Positions 1-64,000 of a DNA stretch of 64,000 nucleotides are shown piece by piece (positions within the stretch are counted from its first letter, which is position 1; each line of letters opens with the position of its first letter). Where the stretch lies: NCBI RefSeq assembly GCF_028641065.1, contig NC_073384.1, positions 51,398,001-51,462,000 of the forward strand. The letters are read 5' to 3'. Source of the stretch: Leucoraja erinacea (Eukaryota). The position numbers were made by a program, and so were the translations under genes. The notes under the pieces are model-generated. The model worked only from the letters and a program-made list of their open reading frames with translations, was not told where the DNA came from and did no database searches.

Positions 1-232
1 GATTAGTCTGTGACTCCTGCATGCACTGGAATTGACGCTTGGCTTCCCTGATGACTTTGAGTAGGACATAACCAACAGATTGGTTGGTACAGGAACCTGA
101 TGGTTGTGAGTGGTACCATCTAAGCATTCCAGCATTATCAAATCTGTGCAGATTCTCCTTGTTCAACCTGTTCCTTTTTTATGTTTTTGTACCTCAGAAC
201 AATTTCCAGTTACAGTTGCCCCCAATGATGTT

Positions 233-770
233 ACATAGAAACATAGAAACATAGAAATTAGGTGCAGGAGTAGGCCATTCGGCCCTTCGAGCCTGCACCG
301 CCATTCAATATGATCATGGCTGATCATCCAACTCAGTATCCCGTACCTGCCTTCTCTCCATACCCCCTGATCCCCTTAGCCACAAGGGCCACATCTAACT
401 CCCTCTTAAATATAGCCAATGAACTGGCCTCAACTACCCTCTGTGGCAGAGAGTTCCAGAGATTCACCACTCTCTGTGTGAAAAAAAGTTCTTCTCATCT
501 CGGTTTTAAAGGATTTCACCCTTATCCTTAAGCTGTGACCCCTTGTCCTGGACTTCCCTAACATCGGGAACAATCTTCCTGCATCTAGCCTGTCCAACCC
601 CTTAAGAATTTTGTAAGTTTCTATAAGATCCCCTCTCAATCTTCTAAATTCTAGAGAGTATAAACCAAGTCTATCCAGTCTTTCTTCATAAGACAGTCCT
701 GACATCCCAGGAATCAGTCTGGTGAACCGTCTCTGCACTCCCTCTATGGCAATTATGTCCTTCCTCAGAT
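233..770 (-). mobile_element. CR1 LINE 3' fragment (RT C-terminus and 3' UTR), well preserved
   Basis: ORF 430..738 reads QRRFTRLIPGM..YEERLDRLGLYSLEFRRLRGDLIETYKI, the typical CR1 ORF2 C-terminus. The (ACATAGAA)n tail is at 233-255. Confidence 0.95.
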
Positions 771-1605
771 GTTAGCCCGGGCAACCAATGAAATACTTGA
801 TCTTTCCCGTTTTAAACAATATTTTAGCTATGTTCCATTCTTCCAGCACCACACCTATAATCAGAAAAAAATTGGAACATAATGTCAGAACCATAATGAT
901 TTTCTTTTCTCTCTTCTGTTCGCAGTCTTGGATTCATTTTATTCATAAATGCTAATTTATCTATTGTTAATGACATCAAACTCCCATTATTTCCCTCCTC
1001 TCTATTTTGATGATGTGTATTATTTCCCCTTTATTCACATTTAATTAAAATATCTGTGCTGTTCACAAATATTGTATGTTACTTCCAAATGATGTTCAGG
1101 TGAGAATTTGAGTCTCCAAGCGGTCATACGCTCTCCTTTGTTCCTTCTCCTTCATTTCTATTCAATATAATAAAATATTTTTATTTTTCCTTAAATCTAA
1201 TTTCCAGTGTATTTTCACACATGTATACACTTGTAGTTTACTTTGCTGCCTGTGGTATTGTATTCTTGGCATCTGACTTAAGCTTCCTTTATTGTTTTTG
1301 TCTTGCTTGCTTCTTGACATCTAGTGCACTTGAGATATGGGATTCTCATCTTTATTCTTTCGTTTGGGTATCTTGTCCTTGAAATCCACACTGTTGCAAC
1401 ACTGATTTACCTTCAGGAATCCGTTTTTTAATACATTTTACTTCATTATTTTGGGCTCCATAAGATTGGCAGTATCGCAGTAGAAAGAATTAACAGCTGG
1501 CTTGGCTTTTTTTTAAACCTTTACTATGACAAATTGAACTGAGTTATGATCACAACTAAAGATTTCTTCCATCTGCCTATCTCCATTCCATAAAAATAAG
1601 TCAAG

Positions 1606-2200
1606 AACCAGAATCATACAGCAGATAAACCAATCCTTTGTTTCACCAAGTCCATGCTGACCACCAGGTACTCATCTGTACTAACTCTATTTACAAACAC
1701 TTGGTCTGAAGCCTAGTGATTCAAGTGCTTGTTCAGGTAGTTAAATGTTGTGAGAGCACTTGTCTCCAACATGCACTCAGTCTGTGCATTCCAAATTCCA
1801 ACACTCCTCATAATTAAAAGTAAGTCTTCCTAGGATCCCCTCTAAACATCTTAAACTTTAAATTTCTGCACTCCAATTTTAAATACTAGGAGGGAAAGCT
1901 CCCTACTACAGGTACATGCTTCATCATTGCCCCTTATAATTTGTTTACCTTTTTATCTGGTCTCTCCCTCAGCCTCTTTACACTGCAAGGAAAACAAACC
2001 CAGCCTACCCATTCCCTCCTCATAACTGAGACTCTCCATCCCACACAAAATCCTGGTGCACTTCTTCTGCACCCTCTCCAGTGCAGTCATAACCTTTCCA
2101 TCGTGTGGTATCCAGAAATCTACAACAGTACTATGTGAACATAACAATATTTTATGAAGACATATAACTTGCCTTGGTATCATTTTCTATGCCCTGGCTC
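1606..2200 (-). mobile_element. Old CR1 LINE fragment interrupted by a DNA transposon; continues at about 18657-18890
   Basis: Degenerate LERVQKKCTRIL..SYEEGMGRLGLFSL motif. CR1-like sequence resumes after the right TIR at 18654. Confidence 0.75.
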
Positions 2201-2524
2201 ATGGGGCTTTCTCACGGGGCGACTTGAGGCAAGATGTAACCAGAGTGAAGTGGTCGTTGTCTAGCACGATATCACACGATATAACGGGGGGTAGATAAAG
2301 AGTTCCCACGGGTACTCGGCATTTCTGTTATTTCTGCGAGTGACTTGTCCGTCTCCCGAGCTTTCCCGTTAAATCTTGAATGAACATTGTGAACTGTGAA
2401 GTGTTGTTAAATCATCACGTGGCACAAATGATGTCACTTTTTTTTTCACACACTATAAATATCCTCCCTTGGTTGAATTGGCTCATTTGGAGACATGCCT
2501 GTACTAAGTAGTTTCGAGTACAGG

Positions 2525-2695
2525 ATGGTGGTGTTTTTCATTGACGCGCTGTATGCAGCAGCCCTCTATGTGAATCGAGGACGCTTGCGTGAAGGCAGAA
2601 GGGTGAGATTAATTCAAAAGAGAATTAAGAGGAAGTCTCACTGGGTGAAGCCCATCTTTCAATGGAGACGTCTATTTGGACAATATGATTCATGA
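2525..2695 (+). pseudogene. Harbinger-type transposase N-terminal remnant
   Basis: KRIKRKSHWVKPIFQWRRLFGQYDS resembles the basic WV(R/K)P..R..G.Y N-terminus of Harbinger transposases. The DDE domain is absent. Confidence 0.6.
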
Positions 2696-2899
2696 TTCCA
2701 ACTTCAAACACAGAGCGTGTAAAAGCTGTCTGCGACTTTTTTACTTTGCAGCTGCAGGGCACAGACACACTTATAAGAGAAGTTTAAGTTAACTGTAAAA
2801 ACAGCACTTTTCCATCAATAGCAATGTATGTTCTTAAATCATGGATAACATTAAATGGTTTTCCTGTTGATGTACTAATATATCGTTATATATACTCAC

Positions 2900-3308
2900 A
2901 TGAGTACCCGGGATACTCCGCAGCCTTCGTCTCCAGCAGGTTCCGTTTTTTCTCCCTGTTTCTGTAATCCTCTCTGGATTTATCGTAAAGAATTTCGTTG
3001 AATTGGTACCATTCTACAAGTTCACCCTCTTGTTCCCTGGTGAAGTTATATGGCCTTACCTTCTGCCATCTTCCCTTTCTATACGCGTCTGTTGAGGCTA
3101 TTCCTACAACGGCTACTGGGGAGGCAATCTGAAATCCACCTTGCTCACCCTCTCCCTGCTCCAAGGAGCCCATAGGCAGTGTTATCTGTGGCATCTCCTG
3201 TTGCCTCTCCACCTGTCTCTCTTGCTGCGTCGCCTCCTCATTCTCCTGCACGGCAAAAACCTTTCTGACACGCGTTACCCCCTTTCTTTGAGCTTTTCTG
3301 GGAGCCAT
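2900..3308 (-). pseudogene. MADF/Myb-SANT-like DNA-binding partner protein of the transposon (first exon)
   Basis: FTREQEGELVEWYQFNEILYDKSREDYRNREKK is a MADF-like signature. ATG at 3308 (MAPRKAQRKG); the exon ends at a GTGAGT splice donor near 2899. Confidence 0.75.
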
Positions 3309-3691
3309 CTCTGCAAGTGTTCCAGTGAAAAAGATTCTCCAACAATGACAATGAGGTGGGACGTCCTCGATGGACACATGTTCCATTGGCGATATTGAGA
3401 CCGCCTTTTTTACTCACCTTCTGTCCCCTCTGTTCAGCTTCCGGTTCACCGTTCGCAGGAGTTCCCACGGTAAACGCAAGAGTTATTACGGATATCGCAC
3501 TGGCCACTATGTCCATATAATGTTTCAATGTTCAACCACAAGTGTACAAGTCACTCTTGGAGAAATTCAAGCTTGCTTGAATTTTCTCCCGAGTCAACAA
3601 GTCACACGAGTACCTGCCGTTAGCGCCACGGTGGTCCACGAATGCCATACGGTTATCGTACGAGGTTCCCATGATGTTCAACTCTGGTTAC

Positions 3692-3900
3692 TGTAAAGAC
3701 GAGTCAAAACGCATTATGTCTTCACTACTGTTTTATTACTATTAACAATACACAGATACATTACTGCCCTAGCTGTCCGTGGTCTGTCACCAGAGCTAGA
3801 GAGCGATCTAGAGGTGGGGAGGTTACAATTATACTGGTGATATGGGGAGTGGTTAATAGTGGTGAGGTCACTATGTTAAAGAACCATGCACTAGTCTACA
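3692..3900 (-). repeat. Gypsy 3' LTR
   Basis: TGTAAAGACG...GTCTACA, a direct repeat of 18408-18616 with about 6 substitutions by eye. Confidence 0.97.
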
Positions 3901-3994
3901 TCCTTTCCCTTGGAAACAATGCAGGACAGCAGTGACAGGGCGACCACGACTCATACGCTACAAGCAGTTAACCGCACACACAGGCAGGCAACAG

Positions 3995-6960
3995 TTAAAC
4001 AAATTCCCCGTAACGTACGGGCGGCTTGACCAACCGCCCGGAGCGAGTGCGCAACTCGCCCTCCCCCTCCTCCACAGGACAAAGAGGAACAGGAGCGGGA
4101 GCGGGAGTGGGAGAAAGGGCCGGAGACCGGGGTGGAGAGGAAAAGTGGAGCCCGTGGAGGGGAAAGTGGCACAGAGGCGGGCAAACGAACAGGCGATGGC
4201 GGACTGGCAGCAGGGGAGCGGGGCACAAAGAGCTGAGAGGGCAGAGTTCTGGGCATGCGAGGAGCGGTAGGCAGAGAGGAAGAAATTGGGGGGGCAAAAG
4301 GAGCACAAGGGGGTGGAGCCGGCCCATTGACAAGCCGCAGGTGCTGGCGGGAACGGCGATAGATGGTACCCTCATGGTCAAGGGGGCGAACCGGCAGAGC
4401 CGACGATTACCGCCAGTCGGCAGTGTCCAGAGGGGGACTGCAACCGGACGACCTAACCAGGGAACAGCCGCGGAAGGGGACGGCAGGACTTGTCGTGGGA
4501 GCGTTTTTGTATTTCGTGCTTTTGGGCAATGCGCTCCTGGACGGCAGCAGGGCGGAGGACAGAAGGCACCAAGGACCGCTGGGACACAGGGATAGCTGGG
4601 CGCGTGGTGCGGGACATGAGTCGCTGAGCAGGCGAGCCCAGGGCAGGGTCTCGGGAAATGTTGCGGAGGTTGAGGAGGGCCAGGTGAAAATCCGACCGGG
4701 AAAGTCTGCAGTGCTCCAGCAGTTCCTTGGCACTGCGGACAGTGCGCTCCGCAAGGCCGTTGCTCTGCGGGTACTCGGGGCTGCTGGTGAAGTGACAAAA
4801 GTTCCAGGTGGCAGCGAAATCACGGAACTCCGCACTTGAAAACTGGCTACCGTTGTCCGACTGCAAACTCGCAAAGGTTGCGAAGTGGCGGCGTAGTTTC
4901 CCAATGACAGCAGCAGATGTGAGGGAGGTCAGCTGGTCCACCTCTAACCAGCTGGAGTAGGAATCCACAAGGACCAGGAAGTGCTTGCCACGCCGCTCGA
5001 AGATGTCAGTGGCGACTGCCATTCATGGCAGACCAGGGGCCGGCTGTTGTAGAAGCGGCTGCCGTTGCTGGTGGGGAGAGAGACTATTGCAGGTGGAGCA
5101 GGCGGAGACCCTCTCCCGGATGTCCGGGGCCATGCCGGGCCAATAGAACTGGCTCTGTGCCTGGGACAGAGTGGCCTCGGCCCCGGGGTGGCCGTTGTGG
5201 GCGTTTGAAAATAGTGGTCCCGCAGCGCGGCAGGCACCATAACCTTGTGGCCCATCATCACCACTCCGTCATGCAGCACAAGCTCATCCCGGATCAGGAA
5301 GTAGGGCACGGCACCGGCCGGCAAGGATGAGCGACGGTCAGGCCAACCACGCCGGATGACGTCGGCAAGCTGCTGCAAGGCAGGATCTTTGGCAGTGTGT
5401 TGGACCAGGGACTGCATTTGCTGTGAAGGCACAATATTAACGTTTAACACCATCAGGTCAGACGATTCATACGGGTGACGGGTTGTGGATGTTAGCGGTG
5501 CGCGGGACAGTGTGTCGGCCACAAACATGTCCTTGCCCTTGCGGTACACGATCCGAAACGTGAAGCGCTGGAGCTGCAGCATCATGCGCTGCAAGCGGGA
5601 TGAGGCAACATGGATCGGTTTGTACAGGATCGTGAACAGCGGCTGATGGTCGGTTTCGATAGTGACTGTGTTGCCCAGGATGTAATCCTTAAACTTCGAG
5701 CAGGCAAACACCACGGCGAGGAGCTCCTTCTCGATCTTGGCATAACGCTGCTCAGCGGGGGTCATGGTGCGAGAAGCGTAGGAGACGGGCAGCTGCAGGC
5801 CGTCGTAGAGCTGCAGGCAGGCGGCACTGAGACCGAACTTCGAGGCGTCGCGGGTGAGGACAATAGGACGCTGCAAGTCGAAGAACTTGAGAGTGGGGGT
5901 ACTAACCAGCCTGGACTTCAGGATGTCAAACGCCTTCTGGTGCTTCGGGGACCAAACCCAGGCATTGTCCTTTTTGATCAGCTCCCTCAGGAGCGCACTC
6001 AGCTCACTCAGGTCGGGAATGAACTTCCCCAAGTAGTTCACCATGCCCAGAAAGCGCTGCAGGCTGGGCACGTCGGCGGGTGCAGACATCCCAGAGACCG
6101 CAGCCGTCTCCTGCGGGTCAGGCATCAGCCCCTCAGCCGTGAAGACGTGGCCCACGTACGTGACCTCTGGGACGCGGAAGCGGCACTTCTTAGGGTTAAG
6201 CTTAAGGTTGATCTCACGAGCCCTGTCCAGGACTTGGCGGAGGTGGAGGTCGTGCTCAGCGACGTCCTTCCCATATACCAGGATGTGATCGACTATGATA
6301 GCACACGGCAGACCGGCAAACAGCTGCTCCATGGTGCGCTGGAAGACCTCACTGGCAGAATTGATCCCGAATGGCATACGAAGGAAACGGAACCTGCCGA
6401 AGGGTGTGCTGAAGGTAGTCAGGTATGAGGAACGTTCATCCAGCGGTATCTGCCAGAAAGAGCTCTTGGCATCGAGGACCGAGAAGACAGTGGCCGGGCC
6501 AACCTGTGCAGCGACGTCCTCCACCGTCCGCATGGGGTAGTGTGGGCGCTTGATGGCAAGGTTTAGGTCCTTAGGGTTTATACAAATGCGAAGCTCACTC
6601 TTATCCTTCTTTGCAGCAACAACCATGGTGGAGACCCACCTGGTGGGGTCACTCACCTCCTTGAGGATGCCCCCGGCCACCATGTGGCGCAGAGTCGACT
6701 CTACCTTGTCCTTCATAGCAAAGGCGACGCGGTGTGGCGGGCGGACCACCGGCTCGACACCTGGGTCGACAACAATCTTGTAATTGCAGGGTAGCCTGCC
6801 CAGCTCGTCGTCGAAACGATCAGGGTACTCACGCAGGGGGTCCAGGAGGGTCCGCACCAGGTGGATATCGCGGTGAAAGGAGACCAAACCGAGGTCCTGG
6901 CACGCACGGGTGCCCAACAGCGTGGTGTTCTCGGTGTCCAGCAGATAAAAAGTGAGGGGC
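3995..6960 (-). pseudogene. Gypsy pol (RT, RNase H, integrase), frameshifted
   Basis: RT motif FSVLDAKSSFWQI; the YxDD box is degraded to IIVDH. RNase H motifs DASKFGL and AEQRYAKIEKELLAVVF. Integrase motifs LVDSYS, SDNGSQF and PQSNGLAER. Confidence 0.95.
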
Positions 6961-8845
6961 CAAGAGAGATTCAGAGATTCAATTTTAATTGTCATTGTCA
7001 GTGTACAGTACAGAGACAACGAAATGCATTTAGCATCTCCCTTGAAGAGCGACATAGCAAACGATTTGAATAAAAAAATAATAAGTGTCCGGGGGGGGGG
7101 TGGTGATTGGCAGTCACCGAGGTACGTTGTTTAGAAGAGTGACAGCCGCCGGAAAGAAGCTGTTCCTCGACCTGCTGGTTCGGCAACGGAGAGACCTGTA
7201 GCACCTCCCGGATGGTAGGAGGGTAAACAGTCCATGGTTGGGGTGAGAGCAGTCCTTGGCGATGCTGAGCGCCCTCCGCAGACAGCGCTTGCTTTGGACA
7301 GACTCAATGGAGGGGAGCGTGGAACCGGTGATGCGTTGGGCAATTTTAACCACCCTTGCCATACCATACTGTGATGCAGTTGGTAAGGATGCTCTCGATG
7401 GTGCAGCGGTAGAAGTTCACCAGGATCTGAGGAGACAGATGGACCTTCTTCAGTCTCCTCAGGAAGAAGAGACGCTGATGAGCCTTCTTGATCAGAGTAG
7501 AGGTATTGTGGGTCCAAGAGAGGTCATCGGAGATGTTGACTCCCAGGAACCTGAAGCTAGAAACACGTTCCACCTCCGTCCCGTTAATGTGGATGGGGGT
7601 GTGCGTGCCGCCTCTGGACTTCCTGAAGTCTACAATGAGCTCCTTGGTCTTCTTGGAGTTAAGGGCCAGGTTGTTGTCAGCGCACCATGCTGCTAAGTGC
7701 TGGACCTCCTCCCTGTAGGCCAGCTCATCGTTGTTGCTGATGAGGCCAATCACCGTTGTATCATCTGCATACTTGATGATGGTGTTAGTACCATGTACAG
7801 GTGTGCAGTCATAGGTGAAGAGGGAGTAGAGGAGGGGGCTCAGCACACAGCCCTGAGGAACGCCGGTGTTCAGGGTGAGGGTTGAAGAGGTGTGCTTGTC
7901 TAACCTCACAGACTGGGGTCTGTTGGTTAGAAAGTCCAGTATCCAGTTGCAGAGGGAGGGGTCGATGCCCAGGTTACCGAGTTTGGTGATCAGTTTTGAT
8001 GGAATAATGGTGTTGAATGCTGAGCTGTAATCGATGAACAGCATTCTTACATAAGTGTCTCTGTTGTCAAGGTGGGAGAGGGCGGAGTGAAGTGCCGTTG
8101 AGATGGCATCCTCCGTACTCCTGTTCTTGCGGTAGGCAAACTGATAGGGATCCAGTGTGGGGGGTAGGCAGCTTTTGAGGTGTGCCAGGACCAGCCTCTC
8201 GAAGCACTTGGTGATGATGGGGGTAAGTGCAACTGGGCGGAAGTCGTTGAGGCTTGCCGCAGTGGAGTGTTTTGGCACTGGCACGATGGAGGTGGCTTTA
8301 AGGCAAGTGGGGACAACTGCTTGGGCAAGTGACAGGTTGAAGATGTCAGTCCAGACGTCTGTCATCTGCGCAGCACAGGCACTGAGCACGCGCCCGGGGA
8401 TGCCGTCAGGGCCAGCAGCCTTACGTGCATTAGTCCTACTCAGTGCCACGTACACGTCGTAGGGGGTGAGTGTGAGGGGTTGGTGATCGGCAGGTAGCAC
8501 AGCCTTGGTGGCTGTCTCTAGATTGTCCCTGTCGAAGCGGCCATAGAAGTGATAAGCTCCTCAAGGAAGGAAGCTCGCTCAAGGAAGGATGTTGGAGGGT
8601 CTGTAGTCCGTGATGGCCTGGATGCCTTGCCACATGCGCGGGGGTCGGAGTTGTTGTTGAAGTGCTCCTCAATCCTGAGCTTATGGGAGCTTGGTCTGAT
8701 GCCCCTAGTCCGTGATGGCCCTGATGCCCTGCAAAACATGCGTAAGGGGGGTCGGAGTTGTTGTTGAAGTGCTCCTCATAATCCTGAGCTTAGTAGCAGT
8801 GACCTTGGCCTTCCTGATGCCCCTCTTCAGGTTAGCCCTGGATGC
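6961..8845 (-). mobile_element. Rex1/Babar LINE, 5'-truncated, inserted in the Gypsy protease-RT region
   Basis: ORF 7346..8500 has [45 protein letters not shown] and KYADDTT. The 3' UTR with a GACAATTAAAATTGAATC-type tail ends at about 6961. Confidence 0.93.
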
Positions 8846-8936
8846 TCCCGTGTCAGGCCTTCAAAACAGTTGCAGATAAGGGTTCCGTAATCAGCCCGAC
8901 TGGTACGAGCAAAACCGCCCCCATAGGCATGTTAGA
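8846..8936 (-). pseudogene. Gypsy protease-region remnant
   Basis: The reverse strand gives AYGGG...PVGLIT across frameshifts, which fits upstream of PLTFYLLDT..TLLG at 6960. Confidence 0.5.
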
Positions 8937-10376
8937 TGGGAGGGAAATATATTATAAAATTGTTCAAATTAAGTTCTTAAGGAGTGCAAGAGAAGGGTTT
9001 GGAGGGGCTTTCAGAAATACATGCCTCCACAAAGAAATAAAGAACAAAGAACACACACAGGAGAACAGATGGCTTATCATAAACATGGAAAGGGTGATCT
9101 GGATAGGCATATCTATTCTTTATTGCTTTGGAGCAACAATCATGTTGTGAGAAGGTGTAGTTGGTTTAGGTTGGTGTTTATAATAGAGATTGTTAATGGG
9201 ATCTTTCTCCATGACATGGGCACCATCCTTCTTCCTTTGTGACACATCTCAGAGTTTGGCTGTGTCATCTAAGGCGATTTATGATTGTCTATGTTGGATT
9301 GTAGGCACCAAGGGTAGATACTAGTCTGTGAGATGGTTTGTGCTGTTTAGATGTGTTTATGTTGGGATAAAAGATAAGGCATAGATGATGGTTGTGTGAC
9401 CTTTGCAAAAGGATTTCTTATGTGTATAAAAAACTGAGAAAGTAACTCTGTTTTAATCTAAGCCAAACGATTGGGGTCTGCATATAGTAATCTTCTATTT
9501 GCTGTGTGGAATGCTATTCGTGGGGGGGTCGTAAAGAGACCTTACATTCCTTTCCTCCACTGATAGTAGGAGGTTGTAATTCAGAATGAAACTAGACCCG
9601 AGCTTGGAAGGAGGAATTATAATTTATCAAGTGTGACAAGTATATGGCCTTTGTGAGCTTGGAGGTGGGAATTGTGTGATTAGAACTTTGTCTTTACCAC
9701 TTTGTAAGAATGGGGTAAAACTCATCTTTAATCTTTGTAATTCATAAGTAACTGTATTTTAACTAAGTGGTTGTAAGGAAATTAATTGTGAAGTGTATTG
9801 TGTTTAATTACGATTGTGAGTATTAGACTTTGTTTAAATCGGAAGTTTTAGAAATAACTTTCTTTTCCAAAAGTGAAAATATGTTTTGTATGTATGTGTT
9901 GTGTGATTGCTATATTATGTGTATATTCTGAGAAGTATTCTGTGAGAATTAGTTTTATATCTGTGGTTTTACTTTAATGAAATAAAGTGATTTTGAGCAA
10001 AGAGGTTGAAGAAACCACAGAGGGGATGAAGGTTGTAAAGGGGCTGGAAAAGGGAAAATCATGTGACTATACGTGTTGTCAATCAATGGAAAGGATTTAG
10101 TTGATTGGTTAATGCAAATAAGTTAAATGTATGGTAAACCATAATGATTGGTTAATAGTTTGCCACTCCTTTTGTACTATCCTTGTCTTTTACCTATATA
10201 ATGTGTTACATTTATGCCAAAGTTGTAGTTCTTTCAACCTGCCCCAGAGTTTCTAACTCTGTGTTGGAAGGTTTAAAGAATTATCCAGCGCTGTCAGAAT
10301 AAAGAATCGATTCCAGCAACAAGGGTTTGAATCAAGTTTTCTTGAATTAGACTGGCAAAAAGAACTCATTTTAACA
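8937..10376 (+). repeat. ERV 5' LTR (5' edge garbled)
   Basis: Direct repeat of 16285-17739. Inverted CCAAT boxes at about 10102 and 10146, TATATAA at about 10195, AATAAA at about 10298; ends TTTTAACA. Confidence 0.95.
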
Positions 10377-10378
10377 TT

Positions 10379-10398
10379 TGGTGTCAGAAGTGGGATTC
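10379..10398 (+). promoter_or_regulatory. ERV primer-binding site, tRNA-Leu(CAA)
   Basis: TGGTGTCAGAAGTGGGATTC is complementary to the 3' end of vertebrate tRNA-Leu(CAA) and lies 2 nt after the LTR. Confidence 0.85.
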
Positions 10399-11157
10399 AG
10401 ACGGTTCACCGACAACACGAGGAACGAAAATAAGTGTTAAACTGCGCACTGATTGGACCAGAGGAATTGGCCAAGCAGAAGTGAGTAGTTAAACACCACT
10501 CTGTTTTCCTCTTCTCCGTATATCGCTGCGTAGTCGACCCTTCGTTCTTGTGTTGAACGGGATCCAGACAGAATCAGGTCAGTCTAACAAACCTTGTTGA
10601 TTGGTAAGATTGGTCATTAGGAATGATCAAAGGTGAACAGACTCGTCCATTAGGAATGGGGAGTCTTAGTCATTGGGAATGCTCCATTAGGAATGGAGAA
10701 ACTTGGTCATTAGGAATGATCAAAGGTGATGGGAATGCTCCATTAGGAATGGAGAAACTTGGTCATTAGGAATGATCAAAGGTAAATGCCGGCTGAACTG
10801 GATAAATTTATCCTGACCATTTGGAATGGCAGGAGATAGTGATTTGGAAACAGGGTCAGCTAAACACTGACAGTGCTAAATTTATCCTGACCATTTGGAA
10901 TGGCAGGAGATAGTTAGAAAGATTTGGAAACAGGGTCGGCTAATCACTGACAGTGCTAAATTAATCTCGACCATTTGGAATGGTGCGAAGTAATTAAAAA
11001 CAATTGAATTCGGATCCAGTGAAAATAAGAAATAGTAAAACGTTAACGTAATTATTATATTGTTATAAGAATATTAATACTGTGTATAGATTAAATTGGT
11101 TGTGAATATAGTACTGATCAGTGTGATAAATATATTAATTGTGATAAGTGAATTAAG

Positions 11158-12585
11158 ATGGGTAATCACTTAGATAACACCAAGAGTTCTAGCAGCCCAT
11201 TGCAGATTTTATGTGACAAATATCCTGAAAGTTCTCAGCAATTCGGAGAATTATCAGGGGCATTAAATCAGAAATTAGGTAACAAACAATGGCCTCTGGG
11301 GGGGGTCCTAGAAATCCAGATCTGGTAAAAACAAGCCCAAGAATTAATATGGAAAAGAAATGCGAATAAAAAGAGTAAAATTGATTGAATTATGGCGAAA
11401 TTGGCGTGAGGAGGAATTAGATATAAATTTAATGTTGAGGTAATGAGACGAGAGTGTGCACACGAAAGGACTAGAGGACAGGAGAGAGAAGGAAAAAGGT
11501 TTTAAAAAAAAAAAGGGACTGCGCAGTTTAAATGGTTGGCCTTCAATTAGCAGAGGGAGACGAAAGGGAGGTATGGGAAAATCAGAAAAGTCCCAGGACA
11601 GTGGCGACAGGAATTTAACCAAATTTACCTAGGACAGGATCAGAAATCGATAGTGCACCAAGCCCAGGCACCAAAAAAAAATTGGAGAAGCCCCAGTTTA
11701 GACTCTGTAGCATGGCATACATGGTCACAGTCTAGAGACCAGGAGCAAGAAGGACGAGAGGAAAGGAGGTCACACAGTTGGGACTATAAAAGGGAGCACT
11801 TGGCTGAGAAAACCACACCCCAGAAGCAACAAGGGAAGGTGCTGAAATAGACGGAATAAGAAAGCATCTTCCAGGCGCCAATATTCCGTCAGAACGGTCC
11901 CTAACCCCAGAGCCCTTATACCTCCTCCACCCAACCAACAAGATTATGGCGAAACAGGCATGAATAATGTGTGGCTGCTGTGGAAACCACATGAGATGAT
12001 GACAATTTTGTTGGGAGTGCCTAAGAAACGGAATCCACAAGCTTTCATTGAATTTTTAAGAACAACGATATCTGTATATCACGCTGATTCCCGAGAATTA
12101 TGGGTACTAGTTCAGCAAGTTTTAACAGCGATTGAGTATACCAGATTCTTGGTTCATTTAACCTAGAACAACCATGCAGCCCTAGCGGTGGCGCACCCAG
12201 GGGCAGGTAACAATGAGCATCGATTACAGCTTATGCTGGCAGCCGTGTGCCTCACTCTCCAGCAGCCAATCGATATATCAAAGGTTTTGGATATGAAACC
12301 AGGGGAAGGAGAGGCTGCAGAAGATTTTCTGGGAAGGTTTAAAAAACCCATCTACGGCAACCAGTCAGGTGACACTCAGTATCAGCAAGGAAATGACTGG
12401 CCACGGTTTTGTGCTATGGTTATGAACTGTTTGCCTTCCAGCGTTGCAATGGGTATTTAAACCAATAATATGGACTGGTCAGAGTCTTCATCGGCCCGCA
12501 TGTCAAGAGCTGTGAGAGCCTTTTGGAAAGACTGTCCTATTGGAGACAGTGAAGCCCAGGTAAAGGTAAAAACGAATATGTGATG
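11158..12585 (+). pseudogene. ERV gag (multiple stops and frameshifts)
   Basis: Starts MGNHLDNTKSSSSPLQILCDKYP (myristoylation-type MG) with a WPLGG matrix motif. Capsid-like segments include PIDISKVLDMKPGEGEAAEDFLGRF. Confidence 0.8.
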
Positions 12586-12599
12586 AGAGAAACGAGAGA

Positions 12600-14470
12600 A
12601 TTTCCACCAGTGACTGTCCCTGACTGAATGGGCTAACAAATCTGGATGTTACCCTGTTTACAGATGGCAGCTCATTCATTGTTGAAAAGGGAGAATGGTT
12701 GTCAGGCTATGTGATTGTTAATCAGGAGGGAACGACCATTGAAGCAGCATCTTTTGAGGCTCCCTTCTAAGCCCAGCTAGCCGAACTATTTGCGTTGACT
12801 AGAGCCTGCACCCTGGCCGAAGAACTATCTGCAAATATTTACACGGACTGCCAATATGCTTTTGGAGTGGTTCCTGATATGGACAATTATGGAAGAATCG
12901 GGGGTTTCTAACCTCTTCAGGGACAGTGATATCTCACAAAAATGGATTTCTAATTTGCTACAGGCCATTCAGTTACCCGGTCAGCATGCTGGTGCCAACG
13001 TTAGAGTCCATACTATAGGTTAAAACCCCAGAGATATAGGAAATCGCCTTGCCGACGATGCGGCTAAGAAAGCTTTTAGGAGTCACCAAATTGTTGGGCC
13101 CCACATGATGAGGCAGACTAAAAATTATACTAGGAATAAGTCTCCCTCGAAAAAAGGAATGCCAACCATCCAAGAAGTACTTTAAATACAGGAGGACGCT
13201 CCTGCAAAGGTAAAATAGCTGTGGCAGGACCAGGGTTGTCTGTACGATCCTGTCACTAGCTTATGGGTTACGCCTGCCGGACAGACTTGCAGGTCTGACG
13301 AGCTTGCGTTGTGGGTTATTGAATTTGTACACTTTGCAACTCATTGTGGGACCAAGGCTGTAAGTGATATGCTTTTAGAGACCTGGTGGCATCTGAAACT
13401 TCTGACTTGTCCCGGCGTATCAGCCAGCGATGTCTGATTTGCTAGCAGCATAATCCAGGTAAAGGCTTGCCCTGTGAACCAGATTCCTTTACCAGCAGGT
13501 CCCTTTGAGACCTTTCAAATGGACTACATTGAGTTGGAAAGATGTCAGTGTTATAAGTATGTTTTTGTAATTATTTGTGTTCTTAGTAAATGAATAATTA
13601 GTGTAAACGCCTCTCATGTGTGTGGTAGCATTATGTTTTTGAATGAATGCTGAAGTTAAGTATTTTATTTGTTGTAAATCACATGTTATAAGTGTAGGTG
13701 TGTGTCGCTTTAAAAAAACTGTAAGCAGGAGGGTGAAGTTTTTTTTACAGCTACCCTCGGCTGTGAATTTAACCTCTCAATTTAAAAGGGGAAATAAGTT
13801 GATTGCTGAAACACAACCAGCTTTAATGGTTTGTTTAGATAACCATTCTGGTTGGAGAAGGGTAATAAATCAATGGAGCCAGGGAAGAAGGCAACTGACT
13901 GATAATGGGTTAATCATGAGTTAAATTGATATTTTGCTAAATCACTGGAATATAACATATTTGATCACTCCTCTTTGACAGAAAAATTGAAAGTTTGTTG
14001 GGTTTATTTTAATCCGTTGTATTTTACCTGTTTTTAAGATGCAAACAGTATTATGTGACAATCCAGCTGAGATTTCAAAGTGGATTGATTGGATTGTTTG
14101 CTGAAATTTTCAGAAAAAGACAGTGTATTGGATAGTATGGAGAACTATAGAAGATGGGCATAATAAGAATACAGACCACTCCATCTGGTACAGCAAGAAT
14201 AACGCCTGTGGAAATCCTATGTATTAACTTTAACCTGTGCTTTGCGAACTACTTATTTACAGGTCAGGGCTGCATATGGTGTGGCGCCAGCACTCAAAGT
14301 TCCATCTAATACTGAGCCAGGTTGCTATGTGCTGATCAGGAACTGGATGCGTAAGCACTTGGACCCACGTTGGGATGGTCCCTTCCAGGTCATTCTCACC
14401 ACTCCGACCGCTGCCAAGGTCGAGGGTCGTGCTGCATGGGTTCACCTGCACCACTGCAAATTGATTGGGG
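12600..14470 (+). pseudogene. ERV pol remnant: RNase H and split integrase; no protease or RT
   Basis: RNase H: FTDGSSF..AQLAELFALTRAC..ANIYTDCQYAFGVV. Integrase: HFATHCG..CLIC, PFETFQMDYIEL, TPVEIL and LDPRWDGPFQVILTTPTAAKVEG..WVHLHHCK. Confidence 0.9.
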
Positions 14471-14767
14471 AGCCCAATCAAAAGGGGGGGAGAAGAGTAA
14501 TTTTATTTTCAACTCAAGAGTTTTTAGTTTTTACATTTCTGCTTTGTTTGGGAGTTGTATCATTATAAGTTTAGTTGTATTATTATAAGTTTAGTTGTAT
14601 TATTATAAGTTTAATTTTGAAACCTTATTTTGCCATATGGTTAAGAATATGCGACTGATTACTGGACTGACTGACTGAAGGACGTTTAAATTGAGTAAAT
14701 AGTTGTTTAAGCTAATTAAGTAAGAAATGAGTTTTTGTGAGCCTTTGCTTATTCCAGATAGATTAAA

Positions 14768-16048
14768 ATGAGGCGATTCATCCTGCTCTGCATCCTGATG
14801 CTACAACAGATGGAAGGAAATAAAGGAGAGATTTGACGATATGTCCTGGGACAATTAAGCAGAATCTTTCACCTCTGCAAAGGAGATGTGGTACAGTGCA
14901 ATGGCCCGGATGCCTTTGGAATCTGAAATGTCACCAAGATTGACTATTGCAATGGGATACTGCGTCAGCCTGATCGACAGGTAGACTTAGATAACCGACA
15001 CCCTGTGGGAATTACCCTATTAGTTTCGAGGGTGCAAGTTTGACTTTTTCTGCAGACGGAATCCCTTGGAAGAAAACTCGGCAAAGGGACATTTGTATGA
15101 TGGACTATGCTATCGAGAAGCATTAGAGGTATACCTTTGGTTACAGAAGAAAGGACATGAGCAAAAGAGACAGTAAAAACGGGCATTGGAAGAAAGAGAC
15201 TCTATCATGTTTGGACGAGCCCATAATGAATTATTTGGTGAAGGGCAAGTTGTGTGTTACCCCGCTATGACATCTGTTGTTAACCTATTTACAGTATCTC
15301 CCGAGTGGGGAAGGATTGAACGATTAGTAAAATGTCAAGGTGAGAAGCCATTTCCGGTGGAAACTGTCACCATCCCTAATGATGAGACCTTAGCCCCACC
15401 AGCTAACTGTTTGCCACTACCTCGTGACAATGAGCATTCTTACCAGGGTTGTGAGGATACACAATGTACAATTTTGGTCGCCTAACTATAGGAAGGATGT
15501 CAACAAAATAGAGAGAGTACAGAGAAGTTTAGGGGTAACATGCGAGGAAACTTCTTTACTCAGAGAGTGGTAGCTGTGTGGAATGAGCTTCCAGTGGAAA
15601 TGGTGGAGGCAGGTTCGATGTTATCATTTAAAAATAAATTGTATAGCTATTTGGACGGGAAAAGAATGGAGGGTTATGGTCTGAGTACAGGTAGCTGGGA
15701 CTAGGGGAGAATAAGTGTTCGGCACGGACTAGAAGGGACGAGATGGCCTGTTTCTGTGCTGTAATTGTTATATGGTTATAGAATTAGATCATTGGTATGG
15801 CCATATGAGCAGCAATAGTGGTTTTGTGTTTGTTCATGGGAATTGCTATTGTTAGATGTATTAGTGCTAGACTAATGACAGTCTTGGGTAATGTGGAAAC
15901 TGGTGAGAAGATATTATTGCAACATCTAGAAGAAGAAGAAATTCCAATGTTGAAGGATGAGGATGTTGAAAGGATGGTAAATGCGCAGGTTGAAAAAGAA
16001 TTGTTAGCAGATAAATGTATTAGAATGAATAAATTGGAGATGGACTAG
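14768..16048 (+). pseudogene. ERV env remnant (signal peptide, partial SU, TM anchor and tail)
   Basis: MRRFILLCILMLQQMEG signal-like start, Cys-containing segments, and hydrophobic VVLCLFMGIAIVRC followed by an acidic tail. The central part is replaced by CR1. Confidence 0.7.
15488..15780 (+). mobile_element. CR1 3' fragment inside ERV env
   Basis: YRKDV..IERVQR joined to RGNFFTQRVVAVWNELP, followed by a CR1 3' UTR and a TTATATGG tail. Confidence 0.88.
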
Positions 16049-16284
16049 TGGTATGAAGCCTAGAATAGTTGAGAACCCTAAGGGCTAGGGTTTGAAGCAT
16101 AGCAGAGAAGTAGGGAACAGCATTGGTGTCAACAAGCCAACCTGCCGACCTACGTGGTCCGGGTTTTGGGGGCTATAAAGCATCTGAGGTTAGGTATAAA
16201 CTTGGATGACTAATAAGCCAATGCTGATGAATTTCTGTTGTGTTATTATCCTATTAGTGGTCATAATATGACCAGAAGAGGGAA

Positions 16285-17739
16285 TGAGGAAATATATTAT
16301 AAAATTGTTCAAATGATAAGTTCTTAAGGAACTTGTGTTAAGTTGCAAGAGAAGGGTTTGGAGTTGGGGCTTTCAGAAATACATGCCTCCACAAAGAAAT
16401 AAAGAACAAAGAACACACACAGGAGAACAGATGGCTTATCATAAACATGGAAAGGGTGATCTGGATAGGCATATCTATTCTTTATTGCTTTGGAGCAACA
16501 ATCATGTTGTGAGAAGGTGTAGTTGGTTTAGGTTGGTGTTTATAATAGAGATTGTTAATGGGATCTTTCTCCATGACATGGGCACCATCCTTCTTCCTTT
16601 GTGACACATCTCAGAGTTTGGCTGTGTCATCTAAGGCGATTTATGATTGTCTATGTTGGATTGTAGGCACCAAGGGTAGATACTAGTCTGTGAGATGGTT
16701 TGTGCTGTTTAGATGTGTTTATGTTGGGATAAAAGATAAGGCATAGATGATGGTTGTGTGACCTTTGCAAAAGGATTTCTTATGTGTATAAAAAAACTGA
16801 GAAAGTAACTCTGTTTTAATCTAAGCCAAACGATTGGGGTCTGCATATAGTAATCTTCTATTTGCTGTGTGGAATGCTATTCGTGGGGGGGTCGTAAAGA
16901 GACCTTACATTCCTTTCCTCCACTGATAGTAGGAGGTTGTAATTCAAAATGAAACTAGACCCGAGCTTGGAAGGAGGAATTATAATTTATCAAGTGTGAC
17001 AAGTATATGGCCTTTGTGAGCTTGGAGGTGGGAATTGTGTGATTAGAACTTTGTCTTTACCACTTTGTAAGAATGGGGTAAAACTCATCTTTAATCTTTG
17101 TAATTCATAAGTAACTGTATTTTAACTAATTGGTTGTAAGGAAATTAATTGTGAAGTGTATTGTGTTTAATTACGATTGTGAGTATTAGACTTTGTTTAA
17201 ATTGGAAGTTTTAGAAATAACTTTCTTTTCCAAAAGTGAAAATATGTTTTGTATGTATGTGTTGTGTGATTGCTATATTATGTGTATATTCTGAGAAGTA
17301 TTCTGTGAGAATTAGTTTTATATCTGTGGTTTTACTTTAATGAAATAAAGTGATTTTGAGCAAAGAGGTTGAAGAAACCACAGAGGGGATGAAGGTTGTA
17401 AAGGGGCTGGAAAAGGGAAAATCATGTGACTATACGTGTTGTCAATCAATGGAAAGGATTTAGTTGATTGGTTAATGCAAATAAGTTAAATGTATGGTAA
17501 ACCATAATGATTGGTTAATAGTTTGCCACTCCTTTTGTACTATCCTTGTCTTTTACCTATATAATGTGTTACATTTATGCCAAAGTTGTAGTTCTTTCAA
17601 CCTGCCCCAGAGTTTCTAACTCTGTGTTGGAAGGTTTAAAGAATTATCCAGCGCTGTCAGAATAAAGAATCGATTCCAGCAACAAGGGTTTGAATCAAGT
17701 TTTCTTGAATTAGACTGGCAAAAAGAACTCATTTTAACA
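16285..17739 (+). repeat. ERV 3' LTR
   Basis: TGAGGAAATATATT...TTTTAACA, directly after the polypurine tract. Confidence 0.96.
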
Positions 17740-18308
17740 GAGGAACTGGTATCAGAATCAGGCAGTTCGTCCGAATAGTGCTGTGAACGGAGCGCCGCCG
17801 CCATGCGAGAGGCGTGCAGAGCCTCTGTCAAAGTCAGATCGGGCTTCCTTAGAAGTTCAGCCCGCAGTTTTTTTTCGTCCTGGAGACCGAACACCAGGAT
17901 GTCCCGGGTCATTTGATCAGGGGTCAGCGCGTCCAGGTGGCAACGCCGTGCCAGATGCCGTAGCGTGGCAATGTAGGTGTCAATGTGCTCACTGGGGTTC
18001 TGGCGCCTGGTGAAAAACTTAAAGCGCTCTAGAATGCAGTTGGTGGGAATGTCGCACAGACCGGTGAACTTAGCCAAAAGACATACCGGGTCCCGAGCAT
18101 CCTCACCATCACCGTATTCAAACGACTCCGATCGTTCCAGGGCCTCCAGGCCAGCCAAGTTTAGGAGCAGGTGCGACTGCGTTGCAGAGGTGGCATTAGG
18201 ATGGGCAATGGCAATGTAGTGCTCAAAATCATGTCGGAAGACAGCCCACCGATGGGCAATGTCGGAGTCGAAGACCAGCATATCAGGCTTGCGACAAGAG
18301 TTGGCCAT
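17740..18308 (-). pseudogene. Gypsy gag N-terminal part, truncated by the ERV
   Basis: MANSCRKPD..WAVFRHDFEHY..ERFKFFTRRQNPSEHIDTYIATLRHLARRC..RDILVFGL..LTLTEA, a Mag-type gag. Confidence 0.9.
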
Positions 18309-18407
18309 GGTAGGGCACGGGAGAGAAACACTCGAGGGTAAGGAACTGGGCGATAAAAAGAAATAAAACCCGTTAAACAGGAGGCGCAAGGTACTACTAT
18401 GACACCA

Positions 18408-18616
18408 TGTAAAGACGAGTCAAAACGCACTATATCTTCACTACTGTTTTATTACTATTAACAATACACAGATACATTACTGCCCTAGCTGTCCGTGGTC
18501 TGTCACCGGAGCTAGAGAGCGATCTAGAGGTGGGGAGGTTACAATTATACTGGTGATATGGGGAGTGGTTAGTAGTGGTGAGGTCACTATGTTAAAGGAC
18601 CATGCACTAATCTACA
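18408..18616 (-). repeat. Gypsy 5' LTR
   Basis: Direct repeat of 3692-3900 with an adjacent PBS. Confidence 0.97.
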
Positions 18617-20209
18617 GTTGCCTCTTGCATCAAGTCGCCCCGTGAGAAAGCCCCATCAAGAAGACAAGCCTTTTTTTTTTTTAAACAATTATTTGATTGA
18701 CCTTCAAGGATCCTTGGACTTGTACACCAAGTTCCTCTGTTCCATTGGCTACCGTTCATGATGTTTTACCCTTAGTAGTCCTCCCAAACAGTGTATTCTT
18801 GCACTTAACAGGATTAAATTCCCATCTCCCTGGCTGATTAATACCATTCTGTAGCCTGAGACTATCTCCTTCACTATCAGCAACTTGTTGGAATTAGTTA
18901 TTTTGTAATGAAAACACAAACAAGGGAGAGGTCAGTTTGATTTTAATCACAATGAAACAGATCTTTCATTGAGTCTTGCTTCTTTTAGAGTGTCAAGAAT
19001 ATTTTGCCACTTTTGGCAAGATTCTGCAGCAGCATGATCCTTCTGGTGTAGGAAAATATAAAGACTGTTTAATTTAGGTTGAATTGTTAATCTAACTTAA
19101 TAGGATTGCAGATTTTGTGAATGTATGCAGCAAAATGCAGGCCTGGATATTTCTAGACAAAAACCGTACCCAAGTTGGATTCCTGAGATACATATGAATC
19201 GTGACTGGGAGTGTCCCCCACCAAGACTGTGATCTGGTGGTGTATACAATTCCTTTAATTTTCAACATTGTAAATGAGGGTCTTCCCTGACAAAATCTAT
19301 CTCACACAAAGTTCATGGCATCAAATTCAAAATATGTTTCAATGACTTGGAGAAAACAAAACAGTACAATTAAATTTGCAAAATCTTAACATTTTTATTG
19401 GCTGTCAATATTAAAATTAATTTTGTAGGTTATGCACAAATGCACGGCTGGGAGTTATAGCCTGGCTTGCTCATATCAATGGTTGTTGGATCTGTAAGAA
19501 CCCAAAGCTCAAGATGCCATTGAAAAAATACTATTCAATATATTTGAGACAGAAAATCCTATCTTGTAGAAATGTCACCACTTTAGATTTTATTGCCTGT
19601 ATTCTTTTCTGGAAATTAATGAAATGATTTTCTTTTCGCAAAGCTCGCACTCTCTGCTGATATTAAATTGAGTTATTTTTGACATTGTTCAGATTTTCTG
19701 TCAAGATTGCAAGAATATCTGTGTTGCTCAATGCCTTTTCTGTGTGCCTTATTAAAACGAATTCTGAGCTAATTGCTGCAAGTTAAACACAATATTTTGT
19801 AAATTAAGCAATGTTATGACGTCGTTACACATATGCACTACGGTTTCAGAACTGAGGTGCATTTTGATCATCTGCTTCATTTAAACATAGTCTGTTCTTT
19901 GGCACTGAATCTAATCTGTTATTCATTTTTAAAGTTGTTAAACTTTCTTGTTCAATGTATAAAACCAATAATCTATTGCATACACTAATAACAGTTAGAA
20001 TAAAATTCTAACTGATACAAATCCATCTTCATTTAATTGACCTTTTTATTAACTCGAAATCTGCATGTGGCAGAAAAGTTTAAATTCAATATATGTAAAT
20101 CTATCATTATTTTGCACATCTGTCATATTTCCTCTTTCTCTTTTCTAACAAGGGTAATCAATTTATGTCATTAACTATGGGATTAACTGTTGTTTGCCTT
20201 TCTCTGATT

Positions 20210-21350
20210 AGTTGGTATTAGTTTATTAATGTCACGTATGCCGTGATACAATGAAAAGCTGTGTTTGCACGCTATTCAGTCAAATCATGCTCACATGAGT
20301 ACAATTAAGCCATACACAAGTCCAACAGGTGATAACAGCTGGGAAAAAGCTGTTCCTGAATCAGGGTGGTATGTGCTTTCAAGCGTTTGTATCTTCTGCC
20401 TGATGGGGGGGGAGAATGATCCATGAAAAATATTATTTTTCTGCTTTTTCGCTGCTATACTGAGGCAACGTCAATTGTAGATGGAGTCGGTGCGTAAGCT
20501 GATCTGTCTGATTGTCTGGGCTACATCCACAATTCTTTGCAATTTTTTATAGTGTTGGCTGTTGTCAAACCAAGCAGTGATGCATCCTGATCGGTCACTA
20601 CAACTGCAGAATATCATAAGATTCATTGGAGTCTTGCCAAACTAGTTTAGTCATCTGAGGAAATAGAAGCATTGGTCTGCTTTATTGGCCATAGCTTTAC
20701 TGCGGTTGGTCCAGGATAAATTTGTGGGCGATATTTACTCCTAGGAAGTTGCATCTCCCAAAAATCTCCCCTTAGACATCATTGAAGTTGATTGGGGTGG
20801 GTACTTCACTTCGCTTTCTGAAATCCTTTGTCTTGCTGTCATTGAGGGAGCGGTTGTTGTGTTGATGCCCATGTTACTAGGCAGTCTCTCTCCCTCTCTC
20901 CCTCTCTCCCTCTCTCCCATGGTTTCTGGTTGGTGAACACGTATAATCTTGTTAGGCACATATTCCTCTACACAGATACTGATGAAGTCTGGGACAGCAG
21001 TGTATACTCATTTAGGTTGGCTACAAAGTCTGTGAATAGTGGCCAGTCCACCAACTCATAGCAGTCACAAAGGATCTCCTCTGTTTCCTCAGACCAGTAC
21101 TACATGACTTTCTGTACTGGATCCTCCTGCATCAGTTTCTGGTTGTAAGCAGAGAGTGGATACACAGCCAGGTGGTCTGATTTTCACAAATGCGTTTGGG
21201 TGACGGGGTATTGGGCAACTTTGATGGCTGTGTAGCAGTGTTCGAGGGTATTTGGGCTTCTGGTAGAACAGAAGACTTGCTGATAGAATTTTGGAACCAC
21301 ACTCTTGAGGATGGACTGGTTGAAGTTCCTGGCTATTATGAAGAAGGCTG
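20210..21350 (-). mobile_element. Highly degraded Rex1-like LINE pieces
   Basis: Rex1-type 3' tail (GGTATTAGTTTATTAATGTCAC) and AGCTGTTCCTGAATC motif, with endonuclease/RT-like remnants further right. Confidence 0.6.
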
Positions 21351-21490
21351 TGGGATACTTCATTTCAAATCCAATGTTGTTTTGTTAATAATGTTTTTAA
21401 GTTTATAAAGTACAAAATTGCATGCAGTGCTGCAAATATCTCTCCAGTACCAATTCTAGCTTTAATATAACTTGTTTTTCTGTTATATTC

Positions 21491-22682
21491 GGTTTAGTTT
21501 AGAGATAGAGAGAAAACAGACTCTTCGGCCCACATAGTCTAGGTATGTTACAAAACCTACCTGAATTGTCATTGGGAATCTGCCCACAGCCAGGTCCGCG
21601 ATTTTGGCGCTGTTTGGAGGGGGCGGGTTTAAAACGCGATTTTTACCAGGCTGTACTAATCGCAGATGTTCAGCCTAGTAAATCATTAACGAAAAATCGC
21701 TGCAAGACCCGGTCGCAAAAGGTATTATTAGTTTTATAGGCCTTGGTAATATAGTTATAATAATTTTAAAATTACTGTCTCATTCCGCAACCTCTCGCAG
21801 CCCCAGGGTTTTATAAAGCAAACAATTAAAGGTATGTACCTTATTTTTACATTAAATGGGGCATATATATAACCGTATATATCAAGTTATCTATAGCGAG
21901 TAGTTCATTTTGGGCTTTTTATATCCCGCAGTATTTTTCTCGGCATTTGAGGGCACTAATCCAGCGCGATGTCAACGTTCTAAACCAGCGTGTTCACATG
22001 AACCCACTAGAAAGCCGATTTAAATGGGCATTTATTTACAGCAATTGAACACTAAATTCCTTCCATTTGGCCTATAAATTAATGTAAATTAGATATAAAA
22101 ATCATGTTATATTGTGAATTATTTGTGAATAATCTTTGGACACTTAGGCTATTTAAAAATGTTAATCTTTCCTTAAGAAATGGGCTTTTGACCATCCAAG
22201 ATCACAGCTTTTTTGTAATGTCCATTGAAAATCAATAGGGAACAAGATGCTAATTTCCGAGTATGAAAATGGCCATAATTTTTTTAATACTTGAGATATG
22301 AAAGTGAATTTGGTGTCAAATTAAACTTATTGTTATGCTTTATCTGATGGGATAAATTGCAGACTTGATTTTTAAAATCTCAAAATTTTGTAACATTGCT
22401 ACATAGTCCACGCAGACAATTGATCACCCATTCATTCTAGAACTATGTTTTCCCACTCTCTCATCCACTCCTTACACATTAGGGACAATTTACAGAGGCT
22501 GATTAACCTACAAACCGGTATGTCTTTGGGATATGAGAGTAATCTGAAGCAGCCAGATGAATCCAACTTGCTCACAGGGAGAACATGCAAACTCAACACA
22601 AACTGCACCTGATGTCAAGATCGAACCAAGGTCTCTGGTGCTGTGAGGCAGCAGCTCTGCCAGCAGCGCCATTGTGCTGCCC
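21491..22682 (-). mobile_element. tRNA-derived V-SINE (HE1-like), split by a DNA transposon
   Basis: GTTTAGTTTAGAGA tail, AATTTACAGAGG..TTAACCTACAAA core, and a tRNA-like head ending TGTGCTGCCC. Confidence 0.8.
21541..22400. mobile_element. Non-autonomous TIR DNA transposon, 860 bp
   Basis: Ends AGGTATGTTACAAAA and TTTTGTAACATTGCT, flanking duplication ACATAGTCT/ACATAGTCC. It cleanly interrupts a SINE. Confidence 0.8.
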
Positions 22683-23548
22683 CATCAAATGTCTTTTTTA
22701 AACAGTCAATAATTTTTAATGGCTGTATTCCCCATCTCATACTTGATGCCGATTTACTTGTGCAAAATCTTCTAAATTTTCATTTTGCTGCTTCAGATTG
22801 TACCTGCCATTTCTACGTCAGTTGAGCTCTTTTATTTGCATGCAATGATATTTGTCAGGTTGACACTCCTAATTCGAATCTGCTGCAAGTCCAGGCACTT
22901 TGGCCGCACCCTTCCTGTTAAAATTTCAAAACAACCGTAGCCCCAACAGTGAACATTATGGCGCCAGATATTGGTCACATACTGTGGCTTACTGAAGTTT
23001 ACCAATCAACCATTTTATAATTTATTTTAAAATGTATCGTGCAGATCCTATTGGCTATTTCTGGACATGGATGAATAACTTATGGGTTCCATAATAGACA
23101 ATCAGTTGTTATGCATTCATTTCTGTGTTCTAAAATGTGAATGGACACTTTTTTGCTGCATTGTAATTTTGTTATTTTTATGTCCCTTTGTCTCGTGAAT
23201 GATTTCAATACACTAAAACACCTTCCCTGACTTGAAGTGGATGCTGTTTTTTATTACTCTCCCAATTGGCAGCCTTGGCAAAAGAGTAGCATTTTTCACC
23301 CCTGTTCAAGGCCGACTCCAGAAATGAAGCATAATCTAGCCTTGTGTTTTAGTTTAGTATGGAACGGCTGTGGCACCATTGAAGGTGCATTCGTGTGATA
23401 GTTATTAAAGAGGTCCATCTGCTCTCTTAGGTGGTATTAGAAAATCCCAATAATTTCTAATTGTACTTTGTGGCACCTTATTGAGTGATAAACTTTTGCA
23501 TTTCACCCCCGCCCTCCCTGTTCTTTGTTTTAAAAGATGCATTATAAA

Positions 23549-24661
23549 CAGTGTTGCAACGTTAATTTTTTAGGTTCCGGAGCTGTCAAACAGGGAACGT
23601 CATTTCAGGTTTTGCTTTAGGGCGGAGGGGGGGTCAAACAAGATTATAGCCTATCACTACATCCCAGTATTTTACTAGTGCAATAAAACATATAATACTT
23701 AATTTAATAATATGACAAAATATTGCACGGTTGCACCTAATTGCCATGAAATATAATTATGAAGCAAGTAAAGAAGAAGACGGTAATCATGTATTTTTAC
23801 AGAGGTGCAGGCTCGGCACCAACTCGCCCTGACTCTCCCGCAGCTCTGGGCCCGCACGCACACACTCTCACTCACTCACTCACTCACTCCTGCAATGGAC
23901 CACAACTCTACTTCATTCGACACCAGATCCACACCCTCAACAAATGCTTCCTCGCCTATCTGGACTCTACCAAGGATCACAAGCTTGCCCACCTCCAGAC
24001 CGGTTCCTCCACTGACACTCCACAACGCGACCGCCCGCCCACAGGCCCAGAGCTCCACCGCTTGACCACAGCGCCGCCTGCACGACCACCACTTGGCCGA
24101 GATGGCCACCACGAGAAGCAGCAACAACATCCACCACCTCTCTCCGACCCTCACCGCCATCCCAGCCAAACCCAGGCCCGGACCACCAAAACTGCCGTGG
24201 CTACCGACTCTTACCGCCTCCCTGGGGCCACCGCGCTGTTGTCGCCAACTCACACCACTTCCCCGGGGCCACCGATGCTGCTGGCACCGACCTTCACTGT
24301 CTCCCCGGGGCCACCGATGCTGCTGGCACCAACCCGTTTCTCTACTCCTGCCCCCCATGGGCCTCCACCACCGACCCTCACCTCTCTACCGGCCATCAGC
24401 GGGCCGGAGGCGTCACCTGACCAGAATTCCAGACTCAGCACCAGGCCCACAACCTCCATGATGCAGATAGCACGTGGTCTGACTCTGCTGGGTCCTACAG
24501 GGAATCTCAGTAGCGGTGGGTCTTCCCTTTCCCACTCTTTCAACCAGGTTACCCCGACTACACACCCGCTATTTAAAATTCCCGCTGGTTTTTTTATTGG
24601 CTTTTTTTTACTGAGTTGCCGGAGCGATGCTCTGGTGAGCTCTGGCAGCACCGCACCCCTG
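23549..24661. mobile_element. Non-autonomous hAT element carrying GC-rich cargo
   Basis: Perfect 8-bp TSD ATTATAAA at 23541-23548 and 24662-24669; termini CAGTGTTGC and GCACCCCTG. Confidence 0.85.
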
Positions 24662-25238
24662 ATTATAAACAAGTTATTTTTCCTGTCTTTCTTCCCAGAT
24701 ATATTCTCCATGTACTTTGAATGATAGGGTAGGTGATTGCCCATTTATTGACAGAACACTTGCTGTATCCCCCTCCCCCCATGTTAAGCCTGTAGAAGGG
24801 AGACCAATTGTCATGCCTTCCAATCTTACATAGGTTAAATTATCATGGATCGAGCATTGAGTCCTGGACCCTCGATCCCATTGTGTGACACAAATTAGCT
24901 GTTTGATTTCACTTTTGTTCGATCTGCATCTTCTGATTGTTTTAACAATGGCAAATTTGTCTCCAACACAAGACAAAATCCTGACTCAGTATTTCAAAAT
25001 GTTAGGGCTGAAGCAGCAGAATACATTTAAATTAGCTTCTTTGTTGTGTGAACAGAATGTCATAAACTTTCAGTTTACTCATCTAAATATATTTAGTCAT
25101 CTCTTTTGTCGAATGCTATATTTGCATTTGTACTTGAAATCCAAAGAAGCTAAATCTCGGCAAAGGTTGTTGTATTTCTATTATAGGTCGAAATACACTC
25201 TCTATGTGTTCATTCCTGCAGGAAAAATGCATATTAAA

Positions 25239-25500
25239 GGTGGCACAGTGACGCAGTGGTTGAGCTGCTGTTTCACACCACCAGAGACCCATGTTTGATC
25301 CAGACTACGTGTGCTGTTTGAGCAAAGTTTGTACGTTCTCCCTGTGCCGCGTGGGTTTTCTCCGGGCGCTCCGGTTTCCTCCCTCACTGCAAAGACGTGC
25401 AGGTTTGTAGGTTAATTGGCTTCTGTAAATTGCCCCTAGTGTGTAGGATACAAAAGTGAGATAACAAAGAACTAGTGTGTGAGTGATCGATGTTTGGCAT
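25239..25500 (+). mobile_element. V-SINE (HE1-like), 3'-truncated
   Basis: GGTGGCACAGTGACGCAGTGG head and the V-domain GTGGGTTTTCTCCGGGCGCTCCGGTTTCCTCCC. Confidence 0.88.
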
Positions 25501-26537
25501 GATACTCCGATGTCTCAAAAGAAGTAGTGCTTTTAAAACAAGACATAGATATTGTCATGGCAATTTCTAACTTTTTCAATGTCCAATTTTCCGTTCCGTT
25601 CCGTTGCACTGGAAGATCCGTTCTTTTTGTCTGCGTAAGATCACGCCCACAAAGCCGTGTGCTTACAGGCTGGAATTCAAAACTACTGACTGGGAATTCA
25701 AAACAATAGATATCGTTGTGATTCTCAAGGTCACTTCTCAAATCTCCACAGTAACAGCCGTTTTCCAATACAGCTTCTCTTATAGTAGCTGTTCCAATAC
25801 AGCTTAATGCTGTACGTTCAGCTGTAGGTACCCACGCTCCCTGCGTGTTGGCTTTCGAAGTTTCCAATCTACGTTAGTCTGATAAGCGCCGGTAGCGACC
25901 TTGTCCAATTGACAGCGTCAGACAGATCCTTTGTTCCCGGTTTTCACAAGCTCCAGTTTCACTCACAGAGACAAGTTTTTATTTTAATGTAATGGCAATT
26001 TCTAACTTTTTCAATGTCCAACTTTCCGTTGCCATTATTACACAGGATGTGGGAGTGATTTTACGCAGACAAAAAGAACGGGTCTTGCAGTCGTTATTTC
26101 CAGCTTAATTGGTTCTTGTAGTTAATTGGTTAATTGAAGTAGTTGTACAGACAAAAATATGAACATACCAGAACCTCTTGATTCTTATACAAATTGTAGC
26201 TTTCTTACTATCTGCTAAGTAAGATCTGTGTACTCTCTCTCCCGTGCCTGGTCTGGTCTCCAACTATGATATATGTAACGCCCATCTATGTATCAAATGG
26301 CCACCCCCAAGCATTCAAAATAATACTGCTAGAAATATCTAGACACAATAATATGATATGCCAACAGTAGCTAGCCTAAACCTAAATGGCTTCTACAGAT
26401 ATAATAATTTGCTGCATTTTTTTCTAATCCGTTAGTGTTCTGCATCTTGCAATGTAAAATCTAATATGCAGGATTTAATGTCTTAAATTTACTTTATCAA
26501 TTATTTCCATCATCTGAATGGTCAGGGGCAGATTTAT

Positions 26538-26990
26538 CATTATCATCCTTTTATTGTCATCATGCAAAGCAACAGTGTACAGTGCAAAATGAGAAGACGT
26601 TTCTCAGGGAATACCGGAGCATCGCACATAAAAACTTAAACATTTCACGCATAAATAAAAACAATCCAGTTCCTGATAAAAACAGTACGAATAGTTTTTA
26701 AAAAGTGCAGGTAAAAAAAGCAACATTAAAATACAAGTAAAAAAAAACAGTCATAAAATGTCCAGGGCTGCTGATTTAAGTGGCCTGAGCCAGTGCCAGA
26801 GTTATTACTCAGTGCCAGTTATTAAATTGTCAGTGCAAAAGCAGCAGAATCAGGTGGAGTGACTGTTTAGCAGCCTCACAGCCTGTGGAAGGAAGCTGTT
26901 TAGCAGTCTGGTTGTCCGGGCTTTGATGCTGCGGTATCTCTTTCCTGATGACAGGAGATCTAGATGTGTGTGGAGTGGGTGCAATCTGTC
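26538..26990 (-). mobile_element. Rex1-like LINE 3' end
   Basis: TTTATTGTCAT tail and the GAAGGAAGCTGTTTAGCAGTCTGG..GCGGTATCTC motif of Rex1 RT C-termini. Confidence 0.65.
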
Positions 26991-27169
26991 CTTTGCTATA
27001 GGGTATGTTGCATGATTTGATTTCCATCTTGATGCTGTTTAGGCTCTCACTTCTTAATAAGTGACAATAATCATTAACTTCTTAATAAGTGACAATAATC
27101 ATTACCTAAAAGATGCTAAAAATACAGGAGATGCTGCCTGACCCGTTGAGTTACTCCAGCACTTAATGA

Positions 27170-28316
27170 TTACCTACTTTAATGAATTTCCCATCGTGCA
27201 TGATAGGCTGCACTGGAAGGTTGGATCTCATGGGATCCAAGGAGAGATGGATAGCAAATTGGCTCCATGGAAGGAAGCAGAGGGTGATGGTGGAAGGTTG
27301 CTTCTCAGAATAGCAGCCTATGACTAGTGGTGTACCACAGGGTTCGGTGCTGGGCCTGTTACTGTTTGTCATCTACATCAATGATTTGGATGAGAACATA
27401 CAGGGCAAGATTGCTGCTGATACAAAAGCTAGTGGTTTTACAGATAGTGTAGATGGTTGTGAATGATTGCAGCAGGATCTGGATCGATTGGCCAGGTGGG
27501 CGGAGGACTAGTTGATGGAATTTAATACAGAGAAGTGAGAGGTGTTACATTTTGCGATGCCGAACAAGGGCAGGACCTACACAGTAAATCTGGGTACTGT
27601 TGTAGAGCAGAGGGATCTAGGAGTACAAGTGCATGGTTCCATGTAGTCGCAGGTAGATAAGGTGGTCAAAAAGGCTTTAGGCACTTTGGCCTTCATCAGT
27701 CAGAGTATTGAGTATGGAAGGTGGGAGGTCATGTTGTAGTTGTATAAGACGTTGGTGAGACTGAATTTAGAATATTGTGTTCAGTTCTGGGCACCATGTT
27801 ATAGGAAAGATATTGTCAAGCTTGAAAGGGTTCAGAAAAGATTTATGAGGATGTTGCCAGGACTAGAGCGTGTGAGCTATAGGGAGAGGTTGAGTAGGCT
27901 GGGTCTCTATTCCATGGAGTGCAGGAGGATGAGGGGGGATCTTATAGAGGTATACAAAATCATGAGCGGAATAGATCGGGTAGATGCACATAGTCTTTTA
28001 CCCAGAGCAGGGGAATCGAGGACCAGAGGACATCGGTTCAAGGTGAAGGGGAAAAGATATAATAGGAATCCTAGGGGTAACTTTTTCACGTATGGAACAT
28101 GGTGGATGTATGGAACAAGGTGCCAGAGGAGGTAGTTGAGGCTGAGACTATCTCATCATTTAAGAAACAGTTGGACAGCTACATTGACAGGACAGGTTTG
28201 CAGGGTTATGGACCAAGTGGGACTAGGGTAGATGGACATTGTTGGCCGGTGTGGGGGAGTTAAGCCGAAGGGCCTGTTTCCACACTGTATTACTCTATGA
28301 CTATGACTCTATGACT
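27170..28316 (+). mobile_element. CR1 LINE 3' fragment (RT)
   Basis: SGVPQGSVLGLLLF and [27 protein letters not shown]; (ACTCTATG)n tail. Confidence 0.93.
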
Positions 28317-29654
28317 ACTCTCAATGTAAAAAGCTTTCTCTTAAATTCCATATTTAGATGTATTGGTGACTATCTTTCTTAATGGCCCAAGCTCTGGTCT
28401 TGTCAGAAATGATTATCCTTTGTTATATTCTTAAAATATCTCCGTTACATCACCCCTCAGCCTTCATTTGTATGGAGAGAAAAAAATATTTGTGTTCCAT
28501 ATCACACTTTTTTTTTACACCTTCCCCTGACTTCATTACCTTTTGACACCAAAATCAGAACTATTCATTGCATTGTAATTGTACTGTAATTGTAGCCTCA
28601 CCAAGGTTCTAATCAAATCTCCCTGATCTTCCTGTTCTACCATTCTATTCCCCTCTTGGGAAGATTGAAATATTTTTTATATCTGCCACTGGAGCCCTTG
28701 TTTCTCTACCGCACTTCAACCATAATTTTCTAATCTTCCTTATTCTTTCTGCCAAAATATATAACATAATGATCTGTATTGAAATGACTTTGCTATTTAC
28801 TTTTTACATGCCATTTTGCAAGTTTATTAATGCTGCCTTATATTTTGGTGCATATTTATCGGTATATAAATAAGCAATTTGGAAAAATCTATAAATCTTG
28901 AATTTATACTTCTGATTCCTGAACACAATCAATTTAGTAGCAGTAAACAGCTGCGGTCCAAGCATCAGTCATGAAATTCTCAAACCTCGTTTCTGTTTGT
29001 TGCCAGCTTGTTATCCTTTCTTTGTATTCCTGACAGTCATTAGCTTACTAATTGTATTGGTTTCCAGAAATCTACAACATGGAAACAGGCAACTTCGACC
29101 CAACTTGTTCATGCCAAAGAAGTTGCCTAACTGTGCCAATCCGATTTGTCAGCACCTGGATCATATCTCTTAAAACCTTTCCTAACAAGATACTTGCCTA
29201 AGTGTCTTTTAACTGTCATAGCCCACTTCTACCACTTCCCCTGGCACTTACTTCCATATACACACCACCTCTGTGTGGAAAAAGTTACCCCTCATACCCT
29301 TTCCCTTCTCGCCATAAACCTATGCACTCTTGTAGGTATTTAAAGAATTTGCTTCAGAAATTGGTTCCAATCTTCTTGTGTTTAGAAAGGAATTACTGAT
29401 ACTGCTATATATACCGATGATGGACACAAAGTGCTGGAGTAACTCAGCGGGTCAGGCAGCATTACCTGTATTTTCTGCATCTTTTAGGTAATGATTATTG
29501 TCTTTACAACCATTGATGTTAATATATATTATATATTTTCATCTTGTATATGTAACAATGCTTCTGGTAACTCTTCACTGACTTTTAAAATGTACGGGTG
29601 CAATAGATCCAGACCAGGAGTTTCTTCTCCCATTTCAGTTGGTTATCAACCAGA

Positions 29655-29925
29655 GATGCAGCTGCTGGAGCTACTGCCTCACTGAGCCAGGGACCCGGAT
29701 TCAATCCTGACCTCGGTTGCTGTTGTGTGGAGATCGCTTGGTCTCTCTGTGATTGGATTTTCTCCAGGTTCTCTGTTTTTTCCAAAGGATGTACAGGTTT
29801 GTAGGTTAATTGGCCACTGTAAATTGCCACTTGTTTGTTGGGAGTGAATTAAAAGTGGTATAATGTGGAACTAGTGTGAACAGATGGTCGGTGAAGACTG
29901 TTTCTAGACTGTACCTCTGAACTAA
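29655..29925 (+). mobile_element. Degraded V-SINE
   Basis: GAGCTACTGCCTCAC..GACCCGGATTCAATCC head and GGTTTGTAGGTTAATTGG core. Confidence 0.75.
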
Positions 29926-31489
29926 ATTCCCACTGCCCTTCTCCCAAATGATCACATCTCTTGTAACAACGATATCACGGATGATCGTTTGTCAGCTGTC
30001 ATCTTGCCTCAATCAGTAGATTTTCGGCTCAAATCTCATTCCGAACACATGAACCACAAAAGTGATGCTATAAAAAAAATCACACTTTTCGATCAGCCAT
30101 CGTTTGGAGGAAAGGCGAAGCCAAGGCACTGTTGCCCTCTTAAGGGAGCACTTGACATTGTGTTAAAGAAGAGCAGAAGTGTTATCCCGAATGTATTCCA
30201 GCCAATTTGTGTTGCTCAATCAACATTAAACAAACAGGTGGTCATGTCCTTTCACATTGCTATTTGTGGAAACTTGTAGTGTGCAGATTAGCTGCAGTGT
30301 TTCCTTTTATTTCACCAGTGACTACTTTGGCTGCAATGTTGTGAGATTACCCGAGGCCATGAAGATATAATATAAAGGGTTTTTTAACAGTCCATTCGTT
30401 TTGAATTAAATCTTGGCAACTCTGCCTGCTGCTTTGTTAAAATAGATCCGAAAGGAAATTCTAGCCCCGAGTTACAAATAGATTTCGCACAATTAACTCA
30501 GAAGATGTACTCCTATTTATAGTGACCTAAATTTTGAGAACTGTTCTTAAATATGTTGGAATGGAATTGAGTCGTTTACTGCACCATTGCAAATATTTGT
30601 ATTCTTAGATTAGCATAATATAAACATTGTGTTCAATAACAAAATCTAAAATTCATGTCTAACAAAAGTTAGTGAAAAATATCAATGGTTATCTTGGGTG
30701 GAGAAAATAAATGCAGATGGTCTTCAAGAGAAAAGTCATGCATTTGTAGAGAGCAAACAAGGCACTCTGCACAATGGGCACTATAATGCTCAGAAATGTA
30801 GAGAAAGTGGCCTTGGAAATGCACATACATAGCTGTCTAGACAGCTGTGCTGATGAGGAAGGCTGAAGGATATGAAGACACAAGAGACTGCAGATGCTGA
30901 ACCAAGTCACATCTTCCCTTCCATTCCTTTCTGCTTTCCACAGGGACCACTTTCTCTGTGACCCAAATTTTCTCATTCCTCCTCACCCATCCTCTTCTCC
31001 AGAATGCTGATGGTCCACCTCCTTCTACAAATGTAGCCTTACCTGCTGAGTTCCTCCAGACGATTGTTTGAGGCATAAGGAAAACTTTTTTGAAATATTA
31101 TAAGAACAGGTTGATTATTAATAAAAAAAGCCGAGTAATATGCTGGTTGGGCCTCAATTACAGTGCTTAGTACTCTCTTAATTTCCTCACCGTATGAGGG
31201 TTGCGACAGCATGAGAGAGGGTGTAAAAGAGATTTATCTGCATGCGTTCACGGATGAAGGAGTTTAAAATTTGGAATGCAATGCAAGAGTTGATTATATT
31301 GGAAAATAGAAGGATGTCTGACGTTGCATGAGGACTAAACAAGGGATGACTCTCAAAGCAGATAAGTACACAGGGTTGTGATCAGTATAAAGATTTTAGG
31401 ATGGAAACCAAGGATTTTTGTTCATAAAATGTATGTGTTGGGTTCAAGAAGTCACATGCAGTAACAAGGAGAACATGCAAACTCCATTC

Positions 31490-31900
31490 TGGAGGGGTTG
31501 AGTTATAAAGTGCAAGTGGATATATTTGGACTGTCTTTATTGGAGCAAAGGAGTCTGAGGGGCGATCTTAAAGAGGTTTATAAAATCATGAAGGGGGTAG
31601 ATAAGGTGAATGGTCACAATCTATTTCCCATGGTAGGGGAAGCTAGAAGGCATGGGTTTAAGAGGAGAGGGGAAAAATTGAAAAGGTACCTGAGGGACAC
31701 ATTTTTCACAGGGTTGTAGGTATATGGAAAATGCTGCCAGTGGAATTGGTAGAGCAGGTGCAACTACACTGTTTATAAGACCATGGACAGGAATGTTCTA
31801 GAGGGATATGGGGTGTGGGACAAGTTTGGGAATGTACCTAGGTGGATATACACGAGTAGGGACAAAGGGCCTGTTTCCATACTGTATTGCTCTGTTTCTA
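31490..31900 (+). mobile_element. Degraded CR1 3' fragment
   Basis: LRGDLKEVYKIMKGVDKV motif and GGGCCTGTTTCC 3' UTR. Confidence 0.8.
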
Positions 31901-33601
31901 TGACTTGAAGAAGTAATTTCAGATTGGAAATATTGATTGTGATCGTCCAAAATTTCCAAGATTTTCGAATAATCCAGGTGCATTTGAAGGTGCCAAATCT
32001 AACTCGAATTCAAAAAGAGAATGATAAAGAAAATAGGAAATCTCTAGAAATTTGGTCAGGCTTCAGCAGTTGGCTAAATACACTTTTAAGACATGATAAC
32101 AGGGCATTTAAAATACAAATATAATAAATGTGGTCTTTTGAAAAAAAAATTGCACTTGACAAATCAAACACTAGTTTTCTGCATGCAAATAGATAAATTA
32201 AATGAAACCCGCAAATGTAAAATATACGTATTTTCAAAGTTTGTTCAGCAACGTGTCACACTGGAGCCCTTATTTAGACTTACAAAAAAGAAGGGTTCAG
32301 GCCTGGGGAGTATATATTTTTAAATTATGTGGAGATTAGATAAAGAATGGAAAAGGTCCAGGAATGAATGGATCATGTTTGGGTTGGCAAGCTTTTACAA
32401 GTAGGGTGAAGTGTGCCTGGGGTTTTGCATATTATCCATTTCGATCGGCTTGGATTTAACTTTTTAATGATGGAAAATCTGTTGTCTTTCACCTTGGAAT
32501 GATTATCAAATTTTGGAATTTCTGAATAGATAGCTTAAAAAATGACAATATTGCACTCAGTGATTCAGCATTCCTCTTACAGGTTTTGCTGTTTTATGGA
32601 CTTTGCTTTAGTAATTGAGGAAAATGGGTGATCTGTTGAGAAGTATTTGTGTATTATTCTTACTATAAAATGTGAAAATATGCTTTTCATTTTCAGTTAT
32701 GAAAGAAATTAATGGCAAATTGTCACAATTATGATTTGCAAACACTCTGGTTGTGAGAAAAACCCTGATTTTGTTTTGTTTTTTTCTGTGTGGGCGGATC
32801 ATATTTCCCTTGGGCAAATAATTTTTAGTGGAATATTTTAAAATAATGTTTAGGATATTTCAGCTTCTGCTCTGGTGAAATGTATGTGTGCCAACCTGCA
32901 TTGGTGAACCGAAAAATATCTGATAGATTAGTACGAAATCATGCTGTTTGATAAATTAGTGTAATTCATCCAGTTTTTGTATTTCCCTATTGCCCCCCCA
33001 CCACAAGGGCTTGCTGTTTGCCAGAATTTCCAATGAAATAAGCTGGTCAGCCAACTCAAAATATCATGTGATTTAATGTTGGGGATCTTCCTAAAGTTAT
33101 GACTGAGCACAACAGACACGAGGAAAGGATTGCTCGGCACAGAGATGTAAGATCTTTCTTTACTCTGGAAGTCACATATAACACATTTCCTTTTACGCCC
33201 ATTTATTTTTGGCAAATCTGACAGTTATGAGGTTGCTTCTGTAGCTGTTGGATTTTAGCTTTCATAAATTTTAAACTGACTTTAATTTCCACAAATACTG
33301 AGGTTGGATCTGGATCCAAGGATTGGTTCCAAGGATTGCTAATTGAGGCATCCAAATTATAAACCCAAAATTATAATCGCTGCATATTCATAATTACTGA
33401 CATGTAAAATTTATCACTGTATCTAACTGAAATACTGGAACGTCTTCCCAAATAGTACTAGGTGGCTGAACACCAAATTCCTAAGGCCAGTTGGCTTGGG
33501 GAAAAGGCTGGTCTTGCCAGTCATCCACTTTTGATTCAAAATAAATGGTTTTATTATAGAGTTTGATTGCATGTTGTCGTCGTGAACATTGCAAGTTAAA
33601 A

Positions 33602-33830
33602 GGTAGACAAAAAATGTTGGAGTAACTCAACGGTTGAGGCAGCATCTATGAAGAGAAGGAATTGGCGAGGTTTCGGGTCAAGACCCATTTTCAGACCGTC
33701 TGAAGAATGATCTCGACCCAAAATGTCGCCAAATCCTTCTCTCCATAGATGCTGCCTCACTCGCTGAATTTTCCAGCATTTTATGTCTACCTTCGATTTT
33801 TGCAGCATCTGTAGTTCTTTCTTAAACATG
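33602..33830. mobile_element. Inverted pair of Penelope terminal-repeat units with hammerhead-like cores
   Basis: Palindromic arrangement centred at about 33697, CTGAAGA..GACCC(G)AAA cores, and an 11-bp TSD GCAAGTTAAAA. Confidence 0.75.
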
Positions 33831-35309
33831 GCAAGTTAAAATACTGGTTTGGAGATTATTTCAGAGATGTCGGCTAAATGGCTCTGAAACCCAGGTTTAT
33901 AGTTGTTTGGTGCACTCTTCCTTGTTCCTCCCAATTTGTGCTCGGACATCATCACAGGTACCTGGGGTCGTCATCCGTATAGTAATTTTTTTTCTGATGA
34001 CATGCACTTTGTCAATAAGTAATTAACGGCTAGACTCAAACAGAATTTCCCTGAAATGATTGGTGCAGGGCTTCTAATGGAATTAGTGCAAGGTGTTTGA
34101 AGTGAGAAGCTTGAGAACATTACCGTAAAAATCAGTCCAGTCAACATCGTGTCTTAATATAGGAGAAAATGTGCCATCCAAGATCAAACAGAACATCCTT
34201 ACCATTTCTTCTGAAGTAAACATTAGATTCAAATTATTCAATAAATGGCCTAATGCCTGTTTCAAGTTGGTATCCTTTTCCAAAATGCTTTGACCTTAGA
34301 CAGGTAGCAGCATTGTAATCTCTGGTTCTGACCCCAGCAATCCCTGATAGCCCTTCATCTCCAACACCATATTTGTACACATAGCTTGATGCTGGCACAC
34401 TAATTCCTATTTCCTGGGTCTATTACTTTCTGCAGTTAACTCAGTCCCTGGCATCAACCAATGCCATCTCCATCATGGACCTGCAATGTTGGTCCTGACC
34501 CTCAACATATGAGACTTCATGCCTCTGGTTCAGTGGTGCCACACTTCACGATGAAGAGGGGTCTCGATCCGAAACATCACCTAATCCTTTTTTCCAGAGA
34601 TGCTGCCTGACCTACTGAATTACTCCAGCATTTTGTGTCCATCCCCAGCCTTGGTCCCCAGGTTCATTTTTAAGAAAAAGTAATGATCTGATTTTAACAG
34701 TGGCTTTGCTGATGTGGTCTGTGTACTGTCTGAGCCCACCAACACTCCAACACTTTTATAATGAGATCTGAGGTCAAATGTCTGTGGCACAGTGAGCTTT
34801 GTTCATTTGTTTGTGTTCAGAACCACACACCCGAATTCCTAGGTCATTAAGGTGAGTTGAGTACTCTTATTTGCAGGTAGCAGATTAAACTCGGCCTTTT
34901 TATGGTTCAAAGATGTTTGGAGTATTTATTTTTTAATGAAGGTAATGCTTATAGATTTGTGCTTGTTTATTACACTCCATGCTAATTTTATATAGTGTAC
35001 TGCTGACTTTTGTTAATAATTATATGAAAGCTTTTTTTTACTTTGCAAAGTGCTCTATAAGCAGTGAAATTTTCCTGATAGTCAGAGTTATCATCATCCT
35101 TTTCTATTTCTTGGACAGTGTCTTGGAGTTAATGGTAACTTGCTTCCTCTTCAATGTTGTGGGTCTTGAGGCCATTTGTGATCTTCTATGGGATATGTTG
35201 ACTCTGCCATTTGTGGGACAAGAGATGCTACACAGGGGTAGTTCGAGGTTGGCAAAGTCCTTTGGCTGTTTATGGTGGGTTATGCATGATCGTGACGTGA
35301 CAAGCTCAG

Positions 35310-35785
35310 ATAGACACAAAATGCTGGAGTAACACGGGCAGCATCTCTGGAGAGGTGGAATGGGTGATGTTTTGGGTCGACACCATTCTTCAGGCTGATG
35401 TCAGGGGAGTGGGCAGGACAGAGATAGTCAGGAGCAGTAAGACCGATGGGAGAACTGGGAAGGGGGAGGGGATGGAGAGAGAGGGAAAGCAAGGGCTATT
35501 TGAAGTTAGAGAAGTCAATGTTCATACCGCTGGGGTGTAAGCTACCCAAGCAAAATATGAGGTGCTGTTCATCTAATTTGCGCTGGGCCTCACTCTGACA
35601 ATGGAGGAGACCCAGGACAGAAAGGTCAGATTGGGAATGGGAGGGGGAGTTAAAGTGCTGAGCAACCGGGAGATCAGGTAGGTTAAAGTGGACTGAGCGG
35701 AGGTGTTCAGCGAAACAATCTCCGAGCCTGCGCTTGGTCTCGCCGATGTACAGAAGTTGACACCTGGAACGGCGAATACATATAT
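35310..35785 (-). mobile_element. Penelope-like element 3' end (GIY-YIG endonuclease and terminal repeat)
   Basis: IYICIRRSRCQLLYIGETKRRLGD.FAEHL..PVAQHFNS..EQHLIF.LGSLHPSGMN. Confidence 0.92.
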
Positions 35786-35789
35786 ATAT

Positions 35790-36585
35790 ATGTTCGTTAA
35801 TGGTGTTCAGCAGGAGAGAGAGCGCCTTGTTTACATTGGCGCCAGGTGGAATATACACAGCCGTGACAATCACTACTGTTAGTTCTCTCGGTAGAAAAAA
35901 AGGCCGGCATCTTACAGACATGTACTCGAGGTCAGGGGAACAATGTTTGTCTATGATTATCCCGTTGTTGCACCAATTCTCATGCACGTATATACAGAGG
36001 CCCCCTCCCCTGCTCTTACCAGAGTCCATAGTCCTGTCCCCGCGGAGCAGAAAGTGTCCTGCTAGCTGCATGCTAGCATCAGGTATCCCCGGGTGAAGCC
36101 AGGTTTCGGTGATGATCATAACACAGCAGTCGCGGACATATCGATTTCCAGCGAGTTGTACTTCCAGGTCATCCATTTTGTGAACCAGGGATCTGGCGTT
36201 GGAGAGATACAGGCTCGGTAGAGGTGGCTTGTGTGGTCGATTTCTTAGCCTTAGCAAAGCACCGGACCTGCGGCCTCGCTTCTGCTTCCTCTCCCTCCTC
36301 CGTCTGCGCCGCCTCCTAGACCCGACAACAATCCACGGGGACCCCGGTGGTCTTGCTATGTCGTCCGGGATGTTATACTTGCGATGGAAGACACCCGAAA
36401 ACCGCAGTCTGGCACTGGTCACCGATATCACCGATATCCACGAGGTTCTGTCGGGTGTAGCGGATGTTCGCAGAACCGACAGCAAAGACGTACACGGACA
36501 ACACAACGTACACAAACAACAAAAAAGAACACCAAGACAGAGAGCCGTGAGCCGCTGCGACCTTGCGCGCCGCCATCTTGGAACT
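35790..36585 (-). mobile_element. Rex1-like LINE 5' portion (5' end and APE endonuclease); 3' part missing
   Basis: CCAAGATGGCGGCG start, then LSNARSLVHKMDDL, ITETWL, SGKSRGGGLCIYV and AVYIPP endonuclease motifs. Confidence 0.88.
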
Positions 36586-37494
36586 CGATACAGTTGATAT
36601 GACAAGCTCAGTCCACCTAACTCTTCTCTATTTTGAACAGACATTGGTCAGTGATCCCCACAGGCAGTTGAGGATGTTGCACTTTTCAAAGTGGCTTTGA
36701 AACGCACTTGAATTATTTCCTCTGTTCACCTGATACAGTAAAGGAGCTCAAAGCCAAGAGCCTGTGTCAGGAATCCAGTGTCAGAGAAGTGAAGTGTGTG
36801 GCCTACATAAAATTACTACTGAGGCCTCAATGTTGATACCTCTTTGGGAGTGGATACAAACCTGGGTTTGGAGGATTTTCTGGAGACAGTGTTGATGGTA
36901 CTTTTCTAATGCTTTTAAAGTGGGCACTGTATATAATCCATGACTCAAATATCAGAAACTTGGAAGCCAGTTTCTATGTAGCAAATTCCATCAAGCATCA
37001 ATGTGATTAGAAATAAAAAAAGTGTTTCTTGTAAGGGATTAGACATAATGTGCTTAACCTGTGATGGCTCAGCTACTTGGTGATGATACAAAGTATAGAA
37101 AAGATAATAAATGTGTAAACCAGGAACTGCATAGGTTGGGTTATAGACGTGGCTTGCCAAAGAAGACTCAATGTGCTGGAGTAGTACAGTGGGTCGGGCA
37201 GCATCTAGGGAGAACATGGATAGACAATGTTTTGGGTCAGAATTCGATGTCCGTGGTGTAAAATAGGTGTTTATATCATTGTACAGCATTGGGCAATGAG
37301 AGAGCGAATTTGAAGAGACACTGATTTGATGTCCCATTTTGTACCTCTAGTGAGCTGGAATTCTCCCCTTTTTTAAACAAAATATTGACTCTCCAAATAT
37401 TCTACTCAGTTGCACACCTCTCCTGATGGTGTTGATTCCATAATAAAGTACAATTCCACAGATACACTCCCAAGTTATTTTTATTATTATCCAT

Positions 37495-38435
37495 CATGGC
37501 CGTCCGAAGGTGGGGTGCGTTGGGTGCGACCGCACCCCCCTTTTTTTCCCTTAAGAAAAAAGTCACACAAAAAATACAACAAAAAAAATCTGAAAAAAAA
37601 ATTTAAAAATCTGGAAAAAAAAATCAACGTTTCCACTTTAGAAACGGCCAGTTCTCTGTTCTCAGGCTGAATCTGAACCCAACGGCTGTAACCCCAACAC
37701 CAGTCGCTGCTGCGGTGGAGCCAGCTCCCCTCGCCTCCCCCCCCCGCCGGGGCAAAAGCCATCTCCCCCCCGCTGACCCCCCCGCTGGGTCCACGCCACC
37801 CCCGCTGGGCCCACGCCACCCCCGCTGGGCCCACGCCACCCACGCTGGACCACCGCTAGGCCCACGCCACCCCCGCTGGGCTCATGCCTCCCCCACAACC
37901 CCCGCTGGGCCCACCGCTGCTGGGCCCTCGTCACCCCCGCTGGGCCCACGCCACCCTCGCTGACCCCCGCTGGGCCCACGCCACCCTCGCTGACCCCCGC
38001 TGGGCACACGCCACCTCCGCTGGGCCCATGCCACCCCCACTGACACCTGCCTGGTCCCTGCCACCCCCACGGGGCCCACGCCACCTTCATCCCCCCCGCC
38101 CGCTGGGCCCGCGCCACCTGCATCTTCCCCCCCCCCCCCCAAGAAAAAGGGGGGATGTGAGAGGGGGGGGGGGGGGGAGAGAGGTGGTTGGAGGGAGGAG
38201 AGAGAGATGGGGAGGGAAAGGGGGATTACCTTGAGTGAGATTGCAAAATTAAGGTAGGTTTTGGAGCTATTAAATTTTCTCCTCCATATGAATAATATTA
38301 AACAATAATATCAAACAATTGGAACTGCTTTCTTTTCGATAATAATACTGAAAAATATGAATTCCATAGTTTGTGACATAAATACACACTTTAATGGGAT
38401 CATTATACACAGATGTAACATTTCCATCTTGAGAT
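37495..38435 (+). mobile_element. Probable non-autonomous hAT-like element (left end only) containing a GC-rich minisatellite
   Basis: Starts CATGGCCGTCCGAAGGTGGGGTGCG..GCGACCGCACCCC, typical of hAT MITE ends. No right TIR or TSD was found. Confidence 0.4.
37765..38120. repeat. GC-rich minisatellite, unit of about 20 bp (CCCCCGCTGGGCCCACGCCA)
   Basis: More than a dozen degenerate tandem copies are visible. Confidence 0.9.
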
Positions 38436-38529
38436 CGGGGGGGGGGGGGGGGGGGGGTGCCGGGGGCAAATACGCGACAAGCCGATAGCCTAATCGTTAA
38501 AGAGTTAAAAGATAGCCTAATCGATAAAG

Positions 38530-39140
38530 TGCTGAGGAGAGGAATCAGAGATGCCAAGGAAAGATACTCTGAGAAGTTGAGGAGCAAGTTCTCAGCTAGT
38601 GATTCTTCTTCAGTTTGGAAGGGCATGCAAGAAATCACCAGCTATAAGAGGAAAGCCCCCCCGCTCTTTGGGCAATCGTCAGCTGACGAACAACCTGAAT
38701 GAGTATTACTGCAGGCTTGAAAATCAGAAACGTAACCCTGAAACCCCCTCCCCAACAGACACAGCCAGACCCCAGTCTGCAAAGAATGGACCCTGCACCC
38801 TCTCCTTCGCATTCACCACTTCACACCTACTTAAGGCAAGACTCCAGTATGAAAAGAGTGGAACCTTTCCCACTCCACCCAACACGTCACATCCACTTGC
38901 AGCCTGACCTCAGTCTGCAAAGACGGTTTCTTGGTCCTCCAAAATATTCCAAATGGAATTTAAACTGGAGGTGATGAAGGGAGGGATTAAGGACTGGGCC
39001 CTTCTACACCCACTCCACTCCAATCACCACTCCACTCTAATCACCACTTCACACCCAATGACTGCACCTCCACAGACACCTCTGTCAAGCTTCTCAAGTT
39101 TGTGGATGACAAAACCCTGATTGGACTGATCCAGGATGGG
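38530..39140 (+). mobile_element. Degraded Rex1-like fragments
   Basis: LRRGIRDAKERYSEKL..DSSSVWKGM and YTNDC..VKLLKFVDDKTLIGLI remnants. Confidence 0.7.
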
Positions 39141-39870
39141 GATCTCTGTACTCTTTTCAGTTTGACATATTTCCTATAACATGGTGCCCAGAACTGAACA
39201 CAATACTCTAAATGCGGTCTCACCAACGTCTTATACAATTGCAACATGACCTCCCAACTTCTATACTCGATACTCTGACTGATGAGGGTCAAAGTGCCAA
39301 AATACGTTTTGACCACCTGATATACCTGCGACACGACCTTCAAGGAACCATGCAACCATCAACCATTCCTCTGCCCACCTGGCTAATTGATCCAGATCCT
39401 GCTGCAATCTTTCACAACCATCTTCACTATCTGCAAAACCACTCACTTCTGTATCATCAGCAAACTTGCTAATCTTGCCCTGTTATGTGATGTTTCAGAG
39501 TGCTGGAGTAACCCAGCGGGTCAGGCTGAGTATAGAAGTTGGGAGGGTCATGTTGCAGTTGCATAAGAAGTTGGTGAGGCCGCATTCAGAGTATTGTGTT
39601 CAGTTCTGGGCACCATGTTATAGGAAAGATGTCATCAAACTGGAAAGGGAAACAGTGAAGATTTACGAGGATGTTGCCAGACCTAGAGGGCCAGAGCTAT
39701 AGGGAGAGGTTGAGTAGGCTGGGACTCTATTTCATGGAGCCCAGGAGGCTGAGGGATGATCTAATAGAGGTGTATAAAATCATGATTTGAATAGATATTA
39801 GTTGAGTCTTTTGCCCAGAGTAAGTGAATCGAGGAGCAGAGGCCATAAGTTTAAGGTGAAGGGCAAAAGA
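39141..39870. mobile_element. Two CR1 fragments in opposite orientation (39141-39480 minus, 39525-39870 plus)
   Basis: [21 protein letters not shown] appears on both strands. Confidence 0.85.
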
Positions 39871-40794
39871 TTATGCTATCTATCTATGCCTCTCATTATT
39901 GAATATACTTCTAGCAGGTATCCCCTCAACCTCTGACATTACAGGGAAATGTTGTCCAATTTTGTCCAATCTCTCCTTGATATTGTGGCTGGCAAGAGGA
40001 TGAATTGGGGTAATTCTTCCAGTGCATTCAAGGCCAGCTGCAGGAGGTGCCCCCGGGAAACAAAGATGCCGGGCAAGGAGAGGAGAGGGACTTTTGTTTG
40101 CAGGCACTGCTCCAGTACATCGAACATGCGGGGCGACCAGTCTTGGGACTTGGAATAATTATGCCAAAAATGGCACGCCAGCATGTGTAATATATACTAA
40201 AAGAATTTCATATGTGACATATTACCACTCTTTCTCCGAGTGTTGCCACTTTCAGGGAGCCATGGATATCAACCCCAAGATCCCATTAGAAAACCAAAGA
40301 GTGAGACTTTCTGATGAAGTATAATGTTATTGTTAAAAATAGGGATTCATATTTTTGATCCATTAAGACATTTAATATTTCTAATTTTTAATTTTTACAT
40401 TGCTTAACAGTTTCTTTGAAAATGTACTCCACAAAAAATAATGGTAAATGCCATAATTAAATTAAAGTGTAGGACAAATGAGAATTTTACATGCAATGTA
40501 TACCAGTGGATTTTAACACATTAATTGATGGCTGGAGAGCCCCAAAGATCAGAATAATCCCTGGTTTAAGCACAGTCAGTAGACAGAATTAGAAATATTA
40601 TTATCATTTAACAAAGAAAATAACCAATAAGTTTTTGCATTTATTTATCATAATCACTCATTATATATCACAATGCACAAATTTTATTTAGTTATATTTT
40701 AGCACCTATAATATTTATACATATGTTCAAAGCTGGCAACAGACCTAGGCCAGGATTTTGGCCCAGAAGATCATGCCAGGTCTTGCAAATATAC

Positions 40795-41530
40795 ACGGGT
40801 TGGTTAGTAACTTTGCAGATGACACCAAGATAGCTGAGGTCATTGACTGTGAAGAAGTTGTAAAAGTATACATCGGCATAAAGATCAGCTCTAGAAATGG
40901 ACGGGCAAATGGAGTTTAATCCAAGCAAGTATGTAATGTTGCACTTTGGGAGGTCAAATGTAAGGGGAAAATATACAATTAATGGCAAGACCCTTAACAG
41001 CAGTCTGAAGAAGGGTGTCGGCCCGAAACGTCGCCTATTTTCTTCGCTCCATAGATGCTGCTGCACCCGCTGAGTTTCTCCAGCAATTTTGTGTACCTTC
41101 GATCTTCCAGCATCTGCAGTTCCTTCTTGAACCCCTTAACAGCATTGATGTACAGACGGATCTTGCGGTTCAAGTCCATAACTCCATGAAAGTGGCAACA
41201 CAAGTCGATAAAGAGTGGTAAAGAAGGCATATAGTATGCTTGTTTTTGTATTTGGGGCATTGAGAACATGAGACAGGAAGTTATACTGCAGCTTCATAGG
41301 AATTTGATTAGGCAGCATTTGGAGTTCTGGTCGCCCCATTACAGTTAGGATGTGGAGGCTTTAGAAAGGGTGGAGAGAAGGTTTGCTCGAATAACGCCTG
41401 GATTAGGGGGTATTAGCTGTAGGGGGAGATTGGACTGACTTGAATTTTTTTGACTCTGGAACGCTGGCGGTTGCGGGCAGACCTGATAGAATGAAATTAT
41501 GAAAGGCATAGACGGGGTAGACAGAACCTT
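40795..41530 (+). mobile_element. CR1 fragment interrupted by a short Penelope unit
   Basis: FADDTK, VLHFGRSN, DLGVQVH and LERVERRF remnants. Confidence 0.8.
41003..41132 (+). mobile_element. 130-bp Penelope terminal-repeat unit with a hammerhead ribozyme-like core
   Basis: CTGAAGA-AGGGTGTCGGCCC-GAAAC-GTC core and a 12-bp TSD CCCTTAACAGCA. Confidence 0.8.
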
Positions 41531-41989
41531 TCCTAGATCACTTAGTGTATTGGTCAACAGGTTCAAGGTCACGCCCATCCTGGCTGATTTGCTCTTCCTG
41601 GTCCCCATGCTTTCCTGCTGAATAACATAGCTGGCCACTTCCTAAATCGAGGTGGGGTTGACCTGTGGTCATCCACAAATTGTTTGTAAATCTAACTAAA
41701 TTTAAATTCTACTGTGAGCCCAGAAATCAATGTTTCCTTATGGCATCTCATGCTTCCGAAGGTATGTGTAGGAATGTGTGAGAGTGTGAGATTGCATGCT
41801 AATGCATAGGTCTCAGAAACAGTGAATGACACTTTACATAATTGGGAAATAAATCTAGAGGGAGGGTGACTGAAATGACTGAAATGTTTCAAAAGGACAA
41901 TTAGGGGTTGACAATAAATGCAGACTTTGCTGGAGATGCATGCACACCATAAAATAATTCCTTGATATAAAACGGTTCACATGCAGATT

Positions 41990-43230
41990 TAACTAGATTA
42001 GTTAATGATGATTGGGTTTTGCGCCCAGGACCGGCGGGATGAGTGTCTCTGGGCAGCACTGAGATATTGCAATGTGTTGAGACGAGGCAAGCCTGGCCAC
42101 TTTACTTCCTGCTTTGCAAGCGAGGTCCTGACCCGCACATCCCGGCGGAGGGTTTTTTCCTCCGTTTTCGCGATGTTCACTATCAGCGAATCAAGTCCCC
42201 CTGGAGCTTTTCTGCTCAGTTGGCAGAAACTTTAAAACGGAATAGCGAACGCCAGTCGTGAACCAGGCAGCCGCCAGGCAAACTTTGCGACGGGGCACTA
42301 CATTCTCCTGAACATGGCCGCGCAATGTTATCTGTTTACAGGATGCAACGCGCCGTACTGTAAAAGGCTAAAGTGTCGCGGCTGAGACAGGGGAGTCACC
42401 GAAGGGGAAACTTTTTGCAACAAATTAACTCATTTGCACCACGAAGAAATAAACAATCAGCTCCCAGTTTGGCTCTTGTCGCCTTTTCGCTGCATCCAGA
42501 AGCGGGGCAAAGGGATTGCATGCGATTGCAAGAGGCAGGTGAGAATTCTGGGCTATTTTTGGATGATGGTAAAAAGATGACTTTTACTGGGGTTGGATTT
42601 TTTTTTTCTCCCTACACGGCGTCGGTATGCAGCAGCGGGGAGAGGCCTGGCATGCACTTTGTGCTTTACAGCTGCACTGGGCGATTAGATGGTGCACTTA
42701 CCTGGCTGGGGTGCAAGCCTGTCAAACCTCTCTTGACATTGGCACCAGGCATCACGGGGCTGAGCGCCGCGCTGCGGAGCGGCGGGGGGGCGGGGGGCGC
42801 TTGGCCAAGGAGCGGTTGCAACCACAGGCACCGGTGCTGCTGCTCCTTTGCGCACATTTTTTTTTAATTGTGTGCGAGCGCTTGGTGCATGCTTGCAAAG
42901 GTTGGAAAGTTAACTGACGCTCGCATGTTGGCACTGAAGAAGTCATTTTCAAGGATAGTTGGAGGAAGTTGATTGCCTTTTCTCCTTTTCCCACCCCCCT
43001 CTCCCCGCAATAACCTGCCTTTACTGAGCTTGTTGCAACACTGCAAGGAAGGGGCGGGGAGTTACTGGGTGTACAGTTCTCATTGAAGTTGAAAGCAGAA
43101 GTCGGTCTTGCCCAAAAGACATGCTGTTGGATTGTTTTTTGGGTTGGGACAAATTCTTCGCAGGGAAATAGAACGAAGACTCATTAGCTCTTGAGTAAGG
43201 TGTGCACACTCTAAGGGCAATGACAGTCAG
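41990..43230. promoter_or_regulatory. CpG-rich, repeat-free region: candidate promoter or first exon of an unidentified host gene
   Basis: High CpG density against an AT-rich background, a GC box GGGGCGGGG (about 43051), ETS-like ACTTCCTG, and a consensus minus-strand donor CAG|GTAAGT at 42702/42701. Confidence 0.55.
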
Positions 43231-44197
43231 GTGAACATGTCACTGCTGGAGTGAATCAAACGTGAATTGAGTTGGCTTTTCTGCATTTATTTAATCGCAT
43301 CGATGTCGTGTATGTCTAACACAAACTTGTGCACTTATGGTTGAAGCGTCCTTTCCTTATGTGAAACCTTTGAGGAGAAACCCGTGTGGACTGCAAAGAG
43401 TAGACAAAAAGAAACTTCGGATTTGAAATATATATAATCGTCTCCTGAGATTTCAGATTTTTGATTAGGCTTTGACAAATGTACTGTTGATTACATTTTT
43501 GCAGGATTGAATTACATTGTGCAGATGTCAAGGCAACGACTAACAATTCAAATTGGAATATTGTCAAATATTTTGCAGAAGTCTGTAATGTTGCAGATAT
43601 CCTCGCTCGCTGAAAAACAATTGTTGATATTGTAGAGTGATACAGTGTGGGAATAGGCCCACTGCCTAAATCCAAACAGATCATCAATCACCCATTTATA
43701 TTAATCCTATCTGAATCCCATTTTTATTTGTTAATTAACAGTGGCTAATTAATCTATTAACTCACTTGTCTTTAAAGGAAGCCCACACAGTCTCAGGAAG
43801 ATCGTGCAATTTGGCTAGGACAGTACCTGAGGTCAAGATTGAATCTGGGTCTCTGGCGATACTGGGCAACAGCTCTACTTGCCATGTCGTCATGCATTCC
43901 TCATGAAATATCCATAAGGATATTTTCCTTAATAAACTTACTTTCAGATCAAGTTGTGTCGAAAATTACAATAAGAAAGTTTCTCGCGAGCCCATTACTT
44001 TTTTTTTCACTATAAGATCATCCTAAACTCTAATTGGATCTCAAACTATATATTTAAGGATTTGGTTTATGTCGTACCATCTCAAATGTGAACACTCACT
44101 TTCTCTGCAAGAGCAATACATTCTCAAGATTTGAAGCTGACAACTGACAGTAGAATTCCAGCTGCAATCCAAACCAGATGTCCACACAACTATAAAC

Positions 44198-44436
44198 CAT
44201 ATTTCACACAGAGAATGGTGAATCTCTGGAATTCTCTGCCACAGAAGGTAGTTGAGGCCAGTTCATTGGCTATATTTAAGAGGGAGATATATATGGCCCT
44301 TGTGGCTAAAAGGATCAGGGGTTATGGAGAGAAGGCAGGTACAGGATACTGAGTTGGATGATCAGCCATGATCATATTGAATGGCGGTGCAGGCTCGAAT
44401 GGCCTACTCCTGCACCTATTTTCTGTGTTTCTATGT
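44198..44436 (+). mobile_element. CR1 3' end
   Basis: FTQRMVNLWNSLPQKVVEA and the same 3' UTR family as 233-770. Confidence 0.9.
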
Positions 44437-44715
44437 ACTACCACCTTGTATTGTTGTGGGCATTACATTCTGATAATTAGTTTGGGCTGATGTGATTTAC
44501 CTCTTGGTTGCATTAATCACAGGGCTAGACTTATGGAAGATGGGTAAACTAGTTTTGCAAGAAGCGTTGGAGAGCATTTTAAAGCCTAATTGTCCATGTG
44601 ATTTTTCTTTTGTTGAGATTCAATGATGAATACATTCCCATAATCTGTTCAATTCTGAATTGTAAGATTTAAATGCAATTACAGTGTTTGAAGGTATTGG
44701 TATTGGTGTATCATT

Positions 44716-44876
44716 ACATACATCCTTGATTACAATCAAACCAGACATGGGTAACATGGTTACATTCAGACAAATCACGCATTACATAATTACAATCAAA
44801 GCATACATGGATAACATGATTACAATCAAACAATACATGGATAACATGATTAGAATCAAATTATATATGAGTAACT
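44716..44876. repeat. Tandem repeat with a unit of about 30 bp (GATTACAATCAAA..ACATGGATAACAT)
   Basis: About 5 degenerate copies are visible. Confidence 0.75.
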
Positions 44877-46431
44877 TGTCAGTCTGGAATTTACACATCC
44901 TGATGGTTTGTGTGGTTTTGGAGGGGATAATATTTGCACATATTTATTGTCCTTGACATTCAATGTAGTGATAATGGATTTGAGAGGTTTTGTTTATAGT
45001 CATAATGGCACCCTGGATTTCTAACCACAATTATAAAATGTAGTGTTTTAAACAACCTTTTGACTTGTGGGACTACAAGTTCATACAACAGCACAGAAAG
45101 AGGCCCTTTTGTACATCAGGCCCATACCAGCTAACGTGAGCAGTCTCCTCAATGCCATTCTTGCTCTCCTTGTTTTCCTGCACCCCTGAAACATAAACGC
45201 CTGCCATTCTTAACCCCCCCCCCAATTGTTTCAGTTTTCCATGAACCTGCATTTTAGGATCATTTGTTGCTGCCATTCCATCAACTGGAAAGTTGTTTTG
45301 ACATGGGGCGAAATTGGAGCATCTTGAAGAAATCCAGATGTTCATGGAGAGAATGTTCAAACTGCCCAGACAGCACACAAGACCAAGATTAAACCCAGGT
45401 CACCGGAGCTGTGAGGCAGGGGCATGGGTGCACATCTCTGCTTTAATTAAGTGATAAATACTAACTTAAAACAAACGCATGCATTTTGTTTTGTTTGAGA
45501 AACGACTATGAATATCTTTCTGAATTTTGCACAACCCGTTGTATCTTGTGTTGACATAATTTGGCTCACTAACTAAGGAAACAAGGAATCAGACCAGGTT
45601 TTTGGGCACATGGGAATTCCTGTGCTCTCCAGGAGCTCTGCTTCTTTTCATCACTATTACATAGCACATGAAGTGCCAAGAAATAATCTGCATTTTTATT
45701 GTTCATATCATGCTTTGGATATTTCAAAGTATTTTGCAGATCATTAATTACTTCATGATGTATTTGGTGTGTAATTTGAATGTTTGCCATTTGTATTTTT
45801 TGGTTCTTCCATCATGAATCAATAACAAGGGGCAATGAGTTGAATCCAGTTCTTTGGCAATAACTCTTCCCAGTTTTTGTTGAAATATAATGATCAGGAT
45901 TGGGGGAAAAAATTATCTTCCTATTTGATGTTCTGTTGAGATGCAATTACACAAATATCTTCCTATGTTTCATGTGATTGGGATAATATTTAATGTTGAT
46001 TAAATTTATAACTTGGAATTGATGGTTTACAGTAACTTAACCATTTAAGTATACAGCCATTTTTATTAGTTTCAGAAACATCATTGATAAGGATTGTTGA
46101 CAAAGCTATAGGTTTATTGCAGGTTTTTTTTCAAAATTTGGAGTTTAACTATCCTGTCATAAGGTTGGCATAAATGTTAGTCAATTAATACAGCAGAAAA
46201 CAAGAAAATGGTTAATCGATTGGCCCTGATGGTTACCTGACATAACTTGCTCTTTCCATTTGCTGCTTTAGTATCTGCTCAGATGGCAGTATTGTGTCTT
46301 TTCATCTTTAATGAAATCACTTACAGCAATAAATGATTGGTAAGGGTGACGAAGTTTACGGGAGAAATATACAAGCCATGATCGTATAGCAGAGCAAACT
46401 TGATGGGCTGAAAGTCCCAATTCTGCTCCTG

Positions 46432-47938
46432 CAGTGCCCTCCAGAATGTTTGGGACAAAGACCAATCATTTATTTATTTTCCTCTGTACTCCACAATTTG
46501 AGAGTTGTAATAGAAAAAAAATCACATATGGTTAAAGTGCACATTGTCAGATTTTATTAAAGGCAATTTTTATACACTTTGGTTTCACCATGTAGAAATG
46601 GCAGCTGTGTTTATACATAGTCCCCCCATTTCAGGGCACCATAATGTTTAGGACACGTGGCTTCACAGACATTTGTAATTACTCAGGTGTGTTTAAATGC
46701 CTCCTTAATGCAGGTATAAGAGAGCTCTCAGCACCTAGTCTTTCCTTCAGTCTTTCCATCACCTTTGAAACATTGTATTGGTGTTTATCAACATGAGGAC
46801 CAAATTTGTGTCAATGAAAGTCAAATGCCATTATGAGACTGAAAAACAAAAATAAAACTGTTAGAGACATCAGCCAAACCTTAGACTTATCAAAATCAAT
46901 TGTTTGGAACATTATTAAGAAGAACGAGAGCACTGGTGAGCTTACTAAACACAAAGGGACTGGCAGGCCAAGGAAGACCTCCATAGCTGATGACGGAAGA
47001 ATTCTCTCTATAATAAAGAAAACTCCCCAAACACCTGTCCAACAGATCAGAAACACTCTTCAAGAGTCGGTGTGGATTTGTCAATGACCACTGTCCACAG
47101 AAGACTTCATGAACAGAAATACAGAGGCTACACTGCAAGATGCAAACCACTGGTTAGCCACAAAAATATGATGGCCAGGTTACAATTTGCCAAGAAGTAC
47201 TTAAAAGAGCAACCACAGTTCTGGAAAAAGATCTTGTGGACAGATGAAATGAAGATTAACTTATATCAGAGTAATGCCAAGAGCAAAGTATGGAGGAGAG
47301 AAGGAACTGCCCAAGATCCAAAGCATACCACCTCGTCTGTGAAACACGGTGGTGGTGATATGGCCTGGGCACGTATGGTTGCTGAAGGTACTGGCTCACT
47401 CATCTTCATTGATGATACAACTGCTGATGGTAGTAGCATAATGAATTATGATGTGTATAGACACATCCTATCTGCTCAAGTTCAAACAAATGCCTCAAAA
47501 CTCATTGGCCAGCAGTTCATTCTACAGCAAGACAATGATCCCAAACATACTGCTAAAGCAACAAAGGAGTTTTTCAAAACTAAAAAATGGTCAATTCTTC
47601 AGTGGCCACGTCAACCATCCAATCTGAACCCAATTGAGCTGCCATGCCTTTTATATGCTGAAGAGAAAACTGAAGGAATACGAAACATGACTACTCTCAT
47701 TTACATAACATTGCTGTTCCCCAAACATTATGGAGCCCTGAAATGGGGGGTACTGTGTATAAACACTGCTGTAATTTCTACATGATGAAACTAAAATGTA
47801 TAAAAATGGCCTTTATTAAAATCTGACAATGTGCATTTGAACCACGTGATTTTTTTCTATTACAACTCTCAAATTATGGAGTACAGAGGCAAATAAATAA
47901 ATGATAGGTCTTTGTCCCAAACATTATGGAGGGCATTG
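46432..47938 (+). mobile_element. Tc1 transposon with long IR/DR-type TIRs; transposase frameshifted and 3'-deleted
   Basis: TIR CAGTGCCCTCCAGAATGTTTGGGACAAA / TTTGTCCCAAACATTATGGAGGGCATTG, with TA on the right (TG on the left) and inner direct repeats. Motifs GRPRK, ILWTDEMKI, QQDNDPKH and PSNLNPIE. Confidence 0.96.
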
Positions 47939-48776
47939 TATGTCTTATGGTCTAATAAAGTCAACATTATTGCACAAAGAACAGTAATATTATTTGTTTT
48001 GGTGTTTCATTCATTTTTTTAAGATTGTAATGACACGCTACAAACATGGCCATGAATGCTGCACGTTAATAGCCAAGCTTACACTTTATATGAGTATGAG
48101 GTTGCTTAAGTCTGCATGTTGAGAAATGACATCTATTATTGTTCATGTGTATTCAAAATCCAAATGGCGGTTAAAGGTGCACTGCATACTCAATTTAGCA
48201 GATTTGTTAGTCCTGTGGTCATAGCCTTGAAGCTTTGTAGCAGTTAAGAATTACTTTGTACTTGTGTTGCAGAATTAATGGAGACATTTTAAAATTCCAT
48301 GCTGGCCTGCCTTTATTCCAAATACAAGGTAAACCTGTAATTAGTCTGAAAGATCCATCTTAGTTCCTCTAACTCATTATTGAGATGACTCAAAACAAAT
48401 TTGGTGTCTGCCGTGAGCTGCGTTGCCCTGATTTCAAGCACTTTCCAATCTACGTTCTAAGGGAAAATGAGTCAGTTTGTAGCATTATAAATCATGTTCA
48501 ACCCAAAATGAGCTTCAAGTCCAATTTCCTGCTCCTCCCTTCCTCAAATCTTGAGATCTTTATCCATCGCTTCACAATCTCTGATTTGATTGTTTGAGCA
48601 GTGTCTTTACTGTCTTAAACTTTTTCATCTCTAACTTGTCAAAAATTCTGCTGTCTAATATATCTGCTCCTGTTTGTATATATTCATTGGCACTGGTAAC
48701 ATGCAAGCGATCATTCATCCCTGCTTTATTTTCGCTCTGCTATCCATGCGCCCTGCAGGTGTATTTGCTATCTTTA

Positions 48777-49576
48777 ACAATACAATACAATACAATACAA
48801 TACCGTTTATTGTCATTTGAACCTCAAATGAAGTTCAAACAAAATCTGGTTTCTGCAGTCATAAAACAAGAAACAAAAATAAACAAAGACACACAATTTA
48901 CACAAACATCCATCACAGTGAATCTCCTCCTCACTGTGATGGAGGGCAAATTCATTGTTTCTCCCCTGTTTTCCATTCTTCTCCCGATGTTAAAGCCCCC
49001 GGCGGGCGATGGCAAGTCCCGCGGCTGTTAAGCCCGCGCCGGACGATGTAAGGTCCTGCTCCGGGTCTTGATGTTGGAGCCCCTGGCGGGCAATGGCAAG
49101 TCTTGCGGCCATTAAAGCTGTAAGGTCCCGCTCCGAGTCGTTTTCAATCCCGCAATTTGGGCGGGAGAAGTTGCCGTTGCGGGAGCTCAGCCACCAAGGA
49201 CCCGCGAGCTCCCGATGTCACCGGGCGTGCAGCTGGAGCCTCTGAAGCTCCGAAGTCGGGTCGCAGCAGCGCGTCACCACAGCTCTCCATGCTCCGAAGC
49301 TGGCAAGCTCGACGATGGTGTGTCCGCAGGCTGGAGCCCCCAGGTCGTTCCGGTTGGAGGCCGCTCCACGGTGCTAGGCCCCAACGACAACGGAGACCCG
49401 ACAGTGAAGATCGGGTCCCCCATACAGGGAAGAGATTTAAAAATCCCCCCCCCCCCCCACATATACACAGCTAAACACAATATATAAACTACAACCAAAC
49501 TACACTCAACAGGACAAACATTTTCAAAAAGACAGACGGACTGTAGTGGCCGCTGCCGCGAGGCGCCGCCATCTTC
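48777..49576 (-). mobile_element. Non-autonomous non-LTR element with Rex1-like 5' and 3' ends and a non-coding GC-rich middle
   Basis: 5' GAAGATGGCGGCGCC resembles the Rex1 5' end at 36580. The 3' end is GACAATAAACGG(TATTG)n, and there are internal CCCCGGCGGGCGATGGCAAGTC repeats. Confidence 0.65.
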
Positions 49577-50692
49577 ACTTTGCATTTTCTATGACTCCTG
49601 CATGATGTTTTGTTGCATCTATTTATGAAGAGTTCCAGGCCATTGTTTCTTTTGGAGACTTCCAAACTTGAAGCCTTCTAGTAAACTGCATGACTTTTTT
49701 TATATGGTGGCTGCAGTAGTGTGCTTCATAAGCTAATAAATTGCTAGATGGGTATCGGTACCGATGGAGTATTTGATGAAAGATTTTGTTATTTGGCTGA
49801 GAAAGTCTGATTGAAAATCTGTGTTGAAGAAATCCTAAAGGTCACTTATATACATTGATCTATTTCTGAGATTTGTGCTCAAGGACAATTGAATTTGATG
49901 GCAAAGACTATTTTCACCCTTATGGCGATCGGCTTGGGTACGGTTTCTCATGAGTGGAATCTTGCAGCACAAAGCTCCCTTTAATTTTATGTTGGCTGGT
50001 TTTCATGGATAATGTTATATTCATACCATCTCAGTTTATTGTGATGTTGAAGATGAAGCTACTACTGGTACTGAGCAGGATGTGTATGATACTGGCATTT
50101 CAGACTACTTAATGCTGACACTTGGATACAAGCAGTTACGGCATGATGTTTTATAGTGTTGTGGTCCTTCTTTAGTAATTTAACTGTTTGTTTCAAAATC
50201 AGTGTTTCTGTTAGTTTGTATGTTTAAAATTACTGTAACTTCAGCATGAAATAACCTGTTGGACTGAAGGCTTTAAATGTTTGTGCATTGTGAATTTACA
50301 GTTCATGGGCATAAAACAGCTGTTGGTTGTGTATAGGCTCAGCTGTCTATGTTCCAAGCCAGTTTGCACAGCGCATAGTTCAGGATCTTGTGTTTGGTCA
50401 CTGGGCCTCAGCATTTCAGTCAATGTTCCATTCCTTGTGTAAGGAAATAACTACACAGATAAGGGAGGCACGGAGCATTTTTTCCATTGCAGCCCACTGA
50501 TTCTTATTTTACTTTAAATCATAGTTTATCTCATGTCTACACTCTGCCTTTCAAGCTCTTTAAAAGTTTTATTCGTGTTTCTCAGTCTCATAATGGCTTC
50601 TTTGACTTTCATTCGCACATCTTTGGTCCTCATGTTGATAAACAGCAATAAAAGTTTCCAAAGGTGATGGAAAGACTGGGGAAAGATTAGGT

Positions 50693-51220
50693 CAGGGGTT
50701 GGAAACCTTGTTCTGCCGACGTCGCGCCGCCCACCTGCCACTGCGCACCATCGAGCCACCCAGTGACAGCTCGGTGGACATGAGCGACCGGTCTGAGTGG
50801 GGCTCGCTGGGCTGGCAGCTGACCTGGGCTACGAGGCAGAGGCCCAACCCCCCCATGCCTCCCTTCCTTGACCCCGTCCACCAGAACCCTCCCCCAACCC
50901 GCCTGGACCCCCTTGGAGAGGCCAGTCGCAATGGCAAAGCGGAGGCCGAGCTGTCTGACGGGGACAACGAGAGCCTGGACAGCACGCTCAACTCCAACAA
51001 GGCCATCAACTGCAGCACAGGCTCCTTGTGCCGGGACAGCCTGCCCGAAACGCCCTCCTGCCCACAGACCTACCTGCGGGAAACACATCACAGCTGGGAC
51101 TCCCCCACCCTCAACAATGACGGCAGTACCGCATCGGAATAAAAAAAAGACGCCAGCAGGCCGGGTGACATTGGGTTATGGGCCGCATCCAGCCCGTGGG
51201 CTGTAGGTTGCCGACCCCTT
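50693..51220 (+). mobile_element. Non-autonomous hAT (Charlie-like) carrying a captured gene fragment
   Basis: TIRs CAGGGGTTGGAAACCT and AGGTTGCCGACCCCTT. The 8-bp TSD copies GATTAGGT and AACTAGGT each differ by one base from the Tc1 site GACTAGGT (reverse complement at about 46733-46740). Confidence 0.9.
50716..51138 (+). pseudogene. IQSEC2: Captured fragment of an IQSEC/BRAG ARF-GEF coding exon (region just before the Sec7 domain); IQSEC2-like, paralog uncertain
   Basis: [25 protein letters not shown]..QL, then SDGDNESLDSTLNSNKAINCSTGS..RDSL.E..C.QTYLRETHHSWDSP.LNND, then RQYRIG in a shifted frame. This matches my recollection of IQSEC1/2 ([28 protein letters not shown].ND...HYRIG). Confidence 0.85.
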
Positions 51221-52605
51221 AACTAGGTGCTGAGAGCTCTCTTATACCTGCATGAAGGAGGCAATTAAACACACCTGAGCAATTACAAACACCTGTGAAG
51301 CCATGTGTCCCAAACATTATGGTGCCCTGAAATGAGGGCACTTATGTATAAACACTGCTGTCATTTCTACATGGTGAAACCAAAATGTATAAAAATCCCC
51401 TATAATAAAATTGGCCAATGTGCACTTTAACCACATGTGATTTTTTTTCTATTACATTTCTCAAATTGTGGAGTACAGAGGCAAATAAATAAATGATGTG
51501 TTTTTATCCCAAACATTATGGAGGGCACTGTATGATATGCCCTTTCTCTGGGAGATTTTGTATTTATCGAAGACCAATGCACTTTCAACAGTTTAAAATA
51601 CAGTTAGTTAGGATACTTCTGTGCAACATTGTTTCAAATTGTTGCCAGGCACATTGGCTTTAAATTAAGTTAATATTGTGGTTGGGATTAGGTAATAAGC
51701 GCTTTTTTGTCAAAATGCAACAGATAAACTACTCTTAACAATGAAAACTGTCCATCCAGGAGCTGCTTGGTATTTACCATGTTATAAATTCAGTCAACAT
51801 AAACACTGTGTGATTTTCTTACGTGACTAGTTCAAAGTTTTCTTACATACCTTACCTGACCTGGTTCTATGAAATTACACGTTATCACGTACATTTCATT
51901 TTTAAATGTGATACAATATACAGCATGTTTAAAACCAAGCATTATAGGATGGTTGCATTTCATTGTTCTGTGCACAGAGGACGGACGATGTGACGAGTAA
52001 GATGGTCTGTTTACCTCGATGCAATCATGGAACGTTTCAGAACTTGTTAATTCTAATTAAATCTTGCATCTTGGAAGACAACCAAGCAGCCCAAAGCACC
52101 GACCGGTCTTGACTCTGAAAGAATTAACGGAGTCGAATTCCTCATCCTGTTCCCCGTGCTTCTCCATTTCTGGAAGCTATTTATGGAGCCTGACCCATCC
52201 AAGCTTGTGTTGCAGCAGGTGAATGAGGACTGAGATATATCGTGTTTTGTGAAAAAAACAACTTAAATGTATGTCCTTCAGTTGTTCACTGACAGGCAAA
52301 AAATATTATACCCCAATTTACTTAAATCAGGCTTTCCATTTTTAGACCCAGTCTGAAGAAGGGTCCCAACCCAAAACATCTGTCCATTTCCCTCCCCAGG
52401 TGCTGGCTGACTCACTGAGTATCTTGAACATTTTATTTTTTGCTCACGTCTGATGTCTCCTCTCACTGTGAGAATGATCAGTTGTCCTTTTTACCACATG
52501 TCATGAATGAAGATTGCTTTCTCAACGACTTGTACTAATCTAAGAACTATTTCAGTGTTCTCTCGGTTCAAAAGTATCTCAAAGAATTAAGCCAGTTTAA
52601 GATAT

Positions 52606-52698
52606 CTGAAGAATGGTCTCGACCCGAAACGTTACCCATTCCTTCTCTCCAGAGATGCTTCCTGTCCCGCTGAGTTACTCCAGCATTTTGTGTCTACC
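52606..52698 (+). mobile_element. 93-bp Penelope unit starting at the hammerhead-like core
   Basis: CTGAAGAATGGTCTCGACCCGAAACG, with a 9-bp TSD TTAAGATAT. Confidence 0.75.
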
Positions 52699-53084
52699 TT
52701 AAGATATATGAAATTAAACATGTTATAGCCTTAAACAAAAGCTTGTGCCATTTTCCTTCATCCGTTGCTAGAATCTGATGCACATGTAATTATTATGTTG
52801 CCATCCACATTAAGTCGAAACAATTTGAACCGAATGACTGAGTGGTGTCAAAATGCTCTGGTTGCCATTTGTATTTGGGGAGGAAAAATGGTGGCTTGGG
52901 CATCTCTTGATGGCTCCCCACTGAACCTGGCAGTAACTGCATGTGAAAGCCTTTTGGTGAGAAGATAATGTTTGCTTGTAATCCCCTTGTTAGTTATAGA
53001 GCCTGTAATCATTTACTATTACAGTTCACACGTGAGCAGCGGCATGTGAGTAAGGCAATTGTGCCCACAGAAATCCCGGCCAGA

Positions 53085-53580
53085 AGCTCATCTACTGTAT
53101 CTGCTGTTCCTGATGTCAACTCCTGTATATCGGCGAGACCAAGCACAGGCTCGGCGATCGTTTCACTGAACATCTCCGCTCAGTCCGCCTTAACCTACCT
53201 GATCTCCCGGTGGCTCAGCACTTTAACTCCACAAACCATTCCCAATCTGACCTTTCTGTCTTGGGCCTCCTCCATTGTCAGAGTGAAGCCCAGCGCAAAT
53301 TGGAGGAACAGCACCTCGTATTTCGCTTGGGTAGCTTAGACCCCAGCATTATGAACATTGACTTCTCTAACTACAAGTAGCCCTTGCTTTCCCTCTCTCT
53401 CCATCCCCATCCCTTCCCCCTTCCCAGTTCTCCCACCAGTCTTACTGTCTCTGACTACATTCTATCTCTGTCCCGCCCACTCCCTTGACATCAGTCTGAA
53501 GAAGGGTCTCGCCCCAAAACCCATTCCTTCTCTCCAGAGATGCGGCCTGTCTTGCTGAGTTACTCCAGCATTTTGTGTTA
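53085..53580 (+). mobile_element. Penelope-like element 3' end (GIY-YIG remnant and terminal repeat)
   Basis: LIYCICCS*CQLLYIGETKHRLGDRF.EHLRSV, the same family as 35310-35785. Confidence 0.9.
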
Positions 53581-54129
53581 CCTGTTGTTTCTCAATCATT
53601 AATATTAGTCTTAAGATATGTTTATGTCAAAGCCAACATATGGTTTGTGTTCACTCATGCTATTGAAGGCTTTCGTCACAGTAAGAAATTAGATTAAAAA
53701 AAATTATGCTTACATTTTCCCTGCACATAGTTTATCTTTTTTTAAAAGATCTTGAATAAGCATGCATGCAAATTCAAGGGAAACGTCTGAGTAATGCATT
53801 CTTTTGCATTGTACAGGTAATAGTGAAAGTCTGGAGCTGGAGTTTCATTTTTTTCAATTCGGTGCTCTTAGGTGGTTTAATTTTGCTGGATCCTAAGTCT
53901 TATGCAAACGTAGCAGTAATCGCTTCAGAGCAACCTTTGTACTGTACAGAACTTTGAGGCGACGATTGAAGTTGCTTTTAACCATGCCTGTGCTCATAGA
54001 GACCAAAGTTAACTTTTTTTTCCAATGTAGTTTTCCTGTGACAAACTTGTAAAGCTTTAATTGTTCTAAGATGAGTACCAGTTTTATTCCACCTGTTGTC
54101 CTTTCAAAAGCCCAGATAGATACCCTTAT

Positions 54130-54510
54130 GTCACATTCATAGCATCACCCTGTTCTGAAGCAGGCCTTTCGGCCAACAGAGTCTGCACTGACTATAAAAC
54201 ACCTACTTTCAGTGGTAACTAATCCCATTTCATTCTCCCCACATTCCCACCAATATCCTTCTGATTTTAGTAAGAATTTCACTGTTTCATTTTGGGAAAT
54301 ATGGCAATAAAACACTTGACTCAATATACTCCATATGGTTTTCAGTGGATAGTTAACCTACCAAGCTGCATATCTTTGAGATTCGAGATAAAACTGGCGT
54401 ACCTCGAAGAAATCCACATCTCTCCAGGTGAAGATACAGATTACATAGGCAGCACCCAAAGCCAGGATTGAACCGGGGGTACTGGCCCTGTGACACAGTG
54501 CAACCAGTTG
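54130..54510 (-). mobile_element. Degraded V-SINE
   Basis: CAGGCCTTTCGGCC tail, TTAACCTAC core and GGATTGAACC B-box on the reverse strand. Confidence 0.6.
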
Positions 54511-56959
54511 CCGGTAGGCTCTCGGGGATATTGGGAGTAGACCTTCAAATGTAGTTTGCAGTTGGGGAGAGGTGGGTGGTGATAATGATGATGATACTAT
54601 ATTGTTACTTGTGGTAAACATATTTGTTTTTGTATAAAAAGTACACAAAAGAGTTGCTACAAAGGCACTGACAAAGTTACAAAAAGTACTCATTCCTTCT
54701 TCGTCACCCCACAGGGTCCCCCTTAGCTCTTGGCAGCCTTCCCACTCCGGGCTGCTTTTTGTTCTCGGCGACGAGGCCCATCTACTTTGGCCCAACCTCG
54801 AGACTCTGTCCTTGGCCTGACCTCGAGGCTCTGGCCTGATCTCATCCAGGGGGGCTCTAACTCGATATCGGGGCCCTGACTCGTCATCGGCCCGACCCGA
54901 CCTCTTCCTTGGCTGGACCCGATCTCAGGGCTACGACCCAACCACCTCGCCTCGACCACTTGCACCGCATCGGCCTCTCCGCAGGCCGTGGGCGAGTGAT
55001 CCGACCACAGCGGGCGAGTCGGGCCTGCTCGCAGGAGTGTCCTGGCCCGTTGCTAGCCGGGAGTGATGGGTGGTTGCGGGAGCTGAAAATGTTTGCTGCC
55101 CAGTCCTCATCCTCCGTCCCTTATTTGATAATTTGAGAATACTTGGACATCTGCAACATGAGAATGGATGATTTAGTAAACCACAGTGATGAAAATGGGT
55201 AAATGAAGCAAAGGTTCAAATCATGTATGATCCATTGATTGATGGACAACTTGGGCCCACACCCATATCCTGTATATATAACTGGGCTTTCTTTATGCAG
55301 CTTAGTACTACACTCTATATTTTGGCCAATGCATTCATGTTCACACCACAGTTCAGCTGTTTTAACACATGTTGAATGTTATTTTTGTCCTTGCTGCACT
55401 TAAAGCCAGTGTTAGCGCAATAGTAATGAAACTGCCTTTTAAAATTAAACTAAAGTCATGATAACCTTCACATTAAATTGAATGCTCAATTATGGTTCAA
55501 AATGTTAGTTTGTTTGCATTTTCTGTTTTAAAAATATAATACCAATTGTAAGTTTTGTTCAAACTCTAAATTGTAACATGCCATGATTTCAGAAAAACAA
55601 ATAAGAATAAATAATAATATTTAGTCTTTTATTTGAAAGTTGTTTGTTTAATTTACCTCTGAGTAATTTTAAATAGTTTTGGTGAAAGGATTTTAGGTAA
55701 TTGATTGGGTTGTGTTTTGATTGGAAGAAGTACTGTGCACAGTCTTCATTATAAAAGAAATCTGGATCCATTAGTAAAGGAGCAAAAATTATCCACAGTT
55801 ATCATAATAAAATGAGGTAATATTGTTTTCAATATAGAGTGATTGAGCCAGGGCTACATGCACTAGAAATGGAACCGGGATCGTAAGGTCATAAGTGATA
55901 GGAGCAGAATTAGTCCATTTGGTCCATCTAGTATACTCTGACATTCAATCATGGCTGATCTATCTCTCCCTCCTAAATCCACTCTCCTGCCTTCTCCCCA
56001 TAACCCATGACACCCGCAAGAATCTATCTACCTATGCCTTAAAAATATCATTAGACGGCCTCCGCGGCCTTCTGTGGCAAAGAATTCACCAGATTCTCCA
56101 CCCTCTGACTAAAGAAATTCCTCCCCATCTATGAGATCTATGATCTCGAAAGGAAGGCAAAATATTGACCACATAATTTATTTCCATAGTTTTACATTGA
56201 GTCTTGCCTGTCTCTTAACTATGTAAACCTTTGGGGTTAAAAGGGCTGACAATGTGCATCATTTATACCTGAACGTGAGAAGAGGGCAGGAAGAAGGCAT
56301 TGCAAAGATTGTGGAAGATTTGACAAGGTGATTTTGATCTGATATTGAGAAAGGAAGTCGGTGCTATTTGTGTCATTGTTCTCTTTTCAATAAATATGTT
56401 TGCAACAGTAATCATGAGCTTTGAAGCGTAATGGAATTCAACCAACTCTCCACTGGATTCTTATCCAAAGATGTTGATTCATCTGTTCTCTGTGTCGATG
56501 TTGCCTGCGATGAAGTGAATACAATGAAGGCTTACCAGATTGAATCGTAGGGTGGGTATTTTGGGTGGAACAAGGAGGCAAGGTTGAGCAGACTGGGTCG
56601 ATAGAATAATGAGAGAAGATCTAATTGCCACATTAAAAAGCTTCATGAAACTTGAAAGAGCAGTTGATGGTTTCCTGGTTGGAGTGAGACTCAAAAGGAG
56701 TCATTCATCGGGACTGAAATGGGAAGAGATTTCTTCAATCTAGTAGGAGTGAATTTTTGGATTTTCCTTCTGAACAGGGCTGAGGAGGCTTGGTCAACAA
56801 GTGTATTGAAGGTACAGCTCAATATACTTTTGGATAGTACGTAACATACAGTTATTGGAGAAAAATTGTGTTGAGATAAATGATCGGCCACTATCTTATT
56901 GAGTGGCAAAGTAAGAGAGCTGAACAGCCTGCTGCAGCTTCTATTTCTTGTCCACTTTA

Positions 56960-57590
56960 ATAATAATAATAATAATAATAATATCTTTTAATGTCATTGC
57001 ACGTCAGTGCAACGAGATTTAGTATGCAGCTTCCAACCGATGTAAAAGAAAAGTAAAATAAATAAATAAGCTGTGTGGCGTGACCATCCGAGGGAGACAG
57101 TCCAGGGGGGATGGGGGGCACTCAGCAGGGCCGGTTCAGAGCCGCTATAGCTCTGGGAATAAAGCTGTTTCTGAGTCTGGAGGTTCGGGCGTAGAAGGCC
57201 TTGTAACGTCTGCCAGAGGGAACTAGTTCGAACAGTCCGTTACAAGGGTGTGAGGAGTCTTTATGGATGCTGACGGCCTTCCTGAGGCACCGTGTGTAGT
57301 AGATGCCCTCCAAGGCTGGTAGCTGTGTCCCAATAATCCTCTGCGCTCTGTGGACGACGCGCTGAAGAGCTCTCCGCCTCCGTGCAGCTGAGATACCACA
57401 CAGAGATGCCATACGTTAATATGCTCTCTGTGGTGCAGCGGTAGAACGTTGTCAGCAGCTGTTGGGGCAGACCAGTCTTTTTTAATGTCCTCAGGAAGAA
57501 CAGTCGTTGCTGTGCCTTCTTGACCAGCGCAGCGGTGTTGGTGGACCATGTGAGGTCCTCTGAAATATGAGTGCCCAGAAACTTAAAACT
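56960..57590 (-). mobile_element. Rex1-like LINE 3' fragment
   Basis: (TAA)n tail, FKFLGTHISEDLTW and LVPSGRRYKAFYARTSRLRNSFIPRAI. Confidence 0.9.
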
Positions 57591-58149
57591 TTAAGGTATC
57601 TCTGAAATGTTTTTGCAGTAACAGAGAAATTGGACGGATTTGTTCTGGACACCTTAGAGGAATATTCATTGGCTATTACTTAGGTAACTGAGGAAGAAAA
57701 AAATGTCATAATTATAGCCGGCATTTTATTTCCGTGTAATAAAAATGAACTGCAGATGCTGGTTTATATCAAAGATAGACACAAAGTACTCTTTGTCTCT
57801 GGAGAAAATGAATAGGATTTTATTTTCCTGTTTGGCTTCATAAGTGATGGTGTTGACTAGCACACATTATGATAATACCAACCTCTATTGATTATACCAC
57901 ATAAATGTCTCTGAAACTAATCCTAAACTTATGCATTTTGTCCTTCCGTAATTTCTCTTAAAATGATGGAGATCTGAATTAATCTGGAATTGTAGAAACG
58001 AGGAACTGCAGATGCTGGTTTATGAAAAAGGCCACAAAGTGCTGGAGTAACTCAGTGGGTCAGGCAGCATCTCTGGCGAATTTGGATGTGACGTTATGGG
58101 TCCTAACCCTTCTTCAGACAGCTGGTATTGTCAACGTAATGAAATTAAT

Positions 58150-59110
58150 ACATTGGGGAGCACCTCAAGGCTGTGTGCTCAGCCCTCTGCTCCACTCACT
58201 CTATACTCATGACTGTGTTGCCAGACACAGTGCGAACTCCATCCTCAAGTTTGCCAATGACCACCGTTATTGAACAAATTACAGATGGTGATGAGTCAGA
58301 GTATAGACGTGAGATCGATCGACTGACCAAATGGATCGACTGACCATATCTATAAGACCAAGGAACTGATTGTGGACTTTGAAAGAGGAAGGATGAGGAC
58401 CCATAAACCTGTCTATATCAACGGAACGATGGTGGAGAGAGCCAAAGCTTCAAATTCCTGGGCGTACATATTTCTAAAGATCTTTCCTGGACCCACCACA
58501 CTGATGCAATTATATAGAAAGCACGTCAACGTCTCTACTTCCTGTGAAAATTTTGGAGATTCAGTATATCAGAGAGGATTCTCTTAGACCTCTACAGGTG
58601 TACAGTAGAGAGCATAATGACTGGTTGCATCACGGCATGGTTAAGCAACTTGAATGCCCAGGAGCGAAGAAGACTCCAAAAAATTGTGAACACTGCCCTG
58701 TCCATCACGGTTCTGCCCTCCCCACCATCGAAGGGACTTACTAGAGTTGCTGCCTCATAAAGGCAGCCTGCACCATTAGAGACTCACACCATCCTGGCCA
58801 CACACTCATTTCACCCCCGCGATCGGAAAGAAGGTACTGGAGCCTGAAAACTGTAACGTCCAGGTTCAGGATCAGCTTTTTCCCAACAGCCATTAGGCTA
58901 TTAAGCACTGCAATCAGAAATAAGCTCTGACCTACATAGACGTATTGTTTTTTTTTACGTGTACGTCTGCGTGTGTATATACACGCACTGAACTTTTGTT
59001 TTTCTCATTATATTGTTTACAGTGTACTATGGTTACATATTCTGTTGTGCTGCTGCAAGTAAGAATTTCATTGTTCTATTTGGGAAATATGACAATAAAA
59101 CACTCTTGAC
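58150..59110 (+). mobile_element. Rex1-like LINE 3' fragment, degraded
   Basis: [36 protein letters not shown] and a GACAATAAAACACTCTTGAC tail. Confidence 0.88.
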
Positions 59111-59659
59111 TAATAATGTTCAGTGGAAAAAATTGATCTGGCAGTGAAAAAAGAATTGGGTTATAGCTTCAAGTGATTATGTGTGTGACTTGAACTATTC
59201 CATTGAATAGCTGCCCTTGTATCTTTAGGTGGCAGAGGTCACAGACTTGGAAAGTGCAGGAAGAAATCTTGGCAGGTTGTACTTTGTTTCATGTAGAGGC
59301 TACACACACTGCACACTAACCCTACGTGGAGAAAGTATTTACCCCTAAGTGGAGAGAGAATGCATTCATTCAAGTAATTGGCCAGTATTTCATATACTTG
59401 TGGATGGTGGAAAGGCTTTGAGGGGCCAGGAGGTGAGCTACTTAACACAGCGCACAACCTCTGATCTGTGCCAGTGGCAGACACACCTCATTGTCACATT
59501 CTAAATTGTTAAATGTTGCCGTTCATGTGCAGACATATAAAATAAGGCATACATCACAAATCTGAAATATTTTAATATAGTGAAAATATTTTTCTTGGTT
59601 ATACCTAGGTAGGATAGGAAGAGTGAATGATAGGATCCAGAGGAATGTTGGAGGATAGC

Positions 59660-60850
59660 GAGACCATGGGGTACAAATACATTGAAAGTTGCAACACAGA
59701 TGGGTGGTGAAGGTTTAAGGCACGTTTTGGCTTAATTGGTAGTCCATTGCGTAGGAGAGTCGGGGCATCATGTTACACCTATGTAATCCTTTGGTGAGAC
59801 CACACTTGAAGCATTATGTGTTCTGGTCACCATGTTGTATGAAGGAAGCCAGAGAGGGTGCAGCAAAGGCTCTTGAGGATGTTGCTGGGAGTGAAATGCT
59901 TGAGTTAGTCAGAGAGACTGGATAGGCTGGAATTGTTTTCCATGGAACTGAGGTAGAGATGACATTGTGGTGGCGTATAAATCATGAAAGGGATAAATAA
60001 GGTTGATGGACACCATCTTTGTCCAAGGATAGGAAAGTCTAACACTGGAGAATGTAGGTTTAGGATGATAGGGAAAAGATATAAAGGGGACCTGAGGGTC
60101 AATTTGTTTTTCACACAGGGTGGTGGGTATATGGAATGAGCTGCCAATGGAAGCTTTAGAAGGAAAGAGCAATTACAATATTTAGAAAACATTTGATGGG
60201 AAGGATGACATATAATGCTGGAGTAACTCAGCGGGAAAGGCAGCATCTCTGGAGAGAAGGAATGGGTGTCGTTTTGGGTCGAGACCCTTTTTCAGACTGT
60301 CATGCTGCCTGTCCCGCTGAGTTAAGGGCCTGTCCCACGAGCATGCGACCTGCATGCGGCAAGCGCGACCTAAAGGGCCGGTCCCACCAGCATGCTCCTG
60401 CATGCGGCAAGTGCGACCAAACCAGAAGCGGGAGCCGCGCGGAGGTCGAGTGAGTGACATGGCGTTGAGGCGGCTGCGGGCCGGCAAGCCGTCGGGATTT
60501 TTACGGGTTTTTCGGAGCCCCTTTTTCTCCACACAACTGTCCGGCGATCAGTGGGACCGGCCCCGCTGCCTACGGTCAAGCGACCACTGACGCTTACATG
60601 CAGGCATGGTTGGGACAGGCCCTTTCTCCAGCAGAGAGATGCTGCCTGTTCCAGCATTTTGTGTCTCCCTTTGATTTAAACCAGTATCTGCAGTTCTTTC
60701 CTACATATTTGGACAGGAACATGGATGTCAAAGGTACAGAGGAATATGTGTCGAACGGAACCAAACTCAGAAATACATCTTGTTCAGCTTGGACAAATTG
60801 GGCTGAAGGGCTTGTTCCCATGCTATTTAACTGTGTACTTTCCATGTCTC
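59660..60850 (+). mobile_element. Degraded CR1 fragment interrupted by Penelope units and a MITE
   Basis: LVRPHLKHY, DRLELFS and FFTQGGG remnants; the 3' UTR resumes at about 60705. Confidence 0.7.
60325..60623. mobile_element. Harbinger-type MITE
   Basis: TIRs AGGGCCTGTCCCA and TGGGACAGGCCCT, inserted at the TTA of a Penelope unit (GCTGAG-TTA-CTCCAGCA). A second internal left-end copy lies at about 60374. Confidence 0.82.
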
Positions 60851-60874
60851 TATTTTACAGCAAGCTAAATGATT

Positions 60875-61070
60875 GTTTTAGATTTTGGTTCTAGAGATAC
60901 AGCTTGGAAACAAACGCGCATGCCTACCTTCAATCACCCGTTCACACTAGTTCCATGTTATCCCACTTTCGCATCCACTCCCTACACACTAGGGATAATT
61001 TACAGAGGCCAATTAACCTACAAATACACATGTCTTTGGGATGAGGGAGGAAACTGGAGCACCCAGGGAT
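60875..61070 (-). mobile_element. V-SINE 3' half
   Basis: CACACTAGGGATAATTTACAGAGGCCAATTAACCTACAAA core. Confidence 0.8.
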
Positions 61071-62554
61071 GTGTGCATTTGTGTTGTCTAGGGTCTTAAA
61101 ATGAACTGCTGGGTGAATTCTAAGTGGGTACTGAGTAATTGATAATGCAGTTCAGTTTAAAAAAAATCTCTTTCCTCCATCTATTTTTCCAAAATGTTTT
61201 TTTTTTCGTCTGTGATCCTCATTTCTTAACCTCCCCAGTCTCTTGATTTACATCATAACTCCATGACTTGTTTTCAGTGGTATTCTCTCTGCTGTGATAG
61301 ACACGAATGAGAAATAAACAGTCCATATTTATATAGCTCTGAATTACTAAAAGTGAATTGCAGCCAATGTGTTACTTGTGGGTTACTCTCATGGTCATTT
61401 AGCAAATGTTCCCTACATGAGCACAGCATGGCTCCACAAACAGCAAACAAAAGGAGTGAACAGTTTATAGTTGTTGAGAGTATGAGGTTAGTGAGGGCAT
61501 CCAACTTTCTTTCATACAATGCAAATAATCTTTTGCATCCATCGGAATTGTCATTCTAGTGTCCAAGCTAAATTAAATCCCATGTACCAGCTGTCCTGAA
61601 GTACTGTACTAAATAATCTGCCCACAGTTGGTTCAGTATCCCCAGAGCATGGACACAAGATACTGCAAATGCTGGTTTACAAAAAAAGACTCAATTGCTG
61701 GATCTCAACAGTGGACTGTGATCATGGCAAGATGACTGACTCCTCCATGCAGCCCTACTTGAGAAGAATACAACACTCTCTCAATTGAAAACCAAAGGCC
61801 TCTTGGAGTCATAATGTAACGATTTGCTGCTGAAGTGATGCTGCTCCCTACATTTCTCTGAGAGTTGTCTCGTGGACATGTCCGCAGTTCATTCAGTCGA
61901 AACATTGACCGTCTGTTTCTTTCCACTGTTGCTGCCAGGTCTGATTAGTTCCTCCAACAGATTGTTTGGTGTTTCCTCTCTATCAAGTTTTTTTGAGCTT
62001 CAGTATGGATCACAATTTGATTCAGAAGTCATGATTTTGAGCGGGTATTTGGTCAGACGTGACATAGGGGCGAGACAGGACAATTTGCTGTGGATGGAGT
62101 TAAAATCACTCACATCAGATGGTGGAGGCACGGTTCAGAAGTTGTTGAGGTGTTCTTTTCAGTGGTTACTGGCTCCCTCTCTATATTAGAGTATTTCGTT
62201 CCCTCCATTCTTGGCATGTTAGCCTCGCCTGGAAGATCATATCATATGGGATCCAGTCAGCCAGCCAACTAGATTCAAAATTGCCCAAAAAGGCAAATAG
62301 GACTTGACAAGCCTGATCGGGAAAACAGCAAAAACAAAAGTACCCGTTGGGCCTGTTGCCATGCTGTGTGGCGCTACCAAGTGCCGCCTTTACCATGCTT
62401 TCTACTTGTGTTGCCACTTTCAGCAAGCTGTGATCTTGCACCCCAAGATTCCTATGTACATCAATGCTGCTAAGCCTGTAGTGCTGCATTTTCATCGAGA
62501 TGGTTTCCACTGGAAGTTTGACCTCCCAAAGTGCAGCACCTCCACTTGTCCAAC

Positions 62555-63120
62555 ATTTGGTCTCCATCTGAGGAAGGACATTATTGCCATGCAGGGAGTG
62601 CTTGAGAAGAATACAACACCTCTCTGATTCCTGGGATGTCTTGACTGTCCTGAAGTAACGACTGCTGATGATGCTTGGTTTACACTCTCTAGAATGTTAT
62701 GTCCGCAGATTGAAACGTTGACCGTCTATTTCTTATACTGTTGCTTACTGAAAATTCCTTAAGGGGTTGGACAAGTTTTTTTGAGCTCAGTATGGCAGGA
62801 AGATTGTTCCCGATTTTTAGGGTAAGTCAGACGGACATAGGGGCGTCACAGCTTAAGGATGCTGTGGTGGAGTTAAAATCCATTGGTGGAAAACCGAGAT
62901 GAGAAGAACTTTTTTCACACACAGAGTGGTGAATCTCGAACTCTCTGCCACAGAGGGTAGTTGAGGCCAGTTCATTGGCTATATTTAAGAGGGAGTTAGA
63001 TGTGGCCCTTGTGGCTAAGGGGATCAGGGGGTATGGAAAAGAGCAAAAGCAAGTACGTTGGGCCCGGCCATACTGTGACGTCAAGTGCCGCCTTGATCAG
63101 CCTACTTGATCATATTGCAA
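62555..63120 (+). mobile_element. CR1 3' fragment mosaic with adjacent sequence (probable assembly artefact)
   Basis: Blocks nearly identical to the reverse complement of 233-770 alternate with blocks copied from 61590-62400. Confidence 0.7.
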
Positions 63121-64000
63121 TGTGATCTTGCACCCCAAGATTCCTATGTACATCAATGCTGCTAAAGGTGCTGCATTTTCAGGATAATTTCCACTGGAAT
63201 TTGACCTCCCAAAGTGCAACACCTCACACTTGTCCAATGAAACTCCATCTGCCACTTCCTGACCCAAATTTCCAACAGATCAATTTCCTGCTGTATTTTT
63301 TGACATTCTTCCTTGCAATAATCTCACAAACAACTGCACCAGGATTGAAGATGTTCCTATGAGGTGTTTATCTTTCAGACAAAATTGAGTTTTGTGATCA
63401 TACTATCAATATTTTATTGAGGAAGACTTAGTTGGCGTTCTCTCCTTGCCAACCATATCGGAGCTATAGGGATATGCAGCACCTGGACAGCCAACTGTTA
63501 CATGCCAACAAAGTTGTCTAATGGAGAGTGTCCTATTTGCCTGCATTTGCTCCCTATTCCTCCACACTTCACTTATGTATGTACCTGTCTAAATGCCTTT
63601 CAAACATTGGAATTGAACCCCCCCCCACCCCTCACATCTACCCCAGGTAGCTTGTTCCACGTACTCATCTCCCATTGTGTGAACAAGTTGCCTCTCTGCT
63701 CCATTTAAAATCTTTCCGTTCTCACCTTGAATCTTTGCCTCCTGGTTTTAGACTCTCCTACCTTGGGAATAAGATTGTCTTGGATTTGCATTCGGAGGTT
63801 AGAACTGGAGGAGTGCTAACATAACGAGGCTCATGGAATAGGAGATCACATGTGGGGAGAAGAGAGACCACGGACAATTCGAAAACAATTTGGTGGGAAC
63901 TGTAAAACCGAGACATTACATAACTGAGAGTTGGTGTAGGCCAGCAATTACTGATGGTGGAGGTGGTGATAATTTTGGTAGTTTGAGAATTGAAAGATCA

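Follow-up and report, generated by a model that had tools for sequence, protein, structure and literature searches.

A decayed IQSEC2 coding fragment between hAT transposon ends, nested in a Tc1 copy of Leucoraja erinacea

When host coding DNA is found between the ends of a cut-and-paste transposon, the question arises whether it was carried to the site by that transposon or was built into a transposon already resident there. Such a composite lies in the stretch of Leucoraja erinacea DNA analysed here (64,000 nucleotides of contig NC_073384.1, hereafter the window, to whose numbering all positions refer). The initial annotation had described a hAT element with a captured piece of an IQSEC exon, inserted in a Tc1 element, and had taken the empty site in another Tc1 copy to mean that the composite had moved as a unit.

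The ends of the element, 50693 and 51220, were set independently by alignment of the interrupted Tc1 to the intact Tc1 copy, and the features concerned are the following.

46432–47938, plus strand: Tc1 copy 1, which has a decayed transposase, the empty site and both TIRs, 89.6% identical to each other
50557–51530, minus strand: Tc1 copy 2, a 5′ fragment comprising the left TIR and the 5′ region, split by the element; blastn identity to copy 1, 90.6% and 85.4%
50685–50692, plus strand: left 8-bp TSD, GATTAGGT; 7/8 to the empty site
50693–51220, no strand assigned: non-autonomous, apparently Buster-type hAT Pack-TIR with a captured IQSEC2 fragment; 528 bp, ends from the empty Tc1 site alignment
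50693–50716, plus strand: left arm of about 24 bp (16-bp TIR and about 8 bp more); the cargo match starts at 50717
51139–51220, plus strand: right arm of about 82 bp, with AATAAA, a run of eight A (51141–51148), a GC-rich subterminal part and the TIR
51221–51228, plus strand: right 8-bp TSD, AACTAGGT; 7/8 to the empty site

Removal of 50693–51220 together with one target copy restored a Tc1 sequence alignable to 46432–47938, and after this in silico excision 392 of the 434 alignment columns were identical between the interrupted and the intact copy. The empty site of the latter, GACTAGGT, was read on the minus strand at 46733–46740, which confirms the insertion inside Tc1 and the empty site annotated at about 46733. 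The intact copy also matched two Pfam transposase families (HTH_Tnp_Tc3_2, E = 2.8 × 10−14; DDE_3, E = 3 × 10−6, slightly below the cut-off). The length of 528 bp, the hAT TIRs and the 8-bp duplication were thus recovered much as first described, with the correction that the duplication is imperfect: the two flanks agree at 6/8 positions, and the central TA is present in both flanks and in the empty site. The two TIRs match at 13/16 positions (12/15 when scored over 15 bp), and the terminal base of the right TIR is altered. Note that these scores are not rare by themselves when the window is scanned freely: 48 pairs with a TIR match of at least 11/15 and a TSD of at least 6/8, and nine pairs with at least 12/15 and the same TSD threshold, were found among 31.8 million position-length pairs; at the ends defined by the empty site, the corresponding chance rate is about 3 × 10−7.

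The TIR and the target of the carrier appear to fit the Buster branch of the hAT superfamily. Each TIR matches the TIR of the burbot Buster element LlBT at 13/16 positions in a by-eye comparison (Table S2, PMC12637253), and the target agrees with the Buster consensus nnnTAnnn (PMC3517528), which for this single site has a chance of approximately 1 in 16. The Buster hATs LlBT, CrBT, TcBuster and SPIN share with the element a 14–16-bp TIR of the same pattern and an 8-bp TSD; in contrast to them, the element is without transposase, and its ends are far below the length needed for efficient transposition of AnBT (PMC12637253). No transposase sequence was found inside 50693–51220, no further copy of either TIR (up to three mismatches) occurs in the 64-kb window, and a literature search for the TIR motif retrieved no paper.

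Between the two arms lies the cargo, the features of which are as follows.

50717–51138, plus strand: captured, decayed IQSEC2 coding fragment from upstream of the Sec7 domain, 66% GC; shark IQSEC2-like proteins at E = 2 × 10−37 to 3 × 10−33
50820–50890, plus strand: two likely frameshifts that compensate each other, one of about +5 near 50822–50829 and the other in the C-rich linker
51119–51138, plus strand: frame break after N-N-D, with R-Q-Y-R-I-G in a different frame and about four codons missing

The IQSEC2-derived interior of 422 bp has the size and GC-richness first ascribed to it (the 1-kb flanks have 38% GC), and its origin in host coding DNA was borne out. Translation of 50714–51139 gave 457 protein matches among 839 candidates, and the top four were shark IQSEC proteins, the best with E = 2.2 × 10−37, 57% identity and 95% coverage; a PDB search returned IQSEC2 (6FAE, E = 5 × 10−4), and no Pfam family was assigned to the cargo ORF or its other frames. 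An extension of the BLAST match into 50654–50716 was dismissed as chance, because the DNA there aligns to Tc1. The initial annotation had left the parent as IQSEC1 or IQSEC2, and here the match stands, with IQSEC2 rather than IQSEC1 as the parent. In a tree of the cargo and 20 named non-human proteins, the cargo groups with the four shark proteins (support 96/99) on a long branch, and since these four are separate from the IQSEC1 clade in a Sec7-PH tree (100/100), they are considered to be IQSEC2, notwithstanding the label “IQSEC1-like” on one of them; both trees left out IQSEC3 and shark IQSEC1.

The cargo is truncated within coding sequence at both ends. It corresponds to approximately residues 585–760 of human IQSEC2 (offset from bat), and the part past residue 733 presumably belongs to the same exon. 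Exon 5 of human IQSEC2 encodes residues 523–733 (PMC6752297). With six full-length IQSEC queries (E ≤ 1), the cargo was the sole match in the window, so that no other IQSEC piece was found within 50 kb to the left or 12.8 kb to the right of the element. Additionally, no ray or skate IQSEC2 was present among the matches listed, either with the cargo as the query (120 of the 457 matches) or with the shark region (120 of 976 matches, from 8000 scored candidates). IQSEC2 was present in four sharks; poor assembly of GC-rich DNA, the limits of the search or gene loss may explain this absence from the listed matches.

Decay of the cargo is evident at codons invariant in 15 IQSEC2 orthologues: 9/62 are changed, five of them in a CpG-compatible manner (linker 50820–50914 omitted), and in a leave-one-out control, the real orthologues differed at 0/62 codons (13/15 orthologues) or 3/65 (2/15). 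The divergence at constrained sites was estimated as 6–8%. The observed/expected ratios of 0.61 for CpG and 1.87 for TpG, together with the CpG-type codon changes, agree with the CpG decay noticed initially, and this CpG loss suggests that the cargo was methylated for a long time. The interior had also been described as open for about 135 codons, which holds in that a stop-free frame runs for 149 codons from the TIR; what does not hold is the IQSEC frame itself, which is broken near 51121 and probably earlier too. The open frame lacks the conserved Y-E motif, and G-Y-E-A-E can be read in a different frame following a 5-nt near-duplication; of three shark proteins, one led a frameshift-aware alignment to choose the shift and two did not. 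Judged from these features, the cargo frame probably departs briefly from the IQSEC frame and later does so for good, and the 149-codon open frame is probably accidental, hiding compensating frameshifts. The stop that one frameshift alignment shows at 50869 was left uncounted, as its presence varies with the placement of the second shift. A functional IQSEC exon would have an intact frame, splice sites, exons next to it and the conserved residues; the cargo does not show these features and, to judge from the sequence, is no working exon.

A Pack-TIR is defined by 100–5000 bp of non-TE DNA, here 422 bp, between the two ends of one TIR element, with a unique parent at no less than 90% DNA identity, and by not being a retrocopy (no intron loss, own TSD or tail). 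On all of the features that could be scored, the element appears to be a hAT-class animal Pack-TIR, and we have little doubt that it is a Pack-hAT. In a survey of 100 animal genomes, 55 contained Pack-TIRs, 370 in total, and hAT was the carrier of 208; exonic cargo was present in 13.4% (Tan et al. 2021, PMC8277862). The rarity of such capture in vertebrates claimed initially was overstated. In that survey, animal Pack-TIRs, like the element, have TIR ends around 100–5000 bp of host DNA, with a median cargo of 224 bp, and decayed carriers, hAT being the commonest; what sets the element apart is its unusually short arms (PMC8277862). The closest comparison is Pack-hAT-N8_XT of Xenopus tropicalis, which carries CAPSL 5′ UTR sequence and is also a vertebrate non-autonomous hAT with approximately 290 bp of host DNA and a similar total length (538–562 bp with a 291-bp cargo in the frog multi-copy hAT-N8 cases), but which occurs as three copies flanked by three TSDs, its arms being nearly complete, whereas one copy with coding cargo was seen here (PMC8277862). 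The plant Pack-MULE and Pack-TYPE elements share with it the non-autonomous TIR structure and GC-rich coding fragments (PMC8903248), although they are often multi-copy (36% in rice, cited in PMC8277862). A term search of the supplements of Tan et al. found elephant shark as the only cartilaginous fish, with no cases, and no matches for IQSEC or skate (PMC8277862). Among the top listings of the literature searches, there was no matching case for IQSEC2 with shark, skate, transposon or pseudogene, nor for gene capture in cartilaginous fish. The element is possibly the first Pack-TIR in sharks or rays.

As to how the cargo was acquired, the empty site shows that the hAT was inserted; it does not follow that the cargo was already aboard, and the conclusion that the composite moved as a unit had to be given up in that form, as the cargo may be a later addition through repair. 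We give about even chances to capture in place, by repair within the resident hAT. In this scenario, a Tc1 copy would already have been in place, and a Buster-type hAT would have entered its 5′ region with duplication of an 8-bp target having a central TA, both of these steps being directly visible at the locus. A double-strand break inside the hAT, caused by a fragile site or by its own excision, may then have been repaired by template switching onto an IQSEC2 exon, in a manner that would have replaced the hAT interior with approximately 420 bp of coding DNA and reduced the arms to about 24 and 82 bp; of this step, the outcome can be seen. Free of protein constraint, the cargo would subsequently have decayed through methyl-CpG loss and small indels, as its sequence displays. 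The composite would thus have been formed at this site, single-copy, poorly remobilisable and without function.

Alternatively, the exon piece could have been captured elsewhere by fork stalling and template switching, and cut-and-paste transposition could then have brought the composite, perhaps one of several copies, to this site. We regard this as a serious but less probable account. The composite is bounded by both TIRs and the TSD; the parent IQSEC2 is not nearby, and the GC-rich cargo and distal position are traits of the four multi-copy vertebrate cases (PMC8277862). Moreover, a random window would be likelier to strike a multi-copy family. In Tan et al., 57% of the catalogued Pack-TIRs lie less than 15 kb from the parent and the multi-copy ones are always distal; GC-rich capture is a tendency of multi-copy Pack-TIRs but not of the single-copy ones, and the breakpoints of gap filling are biased to the element interior, with little removed (PMC8277862). 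The distance from the parent and the GC content of the cargo favour transposition over capture in place, and the breakpoint about 24 bp from one element end speaks against the latter.

Against movement as a unit stands its low base rate, since only 4/281 unique animal Pack-TIRs, and 3/23 in frog, are multi-copy (PMC8277862). Repair within a resident element is reported as the main animal capture route, and in primates a cargo-less element is found at the orthologous site in 91/97 cases (Tan et al. 2021, PMC8277862). The left arm of 24 bp would also be a poor substrate if AnBT is a guide, although this comparison concerns another element in human cells, where TIR-only ends were non-functional and 41–64-bp ends nearly so (PMC12637253). 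The arms of the frog multi-copy hAT-N8 cover nearly the full 265-bp consensus, against a total of about 106 bp here (PMC8277862). Neither the window nor the protein searches contained a sibling. There was no second copy of the element in the 64 kb; a near-length protein search gave one match from five candidates, at 49% identity, decayed copies being rarely annotated; and of 24 HMMER matches (E ≤ 0.001) among 1.84 billion representatives, a search that would miss unannotated relics, none was a sibling, with 69% at best along part of the query and no more than 60% across most of it. On balance, a multi-copy family is unlikely.

The nesting in Tc1 also allowed the cargo to be dated, although this evidence is weak. 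Non-CpG replacement changes at constrained sites of the cargo amounted to 4/142 (2.8%, CI 0.8–7.1) against 13/219 non-CpG changes (5.9%, CI 3.2–9.9) on the host Tc1 branch; therefore, the cargo shows no excess age. At the age of the Tc1, about 9–10 changes would be expected in the cargo against the four seen (P = 0.03–0.06, composition-weighted rates), while the Fisher test between cargo and Tc1 gave P = 0.21, and a looser column cut-off gave 7/168 (P = 0.10–0.18). Between the cargo and the hAT ends there was no sign of an age difference (P = 0.11–0.37), as movement of the unit would have it, and a cargo younger than Tc1 is also expected if capture shortly preceded insertion. The base rate, the near-bare left TIR with its AnBT parallel and the absence of excess age in the cargo nevertheless favour capture in place.

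An RNA route, with reverse transcription of a truncated and A-tailed IQSEC2 transcript into a hAT MITE already at the site, is improbable. It would account for the eight-A run directly 3′ of the cargo and for the six bases after this run, which match the word at the left junction (50718) at 5/6, a score reached by a random 6-mer of the element at 19/462 positions (4%); moreover, intron loss cannot rule it out, since the cargo apparently lies within one exon. However, the cargo terminates mid-exon rather than at a 3′ UTR, the junction word on the left sits within codons matching IQSEC2, and A or T runs of eight or more number 29 in the window. L1 target sites are A-rich, unlike the putative target here. 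The reading of the cargo as the real IQSEC2 exon, or as a chimera of the assembly, for which the stop-free frame and the lack of a ray or skate parent among the matches listed might speak, has next to no probability given a single IQSEC match in 64 kb, ends cut in coding sequence, changed invariant residues, a broken frame and a location at a clean TSD-marked insertion; the possibility of a genuine spliced exon, raised at the outset, is thereby answered in the negative.

The rest of the window is rich in other elements. Two direct repeats (8943–10376 and 16288–17739), each about 1.45 kb long and 98.5% identical to one another, enclose a stretch with an MLV-type integrase C-terminal match at 14203–14565; they appear to be the long LTRs of an endogenous retrovirus-like insertion of fairly recent origin. 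A minus-strand Gypsy-type element spans 3692–18616, with RT and RNase H at 4947–7130, integrase at 4456–5022 and 209-bp direct repeats at 3692–3900 and 18408–18616 (97%); it is apparently split by a LINE RT (7349–8560) and by the retrovirus-like element, giving three levels of nesting. Long inverted repeats at 39163–39634 (89-bp arms, 294 bp apart) and 27405–27976 were noted, likely MITEs with related copies near 27400–28000, as was a GC-rich minisatellite at 37739–38118 with units of about 20–30 bp. The minus-strand ORF 2889–3413 has a weak MADF/Myb-SANT match (E = 0.002, below the cut-off) and is possibly a Harbinger-type relic. A GC-rich island at 42000–43200 contains a possible minus-strand first exon at 42857–42702 with a GT donor at its end, about 7.5 kb from the Pack element, which lies upstream of it; the ESM Atlas gave no usable match for this guessed exon. 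No host gene was found above the Pfam cut-off in 135 ORFs of 38.5–64 kb (ORFs under 62 aa and most below 38.5 kb left out), and a zf-MIZ match at 44044–44262 was rejected (19.8 bits against a cut-off of 33.5, no PDB support). Rfam gave no matches at the gathering score.

The position of the element in the Tc1 5′ region bears on its possible activity, through one further feature.

51241–51246, minus strand: putative TATA-like word in the 5′ region of Tc1, antisense to the cargo and 26 bp upstream of the right end of the element

IQSEC2 is a dosage-sensitive neuronal gene. By analogy with the left end of Sleeping Beauty, which has promoter activity (PMC6446368, PMC10138897), antisense IQSEC2 RNA from a Tc1 promoter at the element is possible, and antisense regulation by Pack-TIRs has already been raised by Tan et al. 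(PMC8277862). A multi-copy Buster Pack-hAT family that carries the exon piece on a near-bare TIR and, from the Tc1 promoter, yields antisense transcripts and small RNAs against the parent IQSEC2 is very improbable, multiple copies together with expressed antisense RNA being less likely than multiple copies alone. As a single decayed copy, the element is a fossil without sign of function; siblings, if found, would add value, as four multi-copy vertebrate families are reported (PMC8277862). Capture in place or otherwise, the locus extends Pack-TIR capture to a lineage apparently outside the one animal survey, and because nesting in Tc1 provides a rough clock as well as the empty site, it offers a clean test of capture in place against capture followed by transposition.
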